Origin: Bacteroidia bacterium
Lineage (GTDB): Bacteria > Bacteroidota > Bacteroidia > NS11-12g > UBA9320
Length of the DNA stretch: 64,000 nt
Direction: 5' to 3'
NCBI GenBank assembly: GCA_965655315.1
Contig: CBFHGJ010000001.1
Coordinates: forward strand, 207,907-271,906
Shown: positions 1 to 64,000 of the stretch, piece after piece
How positions within the stretch are numbered: position 1 is the stretch's first letter
How the letters are laid out: each line of letters starts with the position of its first letter
Notes under the pieces: model-generated
What the model saw: only the letters and a program-made list of their open reading frames with translations
What the model was told of the DNA's origin: nothing
Database searches by the model: none
Position numbers and translations under genes: made by a program

Positions 1-197
1 GAGATCTGAGAGCAGCAGAAGGAAGTTTTTCTTACAACATACCTATCAGTACAGATTTAGACAATACAATCATGTGTTGATCTGGTGTGATGACTTTTCG
101 CTCCTATTTGGATATGCCGATTTAGGGCAGTAAAACTACAGCAGCTATGGTCTGTTAGCTAGGTATAGAACTTCGTGCTTATTTTTGGACTCTCTAG

Positions 198-1835
198 ATG
201 AAGCTACAACGCTGTATTAATGCTCTTATAGCTAGACTGCCTGGCCAGCATGCTATCGTATCACCAGGTAGTAGAAATGCTCCTGTGGTTTATGCTTTAA
301 GCAATTCAGGAATTCAATGTCACAGCGTGATAGATGAGAGAAGTGCAGGATTTGTAGCTTTGGGAATAGCTAAAGAAACGAGACAGCCGGTCATATTAAG
401 TTGCACTAGTGGTACAGCAGCACTGAATTATTATCCGGCAATTGCCGAAGCTTTTTATGCAAGAGTGCCACTTATAGTGATCACAGCAGATAGACCTCCA
501 GAGCAGATAGATGCCTGGGACGGGCAAGCTATTCGACAAAATAAGGTGTTTTCAAATCACATTAGAGGAGAGTTTACTACACCTGATGAATATCTAGAGC
601 CTCATCTATTTGAGTCTATCGCAGATCAAGTGGTTGCTTGTTTACAGCAGGAGATTTCTGGTCCTATCCACATAAACGTCCCTGTCCTAGAGCCGTTTTA
701 CGATTTTACCACAGAAGGAATTTCTGCTGAGAGCATTAGATACGAAACTTCTAATGACGGTGTTGAGCTACATTTGGCTGATATAAGTGAGTCTGCTGGA
801 GTTTCGTTTAAAGGGAAAAAAGTGCTGGTATTTAATGGAATGGATGATGGGGAAAATATCCATATCCTAGATGACCAATCCTCAGTAATCCTTTCAGACA
901 TTACATCCAATAGGTCTAGCAGTATTCACTATTGGGATTCACTTCTGTTTTCCGCACAAAGTAAAAAGGGAGGATTAGAATATCTGAAGATTCTCAAGCC
1001 TGATATTTTGATTTCTACAGGCACAACTACGGTTTCTAAAGGGGTAAAACGGTTTTTACAAATTCATCAACCAGAACATCATTTCCATATTTCAAGTTAT
1101 GCTGAAGTAGGATCGATGTTCAAAACTGAGCCGATTATTCTTCACCCTGAGAAGATAAGAACTACAATCAAAACTGTACAGACCGAAAAGAATATTCAGT
1201 ACAGAGCGGATTGGCAGCGATTGACCGATGAATTTGAGCAACGTTTCTCGTCCTTAGCTTGGGACAGTTATAATGAATTCACAGCGGTAAACTATATACT
1301 GAGTAAACTACCAAACAAAGCAATCCTTCACCCTGGGAATAGTATGCCAGTAAGGTATGTTTCATTCTTGCTGAATAGAGAAGTCAATGATTGCCTCGTT
1401 TATGCGAATCGAGGAACGAGTGGGATAGATGGCTGCACCAGCACTGCTTTGGGTAATTCACTGGTTACGGATAAATCAGTTTATCTATTGACTGGTGACA
1501 TATCCTACTTCTATGATGTCAATGCTTTGTTTCAGAATTCAATTCCAGCGAATCTTAAGATCATTATACTAAACAATAACTCTGGAGGAATTTTCAATAT
1601 GATTCCGGGTCCAGATAAAATGGGTGTAGCTCAAACTTATCAAACCACTCCTCATCAATTTAAGGCTAAGTATCTTGCATCACATTTTAACGTTGCATAT
1701 TTCACAGGGGATTCTATGGTAAGTTTTGCTGAGGGTTTGTCTGACTTGCATCGACATAAAGGGGCTGCTATCTTGGAGTTGTTTACAGACCAACAAGACA
1801 ATTCTGCATTCTTTCAGCAGTTCAAAGAATTGTAG
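198..1835 (+). CDS. menD: 2-succinyl-5-enolpyruvyl-6-hydroxy-3-cyclohexene-1-carboxylate synthase (MenD, ThDP-dependent)
   Basis: N-terminal VSPGSRNAPVVYAL matches the MenD GSRSTPL motif; ~545 aa with a ThDP-enzyme three-domain layout. Confidence 0.75.
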   Translation: MKLQRCINALIARLPGQHAIVSPGSRNAPVVYALSNSGIQCHSVIDERSAGFVALGIAKETRQPVILSCTSGTAALNYYPAIAEAFYARVPLIVITADRPPEQIDAWDGQAIRQNKVFSNHIRGEFTTPDEYLEPHLFESIADQVVACLQQEISGPIHINVPVLEPFYDFTTEGISAESIRYETSNDGVELHLADISESAGVSFKGKKVLVFNGMDDGENIHILDDQSSVILSDITSNRSSSIHYWDSLLFSAQSKKGGLEYLKILKPDILISTGTTTVSKGVKRFLQIHQPEHHFHISSYAEVGSMFKTEPIILHPEKIRTTIKTVQTEKNIQYRADWQRLTDEFEQRFSSLAWDSYNEFTAVNYILSKLPNKAILHPGNSMPVRYVSFLLNREVNDCLVYANRGTSGIDGCTSTALGNSLVTDKSVYLLTGDISYFYDVNALFQNSIPANLKIIILNNNSGGIFNMIPGPDKMGVAQTYQTTPHQFKAKYLASHFNVAYFTGDSMVSFAEGLSDLHRHKGAAILELFTDQQDNSAFFQQFKEL

Positions 1836-2045
1836 TTTGTCACTCATAAAAGCTATAGAAATTATCTGTAAGCCTAGACTCCTTTGATTCTTTTGTCTGT
1901 ATATCATTATTAAAAATCTTCTAAATCATTTACCTTCATCCCGCTAAAGGGAATGAATATAGAGTTAGTGAGAACTAAAACCTCAAGTGTTTTGGGCGAA
2001 TAATAAACTATTCTATAGTGTCAATTTAGCTTTGCTAACCTGAAA

Positions 2046-2393
2046 ATGAAGACAATGAATTATCCAGCTAGATCAACGAATTTCAAATCCCCTTCTACTC
2101 AATTCAGTTCGATTCAGCATCTTATACTTTTTTTCTGGGGTATTTTTATTTTTATGGGTATCCAGGCTGCTGACTTAGATACTGTTTCTAGTATTTTTTC
2201 CATGACAAGTATGGAACTTCAAGAGGATAGCAGCTACTTAGTCACCATAGCAGCTGGGAGTGAACAAGGGGTGTATGAGCAGGAAAACGCTAGTGTACTA
2301 ACAGTGTATGATATTAATGCGAAAGGTGCTGATCAGGAAAACCAAATAATTGGAAGTGTGAAGTTTGACAAAGTGGGTTTTGTCAGACTCTAA
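2046..2393 (+). CDS. hypothetical protein with N-terminal hydrophobic segment; may be the 5' part of a frameshifted gene together with 2365..2880
   Basis: Its 3' end overlaps the next ORF by 29 nt in another frame. Confidence 0.3.
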   Translation: MKTMNYPARSTNFKSPSTQFSSIQHLILFFWGIFIFMGIQAADLDTVSSIFSMTSMELQEDSSYLVTIAAGSEQGVYEQENASVLTVYDINAKGADQENQIIGSVKFDKVGFVRL

Positions 2394-2880
2394 ATTGGCA
2401 CAAGATGATCCGTCTAAATCTTCTTATTTTGATCACAACAGATTAATAGGATTGCTAAAAAACTATCAATGTAAAAACATTATCTTGCTTATTGATGCTT
2501 GTTTCAGTGGCACCATAGAAAGTCAAAGTACTTCATTGGGAGAAGGGGTATGTCTGGACAAGGTTCAACCTGATTTTCAAAGTGACATTTATTCCTCTGC
2601 TCCCAATAACGTCTATATGAAAAGGCATCTGTCTTGTCCTACCGTGAAATATATAACTAGTGGAGGTAAAGAATATGTTCCAGACGGTAGTGGAAATCAT
2701 TCACCTTTTGCTGCTAAATTGATCGAAGCATTGGATTCAAAAGGCGGATTTGATAAAGATGGGATTTTAAGTTTTTCTGAAATTAGGGTTATGCTTCAGA
2801 AGGTAACTCCACAACCAAGATTTGGAAGGTTTGGAGAAGATAATTCGAGTACGGAATTCCTTCTCATAGCCACAGAATAA
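2365..2880 (+). CDS. hypothetical protein, possible caspase-like (peptidase C14-like) fragment
   Basis: IILLIDACFSGT resembles the caspase/metacaspase Cys motif D-[AS]-C-x-S-G; no upstream HG motif found, so the call is weak. Confidence 0.3.
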   Translation: MTKWVLSDSKLAQDDPSKSSYFDHNRLIGLLKNYQCKNIILLIDACFSGTIESQSTSLGEGVCLDKVQPDFQSDIYSSAPNNVYMKRHLSCPTVKYITSGGKEYVPDGSGNHSPFAAKLIEALDSKGGFDKDGILSFSEIRVMLQKVTPQPRFGRFGEDNSSTEFLLIATE

Positions 2881-2942
2881 GACTTCATAATTTGGGATAT
2901 CAGAATTGACTAATGCTAGTATTTATTGCTAGATTTGCACTT

Positions 2943-4052
2943 ATGTCTGCAGAAACCCATGCTCTAAAGAGGACCTCACTTTACAACAAACATTTATCCC
3001 TCGGTGCTAAAATGGTGCCTTTTGCCGGTTATGAAATGCCTTTGCAATACTCAGGATTATCTCTTGAGCATCATGCTGTTCGTGATAGCGTAGGAATGTT
3101 TGATGTGAGCCATATGGGTGAGTTTTCTGTAAAAGGAAAAGATGCAGAAGCACTTGTGGCGTGGATCTGTTCTAATAATATCAGCAAGGTGGTGGACATG
3201 CAGGCACAGTATAACTGTATGCCAAATGAAGATGATGGAATCGTTGATGATTTGATTGTTTACAGATGGAATTCAGATGAGTACACACTTGTTGTCAATG
3301 CAAGTAACATAGTTAAGGATTGGGATTGGATAATGACACAGAAAGAGGCAAACGGTTTTGACTGTGAACTAGAAGATATGTCAGATGACATATCTCTGCT
3401 CGCTGTACAAGGACCAAACGCTATCAAAGTAGTTCAAAAACTTACAGATATAAATTTAGACGAGATCAAGTTTTATCATTTTGCTGCGGGAGCATGTGCA
3501 GGAAGTGACGATGTTGTTATTAGTAACACTGGTTATACAGGGAGTGGTGGTTTCGAACTTTATGTTTGGAACAAGGATGCTGAAATGGTTTGGGATGCAG
3601 TAATGGAAGCAGGTAAAGAATTTGACATCGTGCCGTGTGGTTTAGCTGCTAGAGATACACTGCGTTTGGAAAAAGGATATTGCTTGTACGGAAATGAAAT
3701 CAACGATAGCACTTCACCAATAGAAGCAGGTCTAGGTTGGATTACAAAGTTTGATGAGCCATTTGTGCATCAGGAGTATCATCAAGACTTGAAAACTAAT
3801 GGCGTGAAAAGAAAGCTTGTTGGTTTTAAGATGCTGGAACGAGGGATCCCAAGACAAGGATATTCTCTTGTTGATGCGTCAGGTAATGGAATAGGAGAGG
3901 TGTGTAGTGGTACTCAAAGTCCAAGTTTAGGAGAAGCAATAGGTACAGGATATGTTACACCAGAATTTTCCCAATCAGGAAGTGAAATATTTGTTGCGGT
4001 TCGAAAGAAACAATTGAAGGCAGAAGTGGTTAGAATGCCTTTCTTGAAATAA
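2943..4052 (+). CDS. gcvT: glycine cleavage system T protein (aminomethyltransferase)
   Basis: MVPFAGYEMPLQY...HHAVRDSVGMFDVSHMGEF is classic GcvT; start moved to the Met in MSAETH by alignment with GcvT N-termini. Confidence 0.9.
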   Translation: MSAETHALKRTSLYNKHLSLGAKMVPFAGYEMPLQYSGLSLEHHAVRDSVGMFDVSHMGEFSVKGKDAEALVAWICSNNISKVVDMQAQYNCMPNEDDGIVDDLIVYRWNSDEYTLVVNASNIVKDWDWIMTQKEANGFDCELEDMSDDISLLAVQGPNAIKVVQKLTDINLDEIKFYHFAAGACAGSDDVVISNTGYTGSGGFELYVWNKDAEMVWDAVMEAGKEFDIVPCGLAARDTLRLEKGYCLYGNEINDSTSPIEAGLGWITKFDEPFVHQEYHQDLKTNGVKRKLVGFKMLERGIPRQGYSLVDASGNGIGEVCSGTQSPSLGEAIGTGYVTPEFSQSGSEIFVAVRKKQLKAEVVRMPFLK

Positions 4053-4117
4053 TACACTACTAGCTAAGGGAAAGCATTCTTCCGTTGATGGTGTTTTCTA
4101 ACCCGCTTAGTAAATCT

Positions 4118-4375
4118 TCAGGCACGAATGGTTTGAATACAAATCCATTCATTCCAGATGAAGGTTATCATATAGATATGCCTTGCAAAATTTAGATGTT
4201 GATCATTACAAAGAGTTAGGGAGCAGAGGTAGGTTATGGATGATATACAAAGAATAGCAGCTAAATTGGTCATGCCAATTAGAAATGTCGTTTGACCCCA
4301 TACCATGGTCAATAAACCAGTGAGAATACATAATCGATAAACTAATGTTATTCGCCGCTCTGAGAATTTTGCCAT
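4118..4375 (-). CDS. small hydrophobic hypothetical protein
   Basis: 85-aa ORF with two hydrophobic stretches in the convergent intergenic space; no homology recognised. Confidence 0.25.
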   Translation of the reverse strand: MAKFSERRITLVYRLCILTGLLTMVWGQTTFLIGMTNLAAILCISSITYLCSLTLCNDQHLNFARHIYMITFIWNEWICIQTIRA

Positions 4376-4597
4376 ATGATATTCAATTAGTTCTTTAGTT
4401 TTCAGGTTTTTCCTCCTTTTTATCTAGTTGCAAGATAAATATCGGACGTGAGGGAATCTTTTCCTTTCGGTGAGTTGTAATTATCCAAGGTCAGAAATGA
4501 ATGTTAACGTGGCGATTGGTAACAACCTCATTTTTAGGTCTAAATCGTCTGTTTTAGCTATGAACTATGATGCTTTTCTTAGTAGTGCTTTATTTTT

Positions 4598-5050
4598 GTG
4601 GCTATGAATTTATCAGAACAAATAATGTCTGAAATGAAAGTAGCCATGAAAGCTAAAGATGCGGCTACACTTCGAGGTTTGAGAGCTATTAAAGCTGCTC
4701 TATTGTTATTGCAAACTCAAGAGGGAAAATCGGAAGTGACAGAAGCGGACGAACTTGTTGCTTTAACTAAGATGGCAAAACAGAGAAAGGACTCGATTAC
4801 AATATACAAAGAGCAGGGAAGAGATGACTTGCAAAAAATAGAGGAAGAAGAACTTTTAGTGATAGAAAAATTCCTTCCAGAACAAATGAGTGAAGAAGAT
4901 GTGCAGGTAGTTATTGCCGAAATCATTAGTCAAACTGGAGCCTCTTCGATGAAAGACATGGGTAAAGTAATGGGTATGGCAAATGGCAAACTAAAAGGGA
5001 AAGCGGAAGGAAAACTTATCGCTGATATAGTGAAAAAATCACTTGGTTAG
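4598..5050 (+). CDS. yqeY: GatB/YqeY domain-containing protein
   Basis: N-terminus LSEQIMSEMKVAMKAKD and length of ~150 aa match the YqeY family. Confidence 0.8.
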   Translation: MAMNLSEQIMSEMKVAMKAKDAATLRGLRAIKAALLLLQTQEGKSEVTEADELVALTKMAKQRKDSITIYKEQGRDDLQKIEEEELLVIEKFLPEQMSEEDVQVVIAEIISQTGASSMKDMGKVMGMANGKLKGKAEGKLIADIVKKSLG

Positions 5051-6952
5051 AAGTGTCCTCAAATCGCTCATAACAGAATAATTTCGAGCATATAATTGGT
5101 CTAGATTTTCGTGAAAATCACTGTTGTTCAGTGCCAAGTGGGATGCAGTGTTATACACTCCATTAGGTAGTTTAGGTAGATTCTTGGCATCTGAAGCATA
5201 CCCAATCCACGTTTTTCTAGCTAAGAGTACATTCACAGCATTCATAGTCCAGTTTCTTGATTTACTGAAAAGTAAGAACAAGGGCGATAAAAGGATTGAA
5301 AGAAGAGCCCAAGATAAATCAAAAAGCCTCTTTTGAGTTCTAAACTCACGCTTTGATAAATTTAGTTCAATTTGTTGTCCAAAGTATAAACCGTTATCAT
5401 TTTTTGAATGACTGCCTATTACAAAACTACTTTCAGCAGGAATAGTATAGTAGTTGATCTGTGGGCCTAATTCATTCATTATAGTGATGGTGTCTTCTGT
5501 AGAAATAGTATCAGTACTAAATATAACCTCGTCTACCTCATATATTTTTATAATCTCTTGAAGTTGGTCCAAATCTCCTAACCATTTTTCGTGATTTCTA
5601 TCACTACTGTTTACAAATCCTATTTGTTGGTAGTTTCGGTCATAGGACTGAAGTATATTATTTACTTGTTCCCATTTTTTTTCACTTCCAACCAAAAGAC
5701 TTATTGTATTTACTTGATTTGAGAGATTTATGCTTTTGAATTTTAAGTAATGAAGAACTGTTCTCCAGGCAAAAAGTACAGCAGTGATTGACAATGAGCC
5801 AAAAAGGATTATTCCTCGACTGAAATGAAGATGATTGGGTAAAAGACCGTAAATAATTAGAATAAAAAGCACTCCTATCCCGATTCCTTTTAGCAATTTA
5901 CTTAAATCGAAAGGGTGCCTATAATTTCCTGTAGACCAGATACTCGCAGTCCAAACTGCAGTATAATAGGGTAGGTGAATCGTCATCATTTCCCTTGGGT
6001 AGGATTTGATGTATTTTATATGCTCTTCCCAATATTCTTTTAGAAAATACAAGGTAAAAAATATCAATAAAGCTTCTAGTGCTGGCATCCAGAGTTTTTT
6101 GATGCTATTTGAAATTAGAGCCACCCCTGCACGAGCGTAGATAGAAGAATTGATAAGAAAAGTAAATAGCTTTTTGTTCTGCCCAGAGTAATGTTTCTCC
6201 GCAAAAATCACCATCGCTTTGTAAAACACTTTTACGTAGTTTACACTCAGTTTTTTGGTGCTTTCTCCTTTATAGTGAATGATACTAGTTTCAGCGAAGT
6301 AGTAATTTTCCCAGCCACCTTTTGTGATTCTATAACTTAAATCAATGTCTTCTCCATACATGAAAAAAGTCTCGTCTAGCAGTCCAACTTGATCTAAGGC
6401 TTTTTTTCGCATCAGCATAAATGCTCCTGCCAAAATATCCACTTTATGGTTCTCATCCTTGTTTAGAAAACCTAAGTGATACTTGCCAAATTTCTTAGAG
6501 TTTGGGAATAGTTTGTTTAGGCCTATCATTTTGTAAAAAGCCACCTCAGGAGTTGGTAGACCACGTTTACTCTCAGGTAGATACGTGCCTTGACCATCTA
6601 CCATTTTTACCCCACAAGCACCCAACTTTGGTTTAGAATCAGCGAAAGATAATAGTTTTGAAAAACAATTTTCTGGCACTATAGTATCTGGATTGAGCAA
6701 GAGAACATATTCGCCGGTTGACCTTTTTATGGCCTGATTATTTGCCTTACTAAATCCTGTATTTTCCTTATTGGCTATGACGTGAACTGAAGGGAAAAGA
6801 TCCTTAACCATAGCTACTGATCCATCTACAGAGTTGTTGTCCACCACAAATATTTCGGAAGAGATGTCTTCACAAGTGGTAATCACTGATTTGAGACACT
6901 GCTCAAGAAAGTGCTTAACATTATAGTTTACTATGACGACAGAAAGTTTCAC
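5039..6952 (-). CDS. glycosyltransferase family 2 protein with C-terminal multi-pass membrane and sugar-transferase-like region
   Basis: N-terminus SVVIVNYN...VVDNNSVDGS is a GT2 signature; a central hydrophobic region; C-terminal KRLFDLSWALLSILLSPLFLL resembles the start of polyprenyl-phosphate sugar transferases. Confidence 0.7.
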   Translation of the reverse strand: MKLSVVIVNYNVKHFLEQCLKSVITTCEDISSEIFVVDNNSVDGSVAMVKDLFPSVHVIANKENTGFSKANNQAIKRSTGEYVLLLNPDTIVPENCFSKLLSFADSKPKLGACGVKMVDGQGTYLPESKRGLPTPEVAFYKMIGLNKLFPNSKKFGKYHLGFLNKDENHKVDILAGAFMLMRKKALDQVGLLDETFFMYGEDIDLSYRITKGGWENYYFAETSIIHYKGESTKKLSVNYVKVFYKAMVIFAEKHYSGQNKKLFTFLINSSIYARAGVALISNSIKKLWMPALEALLIFFTLYFLKEYWEEHIKYIKSYPREMMTIHLPYYTAVWTASIWSTGNYRHPFDLSKLLKGIGIGVLFILIIYGLLPNHLHFSRGIILFGSLSITAVLFAWRTVLHYLKFKSINLSNQVNTISLLVGSEKKWEQVNNILQSYDRNYQQIGFVNSSDRNHEKWLGDLDQLQEIIKIYEVDEVIFSTDTISTEDTITIMNELGPQINYYTIPAESSFVIGSHSKNDNGLYFGQQIELNLSKREFRTQKRLFDLSWALLSILLSPLFLLFSKSRNWTMNAVNVLLARKTWIGYASDAKNLPKLPNGVYNTASHLALNNSDFHENLDQLYARNYSVMSDLRTLLTK

Positions 6953-7136
6953 TTGAAATCAGGCAAATCTACGAGTATAAAATTAGAATACAGTTGGGCT
7001 ATGATAGAGTTGAAATATTGAATCATTTGTTCTTTTTATTTTTGAAATAATGTCAAACCAAAAATTAGCGAAGTTTACTACAAATAGCTTTTCATCTAAC
7101 CCAATTTGATTCATAGCTCTAGCGACCATCGTTGGC

Positions 7137-7790
7137 ATGAATTTGATGTTTTTTTCAATTTTAGTGGGAGCTCCAATTGTGGTATCTATGGGAGTGTTAA
7201 TCTTAGGTATATTGATGGTTTTTGGTTTTACTCTTGGAGAAACGACATATACGTTGTACGAGAACGGGCTACAGCAGAATATAAAAACTTACATTCCATA
7301 TAAGGTACTAAATAGAACAAAAGTGAGATTCATTCTTTGGGAAACAATACGTTCATACAAATCAGATATTGACGTTGGTAAAAGCATGAAAGAGTACGAA
7401 TATCTGAAACTGAAACTTAGAAAATCTCCGTTTAAAATCTGGATAACGGACCAGATTGACAGGCATGGATTTGTGACCTTTCGAGACGATTTTATTGATA
7501 AGGTTGAAGAGTATAATTACAATCATTCAAAGAACAAAAATCTAGAATCGACAACAGTTGTGAAAGCAAGTGAACCTCATTCAGACGAGAAAGCAAGAAT
7601 TGAAAATACTCCTAGTTTTTACGGTACGCTTGCCTCTAAAATTCTAACAGTCTTTTTTGTAGGATTAGTAGTTGCTATTCAGTACTACGCGAATAATATT
7701 GGATTAAGCCCTGGAAGTTCTTTTAAGTTGAATGTTGTATTAATACCCAGCACAGCTTACCTAATTTACCGAACATTTGGAAGGAAATAG
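7137..7790 (+). CDS. hypothetical membrane protein
   Basis: ORF with N- and C-terminal transmembrane segments. Confidence 0.4.
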   Translation: MNLMFFSILVGAPIVVSMGVLILGILMVFGFTLGETTYTLYENGLQQNIKTYIPYKVLNRTKVRFILWETIRSYKSDIDVGKSMKEYEYLKLKLRKSPFKIWITDQIDRHGFVTFRDDFIDKVEEYNYNHSKNKNLESTTVVKASEPHSDEKARIENTPSFYGTLASKILTVFFVGLVVAIQYYANNIGLSPGSSFKLNVVLIPSTAYLIYRTFGRK

Positions 7791-7880
7791 TAATACTGTA
7801 ATGATAATATTTCAATCACATCGAGAGTTTATTCTAAAGATAGAGATTTAACTCTTTGTCATACTAAATTCGCAGTACGA

Positions 7881-9875
7881 ATGACATTTTACGAACCGTC
7901 CTTTTTGTGGGCATTGGGGTTGCTTCTGATTCCAATTCTCATTCATTTGTTTAACCTGAGAAAGTATAAGCGTGTTACATTTTCCAATGTGGAAATGCTT
8001 AAGGAGCTTCATACTCAAAGTAGAAAGACAAGGCAGATTAAAAAGTGGCTAGTGTTATTATCTAGACTTCTAGCTCTTGCTTTCTTAATACTTGCTTTTG
8101 CTAGGCCTTTTATACCCAAGACTAATATTGAGAATGGTAAATCTTTAGTCAGCATTTATTTAGACAATTCTCAAAGTATGCTTGCTGAAGGCGAGGATGG
8201 TCAACTGTTTGAAAATGGAAAGAACATAGCAAGAGATATTTTGGATATGCTACCTAACGATATAGATGTGCAGTTTTTAGATAATAGACTCAGTCCATAT
8301 ATAAATAAGGTATTCGCTCCTGAGCAAGCTGAGAGTTTAGTAGATAATTTAGAGTCGGATTATTTTGCAAATGACTTAAAGCTAGTCTTGGAACGAGCTA
8401 AAAGAGTGAAGCAGATCGAAGGTTATGGTGCACATCACGTTTTTTTAATATCGGATTTTCAAAAAAACAAAAGTGAATTGGTTGTGGATTTTGACTCATC
8501 ATCTGTGCTCAATGCAGTCAAAATGATGCCCGTATCCTCACAGAATTTATCTATCGATACAGCTTGGATAGATGCCCCTATTGTTAAGCCGGGGAGCCCA
8601 TTAAAGATTTATGTTAAAGTAACTAACAATGGGGATTCTGATGTTGAGTCATCTACGATAACTCTGAAGGTAAACGAGGTACAGCAAGGCTTCGAGAGCT
8701 TTGGTCTTGTAGCCCAAAGTTCTGAAACTTTTGAGATGGAAATAAGCACAACGCAGGCTGGTTGGATTGAAGGAGAATTTAGTATTTCTGATGTCCCAGT
8801 TGTATTTGATAATAGTTATTTCTTCTCGCTTTTAGTTAAACCTAGTATTCAAGTTTTAAGTATTGGTGAAAGTTCAAAATCTTTGCAAAAGCTGTTTCAA
8901 AAAAGTCAATCATTTGAGTTAACAGAGGCTAAGGCAGGTGAAGTGAATTATTCTCAGCTTGGTACTTTTGATTTTATTATTTTAAATAGTCTCCCTTCAA
9001 TCACCAGTGGATTAACTGAGCAACTTGGCCAGTTTCTTCAGTCTGGGGGTGCTGTTTTAGTAATTCCGTCAGCAAGGTCAGATAAATATTCGGAGTTTTC
9101 AAGAACTTTGGGACTTCCATTCTATTTGAGTGAAGAAAATAGAAACGCGAGTATTTCCGCTGAAAACCTTAATCAGTCTTTTATTGCCGATGTTTATAAA
9201 AGAGTTCCTAAAAATGTAAGATTACCCAAAGTCTTTAAAAGCTTTGAAATGCAAAGAAGTGCAAGATCAAAAGTTTTGCTCAAACTTAAAGACGGAAGTT
9301 CTATTTTAACTAGTACACCTGTGGGTACTGGTGTGGTATTCCAGTTCGCAATGCCATTATCTTCTGATTATAGTACAATTGTTGACCACGAAATTTTTGT
9401 ACTCTCTATGCTAAAGATGGCTTTTAGCAGAAACGAACAACGTTATCTTGCAGCTTCGGTACATAGCAAAGAGCCAATACCGATAGTAACTTCAGACCAG
9501 AGTCAACAGCTATACTTGGATCAAGGAGATAATAATATCGTGTTAGAAACTGCACCGAATAAGAATGGGACCAGAGTCTGGCTGAATGACGAGGTAGTCG
9601 AAGCTGGAGTTTTTACTTTACGAAATAGATCAAAAAATGATGTAGGAAGGCTGGCTTTAAACTATAAAAGGATGGAATCTAAACAGAAATTCTATTCAGA
9701 TGAAGAACTGGAGAATGGGCTTGGAGAGATCAATATAGTTTCTGAAAATTTCTCTGAACTGAAATCAACTGTAGATCAAGTGAGCAGTGGCAAGTCATTA
9801 TGGAAACTGTTCCTAGCTTTGAGTTTGTTATTTCTTCTTATCGAGGTACTTTTGTTGAGGTTTTTAAAGACTTAA
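7881..9875 (+). CDS. BatA (aerotolerance) N-terminal domain-containing membrane protein
   Basis: N-terminus FLWALGLLLIPILIHLFNLRKYKRVTFSNVEML matches the BatA_N double-TM motif; C-terminal TM anchor. Confidence 0.65.
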   Translation: MTFYEPSFLWALGLLLIPILIHLFNLRKYKRVTFSNVEMLKELHTQSRKTRQIKKWLVLLSRLLALAFLILAFARPFIPKTNIENGKSLVSIYLDNSQSMLAEGEDGQLFENGKNIARDILDMLPNDIDVQFLDNRLSPYINKVFAPEQAESLVDNLESDYFANDLKLVLERAKRVKQIEGYGAHHVFLISDFQKNKSELVVDFDSSSVLNAVKMMPVSSQNLSIDTAWIDAPIVKPGSPLKIYVKVTNNGDSDVESSTITLKVNEVQQGFESFGLVAQSSETFEMEISTTQAGWIEGEFSISDVPVVFDNSYFFSLLVKPSIQVLSIGESSKSLQKLFQKSQSFELTEAKAGEVNYSQLGTFDFIILNSLPSITSGLTEQLGQFLQSGGAVLVIPSARSDKYSEFSRTLGLPFYLSEENRNASISAENLNQSFIADVYKRVPKNVRLPKVFKSFEMQRSARSKVLLKLKDGSSILTSTPVGTGVVFQFAMPLSSDYSTIVDHEIFVLSMLKMAFSRNEQRYLAASVHSKEPIPIVTSDQSQQLYLDQGDNNIVLETAPNKNGTRVWLNDEVVEAGVFTLRNRSKNDVGRLALNYKRMESKQKFYSDEELENGLGEINIVSENFSELKSTVDQVSSGKSLWKLFLALSLLFLLIEVLLLRFLKT

Positions 9876-9884
9876 AGTAAAAGC

Positions 9885-11156
9885 GTGCCAGCATCTTTTC
9901 TTATTCGAAATGCAAGGTTGATTGATTTAGGACATCAACATCATAATCAACAGATAGACATTGCTATTGTTGATGGAAGAATTGAGAATATTGGCCCTAA
10001 TATTAAAGGAGAATTCGAAACCATCGTAGAAGGGAAAGATATTGTAGTTTCCTCAGGTTGGACTGATCTCAGATGTCATCTGCCAGATCCTGGAATGGAG
10101 TACAGAGACACCCTTTCTAATCTCCAAGACTGTGCGGCATTAGGAGGATTCACTGCAATTACTACACTTCCCAATAGTCAACCTCCAATAGCGGACAAAG
10201 CATCTGTACTTTATGTTTTGAACAGTACAAAAAGTCACTCGGTTAGTGTTTTACCAACAGGTCAATTAGCTGATCGTGATAATTCTGAAAATTTAGCTGA
10301 ATTATATGACATGCATGCTGCGGGAGCACTTGCATTTACTTCGGGAGACTGTTCTGTGAGTAATGGGCTACTGAAAAAAGGATTATTGTACTCTAGTCCG
10401 TTCAAAGGACTGATAATTACACATCCTAGTGATAAATCTTTAGAGAATGGTGGATTAGTAAATGAAAGTAGCAATACTGTGCACACCGGTTTAAAGACTA
10501 ACCCGGCAATCGCGGAGTATCTTAATTTGAAGGAACAGATAGAAGTTGCCAGATATTGTGATAGTAAGATTCATTTTTCTTGCATCAGTACATTAGAATC
10601 AGTGCAAATGATTCGATCTGCGAAAAAAGAAGGTTTAGAGATAACTTGTGACGTTTCCATTTTCAATCTATGTTTTACGGACAATGAAGTGCTAGGGTTT
10701 GATGAAAACTTTAAATTATATCCGCCGCTTCGATCAAAAGAAGATAGACAGGCCTTAATAGAAGGAGTAAATGATGGTACTATAGATGCGATATGCACTA
10801 ACCATACTCCTCATAATATTGAAGGCAAGGTAATGGAATTTGATTACGCAGAATTTGGTGCACTTGGATTACAGCAAACCCTACCTTGGTTTGTGAAATA
10901 CTTGTCTGATGATATTACCGTAGATAGGTTTGTGGAATGTTTAACGACAGGTCCGCATATGGTTCTAGGGTTAGGTAAATCTGAAATTGCAACAGGTCAA
11001 AAAGCGAACTTATCTGTATTTTCTTTGACTGAAGAATGGACTTTTGACAAATCTACCAACGGCTCACTTTCGAAAAATTCGCACGAATGGAATAGAGTAC
11101 AGAAAGGCAAGGTGTTAGCCGTTATAGCAAACAATAAAGCAGAACTGAATAACTAA
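9885..11156 (+). CDS. dihydroorotase-like amidohydrolase, likely a non-catalytic homolog
   Basis: The amidohydrolase/PyrC fold aligns (DLRCHLPDPG...GGFTAITTLPN...CTNHTPH). The canonical DxHxHLREPG and TDHAPH metal-ligand motifs are altered (HxH to RCH, D to N). Confidence 0.7.
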   Translation: MPASFLIRNARLIDLGHQHHNQQIDIAIVDGRIENIGPNIKGEFETIVEGKDIVVSSGWTDLRCHLPDPGMEYRDTLSNLQDCAALGGFTAITTLPNSQPPIADKASVLYVLNSTKSHSVSVLPTGQLADRDNSENLAELYDMHAAGALAFTSGDCSVSNGLLKKGLLYSSPFKGLIITHPSDKSLENGGLVNESSNTVHTGLKTNPAIAEYLNLKEQIEVARYCDSKIHFSCISTLESVQMIRSAKKEGLEITCDVSIFNLCFTDNEVLGFDENFKLYPPLRSKEDRQALIEGVNDGTIDAICTNHTPHNIEGKVMEFDYAEFGALGLQQTLPWFVKYLSDDITVDRFVECLTTGPHMVLGLGKSEIATGQKANLSVFSLTEEWTFDKSTNGSLSKNSHEWNRVQKGKVLAVIANNKAELNN

Positions 11157-11161
11157 TTAAT

Positions 11162-11731
11162 ATGAAATTATACAAACCGGCAATCAATTGGGGGGTGAAA
11201 ATGGGAATTGCTAACATTCTCATATTTCTAATTATCTATGCCATTGATCCTATGTTTTTTGGGAGTACCAAAGGTTGGATTGTTTCTTTTGCTGTCACTT
11301 TACTTGCAGTACCTATAGTCTTTATGATCTTGGGTGCAAGAGATACTAAAGCTAATTTTTCTCCCTATAAATTCGGAAACGCATTCAATGCTGCCTTTAT
11401 TACAGCAGTTGTTTCTGCAGTTATTGTTTTTTTATTTAACATAATATTTCTTACCGTAATTGACCCTACTTGGGAGCAAGAGCTGTATGAAGAAGTGGCA
11501 AGAAATACAGAGACATTGATGGAGGATATGGGAACGCCTCAGGAAGCTATAGATCAAACTATAGAAAAAATGAAAGAGGACAATGCTAACAGGACTACAG
11601 GAGTTTTAGGGGCTGCAAAGCAAACTGGAATAGGGTTGTTTTGGTATGCTATCCTTGCTCTAGTTATAGGGGCAGTTCAAAAAAGTAAAAAGGACGAGGA
11701 AATAATAGAAATAGAGGATTTAGGAAATTAA
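11162..11731 (+). CDS. DUF4199 family membrane protein
   Basis: MKLYKPAINWG... N-terminus and 4-TM layout typical of Bacteroidetes DUF4199. Confidence 0.6.
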   Translation: MKLYKPAINWGVKMGIANILIFLIIYAIDPMFFGSTKGWIVSFAVTLLAVPIVFMILGARDTKANFSPYKFGNAFNAAFITAVVSAVIVFLFNIIFLTVIDPTWEQELYEEVARNTETLMEDMGTPQEAIDQTIEKMKEDNANRTTGVLGAAKQTGIGLFWYAILALVIGAVQKSKKDEEIIEIEDLGN

Positions 11732-12688
11732 ATGGATATATCTATTGTCATACCATTGCTCAACGAAGCAGAATCGCTTCCAGAATTACTTGCTTGGATA
11801 AAACGAGTAATGGATGAGCATAATTTTTCCTACGAGATCGTATTCATAGATGATGGATCTACAGATAATTCTTGGGAAATTATTGAGGGTTTAAAGACCA
11901 ATCATTCTGAGGTAAAAGGAATTAGATTTAGAAGAAACTATGGTAAATCTGCAGCTCTAAATGAAGGTTTTGCTGTGGTAGAAGGAGATTCCGTTTTTAC
12001 TATGGATGCAGATCTGCAAGATAGTCCAGAAGAGTTACCAGAAATGCATCGCATGTTATGGGAAGATAACTTTGATTTAGTTAGTGGTTGGAAACAGAAA
12101 AGATTTGATCCCATTACTAAGACTATACCAACTAAACTGTATAATTGGGCTACACGTCAAATGAGTGGAATCTATCTTCATGATTTCAATTGCGGATTAA
12201 AAGCATACCGAAATGAAGTAGTGAAAAGCGTAGAAGTGTATGGAGAAATGCACCGCTATATTCCTGTGATGGCTCACCGTGCAGGGTACAAACGTATTGG
12301 AGAAAAGGTAGTGCAACATCAAGCCCGAAAGTACGGGACTACCAAATTTGGCTTGAGTAGATTCGTTAGAGGTCCGTTGGATTTGCTAAGTATCATTTTT
12401 GTTTCTCGATTTGGTAAGCGACCGATGCACTTTTTTGGTTTTTGGGGAGCTGTAGCATTTTTGATAGGATTTGGGTTGACAGCGTATGTCTTGATTGACA
12501 AATTCATAGCTCTGTACTTAGGAGTTAGTCAGACCTTAGTAACCAACAACCCTTTGTTTTATTTAGCCCTAACTATGCTTATCGTTGGGTCTCAATTGTT
12601 CATGGGTGGATTTTTAGCTGAGATGATTAGTAGAAATGCTCCTAACAGAAATCAATACGAAATTGAAGAGAAAATAGGTCTTGGGTAA
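11732..12688 (+). CDS. glycosyltransferase family 2 (polyprenol-phosphate sugar synthase, Dpm1/ArnC-like)
   Basis: ISIVIPLLNEAESL...IDDGSTDNS...DADLQD motifs; two C-terminal TM helices. Confidence 0.8.
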   Translation: MDISIVIPLLNEAESLPELLAWIKRVMDEHNFSYEIVFIDDGSTDNSWEIIEGLKTNHSEVKGIRFRRNYGKSAALNEGFAVVEGDSVFTMDADLQDSPEELPEMHRMLWEDNFDLVSGWKQKRFDPITKTIPTKLYNWATRQMSGIYLHDFNCGLKAYRNEVVKSVEVYGEMHRYIPVMAHRAGYKRIGEKVVQHQARKYGTTKFGLSRFVRGPLDLLSIIFVSRFGKRPMHFFGFWGAVAFLIGFGLTAYVLIDKFIALYLGVSQTLVTNNPLFYLALTMLIVGSQLFMGGFLAEMISRNAPNRNQYEIEEKIGLG

Positions 12689-13826
12689 ACGTGTAGTTAT
12701 TGTTGGGTCTGCATATCCACTTCGTGGTGGAGGTATCACTACTTTCAATGAACTTCTCGCAACCAAGCTTCAACAAGCAGGACACGAAGTAAAAATAATC
12801 ACTTTCAGTCTACAGTACCCTAAGTTTCTATTCCCAGGTAAAACACAGTATTCAGACGAGGTAAGAGCTGAGCATCTTGATATTGAAGTCACTGTAAACT
12901 CTATAAATCCATTCAATTGGATAAGGGAAGGCTTACGTATCAAAAAAATGGAAGCTGATCTTGTCCTATTTAGGTATTGGATTCCATTTATATCTCCTTG
13001 TCTTGGTACGATAGCTAGAATTGTGAGAAGGAATAAAGTATCACGGATTGTTGCTATAACGGATAATATCATTCCCCACGAACCTACTCTTATAGACAAA
13101 CCGCTTACAAGGTATTTTTTAGGAAGCTGTGATGGTTTTGTAACAATGAGTAAGGCAGTGCTTGAGGACCTCAATACCTTTAAGGTTGCTCAACCTAAAG
13201 CGTATAATCCTCATCCTATGTATGAAAGTTTTGGGGAATCAATAGAAAAACATAATGCTAGGGAGAAACTTGGACTGAATAAAGATGATAAATATCTTTT
13301 ATTCTTCGGTTTCATTAGAAAGTATAAAGGTTTAGATGTTTTACTCGAGGCATTTTCAGATGCCAGAATACAAAAAAAAGGAATTAAACTAATTATTGCT
13401 GGTGAGTATTATGATAGCCCAGAGTTGTATGAGTCCATTATTGAAAAACATGGAATGAAGGATGCTATTTTTCAAGTCAGCGATTTCATTCCAGACAGCG
13501 AGGTAAGTTCCTATTTCTGTGCGTCAGACTTGGTGGTGCAAACCTATAAAACAGCAACCCAAAGTGGAGTTACGCAGATAGCTTACTACTACCATAAACC
13601 AATGTTAGTTACTGACGTAGGAGGATTATCAGAACTTGTTCCAGATCAAAAAGTAGGATATGTTACAGCTATAGACACAAAACAAATAGCAGATGCTATT
13701 TTAGACTTTTATGACAACGGTAGAGAGCAAGAATTTATATCCAACATAAATGAGGAACGAAAACGCTTTACTTGGGACAGTATGATAGAAAAACTGTTGG
13801 AGGTAAGCAATTCTTCTCTGGATTAG
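12681..13826 (+). CDS. glycosyltransferase family 4
   Basis: N-terminal VVIVGSAYPLRGGG and a GT-B fold pattern, with the C-terminal E-x7-E region. Confidence 0.7.
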   Translation: MGKRVVIVGSAYPLRGGGITTFNELLATKLQQAGHEVKIITFSLQYPKFLFPGKTQYSDEVRAEHLDIEVTVNSINPFNWIREGLRIKKMEADLVLFRYWIPFISPCLGTIARIVRRNKVSRIVAITDNIIPHEPTLIDKPLTRYFLGSCDGFVTMSKAVLEDLNTFKVAQPKAYNPHPMYESFGESIEKHNAREKLGLNKDDKYLLFFGFIRKYKGLDVLLEAFSDARIQKKGIKLIIAGEYYDSPELYESIIEKHGMKDAIFQVSDFIPDSEVSSYFCASDLVVQTYKTATQSGVTQIAYYYHKPMLVTDVGGLSELVPDQKVGYVTAIDTKQIADAILDFYDNGREQEFISNINEERKRFTWDSMIEKLLEVSNSSLD

Positions 13827-13874
13827 AAGCTGGGTATGACCGTTGTTCAGCACATTCTACTTGTTGCCTAGTAT

Positions 13875-15299
13875 TTACTTCTGCACTTCAAAAGCACCAA
13901 TATCAATTGGGTCTATTCTAGGCCTGTCAGAATAATCATCTAGTATTCTTGGAGTTAGCTCTTGACCTTTGTCTTTAGCGGGAGAAAGAGAATCTAAGTC
14001 GTAATTGTATACGTCAGTATCTATAAATAAAGGGTCCTTATTCAATATGTTATTCCCAATTCCATAGACATTTGATTCCTCAGTAGAAATGAGGTTATTT
14101 TGTATCAAACTCGGTTGTCCCAATAGGTTGCCAGTTGTATCTACGTCTCCTACAATTTCACCTTCAAGGTTGGTCCCATAAATTATATTATTTCTAAAGT
14201 CATAACGAATGGGATATACCGCAAGTACCCTTCCAAACTCATCCCGGGTTCTATTGGTGTAGCCAAATGTCTGTGTATTCCGGATAGAGCTTAGTCTGCC
14301 AGTATAGAACGTATTATTTCTCAAGTAATAGTCTCCTCCTTCTTGTGCTAGAAATGTATATCTGCCACAATCAGCCGATATGCTGTTCTGCATAATGATT
14401 CGACTGCCTCTACCTGCTACACCGTCAAAGCTCATGTTTCTAATCATTGTCTTGCTGATAGTCACATTTTCACTATCGGGTTCACCAGGAATAGTATCAC
14501 AATAGATACCGACCGTACCATTTTTTATAATGGCATGTTCTATAAAGCTTCCGTAAGTCGGCCAGTTAAACCATATTCCTCCCCATTGACCAGGACGTTC
14601 CTCCCAATCAGGCTGCAAGCGGTCACCTTGCATTAGTACTGGCTCGTCTTTAGTACCTCTTACTTCAAGTTCTCCTTCTACGAATAGCCAGCTTCTGGGG
14701 GCACTATGTATTTGCATTCCCTTTTCGATAGTCAATTTTACATCGGGTTTTACATAGCAATAGCCGTAAATCACAATAGGTAAATTAGCATTTGCCCAGG
14801 TAGTATCTTGTTCTATACTATCCCTAAAGATATAATGAGCGTCTTGTCCCCAACCAATGAGCATGGTTTTACTATCGTTGCCGTTAGTACTGTAGAGTAT
14901 CGAATCTCTGATGATAAGTGGATTGAAATCAGGGCTGTTATTATTTGGATCTGGATGTACTTCCAAAAACAGAAAAATACTGTCATTTGGAAGTATTTCA
15001 ATGTCAGAAAAAATATGTCCAGATTCGCCATCTACGTTCAATCTGAAATGCGAATTTTCACCTCCACCCAAGCGGATATTCGTTCGTATTGATTCCGAAT
15101 GGGGGTTGTATAGTAGGATTTGTTTGTTGGCTGAAAGAGGAAGGCGTTCAGTTACTTTGGTAAAGACCGTATCAAACCATAAAGTGTCTGTATTAACTTG
15201 TATGGTATCGCTAGACGATGTAGTGAAACTCTCCTTCCTGCAAGCAGATAATAGGGTGCAGATACCAACAATAAGTAGGAGGTTTTGAACTAATTTCAT
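13875..15299 (-). CDS. right-handed parallel beta-helix repeat lipoprotein
   Basis: Internal start MKLVQNLLLIVGICTLLSAC (lipobox) chosen over the longer ORF; repeated NxxI/GxxxG beta-helix-like periodicity. Confidence 0.55.
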   Translation of the reverse strand: MKLVQNLLLIVGICTLLSACRKESFTTSSSDTIQVNTDTLWFDTVFTKVTERLPLSANKQILLYNPHSESIRTNIRLGGGENSHFRLNVDGESGHIFSDIEILPNDSIFLFLEVHPDPNNNSPDFNPLIIRDSILYSTNGNDSKTMLIGWGQDAHYIFRDSIEQDTTWANANLPIVIYGYCYVKPDVKLTIEKGMQIHSAPRSWLFVEGELEVRGTKDEPVLMQGDRLQPDWEERPGQWGGIWFNWPTYGSFIEHAIIKNGTVGIYCDTIPGEPDSENVTISKTMIRNMSFDGVAGRGSRIIMQNSISADCGRYTFLAQEGGDYYLRNNTFYTGRLSSIRNTQTFGYTNRTRDEFGRVLAVYPIRYDFRNNIIYGTNLEGEIVGDVDTTGNLLGQPSLIQNNLISTEESNVYGIGNNILNKDPLFIDTDVYNYDLDSLSPAKDKGQELTPRILDDYSDRPRIDPIDIGAFEVQK

Positions 15300-15590
15300 T
15301 CGGTAGTTTACTAACGTCGATGCAAAGGAAATATTTTCTATGACATATGGTTTTGAAGATGTAGATAATAGCGAGATGTCACCAACCCCAGACAGAGAAC
15401 TAGTCAAAAAGTAATAGTGTGGGTTATCAAATGATTTAAGTAAGTTAAAATGCTCGTAGCTTTGTGCCAATCCATGTGTAAGAACATAAGAGTATTCTTA
15501 TTATTACTTTTCTGTCACCTTTTATCAGCAGCATATGCTCAGATGTATAGGCAATCATTTCATGCATGAATAGATGTACCTCTCAGCTAT

Positions 15591-16031
15591 ATGGATGCAA
15601 ATACAAAATCAGGTATTGGATTCAGAGGAGGATATCGTTACGCAGCTGCAAAGAAGTTTGGAATTGGGTCAGAGCTGTTCATTCAAAGATTAGCGGGTGG
15701 TGCTATTTTGTCTAAGAATTTTAAGGATCCGGATAACACCGGATTATTCTTTTCTAGTAATGTAATCGGAACTTTTTTTGTCTTGGATTATACCCTTAGT
15801 ATAGGTAGAAGAGATTTTTTTGAAATTGGGCCCTAGGTGGCTATTGGAGCCATTGCTTTCAATACAACTGGAGGTTTTTTTAATAATGAAACAGCACTTA
15901 GCCTTTATAATAAATGGGGAGATGAATATTTCGTTCCTGTTCGTGAAGGAGGTGAATTGGTAGATGCTAAAATGAAGTCTAGCGGGATTGCAGCCACTTT
16001 AGCTCCAAGTCTAAAGATAGCACGCTATTAA
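15591..16031 (+). pseudogene. OMP-like gene fragment interrupted by an in-frame TAG
   Basis: ORFs 15591..15836 and 15837..16031 are in the same frame, separated only by TAG at 15834-15836; Gly/aromatic-rich beta-strand-like composition. Confidence 0.35.
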
Positions 16032-16256
16032 CTACTGGATGAAATTATATGCCACTACAGGTTTTGTTTATACCAACTCTGATCAGCTAGATGGATTCTT
16101 CATTCCTTTAGAAAGCAACGATGACAACGATGTTATACAGGTAAGTCAGATTGGAATATCATTTAAACTAAGGAAGCAGAAATATTTACTAGTAGAAAAC
16201 AAGTACTAGCTTAATTAAGGAGCACTTGAAAACTAGAAGGAATAGGCATAAAAAAA

Positions 16257-16278
16257 CCTTCCAAGAAATCTTGGAAGG
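16257..16278. terminator. hairpin flanked by A7 and TTGTT, possible bidirectional terminator
   Basis: CCTTCCAAGA-AAT-CTTGGAAGG is a perfect 9-10 bp stem. Confidence 0.5.
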
Positions 16279-16285
16279 TTGTTAT

Positions 16286-16335
16286 CTATGCGCCCCTTGT
16301 TATACAGAGTTGCAGCCATAACTCATCTTTTGAAA
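16286..16335 (+). repeat. copy 1 of a ~50-bp conserved element (second copy at 17869-17920)
   Basis: CTATGCGCCCCTTGTTATACAGAGTTGCAGCCATAACTCATCTTTTGA versus TCTGCGCCCCTTATTATACAGAGTTGCAGCCAAAACTCACTTTTTGA, about 88% identity, same orientation. Confidence 0.7.
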
Positions 16336-16482
16336 CGATACGTTCTTGTGGTTTCATTGAAATATAGTTGTTGAAAGGGGTGATGGTGGCGCATCTGATC
16401 ACAGTTTGATACGGGTTACTTAAAATTTGCAGCAATTACTTTCGTTACAAATTGAAGTATAGGAAAAAGACAAATTCGTTAC

Positions 16483-16498
16483 TTAAGCATCTGCTTAA
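16483..16498. promoter_or_regulatory. perfect 7-2-7 palindrome TTAAGCAtcTGCTTAA upstream of arsR, candidate ArsR/SmtB operator
   Basis: Palindrome read directly; ArsR/SmtB repressors bind imperfect inverted repeats in their own promoters; a TATCTTTG (-7-like TAnnTTTG) element lies just downstream. Confidence 0.45.
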
Positions 16499-16519
16499 TT
16501 AAGTATCTTTGCAAGTACA

Positions 16520-16888
16520 ATGGATTATTGCATTAGAACATACAAAGACCAATCACAAATTGAACATTCAAAAAGCATTCTGGAAGAAAACAATTCAGCA
16601 ATCCTGGAACAGAGCGAATTACTCAGTTTGGCTGGCAATCCAACTAGACTTAAGATTCTGGTCCTCATCTCTCAAGATGATGAGCTATGTGTTTGTGATT
16701 TCAGTGATGTCCTTGAAATGTCCATGCCTGCAGTATCTCAGCATTTGAAAAAATTAAGGGAAGGAGGAATGATTAAAAGTAGAAGACAAGCACAGACAAT
16801 CTTCTATAGCCTTAATACAATTGGAAATCAATTCATACTTAAACTCATGGAGCAGATGAAACTAGAAAGCCTAACAACAACGGCATGA
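16520..16888 (+). CDS. arsR: ArsR/SmtB family metal-sensing transcriptional repressor
   Basis: ELCVCDF metal-binding CVC motif and a winged-HTH region, ~120 aa. Confidence 0.85.
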   Translation: MDYCIRTYKDQSQIEHSKSILEENNSAILEQSELLSLAGNPTRLKILVLISQDDELCVCDFSDVLEMSMPAVSQHLKKLREGGMIKSRRQAQTIFYSLNTIGNQFILKLMEQMKLESLTTTA

Positions 16889-17484
16889 GTGAAAAACAAC
16901 AAAAAAGAGCATCATCTACAGGCTTGATAGCGGCCATTGCAGCTTCTTCATGTTGCATTGCTCCTGTTGTAGCAGCAATTGCAGGTATTGGGAGTTTTTC
17001 AGCAAGTTTAAGTTGGATAGAACCATTGCGCCCGTATTTAATCGGATTTGCAGTACTTGCTATTGGCTATGCATGGTATATTAATTTGAAACCTAAAGCA
17101 GAAGATAGTTGTGGATGTGAAGTAAAGCGAAAACCACGATTCTATGAAGGCCGCCCATTCTTGATTGGTATTACTCTTTTTGCAATGCTCTCCATTGGAT
17201 TCCCTTCTTACTCTCATTATCTGCTTCCAGCACAGGAAGTGCATGTTGCTGCAGGTGGAGATTTCACTACTGTAAAGTTAGATGTAACAGGAATGACTTG
17301 TACTGGATGTGAAGTACACGTAAATACCGCTTCCTCTGAGGTTGATGGAGTTAAATCTGCCACTTCAGACTATGAGAATGAATCCGCTGTAATCGTGTTT
17401 GATCCTACGATAACTGATGTTGAACAAATATCAGATCATATAGAAAAAGAAACAGGCTATTCAGTCAGAAAAGCAAAGAAATAA
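16885..17484 (+). CDS. merTP: MerT-like transporter fused to a C-terminal heavy-metal-associated (MerP-like) domain
   Basis: ASSCCIAPVV matches the MerT first-helix CC motif; a second Cys pair CGCE; C-terminal GMTCTGCEVHV is a GMTCxxC HMA motif. Confidence 0.7.
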   Translation: MSEKQQKRASSTGLIAAIAASSCCIAPVVAAIAGIGSFSASLSWIEPLRPYLIGFAVLAIGYAWYINLKPKAEDSCGCEVKRKPRFYEGRPFLIGITLFAMLSIGFPSYSHYLLPAQEVHVAAGGDFTTVKLDVTGMTCTGCEVHVNTASSEVDGVKSATSDYENESAVIVFDPTITDVEQISDHIEKETGYSVRKAKK

Positions 17485-17709
17485 ATGGAAAAGCAAATTA
17501 CCCTTGAATCAAAACTGACTTGCCCAGACTGTGGGCATGAGAAAATTGAAACCATGCCAACTGATGCTTGTCAGTACTTCTATGAATGTGAGAACTGCCA
17601 CACCCTATTGAAACCTCTTCAAGGAGATTGCTGTGTTTACTGCTCTTATGGGTCTGTTCCATGCCCACCTATTCAGGAAAACGGTAATTGTTCTAGTGGA
17701 TGTTGCTGA
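17485..17709 (+). CDS. small cysteine-rich putative metal-binding protein
   Basis: CPDC...CENC zinc-ribbon-like pairs plus GDCCVYCSYGSVPCPP and a C-terminal SSGCC; start codon abuts the merTP stop. Confidence 0.5.
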   Translation: MEKQITLESKLTCPDCGHEKIETMPTDACQYFYECENCHTLLKPLQGDCCVYCSYGSVPCPPIQENGNCSSGCC

Positions 17710-17825
17710 AGTAACATACTATATGTCACACAAAGAGCGGGATCCTTGATATTTGAAAGAGGTTACTCCTTATAGATGAGACCATTGTAATTTTTACTTT
17801 ACGGGATACTTTTTCTTGACAAAAC

Positions 17826-17860
17826 AAAAAACGGTTACACTATAAAAGTATAACCGTTTT
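17826..17860 (+). terminator. rho-independent terminator
   Basis: AAAACGGTTACAC-TATAAAA-GTATAACCGTTTT, a 12-bp stem with one mismatch followed by TTTT. Confidence 0.65.
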
Positions 17861-17868
17861 ATCATTAT

Positions 17869-17920
17869 ATCTGCGCCCCTTATTATACAGAGTTGCAGCC
17901 AAAACTCACTTTTTGAGGGG
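17869..17920 (+). repeat. copy 2 of the ~50-bp conserved element
   Basis: See copy 1; both copies follow a terminator hairpin. Confidence 0.7.
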
Positions 17921-18336
17921 TTGTATTCAGGCGAATACTTTAGAAAATAGTTGTTTGAATAGATTAACTAAAGTCAGTAGTGACTGAAGTGGTAAATTGA
18001 AGAAGTACTACTCAGATTATATATTTATTAAATCCTCTATCTTAGCATTAAGTCTTAAAAAGTTTAGTTATTGCTGACAACGAACATAGCACCCTAAAGG
18101 CTATATTTAAAGGCCGTAAAAAACTAATTTAATGGCAGTTACGGCCTTTTTAATGCGGGAGTAAATATTGGTGAAACACGCATATGTTAGCACAGCCATC
18201 GAACTTGATAAGGTATTGAAGTTCTTAACATCATTAGAAGGAGTTAAATTAAAAATTGATTTAATTCTCTTAACCTATTTAGCTGTGAATATAACGCACT
18301 AAGCAGGCTTTATACTTTTTACCTATATTTGCGGAC

Positions 18337-18768
18337 GTGAGTTCAAAGCAATCATATGTGAAAAGTGTAGCATTACTACTATGTAGTATCGTACTGTTTA
18401 GCTCGTTTGGATTTACTCTCAATATGCACCTATGCCAAGGTGAAGTAAAGACTATCAGCTTTGTTGGTGAGGCTCAGAAGTGTGTTGAGATGAAAGAAAG
18501 TGATGTTTGCAATTCTAAAAACAATCCAGTTTCTCTCACCAAAAAGAAATGTTGTTCTGATGCTTCAATTAAAGCTGAAACTTCAACTCAAAACATTCCC
18601 GTTATTACTAACCAAGTTCAAAACCTTGTATTAGGAATAAAACCATATGCAAAATTAGTTGCAACGATAATTCCTGAAATCAAAAGTGATATCATTCACT
18701 ATAATCCTCCACCAGATGAACAAGCTGGCAGAGTACTTCTGGTATTACACCAGACATTTCTAATATAA
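18337..18768 (+). CDS. small secreted Cys-containing protein with H-x-C / CC / PP motifs (HYC_CC_PP-like)
   Basis: Signal peptide; NMHLCQGE, KKCCSD, NPPPD; paralogous to 25050..25454; a TATATTTG -7-like element upstream; the true start may be the GTG at 18364. Confidence 0.45.
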   Translation: MSSKQSYVKSVALLLCSIVLFSSFGFTLNMHLCQGEVKTISFVGEAQKCVEMKESDVCNSKNNPVSLTKKKCCSDASIKAETSTQNIPVITNQVQNLVLGIKPYAKLVATIIPEIKSDIIHYNPPPDEQAGRVLLVLHQTFLI

Positions 18769-18860
18769 TACCACTACTTTTTCCTTGATGCCATTTGGCA
18801 TTTTTCAATTATTGCAGGCTGCAATGCGTCTGTTTTCAATAAAATCAACGATAAAAAGTA

Positions 18861-19076
18861 ATGAAATCAATAATTTTTAAAGCATCAATGATGCTACTTT
18901 TAATAGGCTCTCTGACTGCCTGCTCTTCAAATAGTTCAGAAATAGATAAAACAGGTAAAGAATACACTTCTGCCTATGTATGTCCTATGCACTGTGAAGG
19001 AAGTGGCGGTGATTCTGCTGGTACTTGCCCTGTTTGTGGGATGGACTACATAAAAAATGATCAACATAAACATTAA
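18861..19076 (+). CDS. lipoprotein with heavy-metal-binding domain (CPMH...CPxCGM)
   Basis: Signal plus lipobox LTAC; YVCPMHCEGSGGDSAGTCPVCGMDY is an HMBD motif. Confidence 0.7.
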   Translation: MKSIIFKASMMLLLIGSLTACSSNSSEIDKTGKEYTSAYVCPMHCEGSGGDSAGTCPVCGMDYIKNDQHKH

Positions 19077-19089
19077 ACAATCTTTTAAA

Positions 19090-20049
19090 ATGAAAAAAAC
19101 AATAACACTAATCACCGTGCTTGTAATGGCACTAAATGTTTCTGCACAGACGGATGTAAAACTTACTATCAATCATCTACTAGGTTCATCTCCATTTGCT
19201 TTTAATAGCGAAGCGGAGAATGATATGGGAGACAAAGTAAAACTGCAACGATTTGAATACTACATTTCAGGTATAAGCATAACTCATGATGGAGGAACAG
19301 TAACTGACGCATCTGATGTTTACATTCTAGTAAAAGCAAACAAAACAGATACTATTCAACTGGGTAATTTTAACGTTACAAACGTAGAATCTATTAATTT
19401 CTCTGTAGGTGTAGATCCAGGAGTAAATACTGCTGATCCTGCACAATGGGCATCTTTTCACGCACTTGCACCCAAATCTCCTTCAATGCATTGGGGCTGG
19501 GCTTCTGGATATCGCTTCGTTGCTTTGGAAGGGAAGTCAGGATCGAACTTTGCTCAAGACTTTCAGATTCACGCTTTGGGAGATAAGAACTATTTTAAGC
19601 AAAGCATACCAACTTCAGCTACAGATGTTAATGGAGCACTTGTAGTTTCATTGAAAGCAGATTATACCAAAGCTATTTCACAAATAGGAATGGCAAATGG
19701 ACTTATAGAGCATAGTGATAGCAAAGAAGCTGCAACTTGTTTGAGGAATTTTCAAACTAAAGTATTCTCTTCTCTATCAGGTGAGGGAAATACTCTTTCT
19801 GCTAGAGATATAGACGTGCCTGATGCCTTTGGAATTAATCCTGTACCAAGTACAGGTAAGGTGAATATTGTGTTAGAAGACAATAGATTCTTCCACGGTA
19901 ATATGGTTGTTACGGATATTGCAGGTAGAAAAATCTACAGTAGCTCAGTGGGAACATCTAACACAATTTCTATTGAAACAAAAGGGATGTACTATTTAAC
20001 CATTTATGGAGATGGTGTTAAGAGTACTAAGAAACTAATCATAAACTAA
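19090..20049 (+). CDS. secreted protein with T9SS C-terminal sorting domain, possible MbnP-like partner of the adjacent di-heme peroxidases
   Basis: Signal peptide MKKTITLITVLVMALNVSAQ; C-terminal ~80 aa ending YYLTIYGDGVKSTKKLIIN is T9SS-CTD-like; sits directly upstream of two MbnH/CCP-like genes. Confidence 0.5.
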   Translation: MKKTITLITVLVMALNVSAQTDVKLTINHLLGSSPFAFNSEAENDMGDKVKLQRFEYYISGISITHDGGTVTDASDVYILVKANKTDTIQLGNFNVTNVESINFSVGVDPGVNTADPAQWASFHALAPKSPSMHWGWASGYRFVALEGKSGSNFAQDFQIHALGDKNYFKQSIPTSATDVNGALVVSLKADYTKAISQIGMANGLIEHSDSKEAATCLRNFQTKVFSSLSGEGNTLSARDIDVPDAFGINPVPSTGKVNIVLEDNRFFHGNMVVTDIAGRKIYSSSVGTSNTISIETKGMYYLTIYGDGVKSTKKLIIN

Positions 20050-20055
20050 AATAAC

Positions 20056-21078
20056 TTGAGGTCTCGGTACATTATACTATTATTTTTCTCGGCTACACTG
20101 TTTATGGGTTGTGCTGGGGAAGACGGTGAGGTTTTTATTCAGCAGAATTTTGCTTCTAATTTACCGAGTCCTTTTGCTACCATTAGCTTTCCAGAAGACA
20201 ATGATTACAGTGAGGAACGTTGGGAGCTAGGGAAAAAGCTATTTTATGACAATATCCTTTCTATAGACAGCACTTTAAGTTGTGCATCATGTCATAAATC
20301 TCAGCTTTCTTTTAGTGATGATGTGTCTTTCAGTAAAGGTGTAAAGGATAGGGATGGTGTAAGAAATTCTCCTAGCTTAGCGAATGTAGCCTTCCATCCA
20401 TATTTTACCAGAGAGGGCGGAGTTCCTACTTTAGAGCAACAAGTCTTGGTGCCTTTACAAGAGCACAATGAATTTGATTTCAATATTGTCCTGGCTGGTG
20501 AAAGAATAGCACAAGATTCAATGTATGTAGCAATGAGCCAAAAGGCATACAATAGAATGCCAGACTACTATGTTATAACTCGAGCCTTAGCCAACTTTGA
20601 ACGCAGTTTAATTAGCGATAATAGCTATTTTGATCAGTATCATTTTGAAACACAAACTGATGCATTATCAAATTCACAAAAGCGAGGGATGGCACTTTTT
20701 TACAGTGAAAAAACCAACTGCTCGAAGTGTCATAGCGGGCCTAATTTTACAGATTATAGTTTTGAGAATAATGGATTATACGAAATCTATCCAGACGAAG
20801 GAAGAAGACGCTTAACCCAACTAGATGCAGACGAGAGCCGATTTAAGGTTGCCAGTCTGAGAAATGTAGAAGTAACGGGGCCTTACATGCATGATGGCTC
20901 TATAAATACGCTTGCTGAAGTAATAGAACATTATAATTCAGGAGGTAAAGACCATCCAAATAAGAGTAAGTTTATTCGCTCTCTAAATTTAACACCACCA
21001 GAAAAAGATGAGCTCTTGGCTTTCCTTTTATCTTTAACCGACAATGAGTTTTTAACAAACAATCAATTTAAAAAGTAA
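20056..21078 (+). CDS. di-heme cytochrome c peroxidase (CCP/MauG/MbnH family) lipoprotein
   Basis: Two CxxCH motifs (CASCH, CSKCH), PYMHDGS motif, lipobox LFMGC; TTG start. Confidence 0.8.
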   Translation: MRSRYIILLFFSATLFMGCAGEDGEVFIQQNFASNLPSPFATISFPEDNDYSEERWELGKKLFYDNILSIDSTLSCASCHKSQLSFSDDVSFSKGVKDRDGVRNSPSLANVAFHPYFTREGGVPTLEQQVLVPLQEHNEFDFNIVLAGERIAQDSMYVAMSQKAYNRMPDYYVITRALANFERSLISDNSYFDQYHFETQTDALSNSQKRGMALFYSEKTNCSKCHSGPNFTDYSFENNGLYEIYPDEGRRRLTQLDADESRFKVASLRNVEVTGPYMHDGSINTLAEVIEHYNSGGKDHPNKSKFIRSLNLTPPEKDELLAFLLSLTDNEFLTNNQFKK

Positions 21079-21079
21079 A

Positions 21080-22162
21080 ATGAAATTAAAATCAATAATA
21101 CTAATTGTACTTTTAGCTACCGTATTTTTAGCAAGCTGCAAAGACGATGATAATGAACCACAAGGGATAGTGCAAGATGCAACACCTTACGAAATGAGTA
21201 TCGGAGGATTCCCTGTACCCAATATAGCTGTGGATAATCAGCTTACAGAGCAAGGTGTAGAGCTAGGCCGTATGCTCTTTTATGAGAAAATGCTTTCTGC
21301 AGATGGTACGCAAGCTTGTGCAAGTTGTCACTTTCAGCAATTTGCTTTTACTGACTCTGCTCGGTTTTCTACTGGTATTAGAGGTGAAAAAAGCGGGAGA
21401 CATGCCATGAGTGTTTTCAACATGGCTTGGAACGAAAACCAATTCTTTTGGGATGGGCGTGCAGACTTATTGAGACATCAGTCTTTACTTCCTATTCAAG
21501 ATGAGCTAGAGATGGATGAATCATTAGAAAACGTAGTCGCAAAATTATCTGAAAGCCAAATGTACAAGAATCAGTTTATCCGCGTATTTGGATCGGATGA
21601 AGTGACAAGTGAGAAGGTATCTCTAGCACTTGAGCAATTTATGAATTCAATTACATCCACTAACTCAAAGTATGATGAGTTTCTAAAAGATTCCACTGTT
21701 TTCACGGCAAGCGAGAAGCGTGGTTTTAAGTTATTTAATACTGAGTATAATCCATTCTTTCCAGAGCTAAGTGGAGCTGATTGCCAACACTGCCACAGTG
21801 GATTAAACTTTGAAAATGATAAGTATATGAATAATGGTTTAGATGCAACTTTCGCAGATGAAGGCAGGGGTAAGGTAACACAAGACCCCGCAGATAACGG
21901 AAAATTTAAGGTGACAAGTCTCAGAAACATAGCACTTACCGCACCCTACATGCATGATGGGAGATTTAATACTTTGGAAGAAGTAGTAGAACACTACAAT
22001 TCAGAAATAATAGCATCATCTACTTTAGATCCTGCACTAGAGCAGACTCGAGAGAAAGGACTTTTTCTTACTGAGCAAGACAAAAAGGACCTAGTCGCTT
22101 TTATGAAAACACTAACTGATAAGGAATTGACTACTAATCCAAAATACTCATCACCATTTTAA
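21080..22162 (+). CDS. di-heme cytochrome c peroxidase (CCP/MauG/MbnH family) lipoprotein, tandem paralog
   Basis: CASCH and CQHCH, PYMHDGR, lipobox LASC. Confidence 0.8.
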   Translation: MKLKSIILIVLLATVFLASCKDDDNEPQGIVQDATPYEMSIGGFPVPNIAVDNQLTEQGVELGRMLFYEKMLSADGTQACASCHFQQFAFTDSARFSTGIRGEKSGRHAMSVFNMAWNENQFFWDGRADLLRHQSLLPIQDELEMDESLENVVAKLSESQMYKNQFIRVFGSDEVTSEKVSLALEQFMNSITSTNSKYDEFLKDSTVFTASEKRGFKLFNTEYNPFFPELSGADCQHCHSGLNFENDKYMNNGLDATFADEGRGKVTQDPADNGKFKVTSLRNIALTAPYMHDGRFNTLEEVVEHYNSEIIASSTLDPALEQTREKGLFLTEQDKKDLVAFMKTLTDKELTTNPKYSSPF

Positions 22163-22242
22163 AAATAAAAAAACAATAAAAAAAAATAATCTATTAATTT
22201 TTAAAAATAAAAAAACAATGAAAAAAAATAATCTATTAATTG
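22159..22242 (+). repeat. 42-bp tandem duplication (2 copies, 40/42 identical) spanning the start codon of the next gene
   Basis: TTAAAAATAAAAAAACAAT[A/G]AAAAAAAATAATCTATTAATT[T/G]; copy 1 has ATA where copy 2 has the ATG. Confidence 0.8.
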
Positions 22243-23339
22243 CTTTGACACTAATACTTTTAGTGGTTTTTTCTTCCTGTAAAGATGATGATGATGTAAC
22301 ACCAAGCGAAGTGGTTCGTAAAAATGATGTTCCTGAGTTTTACTTAGAAGCCAATGAAGGAGATTGGGGTATCAATCAACCTAACATTTTGGAAATATCT
22401 TCTAGTGCTTCTAGGATATTAAAACCAACAGATTTGGATTTTAACCCTACTAGAAATGGAGAACTATGGATTACCAATGAGGGTACTGATAATACTGGAG
22501 GTACAACCGTGAGGATACCAAACATTGCAGCTGAAAATTATGAGTATGACTACAGAAAAGATGGTAATTCATGGCATTTTATGGCATTCCCAACTTCACT
22601 GGCATTTAGCAATAACGGAGATTGGGCCACTTCTACAGGTATATTAGATGCCAATAGACAAGGTGGTTCTTTTACAGGCCCTGCGTTATGGTCTGGAGAT
22701 TTAGATATATATGCTAAACCTAGTGGTGGAAATGGCAGTCATTTAGATATGTTGCATGGCAGTCCATATTCAATGGGAATTGCATCTGAAAATGACAACG
22801 CTTATTGGGTTTTTGATGGTTATAATAAACATATCTGCAGATATGATTTTGGTGGCGATCATGGTCCAGGAAACGCAGATCATGATGATGGAGTAATTCA
22901 GCGATTTACCAATATTTCTGTAAAGAAGAACGGTACTGTTCCAAGTCATATGGTAATGAATGATGATCGCACAATTCTATATGCTATAGACGGCGGTAAC
23001 AATAGAGTTCTAGAAATAGATGTGAATTCAGCTAATAGATTAAGATCACTCGGTTTAATCAATGAACAATTAGCCGATCATTCCGAGTGGAATGCTGACT
23101 TTGAGGTACTAGTTTCGGATGAGAACTTCAATTATTGTGGAATGGCCATTAATGGAAATCGTCTTTTTGTTGGAGATTTTGACAATGGTAATATTAGATG
23201 TATCGATTTGATTACTAATGAAGAACTAGGTCGAATAGAGACGGGTATACAAGGAATGACTGGTTTGGCAATATATAATGACCAACTTTACTTCGTTTCT
23301 TACACTACCAATTCTCTATATAAAATAGAAGCAAAGTAA
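22218..23339 (+). CDS. hypothetical lipoprotein, possible beta-propeller
   Basis: Lipobox VFSSC followed by an acidic linker; no motif recognised. Confidence 0.5.
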   Translation: MKKNNLLIALTLILLVVFSSCKDDDDVTPSEVVRKNDVPEFYLEANEGDWGINQPNILEISSSASRILKPTDLDFNPTRNGELWITNEGTDNTGGTTVRIPNIAAENYEYDYRKDGNSWHFMAFPTSLAFSNNGDWATSTGILDANRQGGSFTGPALWSGDLDIYAKPSGGNGSHLDMLHGSPYSMGIASENDNAYWVFDGYNKHICRYDFGGDHGPGNADHDDGVIQRFTNISVKKNGTVPSHMVMNDDRTILYAIDGGNNRVLEIDVNSANRLRSLGLINEQLADHSEWNADFEVLVSDENFNYCGMAINGNRLFVGDFDNGNIRCIDLITNEELGRIETGIQGMTGLAIYNDQLYFVSYTTNSLYKIEAK

Positions 23340-23343
23340 TCAC

Positions 23344-25053
23344 ATGAAGTACATTTTTACATTAAGTTTATCTCTTTTGAGTTATGTCTTATACGCTCAA
23401 AATGACATTATAATTCCTGATACATTATCAGGTGACCGTATTCAATTAGAATTAAAAACGGGTACTCATGAATTTTATTCAGGTATTCAGACAAATACAA
23501 TGGGAGCTAATGGTAATATTTTGGCTCCCACTTTAATTCTAAATAAAGGCGATAAAATAGACTTTGAGGTTACTAATAGTTTGAGTGATACAACAACTAT
23601 TCATTGGCACGGTTTGCACGTAGCACCAAAAAACGATGGAGGTCCACATACTATTATAAAACCAGGTGAAACTTGGAAACCAAGTTTTAAAATATTAGAT
23701 AAGGCTGCTACCTATTGGTATCACCCTCACTTACACCACAAAACTGATCAGCACGTTTCAAAGGGGATTGCAGGATTAATAATTGTAAGAGACGAAGAAG
23801 AAGCTAAACTTGATTTGCCTAGAAGGTATGGCAAAGATGATTTCCCAATTGTTCTTCAAACAAAAGATTTTGATGCTAACAATCAAATTCTATTTCATAC
23901 AAATTCAGATGATGTAGCTATGGTAAACGCTACCATAAACGGCACGTTAGATGCCCCAGCACAAGTTATCAGGCTCAGAGTGCTTAATGGATCATCACAA
24001 CGAGCATTCAGTGTGGGTTTTAGCGGTGATAAGGTATTCTACCAGATAGCCTCAGATGGCGGTTTACTAGAAAAACCTATTGAGCTAACTAGACTACTTT
24101 TATCGCCAGGGGAGCGAGCAGAGGTTTTATTGGATCTCAGTGAAATGGCAGGAGACAGCATCAAACTAATGAGTTTCGCATCAGAATTACCAAATGGTAT
24201 ATATGGTGCAGCTATTCCTGGGATGATGGCTCAAATGAGTATGACGGGATATAATCCTAATCCACTCAATGGAGCAAATTTCAGTATGTTGACATTAAAT
24301 GTGATTGCTCCAACAAGTAATCCTGTTACTGTAATTCCCTCGAGCTTAGTTACTGTAAAGAGGTTAAATGCTTCCGATGCTAATTTGATTCGAAATCTGA
24401 CCTTGAATCCAGCTTCAATGGGAATGAATCAATTGAACGGTGACTTTACAATAAGTAATACACCTTTTGATATGAATACAATCAATCACACAATAAGGTT
24501 GAATGATACTGAGATTTGGTCTATTCGAAACATGTCAGGGATAGCACATCCTTTTCATATTCATGATGTGCAATTTAATATTTTGGATAGAAATGGTGTT
24601 TCACCTTCTGCATCTGAGATGGGTCGAAAAGATGTAGTATTTATTAGACCTCAAGAAACAGTAAGGTTTATTACTAAGTTCGATAACTTTTCGGATTCTA
24701 TAACTCCATATATGTATCACTGTCATCTACTCACTCACGAAGATGGTGGAATGATGGGGCAGTTTATCGTTGTAGAAAATCTTGAAGTAGCCGATATATT
24801 TAAACCCAACAAGATAAAATTTAAAGTATATCCGAATCCAGCTTCTGATTATCTCAATATAAATTTTAATAAAATTGTAAATCTAGAGTCGATTAGCATT
24901 TATGATGTTAGAGGAGCTAGAGTCTTCTTTGAAGAGTATTTCGAACCTGCAAGAGAATATAAATTAAATTACGATTTGTCATCGGGGTATTATCGAGTTC
25001 ATGTAAATGCAGATACGGAACATTTTATAAAAAAATTGCTTATAAATAATTGA
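23344..25053 (+). CDS. multicopper oxidase with T9SS C-terminal sorting domain
   Basis: Cu-site motifs HWHGLH, HPHLHH, HPFHIHD, HCHLLTHEDGGMM; C-terminal KVYPNPASDYLNINF is a T9SS CTD. Confidence 0.85.
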   Translation: MKYIFTLSLSLLSYVLYAQNDIIIPDTLSGDRIQLELKTGTHEFYSGIQTNTMGANGNILAPTLILNKGDKIDFEVTNSLSDTTTIHWHGLHVAPKNDGGPHTIIKPGETWKPSFKILDKAATYWYHPHLHHKTDQHVSKGIAGLIIVRDEEEAKLDLPRRYGKDDFPIVLQTKDFDANNQILFHTNSDDVAMVNATINGTLDAPAQVIRLRVLNGSSQRAFSVGFSGDKVFYQIASDGGLLEKPIELTRLLLSPGERAEVLLDLSEMAGDSIKLMSFASELPNGIYGAAIPGMMAQMSMTGYNPNPLNGANFSMLTLNVIAPTSNPVTVIPSSLVTVKRLNASDANLIRNLTLNPASMGMNQLNGDFTISNTPFDMNTINHTIRLNDTEIWSIRNMSGIAHPFHIHDVQFNILDRNGVSPSASEMGRKDVVFIRPQETVRFITKFDNFSDSITPYMYHCHLLTHEDGGMMGQFIVVENLEVADIFKPNKIKFKVYPNPASDYLNINFNKIVNLESISIYDVRGARVFFEEYFEPAREYKLNYDLSSGYYRVHVNADTEHFIKKLLINN

Positions 25054-25454
25054 GAAAAATTACATCTATATTATTAATTCTATCCCTTTTCTTGTCTGAG
25101 ATAGGAGTATCATTCGCAATGCATTTTTGCGGAGATGAGCTAGTGTCTGCCCAATTAAATATGGGTCAAGAAAATGGTGGTTGTGATATGGATAATAGTG
25201 ATTGCGAATCTACAAACAATACGATTAGTAAATCAAATTGTTGTGTAAACAGTGTTGTTAGCCTTGAACAAACAAATAGTTATGAACTTTTCACGTTTAA
25301 TTGGTTGATTATAAGAATACCTGTTTCCCATTATCAATGGGAGCAGGTATATTATTATGATAGTTTTGAAGACCTACAATGTGATTTTATTGAATCTCCA
25401 CCCACGTTACGCCAAAACTTAATGAGGTCTTACCTTCAAGTTTATGTAATATAG
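25050..25454 (+). CDS. small secreted Cys-containing protein with H-x-C / CC / PP motifs (HYC_CC_PP-like)
   Basis: Signal peptide; MHFCGDE, SNCCVN, ESPPT; sits directly upstream of czcA as in the first copy. Confidence 0.45.
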   Translation: MRKITSILLILSLFLSEIGVSFAMHFCGDELVSAQLNMGQENGGCDMDNSDCESTNNTISKSNCCVNSVVSLEQTNSYELFTFNWLIIRIPVSHYQWEQVYYYDSFEDLQCDFIESPPTLRQNLMRSYLQVYVI

Positions 25455-25527
25455 AAAGCATAGTTTTTTATCCCAATTGTCAATTCTACGGGATGTCTTT
25501 TTTTAGTTTTTAGTTCAAAGAAATTTT

Positions 25528-28500
25528 ATGCTTAACAGAATAATTAAATATTTTTTATATAATAAATTAGTGACGGTAATCGTCATAATGCTCTTCGTTG
25601 CTTGGGGAGTAATTACTTCTCCATTTGGTTGGAAAGTTGGGGCTTTGCCCTCAGACCCCGTTCCCGTAGATGCTATACCTGATATTGGTGAAAACCAACA
25701 AATAGTCTTTACTAAATGGCAAGGAAGGTCACCTCAAGATATTGAGGACCAAATTACATATCCTTTAACGACTTCATTGCTTGGGATTCCCGGAGTAAAA
25801 TCTATCCGTAGTTCATCAATTTTCGGAGTTTCGAGTATTTACGTAATCTTTAATGAAGATGTGGAATTTTATTGGTCTAGATCGAGAATATTAGAGAAAC
25901 TTAATTCTCTTCCAACTGATCTTTTGCCTCCTGAGGTAAGCCCAGCTATAGGGCCAGATGCTACAGCACTTGGACAGGTGTACTGGTACACTCTTGAAGG
26001 ACGGGACGAAAACAACAACCCTACTGGCGGTTGGGATCTTCATGAGATTCGCTCTATTCAAGACTTCTTTGTAAAATATGGACTGAATGCGGTGGACGGT
26101 GTAAGTGAAGTAGCGTCCATTGGTGGTTTTGTGAAAGAGTATCAAATAGACGTAGATCCAAATGCTCTACGAACCTACGATATACCACTGCATAAGGTAA
26201 TGCAGGCAGTAAAAAATTCCAACAAGGATGTTGGTGCAAAAACCATAGAAATCAATCAAGCAGAATATCTAGTTAGAGGACTTGGGTATATAAAATCTAT
26301 TGAAGACATAGAATTAGCTGTAGTGGCTGTTCATGATAATGTTCCTATTAGAATAAAGGATATCGCTGTAGTGTCAATTGGCCCAGCAACACGAAGAGGG
26401 CTACTAGATAAAGATGGTGCTGAAGTAGTAGGCGGTGTAGTAGTAGCTCGATATGGGGCTAATCCGCTAAAGGTAATAAATGGTGTTAAAGATAAAATTG
26501 GAGAGATTAAAGGTGGACTACCTTCTAAAACATTAGCTAATGGAACAGTTAGTCAATTAACTATAGTGCCCTTCTATGATAGGACTACGGTCATTAAAGA
26601 AACGCTAGGAACACTTGAAGAAGCTCTATCCCTTGAGATCTTAATTACCTTTTTGGTTGTAATCATTATGATGTTCAATATACGTGCATCATTGCTAATC
26701 TCTAGCCTGTTACCGATTGCAGTACTTATGGTATTCATAGCCATGAGATACTTTCATGTAGACGCCAATATAGTTGCATTGTCAGGTATTGCTATCGCTA
26801 TTGGTACGATGGTCGATCTGGGAATAGTTCTCTCAGAGAACATTGATAAACATATGACTTCAGCTCCCAAAGGTCAAAAATTGATAGAAACTATATACAA
26901 TGGAGCAGCGGAAGTAAGTTCGGCAATTGTAACAGCTGTTTCTACAACTATAATTAGTTTTATACCTGTATTTACAATGCAAGCTGCGGAAGGAAAATTG
27001 TTTAGACCACTCGCATTTACGAAAACCTTCGCATTGTTAGCAGCTCTAGCGGTAGCCTTATTCATTTTACCTACATTAGCTCATTGGGTGTTTGGATTTA
27101 AAATATCTAAGAATAAAAAAGGAGTGATTTTTAATACTTTACTAATCATAATTGGAATTATATCTATCATCTGGATTAGTACTTGGGCAGGCATTACACT
27201 CATTGCTATTAGCATAGCTTGGTTTGTACAAGAGTATAGCCCTATACAGAATTGGTTTGCAAAAAATCTAATTATTATAGTATCTGTAATCTCGATTACT
27301 TGGCTATTAGCTGACTACTGGATGCCATTAGGTGCAGGAAAGTCTGGATTGCTCAATTTTATATTTGTTGCTCTTATCATCGCAACTATTCTTGGACTGT
27401 TTGCTTTGCTAGAGCATTACTACTCCAAAGTACTTGCTTGGTGTCTGGCTCATAAAAAGACTTTTCTATCCATACCTATTTTTATCATTCTATTAGCTTC
27501 GGTTATTTGGATGGGATTTAATTCTGTTTTTGGATTTGTCTCATCTGGATTTCAGAAAGTGAATGTCTCTATAGAAAATACAAGTGTATGGTCTTCTTTA
27601 TCAGAAAGCTTTCCCGGCATTGGTAAGGAGTTTATGCCATCATTAGACGAAGGTAGTTTCCTGCTAATGCCAACATCAATGCCGCATGCAGGAATAGAGC
27701 AAAATAAACGTGTGGTTCAGCAATTGGATATGATTTTGGCTAACATACCCGAAGTAGAGCTAGCAGTAGGTAAAATGGGTCGTACAGAATCAGCTTTAGA
27801 CCCAGCTCCAATATCCATGTATGAAAACATTATTAACTATAAATCAGAGTATGCTCTAAATGAACAAGGGCATAGGCAACGATTTAAAACAGATAATGAC
27901 GATCTCTTTGTATTGACTAATGGAGATACTATCTCTAACGCTGATGCTATAACTCAAGGAATTACACGTGATGATTTGATTTCAGATGAATCTGGACAAT
28001 ACTTCAGAAACTGGAGAGATCACATTCAGTCGTCGGACGATATATGGAATGAGATTATAGGGACCATTAATCTACCTGGAGTTACATCAGCTCCTAAATT
28101 ACAGCCTATTGAAACAAGGCTAGTAATGCTTCAAACTGGGATGAGAGCTCCTATGGGAATTAAAGTCTTTGGTCCTGACCTTCCTACAATCGAAAAGTTT
28201 GGAATGGAGTTAGAGCAAGTTTTGAAAGAAGTTCCATCCGTAAAGACAGAAGCCGTATTTGCAGATAGAATAGTTGGCAAGCCCTATATCCACTTGAATA
28301 TAAATAGAGAAGCGATATCCAGATATGGACTGAGTGTCGTTGATGTGCAGCAAACTATAGAGACAGCTATTGGTGGTATGCAAATTACTACAACCGTAGA
28401 AGGTAGAGAGCGTTTTCCTGTAAGAGTTCGTTACCCTAGAGAGCTACGGGACGATCCTTCAAGTCTTAGCAAGATAGTTGTGTCAACAGCAAGTGGAGCT

Positions 28501-29334
28501 CATATTCCGCTCGGAGATTTAGTAGATGTGGAGTACGTGAGAGGCCCACAGATGATAAAAAGTGAGAACACCTTTTTAGTAGGTTATGTACTGCTGGATA
28601 AGAAAGACGGCTTTGCGGAGGTAGATGTAGTAGAGGCTGCACAAAATCTTATCAATGAAAGGATAGATGAAGGCTCTATTGTAGTTCCTAAGGGAGTAAG
28701 CTATAAGTTCTCTGGAAGCTATGAGAACCAGATTAGAGCTGAGAAGAGGCTTGCTATTGTAGTACCTCTTGTTCTAGTTATTATTTTTCTTATTCTCTAT
28801 TTCCAATTCAAATCTATCTCTACTTCATTGATGATATTTGGAGGAATAGCGATGGCATTTAGTGGTGCATTTCTAATGCTTTGGTTTTACAGCAAAGGAT
28901 GGTTTCTCAATTTCTCATTATTTGATACTGATTTAAGAAATCTCTTTCAGATAAAGACCATCAACCTAAGTGTAGCAGTTTGGGTAGGTTTTATTGCCTT
29001 GTTCGGAATAGCAACAGATGACGGCGTACTCATCGGAACCTATTTGGACTATAGTTTCAAAAAGAATAAGCCTAAGACCATTTCCCAAGTACGTGCGGCT
29101 GTTTCTGAAGCAGGATTGAAACGAATAAAACCTGCAATAATGACTACAGCCACTACCATAATTGCATTGCTGCCTGTTCTTACCTCTACAGGCAGGGGAG
29201 CAGATATTATGATTCCTATGGCAATACCTGCTTTTGGTGGGATGATTGTCGCATCTATCACTTATTTCATAACTCCTGTACTGTACAGTATGCGAGAAGA
29301 GTATAATCTAAAGAGAAATCAAAATGAAAAATAG
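25528..29334 (+). CDS. czcA: CusA/CzcA family heavy-metal efflux RND permease with ~200-aa extra hydrophobic insertion
   Basis: HME-RND signature throughout; 1268 aa versus ~1040 typical; the extra region (~aa 500-700) is four hydrophobic helices. Confidence 0.85.
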   Translation: MLNRIIKYFLYNKLVTVIVIMLFVAWGVITSPFGWKVGALPSDPVPVDAIPDIGENQQIVFTKWQGRSPQDIEDQITYPLTTSLLGIPGVKSIRSSSIFGVSSIYVIFNEDVEFYWSRSRILEKLNSLPTDLLPPEVSPAIGPDATALGQVYWYTLEGRDENNNPTGGWDLHEIRSIQDFFVKYGLNAVDGVSEVASIGGFVKEYQIDVDPNALRTYDIPLHKVMQAVKNSNKDVGAKTIEINQAEYLVRGLGYIKSIEDIELAVVAVHDNVPIRIKDIAVVSIGPATRRGLLDKDGAEVVGGVVVARYGANPLKVINGVKDKIGEIKGGLPSKTLANGTVSQLTIVPFYDRTTVIKETLGTLEEALSLEILITFLVVIIMMFNIRASLLISSLLPIAVLMVFIAMRYFHVDANIVALSGIAIAIGTMVDLGIVLSENIDKHMTSAPKGQKLIETIYNGAAEVSSAIVTAVSTTIISFIPVFTMQAAEGKLFRPLAFTKTFALLAALAVALFILPTLAHWVFGFKISKNKKGVIFNTLLIIIGIISIIWISTWAGITLIAISIAWFVQEYSPIQNWFAKNLIIIVSVISITWLLADYWMPLGAGKSGLLNFIFVALIIATILGLFALLEHYYSKVLAWCLAHKKTFLSIPIFIILLASVIWMGFNSVFGFVSSGFQKVNVSIENTSVWSSLSESFPGIGKEFMPSLDEGSFLLMPTSMPHAGIEQNKRVVQQLDMILANIPEVELAVGKMGRTESALDPAPISMYENIINYKSEYALNEQGHRQRFKTDNDDLFVLTNGDTISNADAITQGITRDDLISDESGQYFRNWRDHIQSSDDIWNEIIGTINLPGVTSAPKLQPIETRLVMLQTGMRAPMGIKVFGPDLPTIEKFGMELEQVLKEVPSVKTEAVFADRIVGKPYIHLNINREAISRYGLSVVDVQQTIETAIGGMQITTTVEGRERFPVRVRYPRELRDDPSSLSKIVVSTASGAHIPLGDLVDVEYVRGPQMIKSENTFLVGYVLLDKKDGFAEVDVVEAAQNLINERIDEGSIVVPKGVSYKFSGSYENQIRAEKRLAIVVPLVLVIIFLILYFQFKSISTSLMIFGGIAMAFSGAFLMLWFYSKGWFLNFSLFDTDLRNLFQIKTINLSVAVWVGFIALFGIATDDGVLIGTYLDYSFKKNKPKTISQVRAAVSEAGLKRIKPAIMTTATTIIALLPVLTSTGRGADIMIPMAIPAFGGMIVASITYFITPVLYSMREEYNLKRNQNEK

Positions 29335-30553
29335 AATCTTATTACTTTTCATTCTTGGAATGGTGGTTAGACCACTTACCACGCAAGCACAACACTTAGA
29401 ATCTTACCTAGAATATGCTGCTACTAACAATCCTGGTTTAAAAGCTAAATATGCTGAGTTTGAAGCTTCAATGCAGCGAATAGAGCAAGTTAATACATTA
29501 AATAATCCTACATTTTCGTTTGGTTATTTTATTAGTCCGGTTGAAACAAGAGTCGGACCACAACGAATGAAGTTTTCGTTAAGTCAGATGTTCCCTTGGT
29601 TTGGAACACTTGATGCCAAAGAGGATATAGCGAGCAAACTAGCAGAAAGTAAATTTCAAGAGTTCCTGGCTCATAAACTAAGTTTATTTAGAGATGTAAA
29701 AGAGGCGTACTTTCCACTGATAGAGTTGAATGAACATATAAGATTGCAACAAGAGAATTTATCCTTGCTTACTTCTTATAAGGAACTAGCGACTATTCAA
29801 TTTGCCAATGGTAAAGGAACAATGGTGGATGTCCTGCGAATAGATGTTCGTATAGAAGATGTAAAGAGTGAATTGCTTCTGCTGAATGAAAAAATGAATC
29901 CTTTGCAAGTTCGTTTCAATCTACTACTAAATAGGTCTTCTGATGAGGTTGTTGCACTAGATTCATTGGACAATTTTGCTGGTAATAGGTCTTTTAGTGC
30001 TGATAGTGTTTTTGTGAATAACCCAACAATTGCGTCGTTTGATTTAAAAATGAATGCAATAACCAAACAAGGTGAGCTAGCAAAGTTGTCAGGCTTACCT
30101 AGCATTGGGTTAGGGTTAGATTATGTTGTAGTCAGTAAAAGAAACATCTCAACTGTGGCTGACGATGGTAAGGATATTTTAATGCCTATGGCGACCATAT
30201 CTTTACCAATCTTCAGATCACAGTACAAAGCCGCTGCTAGTGAGGCTAACTACCTTAAAAACGCCTTAGAGCTAAACAAAGAGCAATACCAAAACAATAG
30301 GAATAGCGAATTTTTCCAAACGGAGTATAAATTAACCGCAGCGACCGAATTAATAAAACTTTATGAGTCAGAAATAAAGACCCAGACTAGGATATTAGAC
30401 CTACTCTATACTTCCTATAGCACTTCGGGAAAAGACTTTGTAGAGTTAATTAGATCTCAACAATTGCTTATAAAGTACAAAATGAGACTTTCTACTGAGA
30501 TAAAGAACTATCACGTTGCAATTTCGCAATTAGAATATCTAACTAATAAATAA
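29324..30553 (+). CDS. TolC-family outer membrane efflux protein
   Basis: Signal peptide; NNPGLKAKYAEFEA...LLLNR pattern; two-repeat OMF architecture. Confidence 0.75.
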   Translation: MKNRILLLFILGMVVRPLTTQAQHLESYLEYAATNNPGLKAKYAEFEASMQRIEQVNTLNNPTFSFGYFISPVETRVGPQRMKFSLSQMFPWFGTLDAKEDIASKLAESKFQEFLAHKLSLFRDVKEAYFPLIELNEHIRLQQENLSLLTSYKELATIQFANGKGTMVDVLRIDVRIEDVKSELLLLNEKMNPLQVRFNLLLNRSSDEVVALDSLDNFAGNRSFSADSVFVNNPTIASFDLKMNAITKQGELAKLSGLPSIGLGLDYVVVSKRNISTVADDGKDILMPMATISLPIFRSQYKAAASEANYLKNALELNKEQYQNNRNSEFFQTEYKLTAATELIKLYESEIKTQTRILDLLYTSYSTSGKDFVELIRSQQLLIKYKMRLSTEIKNYHVAISQLEYLTNK

Positions 30554-33051
30554 TGAAACATACATATCACATACATGGAATGACCTGCAATGGCTGTAGA
30601 AGCCACGTAGAAGAAATACTTTCTGAAGTGGAAGGTGTTTCAAAGGCAAGCGTTAATTTAGTGAATGCAGAAGCTACTTTAGAGATGGAATCACATATTT
30701 CATTAGCGACTTTTCAAAAGGCCCTTAAAACGGATAATAGCAGGTATAGCATATTTGCTCTAGGCGAAGGATATCAATCTAAAGAAACACCTGAACAGAA
30801 ACAACCTAAAAATGGTACAGGCACATTTTACTGCCCTATGCATTGTGAAGGTGATAAAACCTATAATTCGAATGTAGGGTGTCCAGTTTGTGGGATGGAT
30901 CTCGTAGAGGAACAAAACTTATCTAAAAATACCTCTGAACAATGGACTTGTCCGATGCACCCAGAGGTTATAAAAGAAGAATCAGGAGCTTGTCCTAAGT
31001 GCGGAATGGATTTAGTGCCTATGGAGGCAGATAGTTCAGCAGAAGAAAAGAGTTATAAGAAACTTTTTAAGAAATTCTGGATAGCTACCGCATTCACATT
31101 ACCAATTTTCTTAATAGCTATGAGTGAGACGGTTCCTGATAATCCATTATACAATTTAATGGAACAAAAATGGTGGAACTGGATTCAATTTGGACTTTCC
31201 ATTCCAGTTGTCTTCTATGCTACTTGGATGTTTTTTGAACGAGCTTATAGAAGTATCAAAACTTGGAATTTGAATATGTTTACGCTTATAGGTATAGGTG
31301 CAGGTGTTGCTTGGTTATTTAGTGTTTTTGGTATGTTGTTCCCCGATGTATTTCCAGAGCAGTTTAAAACAGAATCTGGAGCAGTACATGTATATTTTGA
31401 AGCTGCAACTGTGATTCTAACCCTAGTATTATTGGGACAGTTACTTGAAGCAAGAGCACATAGCAAAACTACCTCGGCAGTAAAGGAGCTATTGAAACTA
31501 GCACCAAGTAGTGCTACCAAGGTAGTTGATGGGCAAGAGGTTGCAGTCAGTATAGATAAAATAGAATTAGAAGATATCTTAAAAGTAAAGCCAGGAGATA
31601 AAATACCTGTAGATGGAAAGATAACAGAAGGTGAAACTACAATTGACGAATCTATGATTACAGGAGAGCCAATCCCTGTAAATAAATCAAAGGACGATAA
31701 AGTCAGTAGCGGTACAATTAACGGAAATCAAACCTTTTTGATGAAGGCCGAAAAAGTAGGAAGTGACACGCTTCTTTCTCAGATAATTCATATGGTAAAT
31801 AATGCGAGTAGAAGTCGTGCACCAATACAAAATCTAGCAGATAAAGTTTCAGGCTACTTTGTACCTGTAGTAGTCTTTATTTCAATAATTACCTTTGGTG
31901 TATGGGCTATTTGGGGACCAGAGCCAGCTTATGTATTCGCACTGGTAAATGCTATTGCAGTATTGATTATAGCTTGTCCTTGTGCATTAGGATTAGCCAC
32001 ACCCATGTCTGTAATGGTAGGTGTAGGAAAGGGTGCTCAAAACGGCGTTTTAATCAAGAATGCTGAAGCACTAGAAAAACTAAATAAAGTCTATATTCTA
32101 ATAGTAGATAAGACCGGAACTATAACTGAAGGGAAACCAACAGTTGAAACCGTTGGTGCTTTTTATGCTGCTTTAAGCGAAAAAGAAGTGTTACAATACA
32201 TCGTTTCATTAAATACCAATAGCGAACATCCTTTAGCAGAAGCAACAGTTAAATACGGAAAAGAGCATAATGCTGAAATACTAAACTCCGAAGATTTTAG
32301 TGCAGTTACAGGAAAAGGTGTTGAAGCCAAAATTGATGGAAAAAAGGTAGCATTGGGTAATCCTAAAATGATGGAATATGCTAAAGCGGACATTACTTCT
32401 AAAATGAAAGACGAAGCTAAATCTCACCAAAAACAAGGCAAAACTGTTTCTTATTTGTCAATAGATAAAACCGTTGTTGGGTATGTAGTTATAGGCGATA
32501 AGATAAAAGAAACAAGTGCTAAAGCCATTAAAGCACTTCAAGATAAAGGTATTGATGTAATAATGCTGACAGGTGATAATCACGATACTGCAAAAGCAGT
32601 AGCATCAGAATTAAATTTGGCAGATTTTAAAGCCAGTATGTTACCAGAGGACAAACTCAAAGAAGTTGAGAAATTACAAAAAAACGGAAAAGTAATTGCT
32701 ATGGCAGGTGATGGAATTAATGATGCACCAGCATTGGCAAAAAGTGATGTAGGCATTGCAATGGGAACAGGAACAGATGTAGCAATAGAAAGTGCTATGA
32801 TTACATTGGTAAAAGGTGACCTGCAAGGAATAGTAAAAGCTAGAAATCTAAGCGAAGGTGTGATGCGAAATATTAAGCAAAACCTATTTTTTGCACTTAT
32901 CTACAACACTTTAGGTGTACCTATTGCAGCAGGTGTGTTGTTTCCATTCTTCGGAATACTACTCTCACCTATGATAGCGGCTCTAGCAATGAGTTTTAGC
33001 TCAGTATCTGTAATAGTAAATGCCCTTAGATTAAGAACAATAAAAATTTAA
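30553..33051 (+). CDS. copA: copper-translocating P1B-type ATPase with N-terminal HMA and two HMBD motifs
   Basis: HGMTCNGC (HMA); two CPMH...CGMDL motifs; CPC in TM6; DKTGTIT; GDGINDAP. Confidence 0.85.
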   Translation: MKHTYHIHGMTCNGCRSHVEEILSEVEGVSKASVNLVNAEATLEMESHISLATFQKALKTDNSRYSIFALGEGYQSKETPEQKQPKNGTGTFYCPMHCEGDKTYNSNVGCPVCGMDLVEEQNLSKNTSEQWTCPMHPEVIKEESGACPKCGMDLVPMEADSSAEEKSYKKLFKKFWIATAFTLPIFLIAMSETVPDNPLYNLMEQKWWNWIQFGLSIPVVFYATWMFFERAYRSIKTWNLNMFTLIGIGAGVAWLFSVFGMLFPDVFPEQFKTESGAVHVYFEAATVILTLVLLGQLLEARAHSKTTSAVKELLKLAPSSATKVVDGQEVAVSIDKIELEDILKVKPGDKIPVDGKITEGETTIDESMITGEPIPVNKSKDDKVSSGTINGNQTFLMKAEKVGSDTLLSQIIHMVNNASRSRAPIQNLADKVSGYFVPVVVFISIITFGVWAIWGPEPAYVFALVNAIAVLIIACPCALGLATPMSVMVGVGKGAQNGVLIKNAEALEKLNKVYILIVDKTGTITEGKPTVETVGAFYAALSEKEVLQYIVSLNTNSEHPLAEATVKYGKEHNAEILNSEDFSAVTGKGVEAKIDGKKVALGNPKMMEYAKADITSKMKDEAKSHQKQGKTVSYLSIDKTVVGYVVIGDKIKETSAKAIKALQDKGIDVIMLTGDNHDTAKAVASELNLADFKASMLPEDKLKEVEKLQKNGKVIAMAGDGINDAPALAKSDVGIAMGTGTDVAIESAMITLVKGDLQGIVKARNLSEGVMRNIKQNLFFALIYNTLGVPIAAGVLFPFFGILLSPMIAALAMSFSSVSVIVNALRLRTIKI

Positions 33052-33063
33052 AAATAGAAAATC

Positions 33064-33435
33064 ATGAAAAAAATAATTTTAACAATTTGTATAACCGTTT
33101 TAACAATTGGAACTCTAAAAGCACAGACTGTGGCTGTACAAGACTCAATTGTAATAAGTGCAACTGACTCTGCACGCTTTACCGTAAGTGGTAATTGTGG
33201 TATGTGCCAGAGAACAATCGAAAAAGCTGCGATGATTTCTGGGGTGACTAGTGCCGAATGGAATATAGATTCTGGCAAGATGAGTGTCACATATGATCCT
33301 GTAAAGACTAGTATCCTTAAAATACATCAAGCAATAGCTGCATCAGGATATGATACAGATAAAGTAAAAGCTGAGACTTCAACTTATAATGGATTACCTG
33401 GCTGTTGTCAATATGAAAGAACCTCTAAAGAATAA
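33064..33435 (+). CDS. secreted heavy-metal-associated (HMA) domain protein
   Basis: Signal peptide; GNCGMCQRTIEKA is an HMA CxxC motif. Confidence 0.6.
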   Translation: MKKIILTICITVLTIGTLKAQTVAVQDSIVISATDSARFTVSGNCGMCQRTIEKAAMISGVTSAEWNIDSGKMSVTYDPVKTSILKIHQAIAASGYDTDKVKAETSTYNGLPGCCQYERTSKE

Positions 33436-33444
33436 ATGTAAACA

Positions 33445-35196
33445 ATGAAAAAGTATATTATTTACATAGGAATTTTGCTTGGAGGATTGCTTCTTGGTTG
33501 GTTGATATTTGGTACACCATTGTCTGGTGATAGTGGGCACAATCATAATGAGCTATCTGAGAACGGACAGATTTGGACATGCTCTATGCATCCTCAAATC
33601 AGAATGAATGAGGCAGGAGACTGCCCAATATGTGGCATGGATTTAATTCCACTTAAAGATTCTCAATCTGATGAGAACCCAATGAGTATTAAGATGTCTC
33701 CTAAAGCTATGCAACTAGCCAATGTTCAAACGGCCATAGTAACAAAAGGAAGTGCTCTCAAGGAATTAAAGCTAAATGGCAAAGTGCAACCAGATGAGAG
33801 ACAAGTTTCTACTCAAACGAGTCACATAGCAGGCAGAATAGAGCTACTAAAGATTAACTACACTGGAGAGCAGGTATCTAAAGGTCAAGTACTAGCCTAT
33901 GTGTATTCTCCCGAACTTATAAGTGCACAAAAGGAGTTGTTTGAAGCCCAAAAGCTTATTGAGTTACAACCGGCTTTATTTAATTCGGCCAAAGAGAAAC
34001 TCCGGAACTGGAAACTCTCTGCTAGTACAATAAATACAATAATTGAAACAGGAAAAATAATAGAGAATTTCCCTATTCGTGCAGATATTTCGGGTGTAGT
34101 TACAGATAAATTAGTCAATGTTGGAGACTATCTAAATCAAGGAGAACCTTTATATAAAATCTCCAACTTAAATAAACTTTGGATCTTGTTTGATCTGTAT
34201 GAGTCTGATTTGGGTTTTGTGAGTAAAGGAGACAATGTATCATATTCTTTAAATGCAATTGCAGGCAAGACTTTTAATGGACGGATAGCTTTTATCGACC
34301 CTATTGTGGACCCTAAAACAAGAACGGCTAAAGCTAGAGTGGAGGTGAACAATTCAAATAATAAATTGAAACCTGAGATGTTGGTGAATGGCACTATTAA
34401 ATCTGTGATTTCTGCTAACGAAAATACTATGGTAGTTCCTAAGACTGCTGTAATGTGGACAGGCGAGAAATCTATAGTTTATAAAAAAATGGAGACCGCT
34501 AGTGGAGTTAGCTTTATGCTCACAGAAGTAGTTTTAGGCCCTTCTCTAGGGGATTCGTATGTAATAAGTAGTGGATTAGAAGAAGGTGACGAAATAGCCA
34601 CTAATGGCACATTTAGTATAGATGCCGCCGCACAGCTGGCAGGTAAACCCAGTATGATGAATCCTGAAGGAGGTAAATCGTCAATAGGTCATAATCATGG
34701 AGGATCATCAAATGAAATGAATAACAAGCCAAATAAGGCAGTTTCATTAAGTTCAGAAGCTAATAAAAGCCTAGGTAAACTCTTTGATTCATATTTGAAA
34801 GTAAAAGACAATTTAGTAAAAGATGACTTTGAAGGAAGTCAAGAATCTTTAATAGCGTTTAAAACACAGCTTAGTCAAATCAGTATGAGTCTATTCAAAG
34901 GTGAGAATCATGATATATGGATGAAACATTCTGATGCACTAAAAAAACTCGCAGATAAATACACAGCATCAAAGGATATAGCGGAGGCCCGAGACAATTT
35001 TATTCATATCTCCGAGCAGATGATAATGGTTAGTAAAAGTCTTAAACCAAGAATGGATAAGTTGTACGTGCAGTTATGTCCTATGGCAGATAGAAACAAT
35101 GGAGCAAGATGGTTAAGTAAAGAAGAAAAGGTTTTGAATCCATATTTTGGAGAGGCTATGTTGAAGTGCGGTTCGGTTAAGGAGGAGTTAGAATAA
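33445..35196 (+). CDS. efflux RND periplasmic adaptor subunit with N-terminal HMBD and C-terminal DUF3347-like extension
   Basis: CSMHPQI...CPICGMDL; biotinyl-lipoyl and beta-barrel adaptor regions; ~150-aa helical C-terminal extension. Confidence 0.75.
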   Translation: MKKYIIYIGILLGGLLLGWLIFGTPLSGDSGHNHNELSENGQIWTCSMHPQIRMNEAGDCPICGMDLIPLKDSQSDENPMSIKMSPKAMQLANVQTAIVTKGSALKELKLNGKVQPDERQVSTQTSHIAGRIELLKINYTGEQVSKGQVLAYVYSPELISAQKELFEAQKLIELQPALFNSAKEKLRNWKLSASTINTIIETGKIIENFPIRADISGVVTDKLVNVGDYLNQGEPLYKISNLNKLWILFDLYESDLGFVSKGDNVSYSLNAIAGKTFNGRIAFIDPIVDPKTRTAKARVEVNNSNNKLKPEMLVNGTIKSVISANENTMVVPKTAVMWTGEKSIVYKKMETASGVSFMLTEVVLGPSLGDSYVISSGLEEGDEIATNGTFSIDAAAQLAGKPSMMNPEGGKSSIGHNHGGSSNEMNNKPNKAVSLSSEANKSLGKLFDSYLKVKDNLVKDDFEGSQESLIAFKTQLSQISMSLFKGENHDIWMKHSDALKKLADKYTASKDIAEARDNFIHISEQMIMVSKSLKPRMDKLYVQLCPMADRNNGARWLSKEEKVLNPYFGEAMLKCGSVKEELE

Positions 35197-35216
35197 AAGT
35201 TAGTTTAAGATTATAT

Positions 35217-35642
35217 TTGATTCTTAGTATGAACGATGCACTTGATTATAAACTTGCTCAAAGAGATATTAAACCTACGGCAATGCGAATACTTGTTTTG
35301 CAACACCTTATGGAGCAAGACAAAGCCATTTCTCTTCAAACTATTGAAAGTGCTTTTGATATTGCAGATAAATCTACATTGTATCGAACATTAAAAACAT
35401 TTGAAAAAAACAAACTTGTACATACTATCGATGATGGCACGAAACAACTCAAATATGCCCTTTGCTTAGAAAGTTGTGAGTGTGAGACCATTGACCAACA
35501 CTACCATTTTCATTGTTCCAACTGTCAGAACACTTTTTGTCTGACCAACCAAAATATACCTAAAATCGAGCTACCCAAAAATTTCAAAATGTACCAAGCC
35601 AATATGGTAATAAAGGGTTTATGCGAGAATTGTAACAAGTAA
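35217..35642 (+). CDS. Fur family transcriptional regulator
   Basis: Winged-helix N-terminus; HYHFHCSNC...CENC metal-site motifs; ~140 aa. Confidence 0.75.
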   Translation: MILSMNDALDYKLAQRDIKPTAMRILVLQHLMEQDKAISLQTIESAFDIADKSTLYRTLKTFEKNKLVHTIDDGTKQLKYALCLESCECETIDQHYHFHCSNCQNTFCLTNQNIPKIELPKNFKMYQANMVIKGLCENCNK

Positions 35643-35648
35643 AAAACT

Positions 35649-36014
35649 TTGCAAGTGGGTTGCAATAAACTTGTTCTATCTTTGAACTCAGTAATGAGAA
35701 TATTTGCATTAATAACTTCTATTTATATTGCAGCACTTTCGGTAGTGCCGTGTACAGATGGTATGCCGCAAAGTTCCATTCATACAGACATTGAGGTTTC
35801 AGCAGCAGAGCACGACCATGATCATTCAGAACACCAGGATGATTGCACTCCTTTTTGTGTTTGTGCTTGTTGTGGCTCTATAGTTACTTTACCTACCGAT
35901 AAAGCGATGTTAGAGACTAAAATAGAAATTTCTACTGACTACCTTTTTCATTACACATTCGACTATTCCTTTGACTACAGCGAAGGAGTTTGGCATCCGC
36001 CAAGCCTTAGTTAA
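35649..36014 (+). CDS. membrane-anchored His/Cys-rich hypothetical protein
   Basis: TM helix, then EHDHDHSEHQDD and FCVCACCGS; directly upstream of the second czcA. Confidence 0.45.
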   Translation: MQVGCNKLVLSLNSVMRIFALITSIYIAALSVVPCTDGMPQSSIHTDIEVSAAEHDHDHSEHQDDCTPFCVCACCGSIVTLPTDKAMLETKIEISTDYLFHYTFDYSFDYSEGVWHPPSLS

Positions 36015-36088
36015 ACCACTTTCCAAGGGACAACTATGCCCTTTCCATTCATAGTTTAGGTTTAACTTTTTTATAAAATAAAATATTA

Positions 36089-39000
36089 ATGTTCGATAAT
36101 TTAATCGCTTATTCGGTTAAGAATAAGTTTGTCATAGGGCTATTTGTAGCAGCCCTCATAGTTTGGGGGTTATTTTCTCTCAAGCAGCTACCCATAGATG
36201 CTGTACCTGATATAACCAATAATCAAGTACAGATAATCACTATTTCGCCCACACTTGCTACGCAAGAAGTGGAGCAGTTTATTACATCTCCTGTTGAGCT
36301 TGCTCTACAAAGTCTGCAAAAAACAGAAGAGATACGTTCTATATCTCGCTTTGGGCTTTCAGTAGTTACCGTAGTATTTGAAGAAAACTACGATATATAC
36401 TTAGCTCGACAGCTAGTGAATGAAAGACTCAAAGAGGCTCAAGGCAATATACCTGATGGCTTAGGTGTGCCAGAAATGGGGCCCCTCTCTACTGGATTGG
36501 GTGAGATATATCAATATGTAGTTCGACCAGATCAAGGCTTTGAAGAAAAATATTCCGCTACTGAGTTACGAAGCATCCAAGATTGGATTGTCAAAAGACA
36601 GTTGCTTGGAATCGAAGGAGTAGCTGAAGTCAATTCAATGGGTGGATTTTTAAAACAATATGAATTAGCCGTAAATCCTAATCTTCTTAAATCTGTAGGC
36701 ATAAGTATTTCAGATGTATTAGAGGCCTTAGAAAAAAGCAATGAGAATACTGGTGGAGCATACATTGAGAAAAATTCCAATGCCTACTATATCCGTTCTG
36801 AAGGATTAGCAAAGTCTTTAGATGATATTGGAAAAATAGTGGTTAGTGATAGAGGAAATATTCCAGTTTTAATTAGTGACATAGCTACTGTGCAATATGG
36901 TAAAGCTCCTCGATATGGAGCGTTAGTTCGAAATGGTGCAGAAGTAGTAGGTGGTAAGGTAATGATGTTCAAAGGAGCAAATTCTGCACAAGTAACTGAA
37001 AGAATTAAAGAACGAGTAGTACAAGTTCAAAAATCATTACCCGAAGGCGTAATCATAGAACCTTACTTGGTAAGAGATAAACTGGTGAATACTGCAATTG
37101 GTACGGTTAAAAAGAATCTAATTGAAGGTGGTTTAATAGTCATCTTTATATTAGTTCTTCTACTTGGTAATTGGAGAGCTGGATTAATTGTGGCTTCGGT
37201 CATTCCTCTGGCAATGCTGTTTGCCGTTTCTATGATGAACTTATTAGGTATATCAGCTAATCTTATGAGTTTAGGTGCTATTGATTTTGGATTGATAGTA
37301 GATGGTGCAGTTATAATAGTGGAAGCTATAGTACACCGCCTACAAGTCAAAAAAGCAGGAAGTCTGCTTTCGCAAACCGAAATGGACACAGAGGTAATTG
37401 CTTCCTCACAGAAAATAAGAAGTTCAGCAGCATTTGGTGAGATTATCATTCTGATGGTATACATACCTATTTTGGCTTTGGTAGGTATAGAAGGTAAAAT
37501 GTTTAAGCCTATGGCTCAAACAGTAATGCTTGCTATTGCAGGTGCATTGATACTTTCATTGACGTATGTACCTATGATGGCAGCCTTGGTGCTCAAGAAA
37601 AATGTAGTCAATAAAGAAACTTTTGCAGATAAAATCATTGCCTTTTTCCAAAGAGGCTACACACCAATTTTAAATGCAGCTCTACGGTTCAAAACAGTTT
37701 TTGTAAGTGCAACTATACTTGCTTTTTTAATCAGTCTGTTTGTATTCAGTAGGATGGGTGGCGAGTTTATTCCTACATTAGAAGAAGGTGACTTGGCAAT
37801 GCACCAAATCTTAGTGCCGGGCAGTTCACTGTCTCAAAGTGTAGAAACTGCTAAACTTATTCAAAACAGATTAAAAGATAGTATTCCAGAAATCATCGAT
37901 GATGTGGTAATTATAGGTTCGGCAGAAGTGCCAACTGATCCTATGCCCACAGAAATAGGCGACCATATTTTAGTTATGAAACCTAAATCTGAATGGACCA
38001 CAGCCACTACTAAACAGGGAATGTTTGACGCTATAAATGATGTCTTGAAAGATATTCCAGGAGTGACTTATGAATACTCACAACCAATTCAAATGAGGTT
38101 TAATGAATTGATGACAGGAACTCGGTCTGATATTGCCATTAAGCTATTTGGTGCTGACTTAGATGTGCTTTATCAAAAAGCAATAGAAGCTCAGGCTATA
38201 ATCGAAAAAGTAAGTGGTGTTGCTTCTGCCAATGTAGAGCAAACGATTGGAATGCCTCAAATTATCGTTTCATATAATTATGATAATATGGCACAATACG
38301 GTTTACATATTCAAGAGGTCAATCAAGTTGTTCGTTCAGCCTTTGCTGGAGAAAAAGCAGGAATTATTTATGAGGGTGATAAAAGGTTTGATTTAGTGGT
38401 TCGCCTAGCGGAAGAAAATAGAACAGGTATAGAAGATGTCGAAAATCTATTTATAACGCTGAGCAATGGAAGTCAAGTGCCGCTTACCAGTGTAGCCAAT
38501 GTTGATTTGATAGATGCACCTATGCAAATTTCAAGAGAAAACACTAATAGAAGAATTGTAATTGGTGTAAATGTAGGTAATACAGATGTAGAATCTTTAG
38601 TGGAAAAGATCCAAACAGAATTAGACACTAAAGTTAAGTTGCCGAACGGTTATTATTTTACTTATGGCGGACAGTTTGAAAACCTAAAAGCAGCCAATGC
38701 GAGATTATCTATTGCCGTTCCAATGGCCTTAGCCTTAATCTTCATTTTGCTTTACTTCACCTTTGGTTCAGTTTCACAGGCAGCTTTAATTTTTACAGCC
38801 ATTCCTTTGTCTGCCATTGGTGGAATATGGGCTTTGCAGCTTAGAGGGTTACCATTTAGCATTTCAGCTGGCATTGGTTTCATAGCTCTTTTTGGAGTAG
38901 CTGTGCTCAATGGCATTGTACTTATTGGCTATTTCAACCAACTTAAAAAGGAAGGAATGAAAAACATAAAAGAAAGAATTACAACAGGAACAAGAGTAAG

Positions 39001-40408
39001 ACTTAGACCAGTAATTATGACGGCTGCAGTAGCTTCACTTGGGTTTTTACCAATGGCTATATCTACTTCGGGCGGAGCAGAAGTTCAAAGACCATTGGCA
39101 ACGGTAGTTATTGGTGGTTTGATAACCGCTACTTTTTTAACATTGATCATATTGCCTATTCTTTACTATTGGTTAGAAAAATGGAGCGAAAGAAAAACCA
39201 ACAGAATTAATGTATCGAAAGGTGGTGTATTAGGAATCTTGTTGATTTTAGGTTTGTCCTTTTCTGCCCAAGCACAAGAGCAAGCTCTTGATTTGGATAG
39301 TGCTATTTCTATGGCAATCACTAATCATCCCAATTTAAAAGCAGCAAGTTTGGAAGTAGAGAAAAACAAGTCTTTACAAAACCTAAAATATAACTTGGGT
39401 ACTACAGATATATCCTATCAAGGTGATGGATTAGTAGATAGACAATTTGGACAGCAGGTTAATCAATTTGGAGTAGTTCAGAATTTCCCAAGTCCAGGTA
39501 TTACTAAGGCTCAAAATAAATTGCAAGATGCGTATACAAGTCAGAGCAGCACCCAACAGCAAATAACGGAGAACGAACTGAAATGGAAAGTCAAGCAATT
39601 ATACTTTGAAATTCAGTACAAAAAGGAATTGGAAAGGCTTTATAGCAATCTTGTTTCTACTTATAAAGAATACCATAGAAAATCAACTGTAAGAGTACAA
39701 GCAGGAGCTGCCAGTCGTATCGAAGAACTAACTTTACAATCCAAATGGAAGGGATACGAACTGCTCTATAACCAAGTTAAAATAGAAATTGCTAACTTAA
39801 ATAAGCGGTTTCAATTATTACTAAATACTAAGGAGTCTATTACCACCATAAATAGTCTATCAGTGGCAAACTATCTCACTCAGATAGATACAGCTACAAA
39901 CCCACTTCTATTAAAAAGTCAGCAAGAAATTGCCGTAGAAAATGCCAAAGTAGATGCTATGAAGGCTGAATTAAAACCCAGCTTCAATGTTGGCTATGCT
40001 GCACAAAATTTCAATCAAGGAGGTTGGCTAAATGCAGCACAAGCAGGCGTTGCTATTCCGCTATTTAATGGTCAAACTAAAAAGAGAATAGCGGCTCAGG
40101 AAAAGCAGATTGAGATAGGCAACTATCAATACCAAAGTACACTTTTGAGTTTCAAACAAGACCAATTAGAGATACAAAACACATTGAACTTGTATCAAGC
40201 AGGAGTGGATTTTTACAAAAACCAAATAGAAACCATTAATCCAGAAATTATCAGAATAAGTGAACTAAACTACCAAGCAGGAGAAATCTCTTACTTAGAA
40301 TTATTGAACACTTTACAACTGATGACAACCAATAATAAAAATTATTGGGAGCAGATTTTAGCCTACAATAAGGCGGTAGCTGACTTTCAATTTCTTACAA
40401 ATCAATAA
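36089..40408 (+). CDS. czcA: CusA/CzcA family HME-RND permease fused in frame to a C-terminal TolC-like outer membrane factor domain
   Basis: aa 1-~1040 are full CzcA; the linker GGVLGILLILGLSFSAQAQ is signal-peptide-like; aa ~1060-1439 are paralogous to the separate OMF at 29324 (NHPNLKAASLEVE...LLLNTK). Confidence 0.8.
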   Translation: MFDNLIAYSVKNKFVIGLFVAALIVWGLFSLKQLPIDAVPDITNNQVQIITISPTLATQEVEQFITSPVELALQSLQKTEEIRSISRFGLSVVTVVFEENYDIYLARQLVNERLKEAQGNIPDGLGVPEMGPLSTGLGEIYQYVVRPDQGFEEKYSATELRSIQDWIVKRQLLGIEGVAEVNSMGGFLKQYELAVNPNLLKSVGISISDVLEALEKSNENTGGAYIEKNSNAYYIRSEGLAKSLDDIGKIVVSDRGNIPVLISDIATVQYGKAPRYGALVRNGAEVVGGKVMMFKGANSAQVTERIKERVVQVQKSLPEGVIIEPYLVRDKLVNTAIGTVKKNLIEGGLIVIFILVLLLGNWRAGLIVASVIPLAMLFAVSMMNLLGISANLMSLGAIDFGLIVDGAVIIVEAIVHRLQVKKAGSLLSQTEMDTEVIASSQKIRSSAAFGEIIILMVYIPILALVGIEGKMFKPMAQTVMLAIAGALILSLTYVPMMAALVLKKNVVNKETFADKIIAFFQRGYTPILNAALRFKTVFVSATILAFLISLFVFSRMGGEFIPTLEEGDLAMHQILVPGSSLSQSVETAKLIQNRLKDSIPEIIDDVVIIGSAEVPTDPMPTEIGDHILVMKPKSEWTTATTKQGMFDAINDVLKDIPGVTYEYSQPIQMRFNELMTGTRSDIAIKLFGADLDVLYQKAIEAQAIIEKVSGVASANVEQTIGMPQIIVSYNYDNMAQYGLHIQEVNQVVRSAFAGEKAGIIYEGDKRFDLVVRLAEENRTGIEDVENLFITLSNGSQVPLTSVANVDLIDAPMQISRENTNRRIVIGVNVGNTDVESLVEKIQTELDTKVKLPNGYYFTYGGQFENLKAANARLSIAVPMALALIFILLYFTFGSVSQAALIFTAIPLSAIGGIWALQLRGLPFSISAGIGFIALFGVAVLNGIVLIGYFNQLKKEGMKNIKERITTGTRVRLRPVIMTAAVASLGFLPMAISTSGGAEVQRPLATVVIGGLITATFLTLIILPILYYWLEKWSERKTNRINVSKGGVLGILLILGLSFSAQAQEQALDLDSAISMAITNHPNLKAASLEVEKNKSLQNLKYNLGTTDISYQGDGLVDRQFGQQVNQFGVVQNFPSPGITKAQNKLQDAYTSQSSTQQQITENELKWKVKQLYFEIQYKKELERLYSNLVSTYKEYHRKSTVRVQAGAASRIEELTLQSKWKGYELLYNQVKIEIANLNKRFQLLLNTKESITTINSLSVANYLTQIDTATNPLLLKSQQEIAVENAKVDAMKAELKPSFNVGYAAQNFNQGGWLNAAQAGVAIPLFNGQTKKRIAAQEKQIEIGNYQYQSTLLSFKQDQLEIQNTLNLYQAGVDFYKNQIETINPEIIRISELNYQAGEISYLELLNTLQLMTTNNKNYWEQILAYNKAVADFQFLTNQ

Positions 40409-40421
40409 AAGACATTTAAAA

Positions 40422-41654
40422 ATGAATCATACAAAATATTTCATAGCTATAATTACAATACTTTCACTTCTTGTATTTTCTTCTTGTGGTCATAAACATA
40501 CCGAAGGAGACGGCCATAATCACGGAGCAGAAGAATCTACTCACTCTGAGGATGATGAACACGACCACGGAGGAGAAGAACAACACGAAGAAGGACTACA
40601 CCTTTCAAAAGCACAAGCCAAGACAATCGGTTTAGAATTTGGAACATTGTCCTCTATCAAAGTCAATGACTTTGTTAAAGCAACAGGTTCATTGGGTCTG
40701 CCGCCAAATGCTCATTCTTCTGTTTCGGCAAAAACTAACGGTATCATAAAAGGAACAAAAAAATTCGTAGAAGGTGATTACATAAAGAAAGGAGCAGTAA
40801 TTGCTTATCTCGAAAATGCTGATTTAATAATTACACAGCAAGATTATTTAGAAGCAAAGGCTCAGCTTAACCTAAAGAGATTAGAGGTAGAACGACAAAA
40901 AACCTTAGTGGAATCCAATGCTGGCGTAACCAAGAATTTACAAAATGCTCAAGCAGAAGTGGCAGTATTGGATGCTAAAACACAAGGACTTGCTAAACAA
41001 CTGTCCTTCTTAGGAATATCAACTTCTAATCTGTCACCAAGTACCATAAAACAGCAAATAGCTATTGTAGCACCAATGAGTGGCTATATTTCTAAGATTA
41101 ATTTTCACAATGGTATGTATGCTCAATCTTCGATTTCATTAATGGATATAATTTCTTCAGAGCACCTTCATTTAGAGTTAGATGTATTTGAAAAGGACAT
41201 TGCTAATATCAAGAAAGGGCAAAAGATTAGCTATACGGTTCCTGCACTTGGCCAGTCAGTTTACTACGGAACAGTAGAGGTAATTGGTAAAGAGTTCAAC
41301 ACCAATTCTAAGACTATACGTGTTCACGGTCACTTAGAAGGTACAAAGCCAACCTTTCTAAAAGACTTATTCATTAACGCTAAAATATATCTCAATAACG
41401 AAGAGTCCTCAGCTTTACTAGAGGAAGCAATTATAAAAGATGGAGCGAACAGTTTTATATATGTAGCTAATGAAAAGCCGAATGATAAAGAAATAAAATT
41501 TGAGAAGATAGCAGTTGTTACAGGTGCAACAGACAATGGTTTTACAGCCGTGAAATTAATCGATACAATTCCAGATGGAATGCAGATAGTAACGAAAGGA
41601 GCTTACTATGTCTATGCACAATCTAAAGCAGGAGAATTAGAACACGAACATTAA
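40422..41654 (+). CDS. efflux RND periplasmic adaptor subunit with His-rich N-terminal region
   Basis: Lipobox FSSC; GHKHTEGDGHNHGAEESTHSEDDEHDHGG; MFP hairpin/barrel pattern; C-terminal HEH. Confidence 0.75.
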   Translation: MNHTKYFIAIITILSLLVFSSCGHKHTEGDGHNHGAEESTHSEDDEHDHGGEEQHEEGLHLSKAQAKTIGLEFGTLSSIKVNDFVKATGSLGLPPNAHSSVSAKTNGIIKGTKKFVEGDYIKKGAVIAYLENADLIITQQDYLEAKAQLNLKRLEVERQKTLVESNAGVTKNLQNAQAEVAVLDAKTQGLAKQLSFLGISTSNLSPSTIKQQIAIVAPMSGYISKINFHNGMYAQSSISLMDIISSEHLHLELDVFEKDIANIKKGQKISYTVPALGQSVYYGTVEVIGKEFNTNSKTIRVHGHLEGTKPTFLKDLFINAKIYLNNEESSALLEEAIIKDGANSFIYVANEKPNDKEIKFEKIAVVTGATDNGFTAVKLIDTIPDGMQIVTKGAYYVYAQSKAGELEHEH

Positions 41655-41665
41655 TACTTTGAGAT

Positions 41666-42304
41666 ATGAATAAGCAACTAAAAAAAGCAATTAAGTACTA
41701 CGATAAATTTGCAAAAGTCTATGACCTATTTTCACCAAAATGGTACTACGGCAATGCAAGAAAATACGCTATTCAGCAGATGGCATTGAAGGAAGGTAGT
41801 ACGGTTTTAAATGTCCCTTGTGGCACAGGTCAAAATTTGGAATATTTCCAAAAGAATATGAATAATACAGGTCTTATAATTAGCATTGATCTATCAGAAG
41901 GAATGCTTGAAAAGGCAAAGGAAGTAGTAAATAAGAATGACTGGAAGAATGTCCATATTGTAAAAGAAGATGCTACAAAAGTTAATACCACTTGGCTTGC
42001 AACCCAATATGACAATACGCTAAGAGCAGATGCTATACTTTGTGATTTAGGATTATCTGGATTTCCTGATTGGGAAAAAGTAATTGATAATCTATATGAG
42101 CTTTTAGCACCAAAGGGGCGGTTGGTAATTATGGATTGGTATTTACCCAAACCTACTTTAAGAGGAAAACCTATCAAATGGATAGGAAAAGGAGAAGTGG
42201 ATAGACCTATTTATCAATATCTACAAAGTAAAACCAATGACTTTAGTGTTGATACCTCTTTTAATAGAGGAGGTGTGTTTGTAGCAACAGGAATCAAATC
42301 TTAA
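41666..42304 (+). CDS. class I SAM-dependent methyltransferase
   Basis: Motif I VLNVPCGTGQNL with an acidic residue following. Confidence 0.65.
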   Translation: MNKQLKKAIKYYDKFAKVYDLFSPKWYYGNARKYAIQQMALKEGSTVLNVPCGTGQNLEYFQKNMNNTGLIISIDLSEGMLEKAKEVVNKNDWKNVHIVKEDATKVNTTWLATQYDNTLRADAILCDLGLSGFPDWEKVIDNLYELLAPKGRLVIMDWYLPKPTLRGKPIKWIGKGEVDRPIYQYLQSKTNDFSVDTSFNRGGVFVATGIKS

Positions 42305-42320
42305 CCAACCGAAAATCATT

Positions 42321-42932
42321 ATGTATCTATTTATATTTTTTATTGTCTATTTCCTTTTGGTCTTTGTTCTAAGATCATTTCTACTTTGGAAGAAAACCAA
42401 TGTAAACCCACTCACCTTTAACAAGGGTGACGATGCACACGGCTACAATGGTAAAGTCTTTGGTATTATTTCTATCATAGAACTAATTGTAGTTTCTATT
42501 TATGCCTTTATTCCAAGTTGGCACAAGTTTCTATTACCGTTTTGGTATTTAGAAAATGATACTTTAGTATATATCGGTTGGGCATTACTAATCCTGTCCT
42601 TACTATTTGTATGGTTTGCTCAATCCAATATGAGGGAATCTTGGCGTATTGGTATAGATGAAGTAGACAAAACCGAATTAGTAACCAATGGCTTTTTTGC
42701 TATTTCTCGTAACCCTATTTTCTTAGGTATAATGATTGCCAATGTTGGACTATTCTTAGTGCTTCCCAATGCCTTTACACTACTAATCATAGCACTATCT
42801 ACCGTTAGCATTAATACACAGATTAGACTTGAAGAAGAATTTCTTGTAAAGGAATTTGGAGAAAAATACACTGAGTACAAGCAAAGAGTTAATAGATGGA
42901 TAACCTTTAAAAGTTTAAATAATGATAAATAA
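42321..42932 (+). CDS. isoprenylcysteine carboxyl methyltransferase (ICMT/PEMT) family membrane methyltransferase
   Basis: Multi-TM protein; C-terminal NPIFLG...EEEFLVKEFGEKYTEYKQRV signature. Confidence 0.65.
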   Translation: MYLFIFFIVYFLLVFVLRSFLLWKKTNVNPLTFNKGDDAHGYNGKVFGIISIIELIVVSIYAFIPSWHKFLLPFWYLENDTLVYIGWALLILSLLFVWFAQSNMRESWRIGIDEVDKTELVTNGFFAISRNPIFLGIMIANVGLFLVLPNAFTLLIIALSTVSINTQIRLEEEFLVKEFGEKYTEYKQRVNRWITFKSLNNDK

Positions 42933-44952
42933 AAATCATACCCATATCTATGACGACAGTGGCAAGCAAATATGTTGTTCTCTTGAAGAAAAAATAGATA
43001 GAAAGTCACCACCACCACCATTGGTGAATTCGGATGATGATGGTCATAATCATAGCAATGACCATTCCTTCGGAAATGAAAGCAATTGGAAGGTCTATTT
43101 ACCTGCTATTATCAGCTTTGTTTTACTCATTTCAGGTATTGCTTTAGACTATTTTGATGTTGCTTTCTTTAAAGGTTGGCTCAGGATAATATGGTTTGGA
43201 GTTGCATATATTCCTGTCGGGCTGCCAGTACTTAGAGAAGCATTTAGATCACTAAGCAAAGGTCAAATCTTTACAGAGTTTTTCTTAATGGGTATAGCCA
43301 CTATTGGAGCTTTTGCCATAGGAGAATATCCAGAAGGTGTTGCTGTGATGCTTTTCTATGCTGTTGGAGAATTATTCCAAAGTGCAGCAGTAAGACGAGC
43401 AAAGGACAATATCACAGCCCTTCTAGACGTACGTCCAAAAATAGCCAATGTATTAAGAAACAATTCCTTCCTTGAGGTCAACCCAAATGATGTTAAGGTA
43501 GATGAAACCATACAAATAAAGGTTGGAGAGAAAGTACCATTAGATGGTACTTTGCTTTCAGCCAAAGCCAGTCTAAATACAGCAGCCTTAACAGGTGAAA
43601 GTAAACCTCAAAGTATAGTAAAAGGAGGAAACGTATTGGCAGGCTCTATTAATATCGATGGAGTAATAGAAGTAAAAACAACAAAACTATTCAATGATAG
43701 TTCAGTATCGCGAATATTAGAGTTGGTACAAAATGCAACTTCCAAGAAGGCAAAGACAGAACTTCTTATCAGAAGATTGGCAAAAGTTTATACTCCCATT
43801 GTGGTCTATTTAGCAATTGCCGTATGCTTTCTACCTTACTTTTTTGTAGACGATTATGTGTTTAGTGATTGGCTTTATAGAGCCCTTATTTTCTTAGTAA
43901 TTTCTTGTCCTTGTGCATTGGTCATTTCTATTCCTTTGGGATATTTTGGTGGCCTTGGTGCAGCTTCTAAAAATGGCATATTGTTCAAAGGAGCTACGTA
44001 TATGGATAAGCTAAAAGAGGTAAACACAATGGTGATGGATAAGACGGGAACAGTTACCAAAGGAGTGTTTAAGATTAAGGATATTGAAGTAATAGGCAAA
44101 TATTCTAAAGATGAGTTTATGACTTTTCTTTTAGCCATTGAATCTAAATCTACTCACCCAATTGCCAAAGCAATTAGCGAATACCCATTAGACAATGAGG
44201 TTCCAGAAGCCACAGATATAAAAGAAATTGCAGGTAAAGGATTGCAAGGTATTATCAACGGCACTCAGGTTGTGGCAGGGAATAAAAAGCTAATGTCTCA
44301 TTTCAATATTTCCACACCAAAGGAAATTGACAGCATTGTAGAATCCATAGTATTAGTGGGTGTTGATGGTCAGTTTGCAGGTTATGTAACTATTGCAGAC
44401 GAGTTGAAAGAAGATGCCAAGGCAACCATTGCTGCCTTCAAGAAAGAAGGTATTGATTTAATAATAATGCTTTCAGGTGATAAGGACAGTATCACTCAAC
44501 AAGTAGCAAAGGAATTGGGTATCTCAAAGGCAAAAGGAGGACTATTACCTGAAGATAAATTGAATGAAGTAGAATTACTCAAACAAGATCCTACAAAAAC
44601 AATTGCTTTTATGGGTGATGGTATCAATGATGCACCCGTATTAGCAGCAAGTGACGTGGGTATAGCTATGGGAGCAATGGGAAGTGATGTAGCCATTGAA
44701 ACAGCAGATGTAATCATTCAAACGGACCAACCTTCAAAAGTCGTCACTGGTCTTCAAATTGCTAAATCCACTCAAAAGATTATTTGGCAGAATATCTTCC
44801 TTGCTTTTGGTATCAAAATCATTGTTCTCATATTAGGAGCAGGTGGTTTAGCCACAATGTGGGAAGCAGTTTTTGCAGATGTAGGAGTAGCACTATTGGC
44901 AATAATTAATGCAGTAAGATTACAAAGAATGCAGTGGTACGGATTTTGTTAA
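42922..44952 (+). CDS. heavy-metal (Zn/Cd/Pb-type) P1B ATPase with His-rich N-terminus
   Basis: DDDGHNHSNDHS; CPC motif (SCPCALV); DKTGTVT; GDGINDAP; no HMA domain. Confidence 0.8.
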   Translation: MINKNHTHIYDDSGKQICCSLEEKIDRKSPPPPLVNSDDDGHNHSNDHSFGNESNWKVYLPAIISFVLLISGIALDYFDVAFFKGWLRIIWFGVAYIPVGLPVLREAFRSLSKGQIFTEFFLMGIATIGAFAIGEYPEGVAVMLFYAVGELFQSAAVRRAKDNITALLDVRPKIANVLRNNSFLEVNPNDVKVDETIQIKVGEKVPLDGTLLSAKASLNTAALTGESKPQSIVKGGNVLAGSINIDGVIEVKTTKLFNDSSVSRILELVQNATSKKAKTELLIRRLAKVYTPIVVYLAIAVCFLPYFFVDDYVFSDWLYRALIFLVISCPCALVISIPLGYFGGLGAASKNGILFKGATYMDKLKEVNTMVMDKTGTVTKGVFKIKDIEVIGKYSKDEFMTFLLAIESKSTHPIAKAISEYPLDNEVPEATDIKEIAGKGLQGIINGTQVVAGNKKLMSHFNISTPKEIDSIVESIVLVGVDGQFAGYVTIADELKEDAKATIAAFKKEGIDLIIMLSGDKDSITQQVAKELGISKAKGGLLPEDKLNEVELLKQDPTKTIAFMGDGINDAPVLAASDVGIAMGAMGSDVAIETADVIIQTDQPSKVVTGLQIAKSTQKIIWQNIFLAFGIKIIVLILGAGGLATMWEAVFADVGVALLAIINAVRLQRMQWYGFC

Positions 44953-44966
44953 AGTATAAAGAAGCG

Positions 44967-45101
44967 ATGCACAGAGGACTTAAGCCAAGAATAGATAAGT
45001 TGTACCTGCTGCCATATCCTATGGCAGATAGAAACAATGGATCAAGATGGTGTTCTGTGGCATTAACGCGAACGTTTTTGCTAAACGTTTGGATTTGCTG
45101 A
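44967..45101 (+). pseudogene. remnant of a duplicated efflux-adaptor 3' end
   Basis: 44979-45050 aligns with 35043-35112: LKPRIDKLYLLPYPMADRNNGSRW versus LKPRMDKLYVQLCPMADRNNGARW. Confidence 0.7.
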
Positions 45102-45143
45102 TTCAACCTACACTTATGCTCCTGCGTCACAGATACCCATAGC

Positions 45144-45304
45144 CATCATTCTTCAAGCGGTGTACTTCAAACTCATATTCACATTGAGTTATAGAGATAA
45201 CTAGGAGCTTTTGAAAAGCAGAGGGGTACAAGTAGATCACTCCACACTTCAAAGGTGGGTGTTTAAGTTCAGACCAATGATTGAAACCAAGGCATTCCAA
45301 GGGT
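45144..45304 (+). mobile_element. IS6-family transposase N-terminal remnant (pseudogene with in-frame TAG)
   Basis: IILQAVYFKLIFTLSYRDN*ELLKSRGVQVDHSTLQRWVFKFRPMIE resembles IS26 Tnp DIILWAVRWYCKYGISYRELQEMLAERGVNVDHSTIYRWVQRYAPEME. Confidence 0.55.
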
Positions 45305-45545
45305 GAGTTTCGTGTCACAGTTGGGAACGTATTGACAGGGGCCATTTAAAATTTAAGGAGGTTGTAAGCAGATGGAGTTCCTAGTTTTTCATTTTTTTGG
45401 CAAAATATTTTTTTTCGTCTTTTCACCATTTTTTTGAAAAATATTTCATTCGCGCCATCGAGCCCCCTATATCTAAGTCCCTAAACGATATATAAGGTGG
45501 GATACCCCCTACCTGATAGGAGGGAGGAGATCCCCGGATCTAATT

Positions 45546-45700
45546 TTGATTGGCGCCATCTCACAATATAGAGTGTCGGTTTCATAGGAACTGAGTCTGG
45601 TATTTGTATTTCGAAACAGGAGGAGGAATGGTTTGATCCTGGAAGGGATCATGAATATTGATTGGCATATCCAGAATTTGAGATCTATTTCCAGGTAGTT
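45546..45700 (+). promoter_or_regulatory. three direct copies of (A)TTGATTGGC upstream of the serine recombinase gene
   Basis: Copies at 45546-45554, 45658-45666 and 45692-45700; an inverted copy lies at 46673-46681 downstream of the gene. Confidence 0.5.
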
Positions 45701-45841
45701 ATTGATTGGCCCAACTAAAACATCACATTTTGGGGTATACTTTTTTTTGTGATGTCCATTTTGGTAAAAAACATAGATTTTATGCTGCATATGTGTGTTT
45801 TGGCTATACTTTTAGGGTGCATACATAATAACCCTAAAAAA

Positions 45842-46465
45842 ATGAGTAATTCAATACTGTATACGAGAGTTTCATCCATAGATCAAAGAACAGATCGACA
45901 GAGAGTAAATGAAAAGAGTTATGACCTAGTTATTGAGGATAAATGCCCAGGGGATTTGGAAATATTTCTAAGACCAGAAGGTTCTAGGTTGAAAACTATG
46001 ATAGACAGGAATTTAGTTGGTTCGATTTCTGTTTGGTCGATTGATCGTTGTGGCCGTAACCTTCGGAACATTATTGACTTTATCTATTACACAACCGAAC
46101 GCAGAATTCCAGTAACCTTTATTTCTCAAGGTTTATGTACGTTAGATGAAAATGGTGATGAGAATCCAATAGCTAAGATGTTCATATCCATATTAGGTTG
46201 TGTTGCAGAAATGGAGAGAAGTCAGATAAAGGAGAGGCAAAGGCAGGGAATCGACTTAGCCTTGCTAGATCCAAATAAGTATTTAGGACGTAAACCTGGA
46301 AGTCAAGAAACAGTTCTGCAGTTTCTTTCGAAGAAGAAAAACAAACAGGCCATGGATTTACTACAGAAAGGATATAAGAATATTGAGGTTTCCAAAATCG
46401 CTGGATTACACCCTAATACAATATCAAAGATTAAAAAGTACCTTAATGTCTCAAATCCCGGGTGA
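45842..46465 (+). CDS. small serine recombinase (resolvase/invertase family)
   Basis: N-terminal ILYTRVSSIDQRTDRQ catalytic-Ser motif; C-terminal HTH; start taken at the Met in MSNSILY to give the canonical N-terminus. Confidence 0.85.
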   Translation: MSNSILYTRVSSIDQRTDRQRVNEKSYDLVIEDKCPGDLEIFLRPEGSRLKTMIDRNLVGSISVWSIDRCGRNLRNIIDFIYYTTERRIPVTFISQGLCTLDENGDENPIAKMFISILGCVAEMERSQIKERQRQGIDLALLDPNKYLGRKPGSQETVLQFLSKKKNKQAMDLLQKGYKNIEVSKIAGLHPNTISKIKKYLNVSNPG

Positions 46466-46672
46466 ACATTTTTTAAACTGTATTACAAAATACCATAACT
46501 TGAACCGTATGAGTCTCGGTGTTGAATCACTCCTGTAATATGTCGGAAGTGTATTCAAACCTAATTCACAAATGGATTTAGTCCGCTTGATAGCTGTTAA
46601 ACAGGGTTTGGAGAGATTTATTAGATAAGAATGAACTTACTTTAAACGGAGGTCAATTCCTTAGACTTAATT

Positions 46673-46681
46673 GCCAATCAA
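46673..46681 (-). promoter_or_regulatory. inverted copy of the TTGATTGGC motif downstream of the resolvase gene
   Basis: GCCAATCAA is the reverse complement of TTGATTGGC; flanks match the upstream copies (AATATTGATTGGCAATT on the minus strand). Confidence 0.45.
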
Positions 46682-46785
46682 TATTTCCACACTATCCAGA
46701 CCCAGAATTCCGTCTCAGACCATTTCAATGTGGAATTATTGCCATCAGATTCTAGTTCTGATTAGTAATAAAACCATAGCGTTCC

Positions 46786-46986
46786 TTACGACAAATTCTG
46801 CGAATTGTTTTCTATAGAATCATCAGTTTTGCTTTCAGGTAATTCAGATATGTTAGGTGTTTTTATTACTATGGATTGAAGTAAACGCCTGTATTGTTTT
46901 CTGTTTAAGCCAAGGGATTTCATAATTTCTTTGTTCATGATTGAGGTTTTATAATAAGTATGTGATACTTCAAAAACTATTTGCAT
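46786..46986 (-). CDS. small hypothetical protein
   Basis: 66-aa ORF; no motif recognised; may be spurious. Confidence 0.2.
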   Translation of the reverse strand: MQIVFEVSHTYYKTSIMNKEIMKSLGLNRKQYRRLLQSIVIKTPNISELPESKTDDSIENNSQNLS

Positions 46987-47027
46987 AAGGAGTTCTCTGT
47001 TGCTACTTTTATACCCAATCTTTAAAT

Positions 47028-48167
47028 ATGGATATTAAAATAGCATACCTCTCGCATAGGGGACGGTCAGATATGGAAGATGTGGTTGCTATGTTTTCTA
47101 AGGATGTAGGGCCAATCACATTTCAGTTAATTGATCATACGAATTCTTCAGAGTATTATTTACTGCATCGTGAACTTGAAAATATAGACTCGGAAAACTT
47201 TAAGAGACTGAGTAAGCTGATAAGGGAAGAAGTTGGATTAAAGGACGATGATGTTCTAGTTATTGTTTCACCTCGAGAACTTAATTCTCCATATAAACTT
47301 GAGAACTCATTTAAAAACTGGGTGAGTTACTATATTAAGAACAATATTATTATTAGGTCTAGCGGCTACGATAAGGTGACCGAGGGTAAGCCATATCTCG
47401 GCGGAGCCTACCAAATCATTGAAAACCTATTTCAAAATTTGGGAGGGATTGACCTAGCTGTATTAGTGGAAAATGAAAGAATTCATTTCGAACCTGAAGG
47501 TTGCGTTAATGATTTCGCTGAGGAGTTTAAGCAGGTTAAATACAAAATGCGGTCTGGATTCATCTGTGAAAAATGCAAAGAAGCAGCGTTGAATTCAGAA
47601 TCATCCAGAATGGATAAGGGAGCACTCCATCAGATAGAAAATATCTTGAACAGAATCGGTAATCGACTGAAGGATAATTATACGATTAATTATACTCCTG
47701 ATGAGTTAAAGATTGAGGTAATACTTGAACGCAATCCACATAAACTTTACGCTCGTCCTAGATGTAGGATGAAAATTGGCAATAAAACAATCAATTTTGG
47801 AAGAAGAGGGGAGTTGATGACTGTTCGATACGTTTTTTACTTAATAAACCATAACCTACCAATAGGAAAATATGATTTCATTGGTGATGGAGTTTATAAT
47901 GATGCAGCAGAAAAGTATAAACTGCTGTATGAAAAAATACAGGGGAGTGTCACTTCAAAAACATTAGGGGATTACATTGATAACCTATCCAAACTTCATG
48001 ACAGAATATCAAACCGGATAATTAATGAGGTTCAGAATGATTACATAGGAGATCTATACAGCCTTAGATCATTAAAGACAAATAAAACTGACACCTGCTA
48101 TATTATCAATGTAGAGCCTGATAACATTGATATCCCAGAAGAGCTTATGGAATTCAGAGTAGCATAA
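47028..48167 (+). CDS. hypothetical protein, possible TIR-like N-terminal domain plus Cys-cluster middle region
   Basis: KIAYLSHRGRSDMEDVV resembles the TIR beta-A motif (FxSFRGEDTR); DDDVLVIVSPRELNSPYKLENSF resembles TIR beta-C/alpha-C; CEKC and RPRCR Cys pairs. Confidence 0.3.
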   Translation: MDIKIAYLSHRGRSDMEDVVAMFSKDVGPITFQLIDHTNSSEYYLLHRELENIDSENFKRLSKLIREEVGLKDDDVLVIVSPRELNSPYKLENSFKNWVSYYIKNNIIIRSSGYDKVTEGKPYLGGAYQIIENLFQNLGGIDLAVLVENERIHFEPEGCVNDFAEEFKQVKYKMRSGFICEKCKEAALNSESSRMDKGALHQIENILNRIGNRLKDNYTINYTPDELKIEVILERNPHKLYARPRCRMKIGNKTINFGRRGELMTVRYVFYLINHNLPIGKYDFIGDGVYNDAAEKYKLLYEKIQGSVTSKTLGDYIDNLSKLHDRISNRIINEVQNDYIGDLYSLRSLKTNKTDTCYIINVEPDNIDIPEELMEFRVA

Positions 48168-48231
48168 AGTCGAAATTATCTGTCGCGCGACACTTGAGGA
48201 TAAGGGTTGAAAATAGGGCCACCTTGGCTCT

Positions 48232-49842
48232 ATGTTTATCAAGAATTACACATCCGCAGAACTTAACATCAACGAAGTAAAAGTAGTTGAAGTATTAAGT
48301 AGTTTCTACGATCATCAAGATCAAAAATCAGAAGAGCAGCTAAGTTACTCTTTAAAGTCCAATGGTCAACTGTTACCACTTACAGTCTCAGCAAAAAATG
48401 AACTGATTGATGGGTATCGAAGACTTAATCTACTGCGTAGATTAGGAGTGAAGTCCGTCAAAGTTCAAATTGTAGATGAGCAACCTACACTTGAGTTGAG
48501 AGTGGCTTTGAACACTACTAGGATAAAAACGGAAAACGACCTAACTAAAGAGGTCATTCAAATCTTTAAATCTGTACCCAAAAGACAGGGGAGAGGTAAA
48601 GGTGATGAAAAGTATAGTCGGTACGCCATTATTCAAGAGGAATTGGATTACCGTTGGAAATCTTCTACAGCAATTCGTCAGATTGACAAGATTATCGAGA
48701 ATGATTTCGAGGATAACCTCCTAATGAAAGGTATCGTAACAAAAGGTTGGACATTGACTGATTGTGAGCGATATGTTGGTGGCTTAAAGAAGCTTGACGT
48801 TGATCGTGAATTAGGATACACTGAAAAACTCAAAAAGGGAGAAATCAATATAAATGAGGCTGTCAAGTTCATCACAGAAACAGTTGTTCTAAGCACTGAA
48901 TACCAAGATACCTTTATCATTCCAGATAGATCTTCATCTTTCAATTTGAACTGTAGGGATATTAACCAGTTAGTTCAATTCAAAGGTCAAGTTCCATTTA
49001 TCTTTACGTCGATACCTTACTATTCGGTTCGATATTATAATACTGGTGAAGGGAGTGACCAGTTAGGGCACGAAAGAACGCCTGAACAGTTTGCTGCCAA
49101 CATTGGAAAAATCATTAGTAGGTTCGAATTCCTAATAAATCCCACATCAAATGTTATGATCAATATAGGAGAAACTTATAGAAATGGTTGTGCACTTGAT
49201 ATTCCAGGATTAGTAAAAAATGCAATCAAAGAACATACGGGACTCACTTATAAGGATACATTGATATGGAGTAAACCAAACCCTCATCCTCAAGGTGAAA
49301 AGGTGAATCGTCCTACGAATAATACCGAAGTAATACTCTGGTTTGTTGTAGATCCAGCTAAGTCCAAGTACAATCACCTGAAGTACACAGACGAGAAGAA
49401 ACAAATAGGTATTACCAAAGGAGCCAAGGATGTAAACCAAAATGGGGTTGTTTCAAAGAAATCCAAGTCTCTTTCAAAACCTTACAAGAAGATCTATAAC
49501 CATCTAGCAGCCCAAGATGTGAATAGAATGATCAAATGTGCTGTTGGAGGGAATAAGCCTGTTCAAGAAGCCTCTATCCTAAGTCACCCTGCAATGATGG
49601 CTGAGTTGTTACCTGTTGTGCCAATTTTAATGACGACAGACGAGAATGACCTAGTTTTTGATCCCTTCGGAGGTGTTAATACCACGGGTAGAATTGCCAA
49701 TCTGTTGAATCGAAGATATCTATCAACAGAACTAACATCTCAGTATTATCAAGTTGGATGTAAGGTTATGGAAAACGCACAGAAGGAGTTTAACCAGGAC
49801 GAATTATCAATAGTCCTAAATGAATTTAATGAAGCAGCATAA
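48232..49842 (+). CDS. ParB-like nuclease domain fused to an N6/N4 DNA methyltransferase domain
   Basis: LPLTVSAKNELIDGYRRLNLLRRLG is a ParB/Srx DGxxR motif; FIFTSIPYY is a motif IV variant; DPFGGVNTTGRIANLLNRRYLSTEL is a DPFxGSGTT AdoMet motif. Confidence 0.7.
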   Translation: MFIKNYTSAELNINEVKVVEVLSSFYDHQDQKSEEQLSYSLKSNGQLLPLTVSAKNELIDGYRRLNLLRRLGVKSVKVQIVDEQPTLELRVALNTTRIKTENDLTKEVIQIFKSVPKRQGRGKGDEKYSRYAIIQEELDYRWKSSTAIRQIDKIIENDFEDNLLMKGIVTKGWTLTDCERYVGGLKKLDVDRELGYTEKLKKGEININEAVKFITETVVLSTEYQDTFIIPDRSSSFNLNCRDINQLVQFKGQVPFIFTSIPYYSVRYYNTGEGSDQLGHERTPEQFAANIGKIISRFEFLINPTSNVMINIGETYRNGCALDIPGLVKNAIKEHTGLTYKDTLIWSKPNPHPQGEKVNRPTNNTEVILWFVVDPAKSKYNHLKYTDEKKQIGITKGAKDVNQNGVVSKKSKSLSKPYKKIYNHLAAQDVNRMIKCAVGGNKPVQEASILSHPAMMAELLPVVPILMTTDENDLVFDPFGGVNTTGRIANLLNRRYLSTELTSQYYQVGCKVMENAQKEFNQDELSIVLNEFNEAA

Positions 49843-51406
49843 GATGAAAGTAAGAAAGTATACATATAGGGTTGCAATACCAATGAACATCGATGCAGAA
49901 TCTCTTGTGCAAGAACTAAATATTGAATCTAGATTAACTCAAAAGACAGTGAAAAATAAGATAGTTAGGGTGATATCTAGACTAACTAGAACACATCGAA
50001 ACTCAAGATACTTTTACCATGATAACCATATCAGAATTTGCTCCAAGGAATTACAAAAAATACTAAACAGAGATTACGAAAAAGTATTAAATCTCCTAAA
50101 AACAGAAGGCATAATTGAAAATGGAAAAGATTATCTCCCTGGTGACAGATGCAGCAAATATCGATTAAAACACAAGTGTCAATATGTTAAATATAAATAC
50201 AAAACCATCACCATAAGACAAAAGGAGATTGAGAGTAAAACAAAACTATTAGACTCATACTTCAATGATAAAATCACTATAAAGAGTGATGATATTTATC
50301 CTAAACTCATAAAGTTTTACTCGGAAGTAGAAAAACAACTAAAAACACCTAAACAAATCAAAATACTTAAAAATTGGATAGGTATGATGTTACTGTTGAT
50401 AGAAGATATCGACAAAAATGAATTTTGGAAAAGTAGATCAGCATCAAATAAAAGATACAATTCTTCAATAACCAATATATCAAAGAAATTCAGAGGATAT
50501 CTAAAATATGACAATCAGCAACTGATTCAAGTAGATGTAAAATCTAGTCAGGTTTATGTATTAGCTAGTTTGCTTAATCATCAATTCTTTAAACAAAAAG
50601 GAGATTATTCATTCTATAGATTAACAAAAGATCTAATTGATAAGAAAACAAGAAAAGAGGTTATGCTTTACATGTTTTCCACATTAATGTTTGCGCAATT
50701 TTCTAGTAAACCTATAGGAGATATTTCCCCGGACACCTTAGATCATGAGGAATTTAAAAAGTTTCGAGACGCACCATTTTCTGAAGATTTCTATTCCCAC
50801 ATTTGTCATTTGGAAAATAACTCATTCCCAAGTTCAGAAGAAAGAGATGCAATTAAGTCTGGCATCATGTATCTACTCTTTCAAGACTTGTATGCACATC
50901 GTAAAAATGTTGAAAGTGTTAAACTATTCAAGCGAATTTATCCATTTGTAAACAGGTGTATAGAACGCCTTCTTTCAGATATTGGCAAGTCAAATTTCGC
51001 CTTGTTTCTCCAGAGGGCTGAAAGTTACCTAGTTCTTGATTGTATTGTACCTGAGTTTCACAGATTGTGTCCTGAAGCTCCAATTTTTACAATTCACGAT
51101 TCAATTCTAACAACTCAGAAATACAAGGATCAGTTATATGATGTTATGAATACGGTTTTAACTGAGAGAACGGGTATTAAACCCGGATTGACAGTTGAAA
51201 ACATAAAAGAGATAGATTTTACGCAAGAATCTTATGTCATCGAAATGGTCAATAGAATAATAAAAGATTCCAAGCCGTCACGTTATAAAGAGCTCAAGAA
51301 TTCACTTCTGAAAAATTGTATTGAAAAAGCTGAAGAATTTATTTCGGAGTGGAACGTAACCAGTAACCATATATCGAATGATAAAAAGGATATGGAAGAG
51401 AGCTGA
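49820..51406 (+). CDS. hypothetical protein with polymerase-like palm motifs (Pol I / T7-RNAP type)
   Basis: Motif A-like QVDVKSSQVYVLASLL (D239); motif B-like KKTRKEVMLYMFSTLMF (K279, Y284); motif C-like IFTIHDSI (H426 D427), in the canonical A-B-C order. Confidence 0.35.
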   Translation: MNLMKQHKMKVRKYTYRVAIPMNIDAESLVQELNIESRLTQKTVKNKIVRVISRLTRTHRNSRYFYHDNHIRICSKELQKILNRDYEKVLNLLKTEGIIENGKDYLPGDRCSKYRLKHKCQYVKYKYKTITIRQKEIESKTKLLDSYFNDKITIKSDDIYPKLIKFYSEVEKQLKTPKQIKILKNWIGMMLLLIEDIDKNEFWKSRSASNKRYNSSITNISKKFRGYLKYDNQQLIQVDVKSSQVYVLASLLNHQFFKQKGDYSFYRLTKDLIDKKTRKEVMLYMFSTLMFAQFSSKPIGDISPDTLDHEEFKKFRDAPFSEDFYSHICHLENNSFPSSEERDAIKSGIMYLLFQDLYAHRKNVESVKLFKRIYPFVNRCIERLLSDIGKSNFALFLQRAESYLVLDCIVPEFHRLCPEAPIFTIHDSILTTQKYKDQLYDVMNTVLTERTGIKPGLTVENIKEIDFTQESYVIEMVNRIIKDSKPSRYKELKNSLLKNCIEKAEEFISEWNVTSNHISNDKKDMEES

Positions 51407-51515
51407 GTCGATTAGGCATAACAGGGGTTGACTTTTAGAATAATTTCCTGTATACTTTATCGTATGTGTCTGATATAAAGACCATTATAACGTAAAATCT
51501 ATTATATATGACGGA

Positions 51516-51653
51516 ATGAACAAGCAAGATTCAATAAGAACAATCAAGGAGGAGCTAGCAGATGTTCCGAGAACAGACATAACGCTAATCATCAACCTTT
51601 TGAATAAATTAGCTCAAATTGAATACGACAATTACGTAAAACTAAACCAATGA
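51516..51653 (+). CDS. 45-aa ORF translationally coupled to the large serine recombinase (possible recombination directionality factor or regulator)
   Basis: MNKQDSIRTIKEELADVPRTDITLIINLLNKLAQIEYDNYVKLNQ; the stop overlaps the integrase ATG (ATGA). Confidence 0.3.
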   Translation: MNKQDSIRTIKEELADVPRTDITLIINLLNKLAQIEYDNYVKLNQ

Positions 51654-53212
51654 GAACAATTATCTACAAACGGGTAAGCACTGATGATCAAGCCGATCGA
51701 GGATATTCACTTCAACATCAGGAAAGTGTAATGAGACAATACTGTGAATTGAATAATTACCCTATTGTAAATATATACACTGAAGATTTTAGTGGTAAAG
51801 ATTTTAATCGTCCAGAATGGGTTAAAATTATAAATTATCTCAAGAAGAATAGGGGTGAGGTAGATCAGATATTATGTCTTCGTTGGGACCGTTGGTCAAG
51901 GAATCAATATTTGGCACTCAAAGAAATTAAAACACTAGAAAAATACGGAGTCCTCATATCAACGGTGGAACAGCCAATAGACCTTTCAAGCCCAGACAGT
52001 AAGGTGCTTTTGAGCTTATACCTGACACTCCCAGAAGTTGAAAACGATAAAAACAGTATTAGAACTACTGAAGGGATGAGGAGGTCGCGCATTGAAGGCT
52101 GTTGGACAGGTGCTGCTCCTCGTGGTTATGATAATTGCAAGATTGACAACAAGTCAACCTTAATACCAAACGAGGCTGCACCATACATAAAAGAATGTTT
52201 CGAAAGATTTGCTCTAGGAATATATTCAGCCAATGAAGTTAGAAAGTACATTAATGGAAAGAAGTATTCTTATAAACGTGGAACATTCTACTTGAGTAAA
52301 TCAACCTTCTATAATACAATCCGGAATATTGCATACACAGGTAAAATAAAAGTAAAAGCGTGGAAGAAAGAACCGGAGCAAATAATAGTTGGTCGTCACC
52401 CTCCGATAGTGTCTGACGTCCTTTTTAAGAGGGCCAATGATTATCTGGAGGGAAGGGTTAGAAATTGTGACTTTAAATCTGAAAAAAGTGACCTATACCC
52501 TTTAAAAGGATTTATGAGATGTTCCAAACACGATCGTGCTATTACCGCGTATAAATGTCAAAGTAGAAATAAAACTTGGCACCATTACTATCTGTGTACT
52601 AAACCAAAATGTCGAAGGTTCAGAGTGGATTGGGCGCACGAACAGATTAAAAACCTTTTGGATAAGATCTCTTTTACTGCAGGTATGGTTAAGGTTTACA
52701 AATCGCAGCTTGAGGCACTGATAGATAGAGAGGATGTCACAAGAAAGACTGAAATCAAGCGATTAAATGAGTCAATTGAAAACTATGGTCGTCGACAATT
52801 AAAACTACAGAATTCTTTTCTTGATGGAGATATTACCTCCGTTGATTACAATGGGATGAAGTCCAGAATTGAGTCTGAGATTAGTGAAAAAAAGGATCAA
52901 CTATCAAATTTGAAGTCTGTAAAGAGTCCTTTTAAGGTGTATCTCAATAAAACTCTTCCAATGATTGAAAACCTAAGCCAGTATTGGGATGAGGCGGATG
53001 GTGAGACTAAAAGGAAAATTCTTGGTTGCATCTTTAAGGAAAACTTCGAAAATTTTGATTTTGAGAGTTGCAACCAGATATTCACTCCAGAGATTGAATC
53101 TATTCTGTTGGCCAGCAAGGTTTTGAGAAATGATGTAAATAAAAAGGAGGTCAAAAATGACCTCCTGTCTATAATGGCGCCCTCACCTGGACTCGAACCA
53201 GGGACCTATTGA
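51650..53212 (+). CDS. large serine recombinase (integrase)
   Basis: TIIYKRVSTDDQ catalytic Ser; recombinase domain; zinc ribbon CSKHDR...CTKPKC; coiled-coil; the 3' end overlaps tRNA-Asn. Confidence 0.85.
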   Translation: MRTIIYKRVSTDDQADRGYSLQHQESVMRQYCELNNYPIVNIYTEDFSGKDFNRPEWVKIINYLKKNRGEVDQILCLRWDRWSRNQYLALKEIKTLEKYGVLISTVEQPIDLSSPDSKVLLSLYLTLPEVENDKNSIRTTEGMRRSRIEGCWTGAAPRGYDNCKIDNKSTLIPNEAAPYIKECFERFALGIYSANEVRKYINGKKYSYKRGTFYLSKSTFYNTIRNIAYTGKIKVKAWKKEPEQIIVGRHPPIVSDVLFKRANDYLEGRVRNCDFKSEKSDLYPLKGFMRCSKHDRAITAYKCQSRNKTWHHYYLCTKPKCRRFRVDWAHEQIKNLLDKISFTAGMVKVYKSQLEALIDREDVTRKTEIKRLNESIENYGRRQLKLQNSFLDGDITSVDYNGMKSRIESEISEKKDQLSNLKSVKSPFKVYLNKTLPMIENLSQYWDEADGETKRKILGCIFKENFENFDFESCNQIFTPEIESILLASKVLRNDVNKKEVKNDLLSIMAPSPGLEPGTY

Positions 53213-53251
53213 TTAACAGTCAACCGCTCTAACCAGCTGAGCTATGAAGGC
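53175..53251 (-). tRNA. tRNA-Asn (GTT)
   Basis: GCCTTCATAGCTCAGCTGGTTAGAGCGGTTGACTGTTAATCAATAGGTCCCTGGTTCGAGTCCAGGTGAGGGCGCCA: 7-bp acceptor stem, D and T arms, anticodon loop CTGTTAA, CCA encoded. Confidence 0.85.
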
Positions 53252-53367
53252 GTCTTGCTTTTCTTCAAAAGCGAGTGCAAAGATAGTTTTTTACCTTAAT
53301 TCTAAAATGTTTTTCAAATTATTTTAGAAATATTTTGATAACTCAAGAGGAGCAAGATTCAGTAGTA

Positions 53368-54270
53368 CTATTTTAGTAAAACTCCTAATTTAAAATTGAT
53401 ACAACCAGCTAATCCGTCTCCCTGAAATGATGAAAAAGCGTAGTTGTTTGTATAATCAAAGTAGTCGAAGGTTTCATACCCAGGAGGGATGTTTGTACTC
53501 TCATCGGCAGACTTAAATCCATAACCTAAGCCTCCATTTAATTCAATTGAAATAAGATCTCCAAATACTATTTGCCTTCCCACTTGTAGCAGGATAGCAC
53601 CTTGTGTAACCTCAGTCTCTTGAGAGTAGTCTATTGATTCTCCTGTATTGTAGCTGTATGCAACTCCATCAGTAGTGCTAGTAAAATAAGACAGGCCTAT
53701 CGTAGGTTTAACATATAAGCCAGTCATTCGATGAGAATTACGTAGCTTTCTTAGGTGAAAATCTGGACCGGCATATAATTTATATCCTGCAGTTATCACA
53801 GCACCTCTATCAGTGCTTTCATTTCCAAATAAACTAGTGTTGTTATTTCCCAGTCCAATGATTCCCAAAGTACCCTCAATACTATGTAGTGGTTTTCTGC
53901 TGTACTCAAAACCAAAGTCTGTGTAACCCTGTATTGGTGTAAATAGACCCAATTTTATTGCCATGTTTCGTTGCTTGCTATATTCTATATCAGCAATTAC
54001 ATCTTCATTGTTTTCGGGTTTTAGTGTTTCTCCGGTACTCAAGATTATAAAATCTACTAACTCATTGTCGACAGCGAGAACTATTCCTGGTCTGTCCGGA
54101 TAATAATATTTAACCTCTGTAGTATTCATCTCGGAAACTTTAGCAGAGATTATCTCTCCAGTTATCTTATGAATCTTGTCTAGTTTCTCTTCTATCTCTT
54201 GCCCATAACTAAATACTGATGTTAGAAGCAAACTAAGAACTAAGGTGAATGTGTTTAAAGCATTTTTCAT
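53368..54270 (-). CDS. outer-membrane beta-barrel-like hypothetical protein
   Basis: Signal peptide MKNALNTFTLVLSLLLTSVFSYGQ; Gly/Tyr-rich alternating pattern; C-terminal FKLGVLLK. Confidence 0.5.
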   Translation of the reverse strand: MKNALNTFTLVLSLLLTSVFSYGQEIEEKLDKIHKITGEIISAKVSEMNTTEVKYYYPDRPGIVLAVDNELVDFIILSTGETLKPENNEDVIADIEYSKQRNMAIKLGLFTPIQGYTDFGFEYSRKPLHSIEGTLGIIGLGNNNTSLFGNESTDRGAVITAGYKLYAGPDFHLRKLRNSHRMTGLYVKPTIGLSYFTSTTDGVAYSYNTGESIDYSQETEVTQGAILLQVGRQIVFGDLISIELNGGLGYGFKSADESTNIPPGYETFDYFDYTNNYAFSSFQGDGLAGCINFKLGVLLK

Positions 54271-54496
54271 GATGTTTTTAAATTGTTTGTTAGTACAAAG
54301 GAATAGTCTAGACAATACCTTTGATAATTGCAAATTAGCATTTGATTGACATAGATATCAAAGTCTTTGAAAATATGACAATAATTGGATTTAGTTCTGA
54401 AGAAATATTTGAAATTTACTGCTGATAACGCTGTATTTGCATTTAATAAGATTGTCTTCCGAAATTCAAATTACGTTTATTGTAATTCACTAATAT

Positions 54497-55258
54497 TTAG
54501 CCAGCAAAGAGGCTGCAACTACCCAGATTTTGCACCTTAGCTGTTATTTTGGTACCAGATTCTACAAATACCGCTGGTGTTGCTGCACCGGCGAGTAATA
54601 TATTTCCTTCTTTGAACTCTTGACCATATTTTGCTGCAAGTCTAGATGCATTACAGATGGATAAATATGGATTATCCAAGATTGCATTACTACTATCTTG
54701 CTGCTTAACTTCTTTATCAAAAGATAAGCTAATAGTTAAATCGTTCAACGATTCTGGTAACGGTTGCCACGCTCCAAGTACAAAAGCAGATGAAGAGCAA
54801 TTGTCGGCAATAACATCTTCCAATGAAAATTTAAAATTTTGATATCGTGAATCAATAATTTCTATAGCTGGGGCACAGGATTGTATGTAATCTGGAATTT
54901 CTTCCAATGAAATCTCTTTATCCAAATCCTTTTTTAGAAGAAAAGCTATTTCAGGTTCAGCCCTTGGGTGTATAAATTTAGTTAAGTCTAAGGTGTCGCC
55001 ATCTTTGTACCACATCGCATCAGTAAGTCGACCCCATATCATATCGTGGACTCCCATTTGTTCCATTTTTGCGAATGATGTGAATCCTAGTTTCAAGCCA
55101 ACAAATTTTTCATTTCTCGAGTATCGTTCTTCCAGGGATAATCGCTGTATTTCGTAGGCTTCCTCTTCTGAGAAGTTCGTCTTTTCTCCCCATTGGGGTA
55201 TTGCTTCTGCTGAGTGTGCAGCAGAGTCTAGTTTTTTAGCTATATCTAGGTGATTCAT
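54497..55258 (-). CDS. 2-keto-4-pentenoate hydratase / 2-oxohepta-3-ene-1,7-dioate hydratase family protein
   Basis: GLKLGFTS...AEPEIAFLL hydratase/decarboxylase family motifs; internal start at MNHLDIAKKL. Confidence 0.55.
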   Translation of the reverse strand: MNHLDIAKKLDSAAHSAEAIPQWGEKTNFSEEEAYEIQRLSLEERYSRNEKFVGLKLGFTSFAKMEQMGVHDMIWGRLTDAMWYKDGDTLDLTKFIHPRAEPEIAFLLKKDLDKEISLEEIPDYIQSCAPAIEIIDSRYQNFKFSLEDVIADNCSSSAFVLGAWQPLPESLNDLTISLSFDKEVKQQDSSNAILDNPYLSICNASRLAAKYGQEFKEGNILLAGAATPAVFVESGTKITAKVQNLGSCSLFAG

Positions 55259-55353
55259 TGCTGCGAATTTACAAGTAGAAATGTGTATTACTTGGTAAAA
55301 GTGCAAATTTGGTAATGGGTATTTAAGCATAGGTAATAAGTACTTTTGTACCA

Positions 55354-56280
55354 ATGAGTTTACTAGTAATAGGAAGTGTGGCTTTTGACGCGATTGAAAC
55401 GCCATTTGGCAAAACAGATAAAATTATAGGCGGAGCCGCAACATATATAGCACTTAGTAGTAGTTATTTTGGAAGTAACGTGAACTTGGTGGCGGTAGTT
55501 GGAGGGGATTTCCCCAAACAAGATATACAGCTACTGGAAAGCCACGGAGTGGATACCACCGGTTTACAAATCAAAGAAGATGGAAAATCATTCTTTTGGA
55601 GTGGGAAATATCATAACGATATGAACAGTCGGGATACTCTCATCACTGAACTAAATGTGTTGGAGAACTTTGATCCAATTATACCAGAAGTATACCAATC
55701 TAGTGACTATGTGATGTTAGGTAACCTATCTCCTCAGGTACAACGCACCGTTATTGAACGTATGGAGAATAAACCGAAGTTGATAGCTATGGATACTATG
55801 AACTTTTGGATGGAAATAGCAAGAGAGGAGTTGGATAAAACTATAGCTATGGTTGATGTGCTTATCATAAATGACGAGGAAGCTCGTCAACTCAGCGGCG
55901 AATATTCACTTAAGACAGCAGCCAAGAAGATTATGGCAACGGGTCCCAAATACTTGATTATCAAAAAAGGAGAACACGGAGCACTCTTGTTTGATGAACA
56001 CTCAGTATACTTTTGCCCAGCTCTTCCGTTAGAATCTGTATTTGATCCAACAGGAGCAGGGGATACTTTTGCGGGCGGTTTTATCGGTTACCTAGCGGCT
56101 TCAGATGATATTTCTTTTGCCAATATGAAGCGAGCTGTGATTTATGGCAGTGCTATGGCAAGCTTCTGTGTAGAGAAGTTTGGCACCGAATCATTAATCA
56201 ATTTAGAACTGTCGGAAATCAATAGTAGAGTTCAAGAATTTATAGATTTAAGTCAGGTTGAAATTAGCTTAGAGTCTTGA
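55354..56280 (+). CDS. PfkB family carbohydrate kinase
   Basis: GGAATYIA at the N-terminus; DPTGAGDTFAGGF anion-hole motif. Confidence 0.8.
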   Translation: MSLLVIGSVAFDAIETPFGKTDKIIGGAATYIALSSSYFGSNVNLVAVVGGDFPKQDIQLLESHGVDTTGLQIKEDGKSFFWSGKYHNDMNSRDTLITELNVLENFDPIIPEVYQSSDYVMLGNLSPQVQRTVIERMENKPKLIAMDTMNFWMEIAREELDKTIAMVDVLIINDEEARQLSGEYSLKTAAKKIMATGPKYLIIKKGEHGALLFDEHSVYFCPALPLESVFDPTGAGDTFAGGFIGYLAASDDISFANMKRAVIYGSAMASFCVEKFGTESLINLELSEINSRVQEFIDLSQVEISLES

Positions 56281-57995
56281 AAAATAAAATCTGGAAAGAA
56301 AAACCAGCTCCTGACCAGAACTTAGTAGATATACTCACATCTGAGCTGAATGCACCTAGTGTTATAGCGAAAATGCTTGTACAGCGAGGTGTGGATTCTC
56401 CAGAGAAGGTGAAAACCTTTTTCAATCCTAGAATTGAAGACCTGCACGATCCTTTTCTGATGAAGGATATGGATAAAGCTATAGAACGTCTCCAGCAAGC
56501 TGCAGACCAAAAAGAGGGGGTGCTCATTTTTGGGGACTATGATGTAGATGGAACTACATCTGTAGCATTAGCATATTCCTTTTTCAAGGATAAATTTGAA
56601 AAAATAGACTTCTATATTCCGGATAGGTATAAGGAAGGATATGGAATTAGTACTGACGGGATAGATTATGCGAAGCAGAATGGACTTAGTCTGATTATAG
56701 CTTTAGACTGTGGAATACGAAGTATTGACAAAGTAGAGTATGCATCTTATCTTGGAGTAGATTTTATTATTTGTGATCATCACTTACCTGGTAAAAACAT
56801 TCCTAATGCAATAGCAGTACTTGATCCCAAAAGAAATGATTGTGAATATCCCTTTAAAGAACTAGCTGGATGTGGAATTGGGCTCAAACTAGCTCAGGCT
56901 TACTGTCAGGTAAATGATATTGATCAACGTGAATATCTGCAATATCTTGATTTTGCAACACTGAGTATAGCGAGTGATATTGTGCCAATCGTAGATGAAA
57001 ACAGAGTTATTGCACATCATGGACTAAAAATTATCAATGAGCAACCTCGCCTAGGTATAAAAAAACTAATTGAAGCTTCAATAAATAAAGATGAGCTGAG
57101 TATTGGGGATTTAGTATACTATCTTGGGCCCAGAATAAATGCTGCTGGAAGAATGGATGATGCTAAGAATGCAGTTCGACTACTGATTGCGGAATCTGAA
57201 CAAACTGCTTCAGAATTTGCAGATGAACTACAGAAGCATAATTCAGAACGTAAGCTTGTTGATCAGAAAATTACTGCAGATTTTCAAGAGATTGTAGCAA
57301 AGCATCCGCAGCTACTTGAGAGAAAAACACATGTTTTTTTTAAAGAAGACTGGCATAAAGGAGTTGTTGGTATAGCTGCAAGTAGAGCTATAGAACTTTA
57401 TCATCGCCCTACAATTATTCTTACGAAAAGCGGGGAGGGAATGTTAGCAGGGAGTGCCAGAAGTGTAAAGGGTTTTGATGTGCATGCTGCATTAGAAAAG
57501 TGTAGTGAATTTTTAGAGCAATTTGGTGGTCACATGTATGCCGCCGGTATGCTTCTCAAAGAGGAGTATTTAGATGACTTCAGACAAGCATTCGAAGAAG
57601 TAGGAGAGGGAATGCTCACTGAAGAAATGCTTACACCAAAAGTATTTTATGACGAAGAGATAGATGTGAATGCAGTGGATTATAAGTTGCTTGGTATCCT
57701 GCAGCGTATGAAACCTTTCGGGCCATCTAATATGACTCCAGTATTTTATGCAAAAGGATTAAAGGATAATGGTACCGGAAAAATTATCGGTAAAACGGAG
57801 GAGCATATACGCTTGAATCTAAAACGAGAAACTGATGATTTACCAGCTGTAGGTTTTGGTTTAGCCTCTAAACTGGACGACATAAAAAAAGCAGACTCTT
57901 TTGAAGCCTGCTTTCAAGTCAATGAAAATTTTTTCAGAGGTAATCGAAATATTCAGCTTATGCTGAAAGATGTTCGAACTACCAACGGTGTTTGA
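56277..57995 (+). CDS. recJ: single-stranded-DNA-specific exonuclease RecJ
   Basis: DHH motifs: FGDYDVDGTTS, LDCGI, ICDHH; DHHA1 region GGHxxAAG. Confidence 0.9.
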   Translation: MKNKIWKEKPAPDQNLVDILTSELNAPSVIAKMLVQRGVDSPEKVKTFFNPRIEDLHDPFLMKDMDKAIERLQQAADQKEGVLIFGDYDVDGTTSVALAYSFFKDKFEKIDFYIPDRYKEGYGISTDGIDYAKQNGLSLIIALDCGIRSIDKVEYASYLGVDFIICDHHLPGKNIPNAIAVLDPKRNDCEYPFKELAGCGIGLKLAQAYCQVNDIDQREYLQYLDFATLSIASDIVPIVDENRVIAHHGLKIINEQPRLGIKKLIEASINKDELSIGDLVYYLGPRINAAGRMDDAKNAVRLLIAESEQTASEFADELQKHNSERKLVDQKITADFQEIVAKHPQLLERKTHVFFKEDWHKGVVGIAASRAIELYHRPTIILTKSGEGMLAGSARSVKGFDVHAALEKCSEFLEQFGGHMYAAGMLLKEEYLDDFRQAFEEVGEGMLTEEMLTPKVFYDEEIDVNAVDYKLLGILQRMKPFGPSNMTPVFYAKGLKDNGTGKIIGKTEEHIRLNLKRETDDLPAVGFGLASKLDDIKKADSFEACFQVNENFFRGNRNIQLMLKDVRTTNGV

Positions 57996-58692
57996 TATGA
58001 CGTCTCTTTGTCAAAGCAAAATCAAAAGAGATATGCCCTACAGCTGCAAGATTATTAGCGGACCCTAGCTTTTCGTCTTTATAAATATCGTTTAAACCAT
58101 AGTTTAGTCTACCACCGATATTCATTTTATTCATATTCTCAAATTCGTAGCTTAAACCAAGACCTACCGTAACTCCATAATCAATGTCTTTTGTAGATTG
58201 ATTAGCTTCAGCTACTGGTTCTTCAGTGCCTTCCCATACTGCCACTATCGAAGGGTTGATCCAAGGAGTTTGACTTAAAGCATAGGCGAAATATGGTCCA
58301 CCTTCTACATAGAAGCTGGTTTTAGAATCATACATTCTGTAAGGTACTAACTCCTCTCTTTCTAGTAGCCAATTGAAATGAGCAGTAATAGGTATTTGAA
58401 TATAAGTTGCTGAACTTGCGAAGTATATTGTATTTCCAGCAGCATCTAAATTTCCAGTAGAGAATTCATTGCTTCTTGTGTCTAGAAGAATATCTCCTTC
58501 CAAAATCATAAAGTTAGTCATTTGATGCTTGTACCCGATACCACTATTTATAGCTAGTCCAGAATTTATATCCATATCACTACTGTACGTTGCGAGTCCA
58601 CCACCACCTTTTACTGTAAGCCAGTATTGTGCATTTGCAAAAAAGGGTAAACACAAGGCTACCATTACCACAAAAAGTCCTTTCTTCATCAT
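57979..58692 (-). CDS. outer membrane beta-barrel protein
   Basis: Signal peptide ending ANAQ; alternating aromatic pattern; C-terminal aromatic residue. Confidence 0.55.
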   Translation of the reverse strand: MMKKGLFVVMVALCLPFFANAQYWLTVKGGGGLATYSSDMDINSGLAINSGIGYKHQMTNFMILEGDILLDTRSNEFSTGNLDAAGNTIYFASSATYIQIPITAHFNWLLEREELVPYRMYDSKTSFYVEGGPYFAYALSQTPWINPSIVAVWEGTEEPVAEANQSTKDIDYGVTVGLGLSYEFENMNKMNIGGRLNYGLNDIYKDEKLGSANNLAAVGHISFDFALTKRRHIKHRW

Positions 58693-58768
58693 AGATTATT
58701 TATAATTCGACAAATATAGAGGAAAACGAATATTAGTTAATCAATAGTATAGTACTTTTGAGCAGACG

Positions 58769-59512
58769 ATGCGACTAAGGGCAGAAAATCTCGTAAAACA
58801 GTACAAAAAACGGAAGGTGGTAAACGATATGTCACTGGAAGTAGAGCAAGGAGAAATTGTTGGATTATTAGGCCCGAACGGAGCTGGAAAGACAACAACA
58901 TTCTATATGGTTGTTGGTTTGGTACAACCCAATCAAGGCAGAGTGTTTTTAGATGATGAAGATATTACTGGTAAAGCTATGTACCAACGAGCAAAAAAAG
59001 GTGTTGGTTATCTACCACAGGAAGCGTCAGTTTTCAGAGATTTAACTGTTGAAGATAATATCAAAGCTGTACTGGAAATGACGAATAAGTCAAAAGATGA
59101 GCAGCAAGCAAAAACTGAATCCCTAATTGCTGAATTTGGCCTCGAAAAGGTTAGAAATAATCTGGGTAAGGTGCTTAGTGGTGGTGAGCGAAGACGTACA
59201 GAGATAGCTAGGGCACTGGCTGTAGATCCTAAATTTATTTTGCTTGATGAACCTTTTGCAGGAGTAGATCCTATTGCTGTGGAAGACATACAGTTCATAG
59301 TTAAAAAGCTAGTAGAGAAAAATATCGGAGTACTTATTACCGACCACGATGTCAATGCTACGCTCAATCTGGTAGACAGAGCATACCTGCTCTTTGAGGG
59401 ACGATTACTTAAAAAAGGTACTGCTCAAGAACTCGCCGATGATGAAATGGTGCGAAATGTTTACCTAGGTAAAAACTTTGAGTTAAGAACACAGGATTTT
59501 AACGGGAAGTAA
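58769..59512 (+). CDS. lptB: LPS export ABC transporter ATP-binding protein
   Basis: Walker [10 protein letters not shown], signature LSGGERRR, Walker B ILLDEP; ~247 aa. Confidence 0.85.
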
Positions 59513-59528
59513 ATTGTAACTAAGTTAT

Positions 59529-62500
59529 TCACCTCCCAAAGTACTCCTTCACCTTTTGTTGGTAGTAAGGCTGCAGATCAGGGGTTACCGTACGAAGTAA
59601 TTCTGTTTCTTTTCGTTTTTCTTCCAGATACTTTTGAATACTAGGTGGTATGGGTCGGTCAATCTCTTTGCCTTCATTGCTTGAGCGTTTATTGTCTTGC
59701 TCCTGCTCTTTTTGAGCACGTTCGTGTTCCGATAGTTTGATTTCTATCTGGTTCAGTTTTTTGAAGGTTTGATTATTGAGTCTCTTGTTGTATAGATCTT
59801 CCTCTAGGTCATCCATCATGTCTTGAGTCTTCTTCAAATCACCAAGAGTTCCGCCTTTTCCTTCTTTGCGTAGAGCATTGTCTAGCTCTTGCATCTTTTT
59901 TCGAATAGCGGCTTGTTTTGCAGCCATCTCAGCGAAGTCTTTACTGCTTGGTTTACCATCTCCTTTTTTCTGACCATCTTGAAGTTGTTTCATCTGGTCG
60001 GCAAGCTCTTTCTGCATTTTTTTAATAGCAGCAGGATTTGGTTTGCCGTTCTGTGGCTTTCCTTGGCCTTGTCCACCAGGGTTTTTACAGCTTCCTTTAC
60101 TAGGCTTGTTTTGCTTCATTTGCTCCTGCATTTTCTTCAGAGATTCAGCCAACATCAGAGCTAGGTTGTTATATCCCGTCATAGCGTACTGCTGATAAAC
60201 CACCGCATTGTTAGTACGGCGTTCGCCTAGTTGAACAAGTGACTTATCTAGGTTGTCATTTACACGAGCAACTTCATCATTTACAAATGACTTTATTTCT
60301 AAGTTTCGCTTACTTAGAGCAAGTAGTGAATCCTCTACCATTTTAGTCTCGTCCTTGATCTTACGTTGACGTTGGCGAAGTTCTACATACTTTGGGCTGT
60401 ATTTTCTATTTTGTTTGAATCCGTTTAACACGTTTTCTTGATCGAACGAAAGCTGAACTAGATTCTCTAATATTTGTCGAAGATTGTTGTAGTCTTCTTC
60501 TTGCTGCTCTTCCTGAGAATCTTGTATCTCTTGCTGCAACTGGTCAGCCATATCTTGCATTTCTTCTGCAGCATCTTCCATTTGTTCTCCAGCATCTTGA
60601 TTTTTGCCTTTTTGCTGCTTCTGGCTTGCGTTGTCCATTTTTTGGTCTACGCTTTCTTGTTTCTCTTTTTGCTCGCTTAGTTTCATTGGAGACTCCAGGG
60701 CTTTATTCTTTTTCTGAATGTCTTCCATATTTTTCTTAGCCTTATTAAACTCGTCTTTTAGCTTCTCTTGTTGCTTTTCGAGTTGCTCATTTTTGCCTTT
60801 TTCCTTTTTTGTTTTCTCCGCGAGTTCTTGTTGCTTTTTGGCTAGTTCGTTTAGCTTATTGATGGTCTCGTTGAGTTTTTTCTCCAGTTCTAGTTCCTTA
60901 AATAATTCGAGCATACGATCCATCTCTTTGCTCATTTCTTTCTCACTAAACTTAAACTCGTCTAAAGCTTTTTGTAGTTCATTCTTTTTGTTCTCTTCTA
61001 AAAGTTGTTCTATTTTTTCCATCAACTTTCGAGTTTCATCATCTAGGACTTCGTCCATTAGCTCTTCCAGCTGCTTCTGTTTTTCTAGCATCTGTTCTTC
61101 TGCAGGATTAAACTCATTCTCCTTTTGATTTTTTTCCAGATTCTTATTAATAGAATTACGGATTTTTTCTTCTAGTTCTTTTTGTTTGTTGAGTAGTTCC
61201 TGAATTTTTTTCTTGTCGTTCCAGTCTAAGTTCTTCTTCTCAGTAAGCATCTGTTCTACGCTCTTGATTTCTTTCTCTAAATCTGCAGCATCAGATTGAG
61301 CACCAGCTAGACTGTTTTTTATTTCCTTATTTGCTTCTTCTGTTTGTTCTTCTATTTCTTCAAGTGAAGGAGCTCTGTAAGTAATTACATCGGTTTTATT
61401 GGGCTTGGCTCCATTTACCCCGTCATTGTCCCACACAGTGAAAAAATACTCCAACTCATCTTCAGGTTGTACGTTAAGTGATTCTAGACTCCAATAGTGG
61501 TAGAAACTTTGAGAAGTTACGGATGGATCTATGGTAACAGGTAGTTTACCAGACTTTTCTTGATTTTCTGTAACCGAAGACTTTTTGAATCTGTAGTTGA
61601 ACTGCAATTTAGAAAAACCGTGATCGTCACTTATGTCGCCAAGGAAGTAGAAAACTTTGTTACTTAGACTATCCTTTTTTTGTTCTATTGCTATCTGCGG
61701 AAATTCATCTTTCACTACATTGATTTGATAAAACACAGAATCTCCCTCATTCACTTGACTATTCTTAGTGTTTACGTTTACTAATGTAGAAGTCCTGAAC
61801 CGCTTAGAAAATGAAATGTTACCATTTTTAGGTTTGAGTATTTTTTTATCTGGATTGATTACCAACTCACTTACATTTTTTGTGTTAAACTTCCATTCTA
61901 TTGTGGTTCCTTCGGGTACGCTTAACTCGCCTATATTCCGGATTACTTTATTTGAGATGTTCAGATAGCTTGGGTAAGAAACTTTTGCACTGTAACCAAT
62001 AAGACTAGGCTTCAAAGCAATGTCGAGCTCATATTGTTTACTAGTAAACCCACCGGATTCAAAATAAATCTGCTCTGTTTTTTGGATATTAGTCAATGTA
62101 TAATTAAACACACCTATACCCTTGGTCTTCATTTTATATCGACGAGAGCCAATGTGTATGTAAGCATCTCTTGGAATCTTATTTCCTTCTAAATTTAATG
62201 GGATTTCTATATTTTGATTTTGAATAGCTTTTTTGTTATTCAAATCTGTAATGAAGTTAAATGGAGCTTCAATTTCAAAGTGCTGATTGAAATTAACAAC
62301 TCTCTCGCTGCTTTTTTTAAACCCTGGACTAACTACAAGGATAAATAACAATGCTAAAGCTGGGAGCAAAGCATACTTTACGTATTTCAAATTTCCTTGA
62401 AAGGGAATTGCCTTAGAAAATGGAATTGGACTAAGCTCGGCTGTGCGTTGATCAATACTGGCAGATAACAAAGAATTTCTCTGTTGACTTGCTTCTTCCT

Positions 62501-62840
62501 TTAGTTGTAATGTGTTAATTAATTTGTCTTTAACTTCTGGAAAGTGATTACCTATGAGTCTTGATGCTTCCTTGATACCGAAATTTCTATTGATATTTAT
62601 CAGGCCCAAGATTGGACGGATGATATACCAGATTAAGGTAAAGAGAGCAATTCCAATAAATAGGTAGAATAGTGTGGTTCGAGTTTGGATTCCAAACCTT
62701 CCTAAATATTCGAAAAATGTCAAGGTGAAAAATACAACTCCAACCAACGAAAAGGATAGGATTAACCCTTTGAGCAATTGGTTCTGATAGTACTTCTTTA
62801 TGAAATTCTCTAACTTTTGTATGAGTGTATCTGTCTGCAA
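59529..62840 (-). CDS. large membrane-anchored protein with ~500-aa K/E/Q-rich coiled-coil region
   Basis: Two N-terminal TM helices; extreme EK-rich low-complexity run aa ~500-1000. Confidence 0.6.
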   Translation of the reverse strand: MQTDTLIQKLENFIKKYYQNQLLKGLILSFSLVGVVFFTLTFFEYLGRFGIQTRTTLFYLFIGIALFTLIWYIIRPILGLININRNFGIKEASRLIGNHFPEVKDKLINTLQLKEEASQQRNSLLSASIDQRTAELSPIPFSKAIPFQGNLKYVKYALLPALALLFILVVSPGFKKSSERVVNFNQHFEIEAPFNFITDLNNKKAIQNQNIEIPLNLEGNKIPRDAYIHIGSRRYKMKTKGIGVFNYTLTNIQKTEQIYFESGGFTSKQYELDIALKPSLIGYSAKVSYPSYLNISNKVIRNIGELSVPEGTTIEWKFNTKNVSELVINPDKKILKPKNGNISFSKRFRTSTLVNVNTKNSQVNEGDSVFYQINVVKDEFPQIAIEQKKDSLSNKVFYFLGDISDDHGFSKLQFNYRFKKSSVTENQEKSGKLPVTIDPSVTSQSFYHYWSLESLNVQPEDELEYFFTVWDNDGVNGAKPNKTDVITYRAPSLEEIEEQTEEANKEIKNSLAGAQSDAADLEKEIKSVEQMLTEKKNLDWNDKKKIQELLNKQKELEEKIRNSINKNLEKNQKENEFNPAEEQMLEKQKQLEELMDEVLDDETRKLMEKIEQLLEENKKNELQKALDEFKFSEKEMSKEMDRMLELFKELELEKKLNETINKLNELAKKQQELAEKTKKEKGKNEQLEKQQEKLKDEFNKAKKNMEDIQKKNKALESPMKLSEQKEKQESVDQKMDNASQKQQKGKNQDAGEQMEDAAEEMQDMADQLQQEIQDSQEEQQEEDYNNLRQILENLVQLSFDQENVLNGFKQNRKYSPKYVELRQRQRKIKDETKMVEDSLLALSKRNLEIKSFVNDEVARVNDNLDKSLVQLGERRTNNAVVYQQYAMTGYNNLALMLAESLKKMQEQMKQNKPSKGSCKNPGGQGQGKPQNGKPNPAAIKKMQKELADQMKQLQDGQKKGDGKPSSKDFAEMAAKQAAIRKKMQELDNALRKEGKGGTLGDLKKTQDMMDDLEEDLYNKRLNNQTFKKLNQIEIKLSEHERAQKEQEQDNKRSSNEGKEIDRPIPPSIQKYLEEKRKETELLRTVTPDLQPYYQQKVKEYFGR

Positions 62841-62874
62841 AATTTATATCGTGCTGTTATAACGTAAATGTAGC

Positions 62875-63498
62875 CTATTTGTTGTGTTCAGATGCAGCGT
62901 TTAAGGCCTCTTTTAAGGTAACTATTTCTTCATCTATTCTACCCACGATAATACTCTTTTTAATTCCTATTCTCCTTAGGTCTCGTTCAAAAGCTACTGC
63001 TTTTTGATAAGAACGAAAACGACCCAATAATAGCTCCGTTTCTTCTTCGTATTTCTCCTGTCGCAGATAAGCTAGGTTTTCATTATAATCATCAAGATTG
63101 AATTGTTTGAATTTGCCTAATTGTATTTCAAAAAAAACACCTTTTGGAGTTTCGTAATTCTCTAATAAGATTTCATTAGCTGCTACGAGTTTCAGTATTT
63201 CCACCTCCAAAGAATCTATAGTTTGATTTTGGATTTCGATTTTGTCTCTAGTCTTAATCAACTGTATCTGATTGGATTGAGCTTGTTTAAGCTCCTGTTG
63301 TTGTTTTCTCCGATCAAGATAAAGAAAAGTCAATGCTAAAGTAGCTGCTATGAAAAGTATTCCGAAAAGAATGGCTAATGAGAGCCGGGTTCTACTTTTT
63401 TTTTCAAGTTCGAGGCTTTTTGATTCTGAACTTTTTTTGTTCTTCACCTCTCCAGCTAGTTTAAATTTTCCTTCAACGTTGGTTTTATCGGAATTCAC
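62875..63498 (-). CDS. SPOR domain-containing protein
   Basis: TM anchor; C-terminal VFFEIQLGKFKQ...AVAFERDLRRIGIK resembles a SPOR repeat. Confidence 0.45.
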   Translation of the reverse strand: MNSDKTNVEGKFKLAGEVKNKKSSESKSLELEKKSRTRLSLAILFGILFIAATLALTFLYLDRRKQQQELKQAQSNQIQLIKTRDKIEIQNQTIDSLEVEILKLVAANEILLENYETPKGVFFEIQLGKFKQFNLDDYNENLAYLRQEKYEEETELLLGRFRSYQKAVAFERDLRRIGIKKSIIVGRIDEEIVTLKEALNAASEHNK

Positions 63499-63572
63499 TT
63501 TACTTACATCAATAGTGTGTAAAAATAAGGCCTTGCGTATAATTATAACGTGTTGATTAAGTTATTTTCGTG

Positions 63573-64000
63573 ATGAAAGTCATGAGAATTTTTAAATTAT
63601 TGATAGTTTTAGCCTTATTCGTGTCAGCATCTGCCCCTGAAGGCGAGGGCCCATCAAAAATCAAGTGGGTTGATTTTAACACAGGTTTTATGCAGGCTCA
63701 AGAAGAAGGTAAAATTGCTATAATAGACTGCTATACAGACTGGTGTGGATGGTGTAAGGTGATGGATAAAAAAACATTTACTAACGATACAATCATAAAT
63801 CGTATCAATGACAACTACATCGCTATCAAGTTTAATCCAGAGAAGCCAGGTAAATATTTAGCAGGTACCGGTGATTCCTTGACGGGAAGACAGCTTCTTT
63901 TGGCCCTTTCTAATAACAAACCAAGCGGTTACCCTACCTTCTTTTATTTTGTACCTCAATCAAAAAAAATGTTTCAGGTGCCAGGCTATAAAGATGTAAA
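63573..64000 (+). CDS. thioredoxin-fold protein with CxxC (partial, runs off the window)
   Basis: Signal peptide; IDCYTDWCGWCK motif; no stop before the window end. Confidence 0.5.
   Translation, partial: MKVMRIFKLLIVLALFVSASAPEGEGPSKIKWVDFNTGFMQAQEEGKIAIIDCYTDWCGWCKVMDKKTFTNDTIINRINDNYIAIKFNPEKPGKYLAGTGDSLTGRQLLLALSNNKPSGYPTFFYFVPQSKKMFQVPGYKDV

Follow-up and report, generated by a model that had tools for sequence, protein, structure and literature searches.

A CzcA-type permease and an outer-membrane factor encoded as one polypeptide in Bacteroidota, with a predicted signal peptidase site at the junction

A single gene in the window (the whole 64,000-nucleotide stretch of Bacteroidia DNA analysed here) encodes a complete CzcA-type HME-RND permease fused in frame to a complete outer-membrane factor (OMF). 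From comparison of homologous sequences, we consider it probable that the product is a polyprotein precursor that would be cut by signal peptidase I at A1062/Q1063, within a junction that resembles an ordinary signal peptide (Table 1).

Table 1. Features of the fused gene and its neighbours (positions in the window).
Feature	Position	Strand	Details
Fur-family transcriptional regulator	35217..35642	+	Pfam FUR, E = 3.8e-08
DUF6660 small protein	35649..36014	+	His/Cys-rich motif HDHDHSEHQDDCTPFCVCACCG; Pfam DUF6660, E = 2.4e-10
Fused RND::OMF gene	36089..40408	+	1439 codons + stop; predicted precursor 158.6 kDa
HME-RND permease proper	36089..39175	+	Residues 1–1029, to the end of TM12 (...LPILYYWL)
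Basic cytoplasmic linker, putative signal-peptide n-region	39176..39220	+	E1030–K1044, EKWSERKTNRINVSK
Hydrophobic h-region, putative 13th membrane crossing	39221..39265	+	G1045–S1059, GGVLGILLILGLSFS
Predicted signal peptidase I site	39266..39277	+	A1060-Q-A1062 / Q1063
Mature OMF domain (predicted)	39275..40405	+	Q1063–Q1439, 377 aa, 43.0 kDa
Periplasmic adaptor (MFP)	40422..41654	+	TIGR01730, 126.3 bits (cut-off 94.9); Pfam HlyD_D23
PEMT/ICMT-family membrane methyltransferase	42321..42932	+	Conserved in the module
P-type ATPase	42922..44952	+	E1-E2 ATPase and HAD domains

Results

One open reading frame encodes a complete RND permease and a complete OMF

The open reading frame starts with ATG and contains no internal stops, and at the junction both alternative frames are rich in stops. 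Pfam ACR_tran matches residues 6–1029 (894.5 bits), OEP matches two stretches reaching residue 1438 (85.3 bits; cut-off 22), and NCBIfam TIGR00914 (CusA/CzcA) matches residues 1–1038 (1185.8 bits; cut-off 701.45). The CzcA/ZneA-type permease is full-length, occupying approximately residues 1–1034. Its closest relative of solved structure is ZneA (4k0e), to which the RND part aligns over its full length (625.5 bits; residues 2–1034 against 2–1020), followed by CusA (561.7 bits). In TM4 the permease has AIDFGLIVDGAVIIVE, a motif of the divalent-cation (Czc/Zne) type that contains DFG...DGA...VE, the consensus of Nies's HME classification; the metal specificity of the pump is likely to be of the Zn/Co/Cd type. 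Membrane segments were located from hydropathy peaks.

A PDB sequence search with the OMF domain returned no match, the sequence being too divergent. An AlphaFold2 (AF2) model of residues 960–1439 has a two-repeat TolC fold (pLDDT 87.6), in which the OMF domain, mostly at pLDDT >90, comprises two copies of a unit of helices, two beta-strands and a long helical hairpin. Foldseek matched the OMF model to OprM, CmeC, CusC, SilC and TolC, all with probability 1.0. The reading frame, Pfam, TIGR00914 and AF2/Foldseek therefore agree with the first-pass annotation of this DNA, which described a whole CzcA and a whole OMF joined in one reading frame.

The fusion is real and conserved

We found the identical 1439-aa protein on 20 independently assembled contigs (ENA, JGI and Logan; varied samples and assemblers), including one (locus L003) with an intact fused gene amid many broken neighbours. 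The ~1440-aa architecture recurs in related Bacteroidota genomes: 32 of 36 loci, with 49–99% identity across the junction and OMF part, have an intact ORF of 1433–1441 aa. Two of the remaining four loci end at contig ends, and the other two are long-read assemblies in which the break falls within the RND part, leaving the junction unaffected. The fused gene is also present, as one CDS annotated "CusA/CzcA" only, on finished plasmids of Bernardetia, Spirosoma and other cultured isolates. Cultured carriers include Bernardetia sp. MNP-M8 and Spirosoma linguale DSM 74. Among the best 150 cluster representatives, 54 have the fused architecture, and in fused homologues 30–45 residues separate the end of TM12 from the predicted site, with the frame always preserved. 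No stop or frameshift between the domains was seen in the 20 contigs, the 32 loci or the finished plasmids.

A split orthologue (L044, in MAG GCA_020631545.1) resembles the fused locus in gene order and OMF subfamily, and differs in having a stop, a spacer and a separate OMF start. Its czcA (1038 aa) ends at a stop. An OMF gene of 402 aa with its own ATG follows after 84 nt that contain three in-frame stops; the two OMFs are 46% identical. Since the order and even the reading frame are the same, loss of one stop region could imitate a fusion, raising the question of whether a sequencing or assembly error merged adjacent genes in the window. We regard the chance of such an error as negligible, and this reading as effectively refuted by the 20 contigs that encode the identical protein, among them the intact L003 copy, retention of the ORF down to 49% identity, the 54 fused cluster representatives and the complete plasmids from pure cultures. 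The RND::OMF fusion is real and under selection, and on the evidence of these sequences the layout is common in Bacteroidota. Our literature search found no paper describing an RND::OMF fusion.

The junction has the features of a cleavable signal peptide

The junction sequence was given exactly in the first-pass annotation, which also proposed a 13th transmembrane helix; a 13th crossing is indeed needed if the chain is to get back to the periplasm after the RND part ends in the cytoplasm. The linker is variable in sequence and positively charged (median net charge +3 across homologues). The sequence AQAQ offers two overlapping candidate sites, A1060/Q1061 and A1062/Q1063, of which the latter is the better fit to the -3/-1 rule and the alignment. 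In 65 diverse fused homologues (~30–84% identity), P+1 is Gln in every case, P-1 is Ala (55), Ser (7) or Gly (3), and P-3 is small or aliphatic in 60. The P+1 Gln is one of only four invariant columns past the last helix of the pump (Q104, G247, E253 and G439 in fragment numbering). Gln occupies +1 in >60% of Bacteroidetes signal peptidase I substrates and is then cyclised, a pattern known as the Q-rule (Bochtler et al., 2018, PMC5837995; see also PMC10653852); the small P-1 residue and P+1 Gln of the junction match it. The invariant Gln could in principle serve the structure of the OMF instead, but it co-varies with a small residue at P-1 and lies beyond the part of the model that is confidently folded, which weakens the case for such a role.

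We compared fused and stand-alone proteins among 50%-identity representatives of the fused gene's OMF subfamily. An [ASG]/Q pair is present at the aligned site in 53 of 54 fused proteins and in 58 of 61 stand-alone ones. The two groups share the same residue spectra at -1 and -3, and the uncharged stretch has a median length of 17 residues in both, reaching 25 in some homologues. The signal peptide of the split L044 OMF, ending ...GGTAAAQ/Q, lies in the same place, equally far from the first OMF helix. The P-1/P+1 statistics of the junction thus equal those of the N-terminal signal peptides of stand-alone relatives, supporting the earlier proposal of a retained signal peptide. In the AF2 model, the h-region forms a helix of only 11 residues with low-confidence segments on either side. 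Column identity is 0.63 in the block that holds it (residues 1041–1080), among the least conserved of the protein, compared with 0.94–0.96 in blocks 881–1000, the C-terminal transmembrane region of the pump. By these measures the junction appears to behave as a genuine cleavable Sec signal peptide, unlike a packed helix.

If the junction were instead a permanent 13th transmembrane anchor, with the OMF domain staying joined to the RND part, the protein would be a new envelope-spanning assembly, or the OMF domain would function while held at the inner membrane. The chain is continuous, its junction segment is hydrophobic enough to cross a membrane, and the uncharged stretch overlaps the lower range of anchor lengths. 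However, conservation at P-1 and P+1 in the pattern of stand-alone signal peptides would serve no purpose in an anchor, the low conservation of the segment is contrary to that of packed RND helices, and the same signal peptide serves split orthologues. In solved pumps (AcrAB-TolC, e.g. 5ng5), the N-terminal strand of the OMF is part of the equatorial domain and sits >100 Å away from the inner membrane. The first structural element of the OMF model begins at Q1065, two residues past the predicted cut, which would leave an uncut chain too short to extend to the outer-membrane channel of a canonical pump. We therefore consider a permanent tether unlikely; the first-pass annotation had envisaged a pump tethered to an outer-membrane barrel, and the comparative evidence favours cleavage at the AQA/Q site to which that annotation had itself drawn attention.

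Processing by another enzyme (signal peptidase II, a rhomboid, a site-2 protease or autoproteolysis), or at another position, is less likely still. Many NodT/CusC-type OMFs are lipoproteins, but none of the 65 fused homologues has a Cys at or near +1, and hence none has a lipobox; in Bacteroidota, small residues at -3 and -1 with Gln at +1 are the mark of signal peptidase I substrates. It is also highly improbable that the OMF is made mainly from an internal start in the linker, with the fusion an incidental product of read-through. In 13 of 33 loci an in-frame ATG, GTG or TTG occurs 18 or more codons ahead of the site, but none of these codons is present in the other 20, including the gene in the window; ATG occurs in only four of the 33, and the positions are not conserved. 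With no conserved internal start, the OMF must come through the fusion, and since CzcA lacks a stop codon, each ribosome that completes it also makes the OMF domain.

The fused gene lies in a metal-efflux module

The gene for the periplasmic adaptor begins 13 nt past the fused gene and is next in nearly all related loci that reach far enough downstream; the N-terminus of the protein contains a lipobox-like sequence (…LLVFSSC), after which comes a stretch rich in His, Asp and Glu. In most related loci the fused gene is directly preceded by the DUF6660 gene, whose product probably binds metal. The Fur-family gene, a candidate Zur-like metal sensor of the module, lies upstream in many, and its equivalent on the Bernardetia plasmid is annotated 'transcriptional repressor'. 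The P-type ATPase gene, found downstream in most related loci and annotated 'heavy metal translocating P-type ATPase' in its Bernardetia equivalent, probably encodes a protein that moves metal from the cytoplasm to the periplasm, supplying the RND pump.

The window also contains a Cus-like set (25528..35196), an HME-RND pump that, like CusCFBA of E. coli, has a dedicated OMF and adaptor. Unlike in the fused gene, the OMF of this set (29324..30553) is encoded separately, with an N-terminal signal peptide ending ...TTQA/QH. The first-pass annotation had called the two OMFs paralogous and the window a side-by-side display of split and fused states. The OMFs are indeed homologous (E = 3e-11), but distantly so (24% identity), and the RND protein of the Cus-like set is only 26–31% identical to the fused RND part. 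The two OMFs belong to different systems, Cus-like and Czc/Zne-like, so the window holds no split/fused pair of one system, and the description was loose.

Discussion

A plausible course of events begins with co-translational insertion of the 12-TM RND permease, which would leave its C-terminal tail in the cytoplasm. Residues E1030–K1044 would remain inside as G1045–S1059 enters SecYEG in an N-in/C-out orientation, like an N-terminal signal peptide, and the 377-residue OMF domain would then be translocated to the periplasm. Signal peptidase I would cleave at A1062/Q1063, probably yielding CzcA (115.6 kDa) and free OMF (43.0 kDa) in the 1:1 ratio that the pump requires. The new N-terminal Gln would probably be converted to pyroglutamate, as in most Bacteroidota signal peptidase I substrates. 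The OMF would follow the usual chaperone/BAM route to form a trimeric outer-membrane channel, CzcA would retain the spent signal peptide as an additional C-terminal 13th helix, and the separate adaptor would connect the two. We infer that fusion would ensure equimolar synthesis of two trimeric components (3:3), and the adaptor, for which the required ratio would differ, is kept as a separate gene.

Like Q-rule Sec/signal peptidase I signal peptides, the junction has a basic n-region and ~17 uncharged residues, and it places Gln at +1 behind small residues in positions -3 and -1. It differs in its position after residue 1029 of a 12-TM protein, and in that it would stay on CzcA after the cut, whereas usual signal peptides are released and degraded. 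It is uncommon for bacterial signal peptidase I to cut behind a 12-TM domain, and few precedents are known. One is FbcH, the cytochrome b/c1 precursor of Bradyrhizobium japonicum, which signal peptidase splits at an internal signal peptide; engineered Lep constructs are another, and host signal peptidase cuts viral envelope polyproteins at internal signal peptides. FbcH and the viral polyproteins, like the fused protein, combine a polytopic part that ends in the cytoplasm with a downstream signal peptide and exported domain, and in them signal peptidase makes two proteins from one translation product, as we propose here. Unlike in those cases, the second product would be an outer-membrane beta-barrel/alpha-tunnel protein, which must quit the inner membrane and assemble via BAM in another.

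CzcCBA of Cupriavidus metallidurans and ZneCAB comprise the same trio of RND permease, TolC-fold OMF and periplasmic adaptor, encoded by three genes in the order C-B-A or C-A-B; in the fused locus, A::C is one ORF, followed by B. The fused protein further differs from Czc/Zne in its internal OMF signal peptide and short mature OMF, and its module adds the Fur-family regulator, DUF6660 protein, PEMT-like methyltransferase and P-type ATPase. The OMF domain, whose top fold matches include CusC and SilC, lacks the Cys of CusC, a lipoprotein. The fused gene is best explained as encoding two components of a tripartite efflux pump for divalent metals, of the Czc/Zne type. Given that the layout is common in Bacteroidota and carries a normal-looking export signal, these components are most likely separated during export.

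A single reading frame encodes a complete HME-RND permease and a complete outer membrane factor

The fused gene (36089..40408, + strand) begins with ATG and runs as an uninterrupted ORF of 1439 residues, and both other frames contain several stops at the junction between its two parts. The N-terminal part is matched by the NCBIfam model TIGR00914 (CusA/CzcA) over residues 1-1038, with 1185.8 bits against a cut-off of 701.45, and by Pfam ACR_tran over residues 6-1029 (894.5 bits). It is colinear with ZneA (4k0e; residues 2-1034 versus 2-1020, 625.5 bits), it also aligns with CusA (561.7 bits), and its hydropathy peaks fall where the 12-TM HME architecture with two large periplasmic loops expects them. 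Judged by sequence, the RND part is an HME-RND permease of the CusA/CzcA family. Its TM4 carries the charged motif AIDFGLIVDGAVIIVE (residues about 397-412), which fits DFG-x3-DGA-x3-VE, a proton-relay consensus that we take to be of the divalent-cation type. Similarity to ZneA and the TM4 motif together suggest that the substrates of the fused pump are divalent cations (Zn/Co/Cd).

The C-terminal part is matched by Pfam OEP in two stretches reaching residue 1438 (85.3 bits, cut-off 22). It scored 23 against the NodT subfamily model, far below the cut-off of 210, leaving it without a subfamily assignment, and a sequence search of the PDB with the OMF domain gave no match at E <= 1. An AlphaFold2 model of residues 960-1439, built from 65 aligned homologues (mean pLDDT 87.6), has the two-repeat TolC topology, with four beta-strands (147-157, 164-174, 339-349 and 353-363 in the model) and long helical hairpins whose helices span 35-70 residues. 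Foldseek matched the OMF model to OprM, CmeC, CusC, SilC and TolC at probability 1.0, with target-normalised TM-scores of 0.66-0.73 against OprM, TOprJ1, CusC, SilC and TolC. Based on the Pfam and TIGR coverage, the alignments with ZneA and CusA, the AlphaFold2 model and the Foldseek matches, we conclude that both domains are complete.

The fusion is widespread in Bacteroidota

The identical 1439-aa protein is encoded on 20 contigs, assembled from different samples and held in ENA, JGI and Logan. At one of them (L003), the fused gene is intact although many neighbouring genes are broken. A locus scan with one genome per species yielded 38 Bacteroidota loci, from Saprospiraceae, Chitinophagales, Flavobacteriales and Cytophagaceae and from the isolates Jiulongibacter sediminis and Saprospirales GYS_P2D. 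The junction was spanned in 36 of the 38, at 49-99% identity, and 32 of these 36 have an intact ORF of 1433-1441 aa; of the others, two are cut by contig ends and two are long-read assemblies interrupted within the RND part, away from the junction. The fusion is also present in complete plasmids of cultured strains, where a single CDS bears just the name "CusA/CzcA family heavy metal efflux RND transporter"; among them are those of Bernardetia sp. MNP-M8 (WP_338794304.1, 1439 aa) and Spirosoma linguale DSM 74 (Slin_6757, 1480 aa). Further carriers of the architecture are Haliscomenobacter, Runella, Hymenobacter, Flavobacterium and Chryseobacterium. Both Pfam domains are present in about 97 of the best 120 matches in a 5.8-billion-protein collection, and every organism named among those 120 belongs to the Bacteroidota. 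We therefore reject an assembly artefact, given the 20 contigs, the 32/36 intact loci and the single CDS on isolate plasmids. The uninterrupted ORF, the complete domains and the conserved loci likewise bear out the in-frame CzcA::OMF fusion proposed by the first-pass annotation.

Public databases have contained the fused architecture for years without its being remarked upon. On pSLIN01 of S. linguale DSM 74 (CP001770.1), the gene is labelled "heavy metal efflux pump, CzcA family", and in the top matches and annotated plasmids that we examined the fused proteins are labelled as CzcA or RND permease only. We found no description of an RND/OMF or CzcA-CzcC fusion, or of its processing, in the literature searched, a scope that excluded most subscription journals and TCDB. 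The fusion is unmentioned in the examined part of the 2021 Chem Rev review of tripartite pumps and in the Bacteroides transporter census, and RND::OMF is absent from a review of pore-protein fusions in the outer membrane.

The junction has the features of an internal signal peptide

The last pump helix, TM12, ends at residue 1029 (...LPILYYWL) and is followed by a basic stretch, a hydrophobic stretch and the residues AQA before the OMF begins (Table). Unlike ordinary OMFs, the fused OMF has no N-terminal-signal precursor of its own; its predicted signal peptide is internal, following RND residue 1029 (residues 1030-1062), rather than N-terminal in the fused protein. In the AlphaFold2 model the hydrophobic stretch forms a helix of only 11 residues, with low-confidence segments on both sides, and the first structural element of the OMF is a short strand from Q1065.

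Among 33 close full-length orthologues, the junction block has a column identity of 0.63 and is one of the two least conserved blocks, compared with 0.94-0.96 for the blocks over the C-terminal transmembrane region of the pump (residues 881-1000); the order of basic residues, hydrophobic residues and x-A-Q is nevertheless kept throughout. We aligned the junctions of 65 fused homologues of about 30-84% identity. The residue after the predicted site (P+1, Q1063) is Gln in 65/65, and it is among only four columns past the last helix of the pump that are invariant (Q104, G247, E253 and G439, numbered as in the fragment). At P-1, 55 homologues have A, 7 have S and 3 have G, and P-3 is A, T, S, V, I or G in 60/65. 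The linker, with a median net charge of +3, places the site 30-45 residues from TM12, and the frame is never lost. On the isolate plasmids the junction reads ...LSFSVQA up to the site and QQK past it in Bernardetia sp. MNP-M8, and ...TSASA and QVN in S. linguale DSM 74. As read from the alignment, the junction has the von Heijne -3/-1 pattern combined with the Q-rule of Bacteroidetes, in which Gln is the exposed N-terminal residue of more than 60% of signal peptidase I substrates and is turned into pyroglutamate by a glutaminyl cyclase (PMC5837995; PMC10653852). The supplements of the Q-rule paper contain no CzcA, RND or efflux entries.

Stand-alone relatives have the same signal-peptide statistics

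As a control, we took the best 150 cluster representatives at 50% identity from an exhaustive HMMER search with the OMF part, and assigned them to classes with HMMs of the RND C-terminus and the OMF domain. Of these, 54 are fused; a further 61 are stand-alone OMFs, about 400 aa long and starting with a standard N-terminal signal peptide, and 35 are fragments or unclassified. At the site aligned to Q1063, A, S or G followed by Gln was found in 53/54 fused and 58/61 stand-alone representatives; the spectra of residues at -1 and -3 are similar, and the uncharged stretch has a median of 17 residues in both. By these statistics, the internal junction cannot be told apart from genuine signal peptides that are cleaved. 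With the n- and h-regions and the -3/-1 pattern, this agreement upholds the earlier reading of the junction as a retained signal peptide. The AQA-Q site named there also stands as a predicted cleavage site, with Gln at P+1 and A, S or G at P-1 in all 65 fused homologues.

The nearest stand-alone relative (P0122, 46% identity) is encoded directly 3' of a 1038-aa czcA in MAG GCA_020631545.1 (locus L044). This czcA ends ...WLAKWEEKGAT and stop, and is followed by 84 nt with three in-frame stops and then by the gene for the 402-aa OMF, whose N-terminus reads MYFINKLGCPPLGVLLLFSVVLLGGTAAAQ up to the site and QVLTMDEAV after it. The same system thus occurs both split and fused, with the spacer as the only difference. 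The two L044 genes (1263..5672) lie in one reading frame despite the 84-nt spacer, and the locus looks as if a spacer had entered a fused gene, or as if the fused gene had arisen by loss of the spacer. Fused and stand-alone forms among the subfamily representatives (P0121-P0263) are interleaved, with 31 state changes versus 35.7 in shuffles in a crude UPGMA/Fitch analysis of OMF domains at ~25% identity; this may reflect either frequent fusion and fission or a lack of resolution at about 25% identity.

Processing by signal peptidase I would release the OMF

From the fusion, its conservation and the signal-peptide constraints, we infer the following route of biogenesis. The RND protein would be inserted co-translationally, and the internal signal peptide would re-engage SecYEG in the N-in/C-out orientation, so that the OMF domain is translocated like the 300-residue periplasmic loops of the pump itself. 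Signal peptidase I would then cut between A1062 and Q1063. A 43.0-kDa OMF (residues 1063-1439), probably blocked by pyroglutamate and with the new N-terminus pyroGlu-EQALDLDSAISMAITNHPNLK, would be released to the BAM pathway, and CzcA (residues 1-1062, 115.6 kDa) would retain a 13th helix. Made as one chain, the two trimeric pump parts would necessarily be synthesised in equal amounts. FbcH is a precedent for a polyprotein split by signal peptidase.

If instead the chain stayed uncut or were only partly cut, the RND trimer would be covalently linked through the 13th helix to its own TolC-like trimer. We regard this as very improbable, since a permanent anchor has no need for a small residue at P-1 or for Gln at P+1, and the first OMF element begins only about two residues past the site. 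In solved OMFs and assembled pumps (e.g. 5ng5), that N-terminal strand is part of the equatorial domain, well over 100 Å away from the inner membrane. With so short a gap and the strand at the equator, an uncut chain would be unable to seat its barrel in the outer membrane. The puzzle of a tethered pump, raised by the first-pass annotation, is thus most likely resolved by cleavage. To work uncut, the chain would have to span the envelope in an architecture, or be assembled by a pathway, that no described tripartite pump shows; for example, the OMF might be handed to BAM in a cis-coupled step, or its tunnel might function while still anchored in the inner membrane.

As for processing of the junction as a lipoprotein, no Cys is found near the site in any of the homologues aligned. 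We also rejected an internal translation start: an in-frame ATG, GTG or TTG is absent from the linker in 20 of 33 loci, including the window, and an in-frame ATG is present in only four of the 33. Production of the OMF must therefore go by way of the fused protein.

The fused gene belongs to a conserved module in a metal-resistance island

The module consists of genes for a Fur-family regulator, a DUF6660 protein, RND::OMF, a periplasmic adaptor (MFP), a PEMT-like methyltransferase and a P-type ATPase, and is conserved in related loci and on the Bernardetia plasmid (Table). Nearly all related loci that reach far enough downstream have an adaptor gene 3' of the fused gene. The adaptor has a lipobox-like N-terminus (...LLVFSSC) followed by the His/Asp/Glu-rich HKHTEGDGHNHGAEESTHSEDDEHDHGGEEQHEE, and its C-terminal end is ELEHEH; the rich stretch and this end are plausible metal-binding tails. 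The DUF6660 protein is probably a metal-binding accessory protein.

Coordinates of the fused gene, its junction segments and its genomic neighbours
Feature	Position	Strand	Remarks
Fused RND::OMF gene	36089..40408	+	
Basic stretch EKWSERKTNRINVSK	residues 1030-1044		n-region
Hydrophobic stretch GGVLGILLILGLSFS	residues 1045-1059		h-region
AQA	residues 1060-1062		end of predicted signal peptide
OMF start QEQALDLDSAISMAITNHPNLK...	from Q1063		
DUF6660 protein	35649..36014	+	His/Cys-rich motif HDHDHSEHQDDCTPFCVCACCG; directly 5' of fused gene, also in most related loci
MFP adaptor	40422..41654	+	TIGR01730, 126.3 bits (cut-off 94.9); starts 13 nt past fused gene
SAM-dependent methyltransferase	41666..42304	+	between adaptor and P-type ATPase
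PEMT/ICMT-family membrane methyltransferase	42321..42932	+	between adaptor and P-type ATPase; position kept in most related loci
Cus-like RND protein	25528..29334	+	
Stand-alone OMF of Cus-like set	29324..30553		
MerT-HMA fusion	16885..17484		island
MbnP	19057..20049	+	island; Por_Secre_tail
Multicopper oxidase	23344..25053	+	island; Por_Secre_tail
Two MauG-like di-haem peroxidases			island
Resolvase	45749..46465		island
DNA methylase	48232..49842		island
Large serine recombinase	51650..53212		island; 3' end overlaps tRNA-Asn 3' end
tRNA-Asn	53175..53251	-	overlapped by recombinase gene

The window holds another, Cus-like HME-RND system, accompanied by a Cu-type P-ATPase, an HMA protein and a CusB-like adaptor. 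Its RND protein (1268 aa) is 26-31% identical to the fused RND part. The stand-alone OMF of this set had been described as a paralogue of the fused domain; the two are homologous (24% identity, E = 3e-11), but distant and part of different systems. The Cus-like RND protein is about 220 aa longer than CusA and is matched by Pfam in four separate stretches. A hydrophobic insert of about 170 residues lies between TM6 and TM7 (about residues 520-690) and may add extra transmembrane helices, and an insert of about 80 residues lies in the second periplasmic loop.

The fused gene lies within a metal-resistance island of about 38 kb (~15500..53250), whose cargo comprises mercury, copper and zinc-type determinants, among them both the Cus-like and the fused Czc-like set, two resolvases, a DNA methylase and a large serine recombinase. 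The type IX secretion C-terminal sorting domain (Por_Secre_tail) on MbnP and the multicopper oxidase, two copper-handling proteins, predicts their export to the cell surface. We found no second copy of the tRNA-Asn 3' end within the window, and the left border of the island is undefined. Near-identical (99%) copies occur in MAGs labelled as different orders (L006, L007) and in many metagenomes; because of these copies, and of related modules on plasmids, the element is probably mobile. Across loci L001-L007, which come from MAGs labelled Sphingobacteriales and Flavobacteriaceae and from metagenomes of several studies, the fused gene and the genes around it share 99-100% identity, which suggests either that the island has recently spread horizontally or that binning errors occurred.

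Implications of the fusion

Fused proteins make up at least 54 of the best 150 cluster representatives of the sampled OMF subfamily. Their labelling as CzcA or RND only means that Bacteroidota OMF inventories, and predictions of signal peptides and outer-membrane proteomes, miss these OMFs. The system is probably an HME-RND tripartite pump of the ordinary kind, unusual in its biogenesis from a polyprotein, and a new transport mechanism is unlikely; that so widespread a pump is made in this way would surprise specialists. If our reading holds, it is a widespread natural bacterial polyprotein, from which signal peptidase I makes both a transporter of the inner membrane and a channel of the outer membrane. 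An internal signal peptide past a 12-TM domain would then be routinely usable in bacteria, the Q-rule of Bacteroidetes would reach internal sites, the RND protein would keep a 13th helix, and the 1:1 ratio between two trimeric pump parts would be genetically fixed.

Follow-up and report, generated by a model that had tools for sequence, protein, structure and literature searches.

The described systems that come closest to the one considered here are the Hin/hix inversion systems (with Gin/gix, Cin and Pin), the Tn3/Tn21 resolvases with their res sites, Sin/beta, and the Mpi/Tsr systems of the Bacteroidales. Salmonella hin sits within its own invertible segment of about 1 kb. The res sites of the Tn3/Tn21 family are hot spots of recombination between elements, yielding mosaic transposons, and in the Mpi/Tsr systems inverted repeats flank short promoter segments, with the recombinase outside them. 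Classical small serine recombinases use dyad sites, which they bind as dimers.

The locus described here lies in a 64-kb window (the whole stretch of DNA that was analysed) and resembles each of these systems in part. As with Hin, it encodes a small serine recombinase whose catalytic domain is N-terminal and whose helix-turn-helix (HTH) is C-terminal, with Gin as the closest structure, and inverted sites (a 14-nt repeat here) bound the segment that holds the recombinase gene. It differs from Hin in that both orientations are never seen, there is no adjacent gene for an outward promoter to switch, the 12-2-12 dyad architecture is not detected, the upstream sites occur in arrays, and the protein is only distantly related. 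As with the Tn3/Tn21 resolvases, sites lie just upstream of the recombinase promoter, and homology between related elements breaks at the sites so that the modules on either side have different histories; however, there is no fixed-geometry three-dyad res and no DDE transposase, the 3' end of the operon has a further conserved site in inverted orientation, and the module resides in an integrative island. Sin ranks second among the structures matched by sequence, and a direct half-site-like element inside the downstream core recalls the Sin/beta arrangement, but a dyad site I was not recognised and the number of copies is variable. The Mpi/Tsr systems belong to the same phylum and Mpi provides the best NCBIfam match, but in the present locus it is the recombinase operon that the repeats enclose, and the score falls far short of the family cut-off. 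The module therefore has the geometry of Hin/hix and the evolutionary behaviour of a Tn3/Tn21 res, and lacks a defining property of each, since neither a second orientation nor a three-dyad res was found.

A motif clustered around a small serine recombinase gene

The window is low-GC Bacteroidota sequence, and scaffold_23 of ERZ23491261 (KOPF15-1, SAMEA7392459) matches it at 100% identity over the 10.7 kb compared. Its region from ~16 to 45 kb carries mercury, copper and other metal-efflux genes together with P-type ATPases, and to the right of the small recombinase lie, in order, a 66-aa opposite-strand ORF, a 379-aa ORF, a ParB_N-N6/N4 methyltransferase (MTase) fusion, a 528-aa ORF and a large serine recombinase whose 3' end overlaps tRNA-Asn; the 379-aa and 528-aa ORFs were left unassigned in function by domain search. 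Because a close relative (L014) matches the window up to 53245, inside the tRNA, and diverges beyond, the end of the island is placed at the tRNA. A displaced tRNA-Asn fragment, sought in order to place the left end of the island, was not found, and a search of the neighbouring ORFs for transposase domains (including Tn3-type/DDE) found none. Loci that carry the module belong to integrative islands, whose integrase is of the large serine or the tyrosine type. The features to which the text refers are as follows.

45460 to 45700, + strand: two extra diverged tandem site units (unit 1 at ~45460-45600, unit 2 at ~45610-45700), from pairwise alignments including one with L042
45542 to 45557, + strand: candidate site copy 1, AATTTTGATTGGCGCC, core 45546-45554; orthologue of the relatives' single canonical upstream site
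45654 to 45667, + strand: candidate site copy 2, AATATTGATTGGCA; part of a diverged duplicate of the copy-1 unit
45698 to 45713, + strand: candidate site copy 3, GTTATTGATTGGCCCA, core 45702-45710; promoter-proximal, and the left boundary of the exchangeable recombinase cassette
45721 to 45754, + strand: promoter-upstream block, with Box1 (TTTTGGGGTATAC, 45728-45740) within a 7-bp inverted repeat, CATCACA / TGTGATG
45810 to 45839, + strand: Box2, a predicted hairpin, TTTTAGGGT ... ACCCTAAAA, stopping 2 nt short of the ATG
45842 to 46465, + strand: small serine recombinase, 207 aa, N-terminal catalytic domain and C-terminal HTH
46672 to 46685, − strand: candidate site copy 4, AATATTGATTGGCA; orthologue of the conserved downstream site that closes the recombinase operon
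46786 to 46986, − strand: small ORF of 66 aa (50 aa in others' calls), adjoining copy 4; homologue of the relatives' 62/68-aa ORFs
47106 to 47118, − strand: possible fifth copy, GTGATTGGCCCTAC, inside the 379-aa ORF; score 11.9

Judged from its sequence, the recombinase is intact and conserved. It matches PF00239 over residues 5-140 (E=1.8e-18), and its catalytic residues R9, S11, R69 and R72 are invariant among the relatives compared. The nearest solved structures by sequence are Gin (E=1.3e-10) and Sin (E=2.4e-10, aligned over residues 5-198), both alignments extending through the HTH, so that by this measure the protein is about equidistant from the two. The PHROG 125 family, 'DNA invertase', also matches it (E=6e-31), and the best NCBIfam match, the Mpi family (NF009949), scores 32.9 bits against a cut-off of 272. 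The IS607 model gave no match; the HTH is C-terminal and the domain order resolvase-like. The PADLOC defence models matched neither the recombinase nor its backbone neighbours, the MTase gene excepted.

The exact 9-mer TTGATTGGC occurs four times in the window, at 45546-45554, 45658-45666 and 45702-45710 on the + strand and at 46673-46681 on the − strand, against 0.64 expected, and none of 100 dinucleotide-preserving shuffles reached four. All four copies fall within 1,136 bp around the recombinase gene at 45842-46465, and the other ~63 kb of the window contains none. It is clear that the motif first noticed in the letters of the sequence is real, and that its clustering, said in the first-pass annotation to be unlikely by chance, is non-random and tied to the recombinase. 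Three of the four positions given there (45546, 45658 and 46673, the last being the inverted copy 208 bp past the recombinase stop) were correct; the remaining one, 45692, was a 10-nt slip for 45702. The three direct copies, spaced by 112 and 44 bp, lie within 165 bp; 131 nt separate the end of copy 3 from the recombinase ATG, and 208 nt lie between the stop and copy 4.

The match extends beyond the core for some of the copies. The 10-mer ATTGATTGGC is exact at copies 2-4, with copy 1 starting with T instead, and copies 2 and 4, ~1.03 kb apart, match perfectly over 14 nt as an inverted repeat (AATATTGATTGGCA), whose local-alignment score of 28 compares with at most 24 among 30 shuffles. The motif is present in all close alleles of the locus. 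The possible fifth copy shares 12 of 13 positions with copy 3 and is seen in the close lineage only. A high-scoring canonical motif at 4271-4286 shows no further homology to the family and is probably a chance match.

Two clades of recombinase carry the motif

The window recombinase has 675 relatives at E<=1e-10. Around it, synteny is invariant in the ~40 loci of the clade at 70-74% identity, in the order variable cargo or a DUF2779 gene, recombinase, an ORF of 146-149 aa, a small opposite-strand ORF and then backbone genes. The 146-149-aa ORF has an HExxH motif, weak SprT-like matches and, judged by eye from the sequence, a predicted N-terminal membrane helix; it is co-transcribed with the recombinase in these relatives. 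The motif T-A-A-T-[C/T]-G-G-C-A stands on the + strand ~142 nt before the ATG throughout this clade, and the same motif stands on the − strand ~50 nt past the end of the two-gene operon. In an 80% relative (L113) copy 3 is unchanged and TTGATCGGC lies downstream on the − strand, and a 61% relative (L107) shares this layout, + upstream and − downstream. The SprT-like gene has been lost from the window and from L113, and it is for this reason that copy 4 lies merely 208 nt from the recombinase stop in the window.

When the neighbouring small ORF was used as query, alleles of the same island were found (L115-L117 and L121-L122) in which the recombinase is replaced by a 205-aa protein that is 30% identical to it. 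This protein, for which 569 relatives score E<=1e-20, represents a second clade. Four independent lineages within it (L124-L131) have TTG[A/T/G]T[T/C]GGCA twice on the + strand, at ~-117..-128 and ~-180..-216; a − copy 2-6 nt past the operon is found in L124, L125, L128, L129 and L130 and is missing from L126 and L131, and L129 has CCTTGTTTGGC at both ends. For the site, the window's clade gives the consensus aAtTyT[A/G]AT[C/T]GGCA, and both clades taken together give TTGnTyGGCA. Beyond the catalytic residues and the HTH recognition helix, PN[TS][IV]xK[ILV]K, the proteins of the two clades have little in common. The backbone genes around them differ, and no component other than the recombinase is shared by every locus with the motif; the case for the motif as the recombinase's binding site is built chiefly on this.

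The core is exact while its flanks decay, both in the three tandem units of the window and as a conserved island in the alignment of the downstream site. At the downstream site a second, direct, half-site-like element ([A/G/T]ATTGACC or TATTGTGCC) lies 22-24 nt inside the core. A position-weight matrix (PWM) of the site, run over the clades at 51-65% identity, gave no positional matches, though the HTH is similar; matches just past the stop codon in those clades were rejected, falling in the coding start of the SprT-like ORF. Strict co-variation was also considered for position 2 of the core, where the window and L113 have G and the 70-74% clade has A; it is weakened because L107 has A upstream and G downstream. 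The viral-contig and plasmid collections held no relatives, and when the longest inverted and direct repeats around the gene were compared over all loci only the window stood out, short motifs being drowned in AT-rich noise.

Homology between islands breaks at the motif

The alleles with the 30%-identical recombinase show where homology ends. The flanks of the L115-type allele are 94.2-96.8% identical to the window and copies 1-4 are all retained. Identity ends after TTGATTGGCCCA, 3 nt beyond copy 3, the sequence being unrelated from 45714, and returns just past the recombinase stop, so that promoter and recombinase together have been replaced. No recognisable site is present at the right-hand junction of this pair (~46478).

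Homology ends were then compared in locus pairs with a cassette identity of at least 88%. Right-hand ends lay 4-5 nt outside the downstream core in 28 of 66 cases and 15-18 nt inside it in a further 16, counts that, being pairwise, include non-independent events. The downstream core is joined to six unrelated outer flanks. Left-hand ends cluster at -159, -126 and -118, flanking the upstream site on both sides. A clean crossover in the core between the type A and type B downstream flanks was considered and rejected, as the type-specific differences start slightly inside the site.

Two loci record a gain and a loss at the sites. L123 carries an Mrr restriction gene that has a copy of the copy-3 unit on each side, the two in direct orientation. 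L125 corresponds to L124 minus the 86 bp between two direct upstream sites, and its residual site is a hybrid with the left flank of the distal site and the right flank of the proximal one. Taken from aligned sequences, the pattern of boundaries looks like the footprint expected of crossovers at the sites, in exchange between elements, integration and deletion. Some of the boundaries could alternatively come from ordinary homologous or microhomology recombination at the conserved island. One further junction, the deletion at 47402/52731 in L014, was considered as a site event and rejected: the site motif is absent and the microhomology is 1-2 nt, and it is therefore an ordinary deletion.

The recombinase segment has a constant orientation in the loci compared

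The annotation had proposed a Hin/Gin-like invertible segment that carries the recombinase and makes the downstream MTase phase-variable. In such a switch the recombinase would invert the ~1-kb segment between an upstream copy and copy 4 and so change the expression of its neighbours. The geometry that it calls for is present, as the perfect repeat of copies 2 and 4 in the window and as an inverted pair around the recombinase operon that is conserved in both clades, even where the protein is 30% identical. Inversion itself found no support when ~80 fetched loci were compared for inverted alleles and recombinant junctions, neither of which was found among them. The orientation of the recombinase relative to both flanks is constant wherever it can be determined, in the ~40 loci of the 70-74% clade, and it is the same in 10 contigs with an identical protein, among the matches listed, and in 9 contigs found through the small ORF. 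Six predicted inversion junctions (ATCATGAATATTGATTGGCAATTAAGTCTAAGG and GTGTGGAAATATTGATTGGCATATCCAGAATTT, and the copy-1 and copy-3 equivalents) and three deletion junctions (GGATCTAATTTTGATTGGCCCAACTAAAACAT and similar) were present in none of the fetched loci, against parental junctions in 19 and 17 loci of the close lineage. Since assemblies report majority states, inversion could still occur rarely; a freely flipping switch is unlikely.

Other observations bear on the same question. Contig ends lie within 18 nt of a site in 4 of 25 cases (L023, L057, L113 and L128), as a flipping segment might produce, but ~2 would be expected and the excess is not significant. There is no evident outward-facing target, because the next gene is on the opposite strand. 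Furthermore, the base preceding the core differs in relatives between the upstream site (T) and the downstream site (mostly C), which, if it falls within the crossover, would block productive inversion, and in L028-L030 both copies are in direct orientation. A Hin-like switch is therefore improbable. As for the MTase, the small opposite-strand ORF (46786-46986) and the 379-aa ORF intervene between copy 4 and its gene, and the divergent starts of the 66-aa and 379-aa ORFs are just 41 nt apart, so that the promoter of the MTase operon would fall outside the 45.70-46.67 kb segment; phase variation of the MTase by this route is unlikely.

The upstream array and the promoter block

Alignment shows how the three upstream copies are related to each other. 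The sequence at 45462-45597, in which copy 1 stands between a GC-rich element and a Box1-like sequence, aligns with positions -240..-90 of relatives; 45617-45705, with copy 2, is a diverged duplicate of this copy-1 unit, and copy 3 with the true Box1 makes a third unit. The flanks of the three units are about half identical, and the 9-nt core is exact in all three. On these alignments a single site unit of ~100 bp has been duplicated in tandem to give the three upstream copies, which have since diverged, and the window is a triplicated case. Relatives have one to four upstream copies, at other spacings and at times in another orientation, and most have a single copy. Thus L034 and L035 have an array of + + + − spaced at 62 bp, a − copy stands at -195 or -204 in L039-L050 together with degenerate + copies, and L028 has a − copy at -320; in L033 and L058-L060 the downstream site is followed, 37 nt further on, by another copy (+).

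A dyad scan of 27 sites placed the best axis at the Y-T step on the outer side of the core, with a complementarity of 0.37 against a mean of 0.27, which at z ~2.8 among ~128 axes is not significant; the site reads as an asymmetric ~14-mer.

Closer to the gene, the proximal site lies at a constant 23-29 bp upstream of a conserved promoter block, and the Box1 block is conserved throughout the recombinase family. Box2 has seven predicted pairs, three of them with compensatory changes, G-U wobbles included, and is probably a structure of the 5' UTR as judged from covariation in sequence. An Rfam scan of 44900-47100 at E<=1 gave no match, and a scan for sigma-70 promoters and terminators, a method ill-suited to Bacteroidota, gave nothing above shuffles.

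The constant spacing raises the possibility that the copies are operator or architectural sites only, bound by the HTH of the recombinase or by another island protein (the small opposite-strand ORF, or one that is ParB-like) with no strand exchange. The asymmetry of the motif, the varying number, spacing and orientation of its upstream copies, and its absence from the 51-65% clades despite a similar HTH would all fit such a role. However, the conserved copy where the operon ends, with convergent genes on either side, is oddly placed for an operator, the homology boundaries, one insertion and one deletion coincide with the sites, and the component shared by the motif-bearing loci of both clades is the recombinase. 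We regard a purely regulatory role as having an outside chance.

Doubtful to a greater degree is the proposal, made in the same annotation, that the three upstream copies form a res-like site. Copies 1-3 would then be subsites I-III of the Tn3/gamma-delta type, resolving multimers or cointegrates of the excised island, and copy 4 would be incidental. Three direct copies upstream of a resolvase-type gene invite this comparison, and resolvases are common on mobile elements, but the copies are tandem duplicates of a larger unit, with spacings of 112/44 bp in the window and 62/62 bp in L034 and a single copy in most relatives. In addition, there are no inverted half-site pairs and no dyad partner was detected, no Tn3-type transposase is nearby, and copy 4 is conserved in position and orientation across clades. 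A classical res is thus a poor description of the array.

Least probable is a small self-mobile cassette with the motif copies as its terminal repeats, in which the site-to-site segment would move in one piece, much like a serine transposon: the segment is 89-99% identical between loci with unrelated outer flanks and has sharp ends at the sites, the whole of it is replaced in the L115-type allele, and its multiple subterminal repeats, opposite in orientation at the two ends, recall those of the IS607-family, Tn7 and Mu ends, but it always occupies the same syntenic slot in related islands, its junctions are usually one-sided, target duplications were not seen, nor were insertion sites that are multi-copy or unrelated, and its domain order is that of a resolvase, not of IS607.

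Discussion

Most likely, the adjacent recombinase recognises the motif copies as its cognate DNA sites, a link that is drawn from their co-occurrence; we put the probability of cognate binding at roughly 0.65. The fuller model, in which these would be the recombinase's own sites acting in module exchange between islands, stands at about even odds. In that model the module would consist of at least one + site 23-29 bp upstream of the promoter block, the recombinase (normally with the SprT-like membrane protein) and one − site where the operon ends. Recombinase subunits would use the C-terminal HTH to bind each site at its inner half, which is the conserved one, and crossover would occur with the equivalent site on the copy carried by another related island, or with a nearby direct copy. 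Such crossovers would fuse, resolve and swap modules, and the cassette and its neighbours would be reshuffled among islands; both the position of the crossover and the part of the recombinase as cause of the rearrangements are what we infer. The promoter-proximal copies may also serve in autoregulation. It is possible that the inverted orientation of the downstream copy keeps the recombinase from deleting its own gene, as direct sites would allow deletion.

Several observations sit less easily with cognate sites that act in exchange. The site is asymmetric, with no significant dyad, and the motif was not detected at the corresponding positions in the 51-65% clades. Upstream copy number and orientation vary, the right-hand junction of the L115-type allele is off-site, and the A and B flanks differ inside the site.

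A bolder reading, which we consider unlikely on the present sequences, is that the module is a dedicated exchange device of Bacteroidota integrative islands, with asymmetric sites at both ends of the cassette. Speculatively, such a device might dock incoming DNA, as with the Mrr gene of L123, and might swap cassettes, or backbone and cargo halves, between co-resident islands. By analogy, and with the same reserve, it could be the serine-recombinase counterpart, in its logic, of integron or res-mediated shuffling.

For the window itself there is no indication of a phase-variable methyltransferase. What the comparison of sequences reveals is a cassette bounded by a conserved motif in many Bacteroidota genomic islands that have swapped, gained or lost DNA. 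A literature search for this module or recombinase group found no description of either. If the model holds, it would define a large group of small serine recombinases in two clades, each with more than 550 database relatives, whose candidate sites of ~14 nt can be read directly from sequence; recombinase-site pairs of this kind would be raw material for orthogonal tools of genome engineering. If the sites are as they appear, they would also explain a pattern in the islands of marine and freshwater Bacteroidota, in which cargo (metal resistance here, restriction or defence elsewhere) and backbone blocks would join in many combinations at one fixed point.

Replacement of the recombinase cassette

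Five relative loci (L115-L117, L121 and L122) are alternative alleles of the metal-resistance island in the window. The recombinase cassette that they carry is 30% identical to that of the window, while the flanks on either side of it are 94-97% identical. The replaced segment is:

45714 to about 46478: portion of the window corresponding to the cassette replaced in these five loci

A further relative, L123, has the copy-3 site unit (the promoter-proximal upstream site plus Box1) twice in direct orientation, with a gene for an Mrr-type restriction endonuclease inserted in between (2476-3960 of that locus).

Elements upstream of the recombinase gene

Two elements with hairpin potential lie ahead of the small serine recombinase gene:

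45462-45540: GC-rich element, GGGATAC... GGAGGGAGG...CCCCGG, ahead of the upstream site
45810-45839: hairpin, TTTTAGGGT...ACCCTAAAA, with 2 nt between its end and the recombinase ATG

The hairpin next to the start codon is kept in relatives of the recombinase as distant as 51% identity. Its pairs have changed in a compensatory way, from GC to CG in 7 sequences and from UA to AU in 4, and G-U wobbles occur as well. It is probably a structure of the 5'-UTR that would limit translation. The GC-rich element is found in both recombinase clades (L024-L066, L067-L089, L124-L126) and retains its hairpin potential although the stem sequences differ; it may act as a terminator or an insulator, or else belong to the site itself.

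A strong match to the relatives' form of the site, ATTTCTAATTGGCATG, is also seen at 4271-4286 (- strand), in a 545-bp intergenic region far beyond the island. No further similarity to the recombinase family was found in that region, and the match is therefore probably due to chance. Separately, 73 nt of the window directly downstream of the P-type ATPase gene (44979-45051) are 89% identical to 35041-35113, the 3' part of a CusB-like gene 10 kb upstream.

A partner gene of the recombinase

An ORF of 146-167 aa accompanies the recombinase in its relatives, as in these examples:

L024, 4606-5055
L028, 4628-5068
L124, 4618-5121
Window, 46466-46672: ORF missing

The two genes are co-transcribed in L124-L130, of the second clade, and in nearly all relatives of the window's own clade at 62% identity or above, scored over those whose contig extends beyond the recombinase gene. 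The ORF product has an HExxH motif, weak SprT-like matches and, as judged by eye, a predicted N-terminal membrane helix. The window and L113 have lost the ORF.

Right end and backbone of the island

53175-53251 (- strand): tRNA-Asn
47028-48167: conserved backbone ORF, 379 aa
49820-51406: conserved backbone ORF, 528 aa

The large serine recombinase gene and tRNA-Asn overlap by 38 nt (51650-53251 for the pair). Relative L014 is identical to the window through 53245 and differs thereafter, which places the right end of the island inside tRNA-Asn; no displaced tRNA fragment was found that would mark the left end. L014 is a decayed derivative lacking 47403-52730, from inside the 379-aa ORF to about residue 361 of the large recombinase. 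In L108, also a decayed derivative, residue 165 of the small recombinase is fused to residue 421 of the large one; the integrase catalytic domain is gone from both. The two backbone ORFs have no match in Pfam, NCBIfam, PHROG or PADLOC, and in many relatives they accompany a ParB_N-methyltransferase fusion.

Follow-up and report, generated by a model that had tools for sequence, protein, structure and literature searches.

The question raised by this locus is what kind of enzyme is encoded by a 528-aa open reading frame lying next to the integrase gene of a heavy-metal-resistance island, in the translation of which a first-pass annotation had recognized polymerase-like motifs A, B and C, and what this enzyme does for the island. 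The frame (49820..51406 of the window, i.e., of the whole 64-kb stretch of DNA analyzed; all features below are on the + strand, the tRNA gene excepted) is present exactly as that annotation gave it. Since the stop codon of the upstream gene occupies 49840-49842, a second in-frame ATG follows one nucleotide later, at 49844, and the homologues, including a 520-aa protein with 98% identity (P0001), begin at the equivalent of M9, the real start is probably the ATG at 49844, which would yield a 520-aa product. Residues are numbered throughout according to the 528-aa frame.

Judged by its predicted structure and by profile alignment, the gene encodes a pared-down enzyme related to DNA polymerase I and T7 RNA polymerase (RNAP). 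The model comprises only three parts, a winged helix, a polymerase core and a helical tail at the C-terminus. Thumb, palm and fingers are arranged in its core as a right-hand fold of Pol I type, and the best 50 Foldseek matches of the model are all family-A DNA polymerases (DNAPs); together with the profile-profile match (E 1.9e-6, see below), this bears out the earlier proposal of a minimal right-hand polymerase with a single subunit, belonging to the Pol I/T7 RNAP superfamily. The putative DNA-binding domain at the N-terminus (aa ~1-140; 49820..50240) is modelled as an alpha/beta winged helix with beta-strands, and its conserved features are the motif P21-x-N-[LI]-D, 'GIIE' and 'Y..G..S..YRL'. 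In the predicted thumb two long helices run antiparallel to each other (aa 156-171 and 177-198 according to DSSP of the model; 50273..50413); they fall in the stretch paired by hhalign with the Pol A thumb. A beta-hairpin with R212 follows (aa 204-215, strands 204-206 and 213-215 by DSSP; 50429..50464), supported also by hhalign and by conservation. D239 is found in the model at the end of strand 233-240, and D427 between strands 423-425 and 428-432; from this secondary structure (DSSP) and from the alignment we infer that the two residues are placed as the catalytic pair. Neither Pfam nor the model revealed an exonuclease or any other nuclease domain in the polymerase, and the module to which the gene belongs contains no nuclease gene.

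At the sequence level the link to family A is significant only by profile-profile comparison. When 172 sequences of the family were aligned by hhalign with 12 Pol A sequences (E. coli, T7 and ten phage polymerases), the probability was 89.7% and the E-value 1.9e-6 over 247 columns. Single-sequence searches with the polymerase gave no match in Pfam (E<=1), PHROGs, NCBIfam, PADLOC or PDB sequences, and a 27-sequence profile found none in PDB sequences either; direct membership in the Pfam families DNA_pol_A (PF00476) or RNA_pol (PF00940), with which the first reading had suggested a comparison, is not borne out by any significant match. By hhalign, the 27-sequence alignment showed no significant similarity to Klenow or T7 RNAP as single sequences (probability about 1%), and hmmsearch with the family HMM, built from 172 sequences, likewise gave no significant match to Pol I, T7 DNAP or T7 RNAP; its best local alignment, with a non-significant score, falls on motif B of T7 DNAP (R518/K522). 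The polymerase signal is far above chance, because residues are invariant at 20-47% identity, the model is confident and the profile-profile match is significant.

Conservation was measured in an alignment of 149 diverse homologues sharing 20-47% identity, and R212, D239, K346, E401, H426 and D427 proved to be 100% conserved in it, which at such divergence argues for an active enzyme. Motif A (VDVKSSQVYVLASLL), i.e., the palm strand aa 233-240 followed by S243, Q244 and Y246 (50516..50569; model, hhalign and conservation), had been read correctly: the invariant D239 is aligned to D705 of E. coli Pol I, S243 is conserved in 87% and Q244 in 93% of the 149 sequences, and position 246 is Y or F in 93%. 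The assignment of motif C (FTIHDSI) stands as well. Its beta-turn-beta element P421-I-F-T-I-H426-D427-S428-I-L-T (51080..51112; same three lines of evidence) contains, besides the invariant H426 and D427, T424 (87%) and S428 (69%), and H426/D427/S428 are paired with H881/D882/E883 of Pol I. Motif B, on the contrary, had been misplaced. The segment taken for it, aa 276-290 (TRKEVMLYMFSTLMF; 50645..50689), lies in the fingers within a variable insertion: column occupancy is only 21-61%, no residue exceeds 16% between positions 277 and 286, and the profile alignment offers no Pol A counterpart. The true motif B, or O-helix, R342-x3-K346-x3-M350-x3-F354 (50843..50881; conservation and hhalign), lies 60 residues farther along; R342 is conserved in 91% and K346 in 100%, position 350 is M, F or L, position 354 is F or Y in 92%, and the four residues are paired with R754, K758, F762 and Y766, respectively. 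Of the catalytic residues proposed initially, D239 and D427 are thereby retained, while K279 and Y284 give way to R342, K346, M350 and F354. Three further conserved positions were absent from the first-pass annotation, namely R212, matching R668 of the Pol I 'TGRLSS' motif, and Q398 and E401 of the motif L-L-Q398-R-x-E401-S (51005..51025; hhalign and conservation); Q398 (99%) is paired with Pol I Q849, and E401 is an invariant Glu specific to the family.

In comparison with E. coli Pol I Klenow, Taq and T7 gp5, the core is reduced from about 410 to about 320 aa, and there is neither a 3'-5' nor a 5'-3' exonuclease. Gln (Q244) takes the place of Glu710 at the steric gate, HDS that of HDE, Met and Phe those of Phe762 and Tyr766, and LLQRxE that of the QGxAAD motif, and the fingers contain a family-specific variable insertion (aa ~255-320). 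The HDS of motif C and the Met at position 350 of motif B are shared with T7 RNAP, so that a miniature T7-like single-subunit DNA-dependent RNA polymerase might be supposed, transcribing the genes of the element or making RNA primers, with the winged helix recognizing the promoter. We regard this as quite unlikely. Unlike T7 RNAP, N4 RNAPII and mitochondrial RNAP, the protein has no specificity loop, no intercalating hairpin and no N-terminal domain for promoter binding; it is about 360 aa shorter than the T7-like RNAPs, its 520-528 aa and its model leave no room for promoter elements, and its steric gate is occupied by a bulky Gln (Q244, 93%), not by Gly.

As to the novelty implied by the first reading, enzymes of this type had been described already in 2008 as the Transposon-Virus polymerases, or TV-Pols, a family proposed by Iyer, Abhiman & Aravind (2008, Biol Direct 3:39; PMC2579912). 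TV-Pols are nuclease-free proteins of 400-600 aa, with members from Bacteroidetes, and in their core the thumb has two helices, a beta-hairpin carries an Arg that is conserved absolutely, two Asp residues are present and the fingers contain RxxxK; Sputnik V13, CcPol of SCCmec and proteins of Ma-LMM01, Brucella and Loktanella were named among them (PMC2579912). A subset possesses an extra N-terminal domain and is encoded beside a resolvase of the gamma-delta type, an integrase of the lambda type or a transposase, other TV-Pols occur with a D5-like helicase, and the TV-PolN domain, found also as a stand-alone neighbor, was predicted to be all-helical (PMC2579912). The polymerase described here resembles TV-Pols in its size, helices 156-171/177-198, hairpin with R212, D239/D427, R342xxxK346 and absence of a nuclease, and it resembles the above subset in having an extra N-terminal globular domain and serine recombinase or lambda-type integrase neighbors in mobile elements. 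However, the core features cannot alone set TV-Pols apart, because they are common to the whole Pol A superfamily, and, unlike TV-PolN, the N-terminal domain is an alpha/beta winged helix in the model, with no D5-like helicase nearby. The closest approach to an individual TV-Pol concerns gp030 of Ma-LMM01, which we take to be the TV-Pol meant in the original proposal: when the initial 50 kb of the phage were scanned with the family HMM, no other ORF ranked higher, but its E-value of 0.23 is non-significant; hhalign comparisons of the family with gp030, including its own 6-sequence family, gave probabilities of 4.8% and 2.5%, and the spacing of the motifs Q-x-x-E and D-x3-[SC]-[QH] agrees by eye. 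The polymerase most likely fits the TV-Pol group as a member or close analogue, no sequence link to a named TV-Pol being significant. The prediction of 2008 is confirmed and extended, and no new category is opened: the enzyme is real, but it is not of a new kind.

The only TV-Pol characterized so far, and the sole distant relative studied biochemically, is CcPol, which is active as a DNA polymerase; it can prime, using dNTPs, in complex with the protein MP, and only extends primers on its own (Bebel et al., 2020; PMC7581432). Both CcPol and the present polymerase are exonuclease-less family-A enzymes of integrative elements that large serine recombinases mobilize (the one encoded here being distantly CcrB-like), with a presumed role in replication of the excised element. 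In SCCmec, single-stranded DNA binding and priming are provided for by MP, a separate OB-fold protein, and CcPol is encoded with the helicase Cch2, whereas here a winged helix is fused to the polymerase; no Pfam match to a helicase, D5-like ones included, or to an SSB/OB-fold (MP-like) gene was obtained in the module (45.7-53.2 kb). CcPol is, moreover, detectably Pol I-like (15-22% identity, annotated as A-family), while the present family escapes Pfam DNA_pol_A. The PolA-SSB primases of Bacillota (Rice, 2023; PMC10061031) count, with CcPol-MP, among the nearest known systems. A looser, purely functional analogy is offered by piPolB, the self-priming DNA polymerase of pipolins, integrative elements which also have recombinases and tRNA att sites nearby, although piPolB belongs to family B, not A, and shares no homology past the palm RRM.

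The core module includes, in this order, a small serine resolvase/invertase (45749..46465; Pfam Resolvase, E 2.7e-18; conserved in the subclade), p379, a fusion of ParB-N with an N6/N4 DNA methyltransferase (ParB-MTase; 48232..49842; Pfam, PHROG and PADLOC matches), the polymerase and a large serine recombinase. The 379-aa product of p379 (47028..48167) has no match in Pfam, NCBIfam, PADLOC or PDB; the gene is a conserved member of the module, syntenic in loci L004, L005, L007-L009 and L014, and ParB-MTase is kept with the polymerase in the subclade (synteny in L003-L014). The large serine recombinase (51650..53212; Pfam Resolvase, Recombinase and Zn ribbon; PHROG integrase, E 2e-73; CcrB/XisF-like by NCBIfam) is the integrase of the island, and its final ~12 codons are antisense to tRNA-Asn(GTT) (53175..53251, - strand; ARAGORN), the integration target. 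The module is situated at the tRNA-Asn end of the island, whose cargo is about 30 kb of heavy-metal resistance genes. The island/host junction falls at ~53171/53172, beside the 3' end of the tRNA: in a three-way alignment the element-borne sequence is conserved through 53171 and the tRNA of L005 is host-specific, the recombinase/tRNA arrangement being the same in L005 and L006. For the left border, neither a displaced fragment of tRNA-Asn nor long direct repeats were found, so that the island is only tentatively taken as mobile at present. Near the polymerase gene there are no convincing iterons or origin, and a sigma-70 promoter scan performed no better than on shuffled sequence, which is to be expected in Bacteroidota.

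Beyond this island, the polymerase family comprises no fewer than 2,164 clusters (50% identity, E<=1e-3) and is almost wholly confined to integrative elements of Bacteroidota; its members are labelled 'hypothetical protein' everywhere, since neither Pfam nor NCBIfam has a model for them. A very large polymerase family has in this way been invisible to Pfam, NCBIfam and PHROGs despite a complete invariant active site of the Pol I type, and to provide it with an HMM and an annotation would be of practical use. Among the 46 matches listed for a search of a 5.8-billion-protein set with the 149-sequence profile, there were no named relatives and no carriers of Pfam DNA_pol_A. A phage origin was considered and rejected on the small number of matches, 4 weak ones for huge uncultured phages and 3 contigs in IMG/VR. 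The place beside integrases is fixed: a tyrosine integrase lies upstream of the polymerase relatives in 50 of the 80 loci, and an HTH_17 (Xis/AlpA-type) gene directly upstream in 36. The slot after the integrase/Xis-type gene is the usual place of a primase or Rep gene in integrative elements. In the close subclade the order resolvase-p379-ParB-MTase-polymerase-large serine recombinase beside tRNA-Asn is preserved, and the polymerases are only 42% identical between backbones in which ParB-MTase is 88% and the recombinase 93% identical, which fits the expectation for a replicon-specificity cassette. In Bacteroidota, integrative elements that target tRNA genes have the polymerase among their core genes, and the family is likely to be the replication enzyme of such islands, with a bearing on the upkeep and spread of heavy-metal-resistance islands.

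Taken together, we suppose, with a probability of roughly 0.6, that the protein, a winged helix joined to a minimal exonuclease-free family-A core of a TV-Pol member or analogue, is the replication primase-polymerase of the excised element, as CcPol-MP is for SCCmec. The large serine recombinase would excise the island from tRNA-Asn, the winged-helix domain would bind the element's own DNA at an origin, and the polymerase core would begin and/or extend synthesis of DNA, rather than RNA, on the circular form, possibly priming it de novo. In the active site D239 and D427 should coordinate two metals, R342 and K346 of the O-helix should bind the incoming nucleotide triphosphate, and R212 and Q398 may contact the minor groove of the primer-template. 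Counted against this reading were the lack of a helicase or SSB/MP-like partner, given that CcPol needs MP, the missing iterons or origin and left border, the non-significant match with gp030 and the mismatch with TV-PolN, as well as the Gln steric gate (93%) and the T7 RNAP-like HDS and Met350.

The polymerase could instead be a primer-dependent gap-filling or strand-displacement DNA polymerase, not a primase, used only in integration, excision or transfer (second-strand synthesis after conjugative entry and repair of recombination intermediates are examples). A full Pol I-type active site with no MP/SSB-like or helicase gene in the module would suit such an enzyme, as would the inability of CcPol alone to do more than extend primers (PMC7581432). 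We find it unlikely, though: conjugation genes are absent from the 64-kb window, host Pol I already performs such tasks, and the fused winged helix and the cassette-like divergence suggest site-specific initiation over generic fill-in. Serine and tyrosine recombinases, by their established mechanism, leave no gaps to be filled. As a tentative, rather doubtful refinement of the primase-polymerase reading, the winged helix could replace both the MP partner and the origin-binding helicase of SCCmec, making the protein a self-contained sequence-specific primase-polymerase. One polypeptide of about 520 aa would then recognize the origin and use its family-A active site to start DNA de novo, the steric-gate Gln might permit mixed rNTP/dNTP initiation, the replacement of polymerases of 42% identity in 88-93% backbones would represent an exchange of replicon specificity, and no smaller origin-specific replicase would be known in the Pol I lineage. 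The winged-helix-fused form with no helicase/SSB partner offers a minimal system for questions of initiation and sugar selectivity in family A.

The same winged helix, and the place after Xis-like HTH genes and beside recombinases, which recalls recombination directionality factors, would also agree with a protein that binds DNA to regulate excision and integration or to serve in them as an architectural factor, its polymerase fold being a catalytically dispensable relic, the more so as some Pol-SSB pairs retain just a vestigial RRM core (Rice, 2023; PMC10061031). In a relic one would not expect D239, D427, K346, R212 and H426 to be conserved in 100%, and R342 in 91%, of 149 divergent sequences, which makes this explanation very improbable.

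As for the neighbors of the polymerase, its gene is clustered, and probably co-transcribed, with ParB-MTase and p379, and the three might be thought to form an anti-phage defence or anti-restriction module, in which the polymerase would, e.g., make a nucleic-acid signal or decoy. This reading, hardly credible in our opinion, was rejected: PADLOC matches neither the polymerase nor p379, and the linkage to p379 and ParB-MTase is confined to one subclade, while that to integrases is family-wide. Type I restriction-modification genes, which might also seem to favor a defence role, lie downstream of the polymerase in 7-9 distant loci and look like cargo.

The AlphaFold2 model built from the family alignment of the 528-aa ORF at 49820..51406 (+), whose numbering is used here, is confident (pLDDT 85.1, pTM 0.78), and its top 50 Foldseek matches are exclusively family-A DNA polymerases. 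By sequence, the protein has no match in Pfam, PHROGs, NCBIfam, PADLOC, or PDB (by sequence or 27-sequence profile). HMM-to-sequence comparisons of the family with Pol I, T7 DNAP and T7 RNAP gave nothing significant, and for this reason profile was compared with profile. The polymerase region of the family (172 sequences) matched an alignment of 12 Pol A sequences (ten from diverse phages, plus T7 gp5 and E. coli Pol I) over 247 columns, with Prob 89.7% and E 1.9e-6. The polymerase-like palm, proposed by eye in the first-pass annotation, is thus borne out by the structural matches, the profile match and the invariant residues; a direct Pfam match was not obtained, but the profile-profile relationship to Pol A is significant. 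In the model, the thumb consists of two long antiparallel helices (aa 156-198), followed by the Arg hairpin, palm and fingers; an exonuclease domain is absent, and the C-terminal helical tail (aa 470-528) is restricted to the close subclade.

Across 149 aligned family members, which share 20-47% identity with the query, the invariant residues are R212, D239, Y325, K346, E401, H426 and D427, and conservation reaches 90% or more at Q244, R342, Q398 and P421. This invariance of the catalytic residues contradicts the view of the protein as a regulatory relic, which we regard as highly improbable. R212, in the TGRLSS hairpin, corresponds to R668 of E. coli Pol I, D239 of motif A to D705, Q244 to the steric-gate residue E710, Q398 to Q849, and H426, D427 and S428 of motif C to H881, D882 and E883; in motif B (the O-helix), R342, K346, M350 and F354 are equivalent to R754, K758, F762 and Y766. 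The modelled beta-strand 233-240 ends in D239 and the beta-turn-beta 423-425/428-432 holds D427, which in the predicted structure is the canonical palm arrangement. Motifs A and C had been placed correctly from the beginning, and few positions of the family are better conserved. Motif B had been misplaced: the columns of aa 276-290, with the proposed K279 and Y284, are occupied in 21-61% of the sequences and contain no conserved residue, and the true motif lies 60 residues downstream. In the profile alignment, aa 276-290 are part of a family-specific insertion that has no Pol A counterpart.

The residues at the sugar-selectivity positions bear on whether the protein might be a miniature RNA polymerase. 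The HDS form of motif C, Met350 and a steric gate other than Glu would agree with such an activity; however, the matches to DNA polymerases are better, Gln244 is bulky, Phe354 is present and promoter-recognition modules are absent, so that we consider an RNA polymerase quite unlikely.

The ORF exists as first annotated, but its true product is probably 520 aa long, starting from the second ATG at 49844, since the equivalent of M9 is the start in all homologues, including a 520-aa metagenomic protein at 98% identity, and the stop codon TAA of the upstream gene lies at 49840-49842. This upstream gene, ParB-MTase (48232-49842 (+)), encodes a fusion of a ParB N-terminal domain and an N6/N4 DNA methyltransferase; a single nucleotide separates its stop codon from the likely start of the polymerase, or the two genes overlap by 23 nt if the start at 49820 is used, which suggests that they are co-translated. 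A word-indexed search retrieved 47 clusters related to the polymerase, and phmmer, run exhaustively against 1.84 billion representatives, yielded 2,164 relatives at E<=1e-3, of which 770 reached E<=1e-10; all of them are unnamed and none has a Pfam domain.

Leaving aside the fold of the N-terminal domain and a sequence link to a named member, the protein and its gene show all the features of structure and context checked here that define the Transposon-Virus polymerases (TV-Pols). TV-Pols, encoded in mobile elements of several bacterial phyla, Bacteroidetes among them, are 400-600 aa long and have a minimal Pol A core (a bi-helical thumb, a beta-hairpin that bears an invariant Arg, two Asp and RxxxK) and no nuclease; they occur either with a D5-like helicase or with an extra N-terminal domain and, next to the gene, a gamma-delta-type resolvase, a lambda-type integrase or a transposase, and primase-polymerase activity was predicted for them (Iyer, Abhiman and Aravind, 2008; PMC2579912). 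Their N-terminal TV-PolN domain was predicted to be all-helical, whereas our model has an N-terminal winged helix. CcPol of SCCmec, a TV-Pol and an exonuclease-less DNA polymerase, synthesises DNA primers de novo in complex with the small protein MP, and its gene adjoins those of a helicase and of large serine recombinases; according to its authors, no other TV-Pol has been characterised (PMC7581432, PMC10061031), and our literature search on bacterial TV-Pols found nothing newer. The type of enzyme is already known from the 2008 prediction and the 2020 biochemistry of a distant member; the remaining interest comes from the very large and wholly unannotated family, from the winged-helix-fused, partner-less architecture and from the unusual substitutions at the sugar-selectivity positions.

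The best-supported reading, with a probability of about 0.6, is that the protein serves the excised island as the primase-polymerase of its replication: it would be recruited to the DNA of the element by the winged-helix domain, and its Pol A core would initiate and/or extend new DNA strands. The analysis shows the fold, the intact active site with its invariant residues, the winged helix, the lack of proofreading and the integrase-linked position; from CcPol and the genomic context one would expect that the product is DNA, that priming is de novo, that an origin is bound and that the circle is replicated. The module has neither an SSB nor a helicase partner, as might be expected of a primer-dependent fill-in polymerase, an alternative which appears unlikely.

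The context of the gene, surveyed in 80 related genomic loci (Bacteroidota nearly throughout), links it to integration. A tyrosine integrase (Arm-DNA-bind_5 + Phage_int_SAM_5 + Phage_integrase) is encoded upstream of the polymerase in 50 loci, often adjoining tRNA-Ser or tRNA-Phe, and in 36 an HTH_17 gene (Xis/AlpA-type) terminates directly ahead of it. The module of resolvase, p379, ParB-MTase and polymerase is common to the 12 closest loci, among them L003, 100% identical to the window, and L014, from the cultivable Polaribacter sp. HL-MS24. The conserved 379-aa protein p379 (47028-48167 (+)), always upstream of ParB-MTase within the subclade, has a C-x2-C pair (FICEKCKE) and no match in Pfam, NCBIfam, PADLOC, PHROGs or PDB; a role as polymerase partner is conceivable. 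A defence or anti-restriction role of the polymerase is very doubtful, as there is no PADLOC match and the linkage with p379 and the methyltransferase is limited to one subclade. In about ten distant loci (among them L030, L033, L042, L049, L059, L061, L066, L070 and L071) the polymerase gene adjoins a divergent pair, upstream and on the opposite strand, of an AAA_24 ATPase (Sak4-like) and a DUF3871 protein, which could be a replication/recombination module of that branch.

Between the window and the related locus L006 (region 48232-53212), ParB-MTase is 88% and the recombinase 93% identical, but the polymerase only 42%; the polymerase gene thus behaves as an exchangeable cassette in a conserved backbone, which suggests that it was replaced in the manner of a cassette or has diverged very quickly.

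Viral collections contain few relatives: three IMG/VR contigs and four weak matches in huge uncultured phages. The latter (tblastn, E 4e-6 to 1e-2) cover the fingers-to-motif-C part (aa ~294-453) and fall in unannotated genomes of 630-735 kb: LR745206 (223176-223604), LR756502 (240102-240431) and LR756501/LR756503 (526248-526586). Judged by sequence, they may be related minimal polymerases. In Microcystis phage Ma-LMM01, gp030 (22746-24266 (-) of locus L093), which we take to be the TV-Pol intended in PMC2579912, was the best-ranked ORF in the first 50 kb for the family HMM/profile, but with non-significant scores. By eye, it shares with the polymerase the pattern D-x3-[SC]-[QH], K, L-Q-x-x-E, H-D. 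Annotated as hypothetical, gp030 adjoins two transposase genes; conserved between it and five metagenomic homologues are GLRxYE..GGLQ, NxDxxKCH, KTAxLAxxNGA, LQxxE and QHDGA, and it looks like a polymerase core without the motif-B Arg.

In the window, housekeeping genes (1-15.5 kb) are followed by about 30 kb of heavy-metal resistance cargo (16000-45000) and by the core module (45.7-53.2 kb) of resolvase, p379, ParB-MTase, polymerase and large serine recombinase, all on one strand. The recombinase ORF enters the 3' half of the opposite-strand tRNA-Asn gene, its last ~12 codons being antisense to the tRNA (window region 51650-53251), and the overlap recurs in the related loci L005 (9606-11219) and L006 (2851-4479). 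In a three-way alignment, element sequence is kept to ~53171, including the tRNA terminator hairpin (53145-53166 (-)), which the element carries and which is 100% conserved in the three genomes, while at 53172 L005 switches to a tRNA that is specific to its own host. The alignment therefore places the island/host junction at ~53171/53172, the 3' end of tRNA-Asn. As the recombinase ORF crosses this junction, the excised island would encode a recombinase with a C-terminus different from that of the integrated form. The left border was looked for and not found.

The cargo encodes MerT/HMA, MbnP and Fur, a pair of di-haem cytochrome c peroxidases, a multicopper oxidase that bears a T9SS sorting tail, two RND systems and two P-type ATPases that contain HMBD/HMA domains; a 20-mer encoding CPVCGM occurs in it three times. 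A 73-nt direct repeat (35041-35113 and 44979-45051, 89% identical) flanks ~9.9 kb with genes for RND-OEP, HlyD, two methyltransferases and a P-type ATPase, and may delimit a resistance cassette that was duplicated or inserted within the island. The ORF at 36089-40408 (+) joins, in 1439 aa, a complete RND pump (ACR_tran, aa 6-1029) to an outer-membrane-factor (OEP) domain (aa 1270-1438). It is unusual for a pump of the inner membrane to be fused to a channel domain of the outer membrane, and the fusion may be genuine or may result from a frameshift or an assembly error. The small resolvase gene is preceded by a 697-nt gap in which TATTGATTGGC occurs three times (45544-45710; one copy with a single mismatch) next to an A/T-rich 33-nt imperfect tandem (45378-45446); this could be a res site, a regulatory site or an origin.
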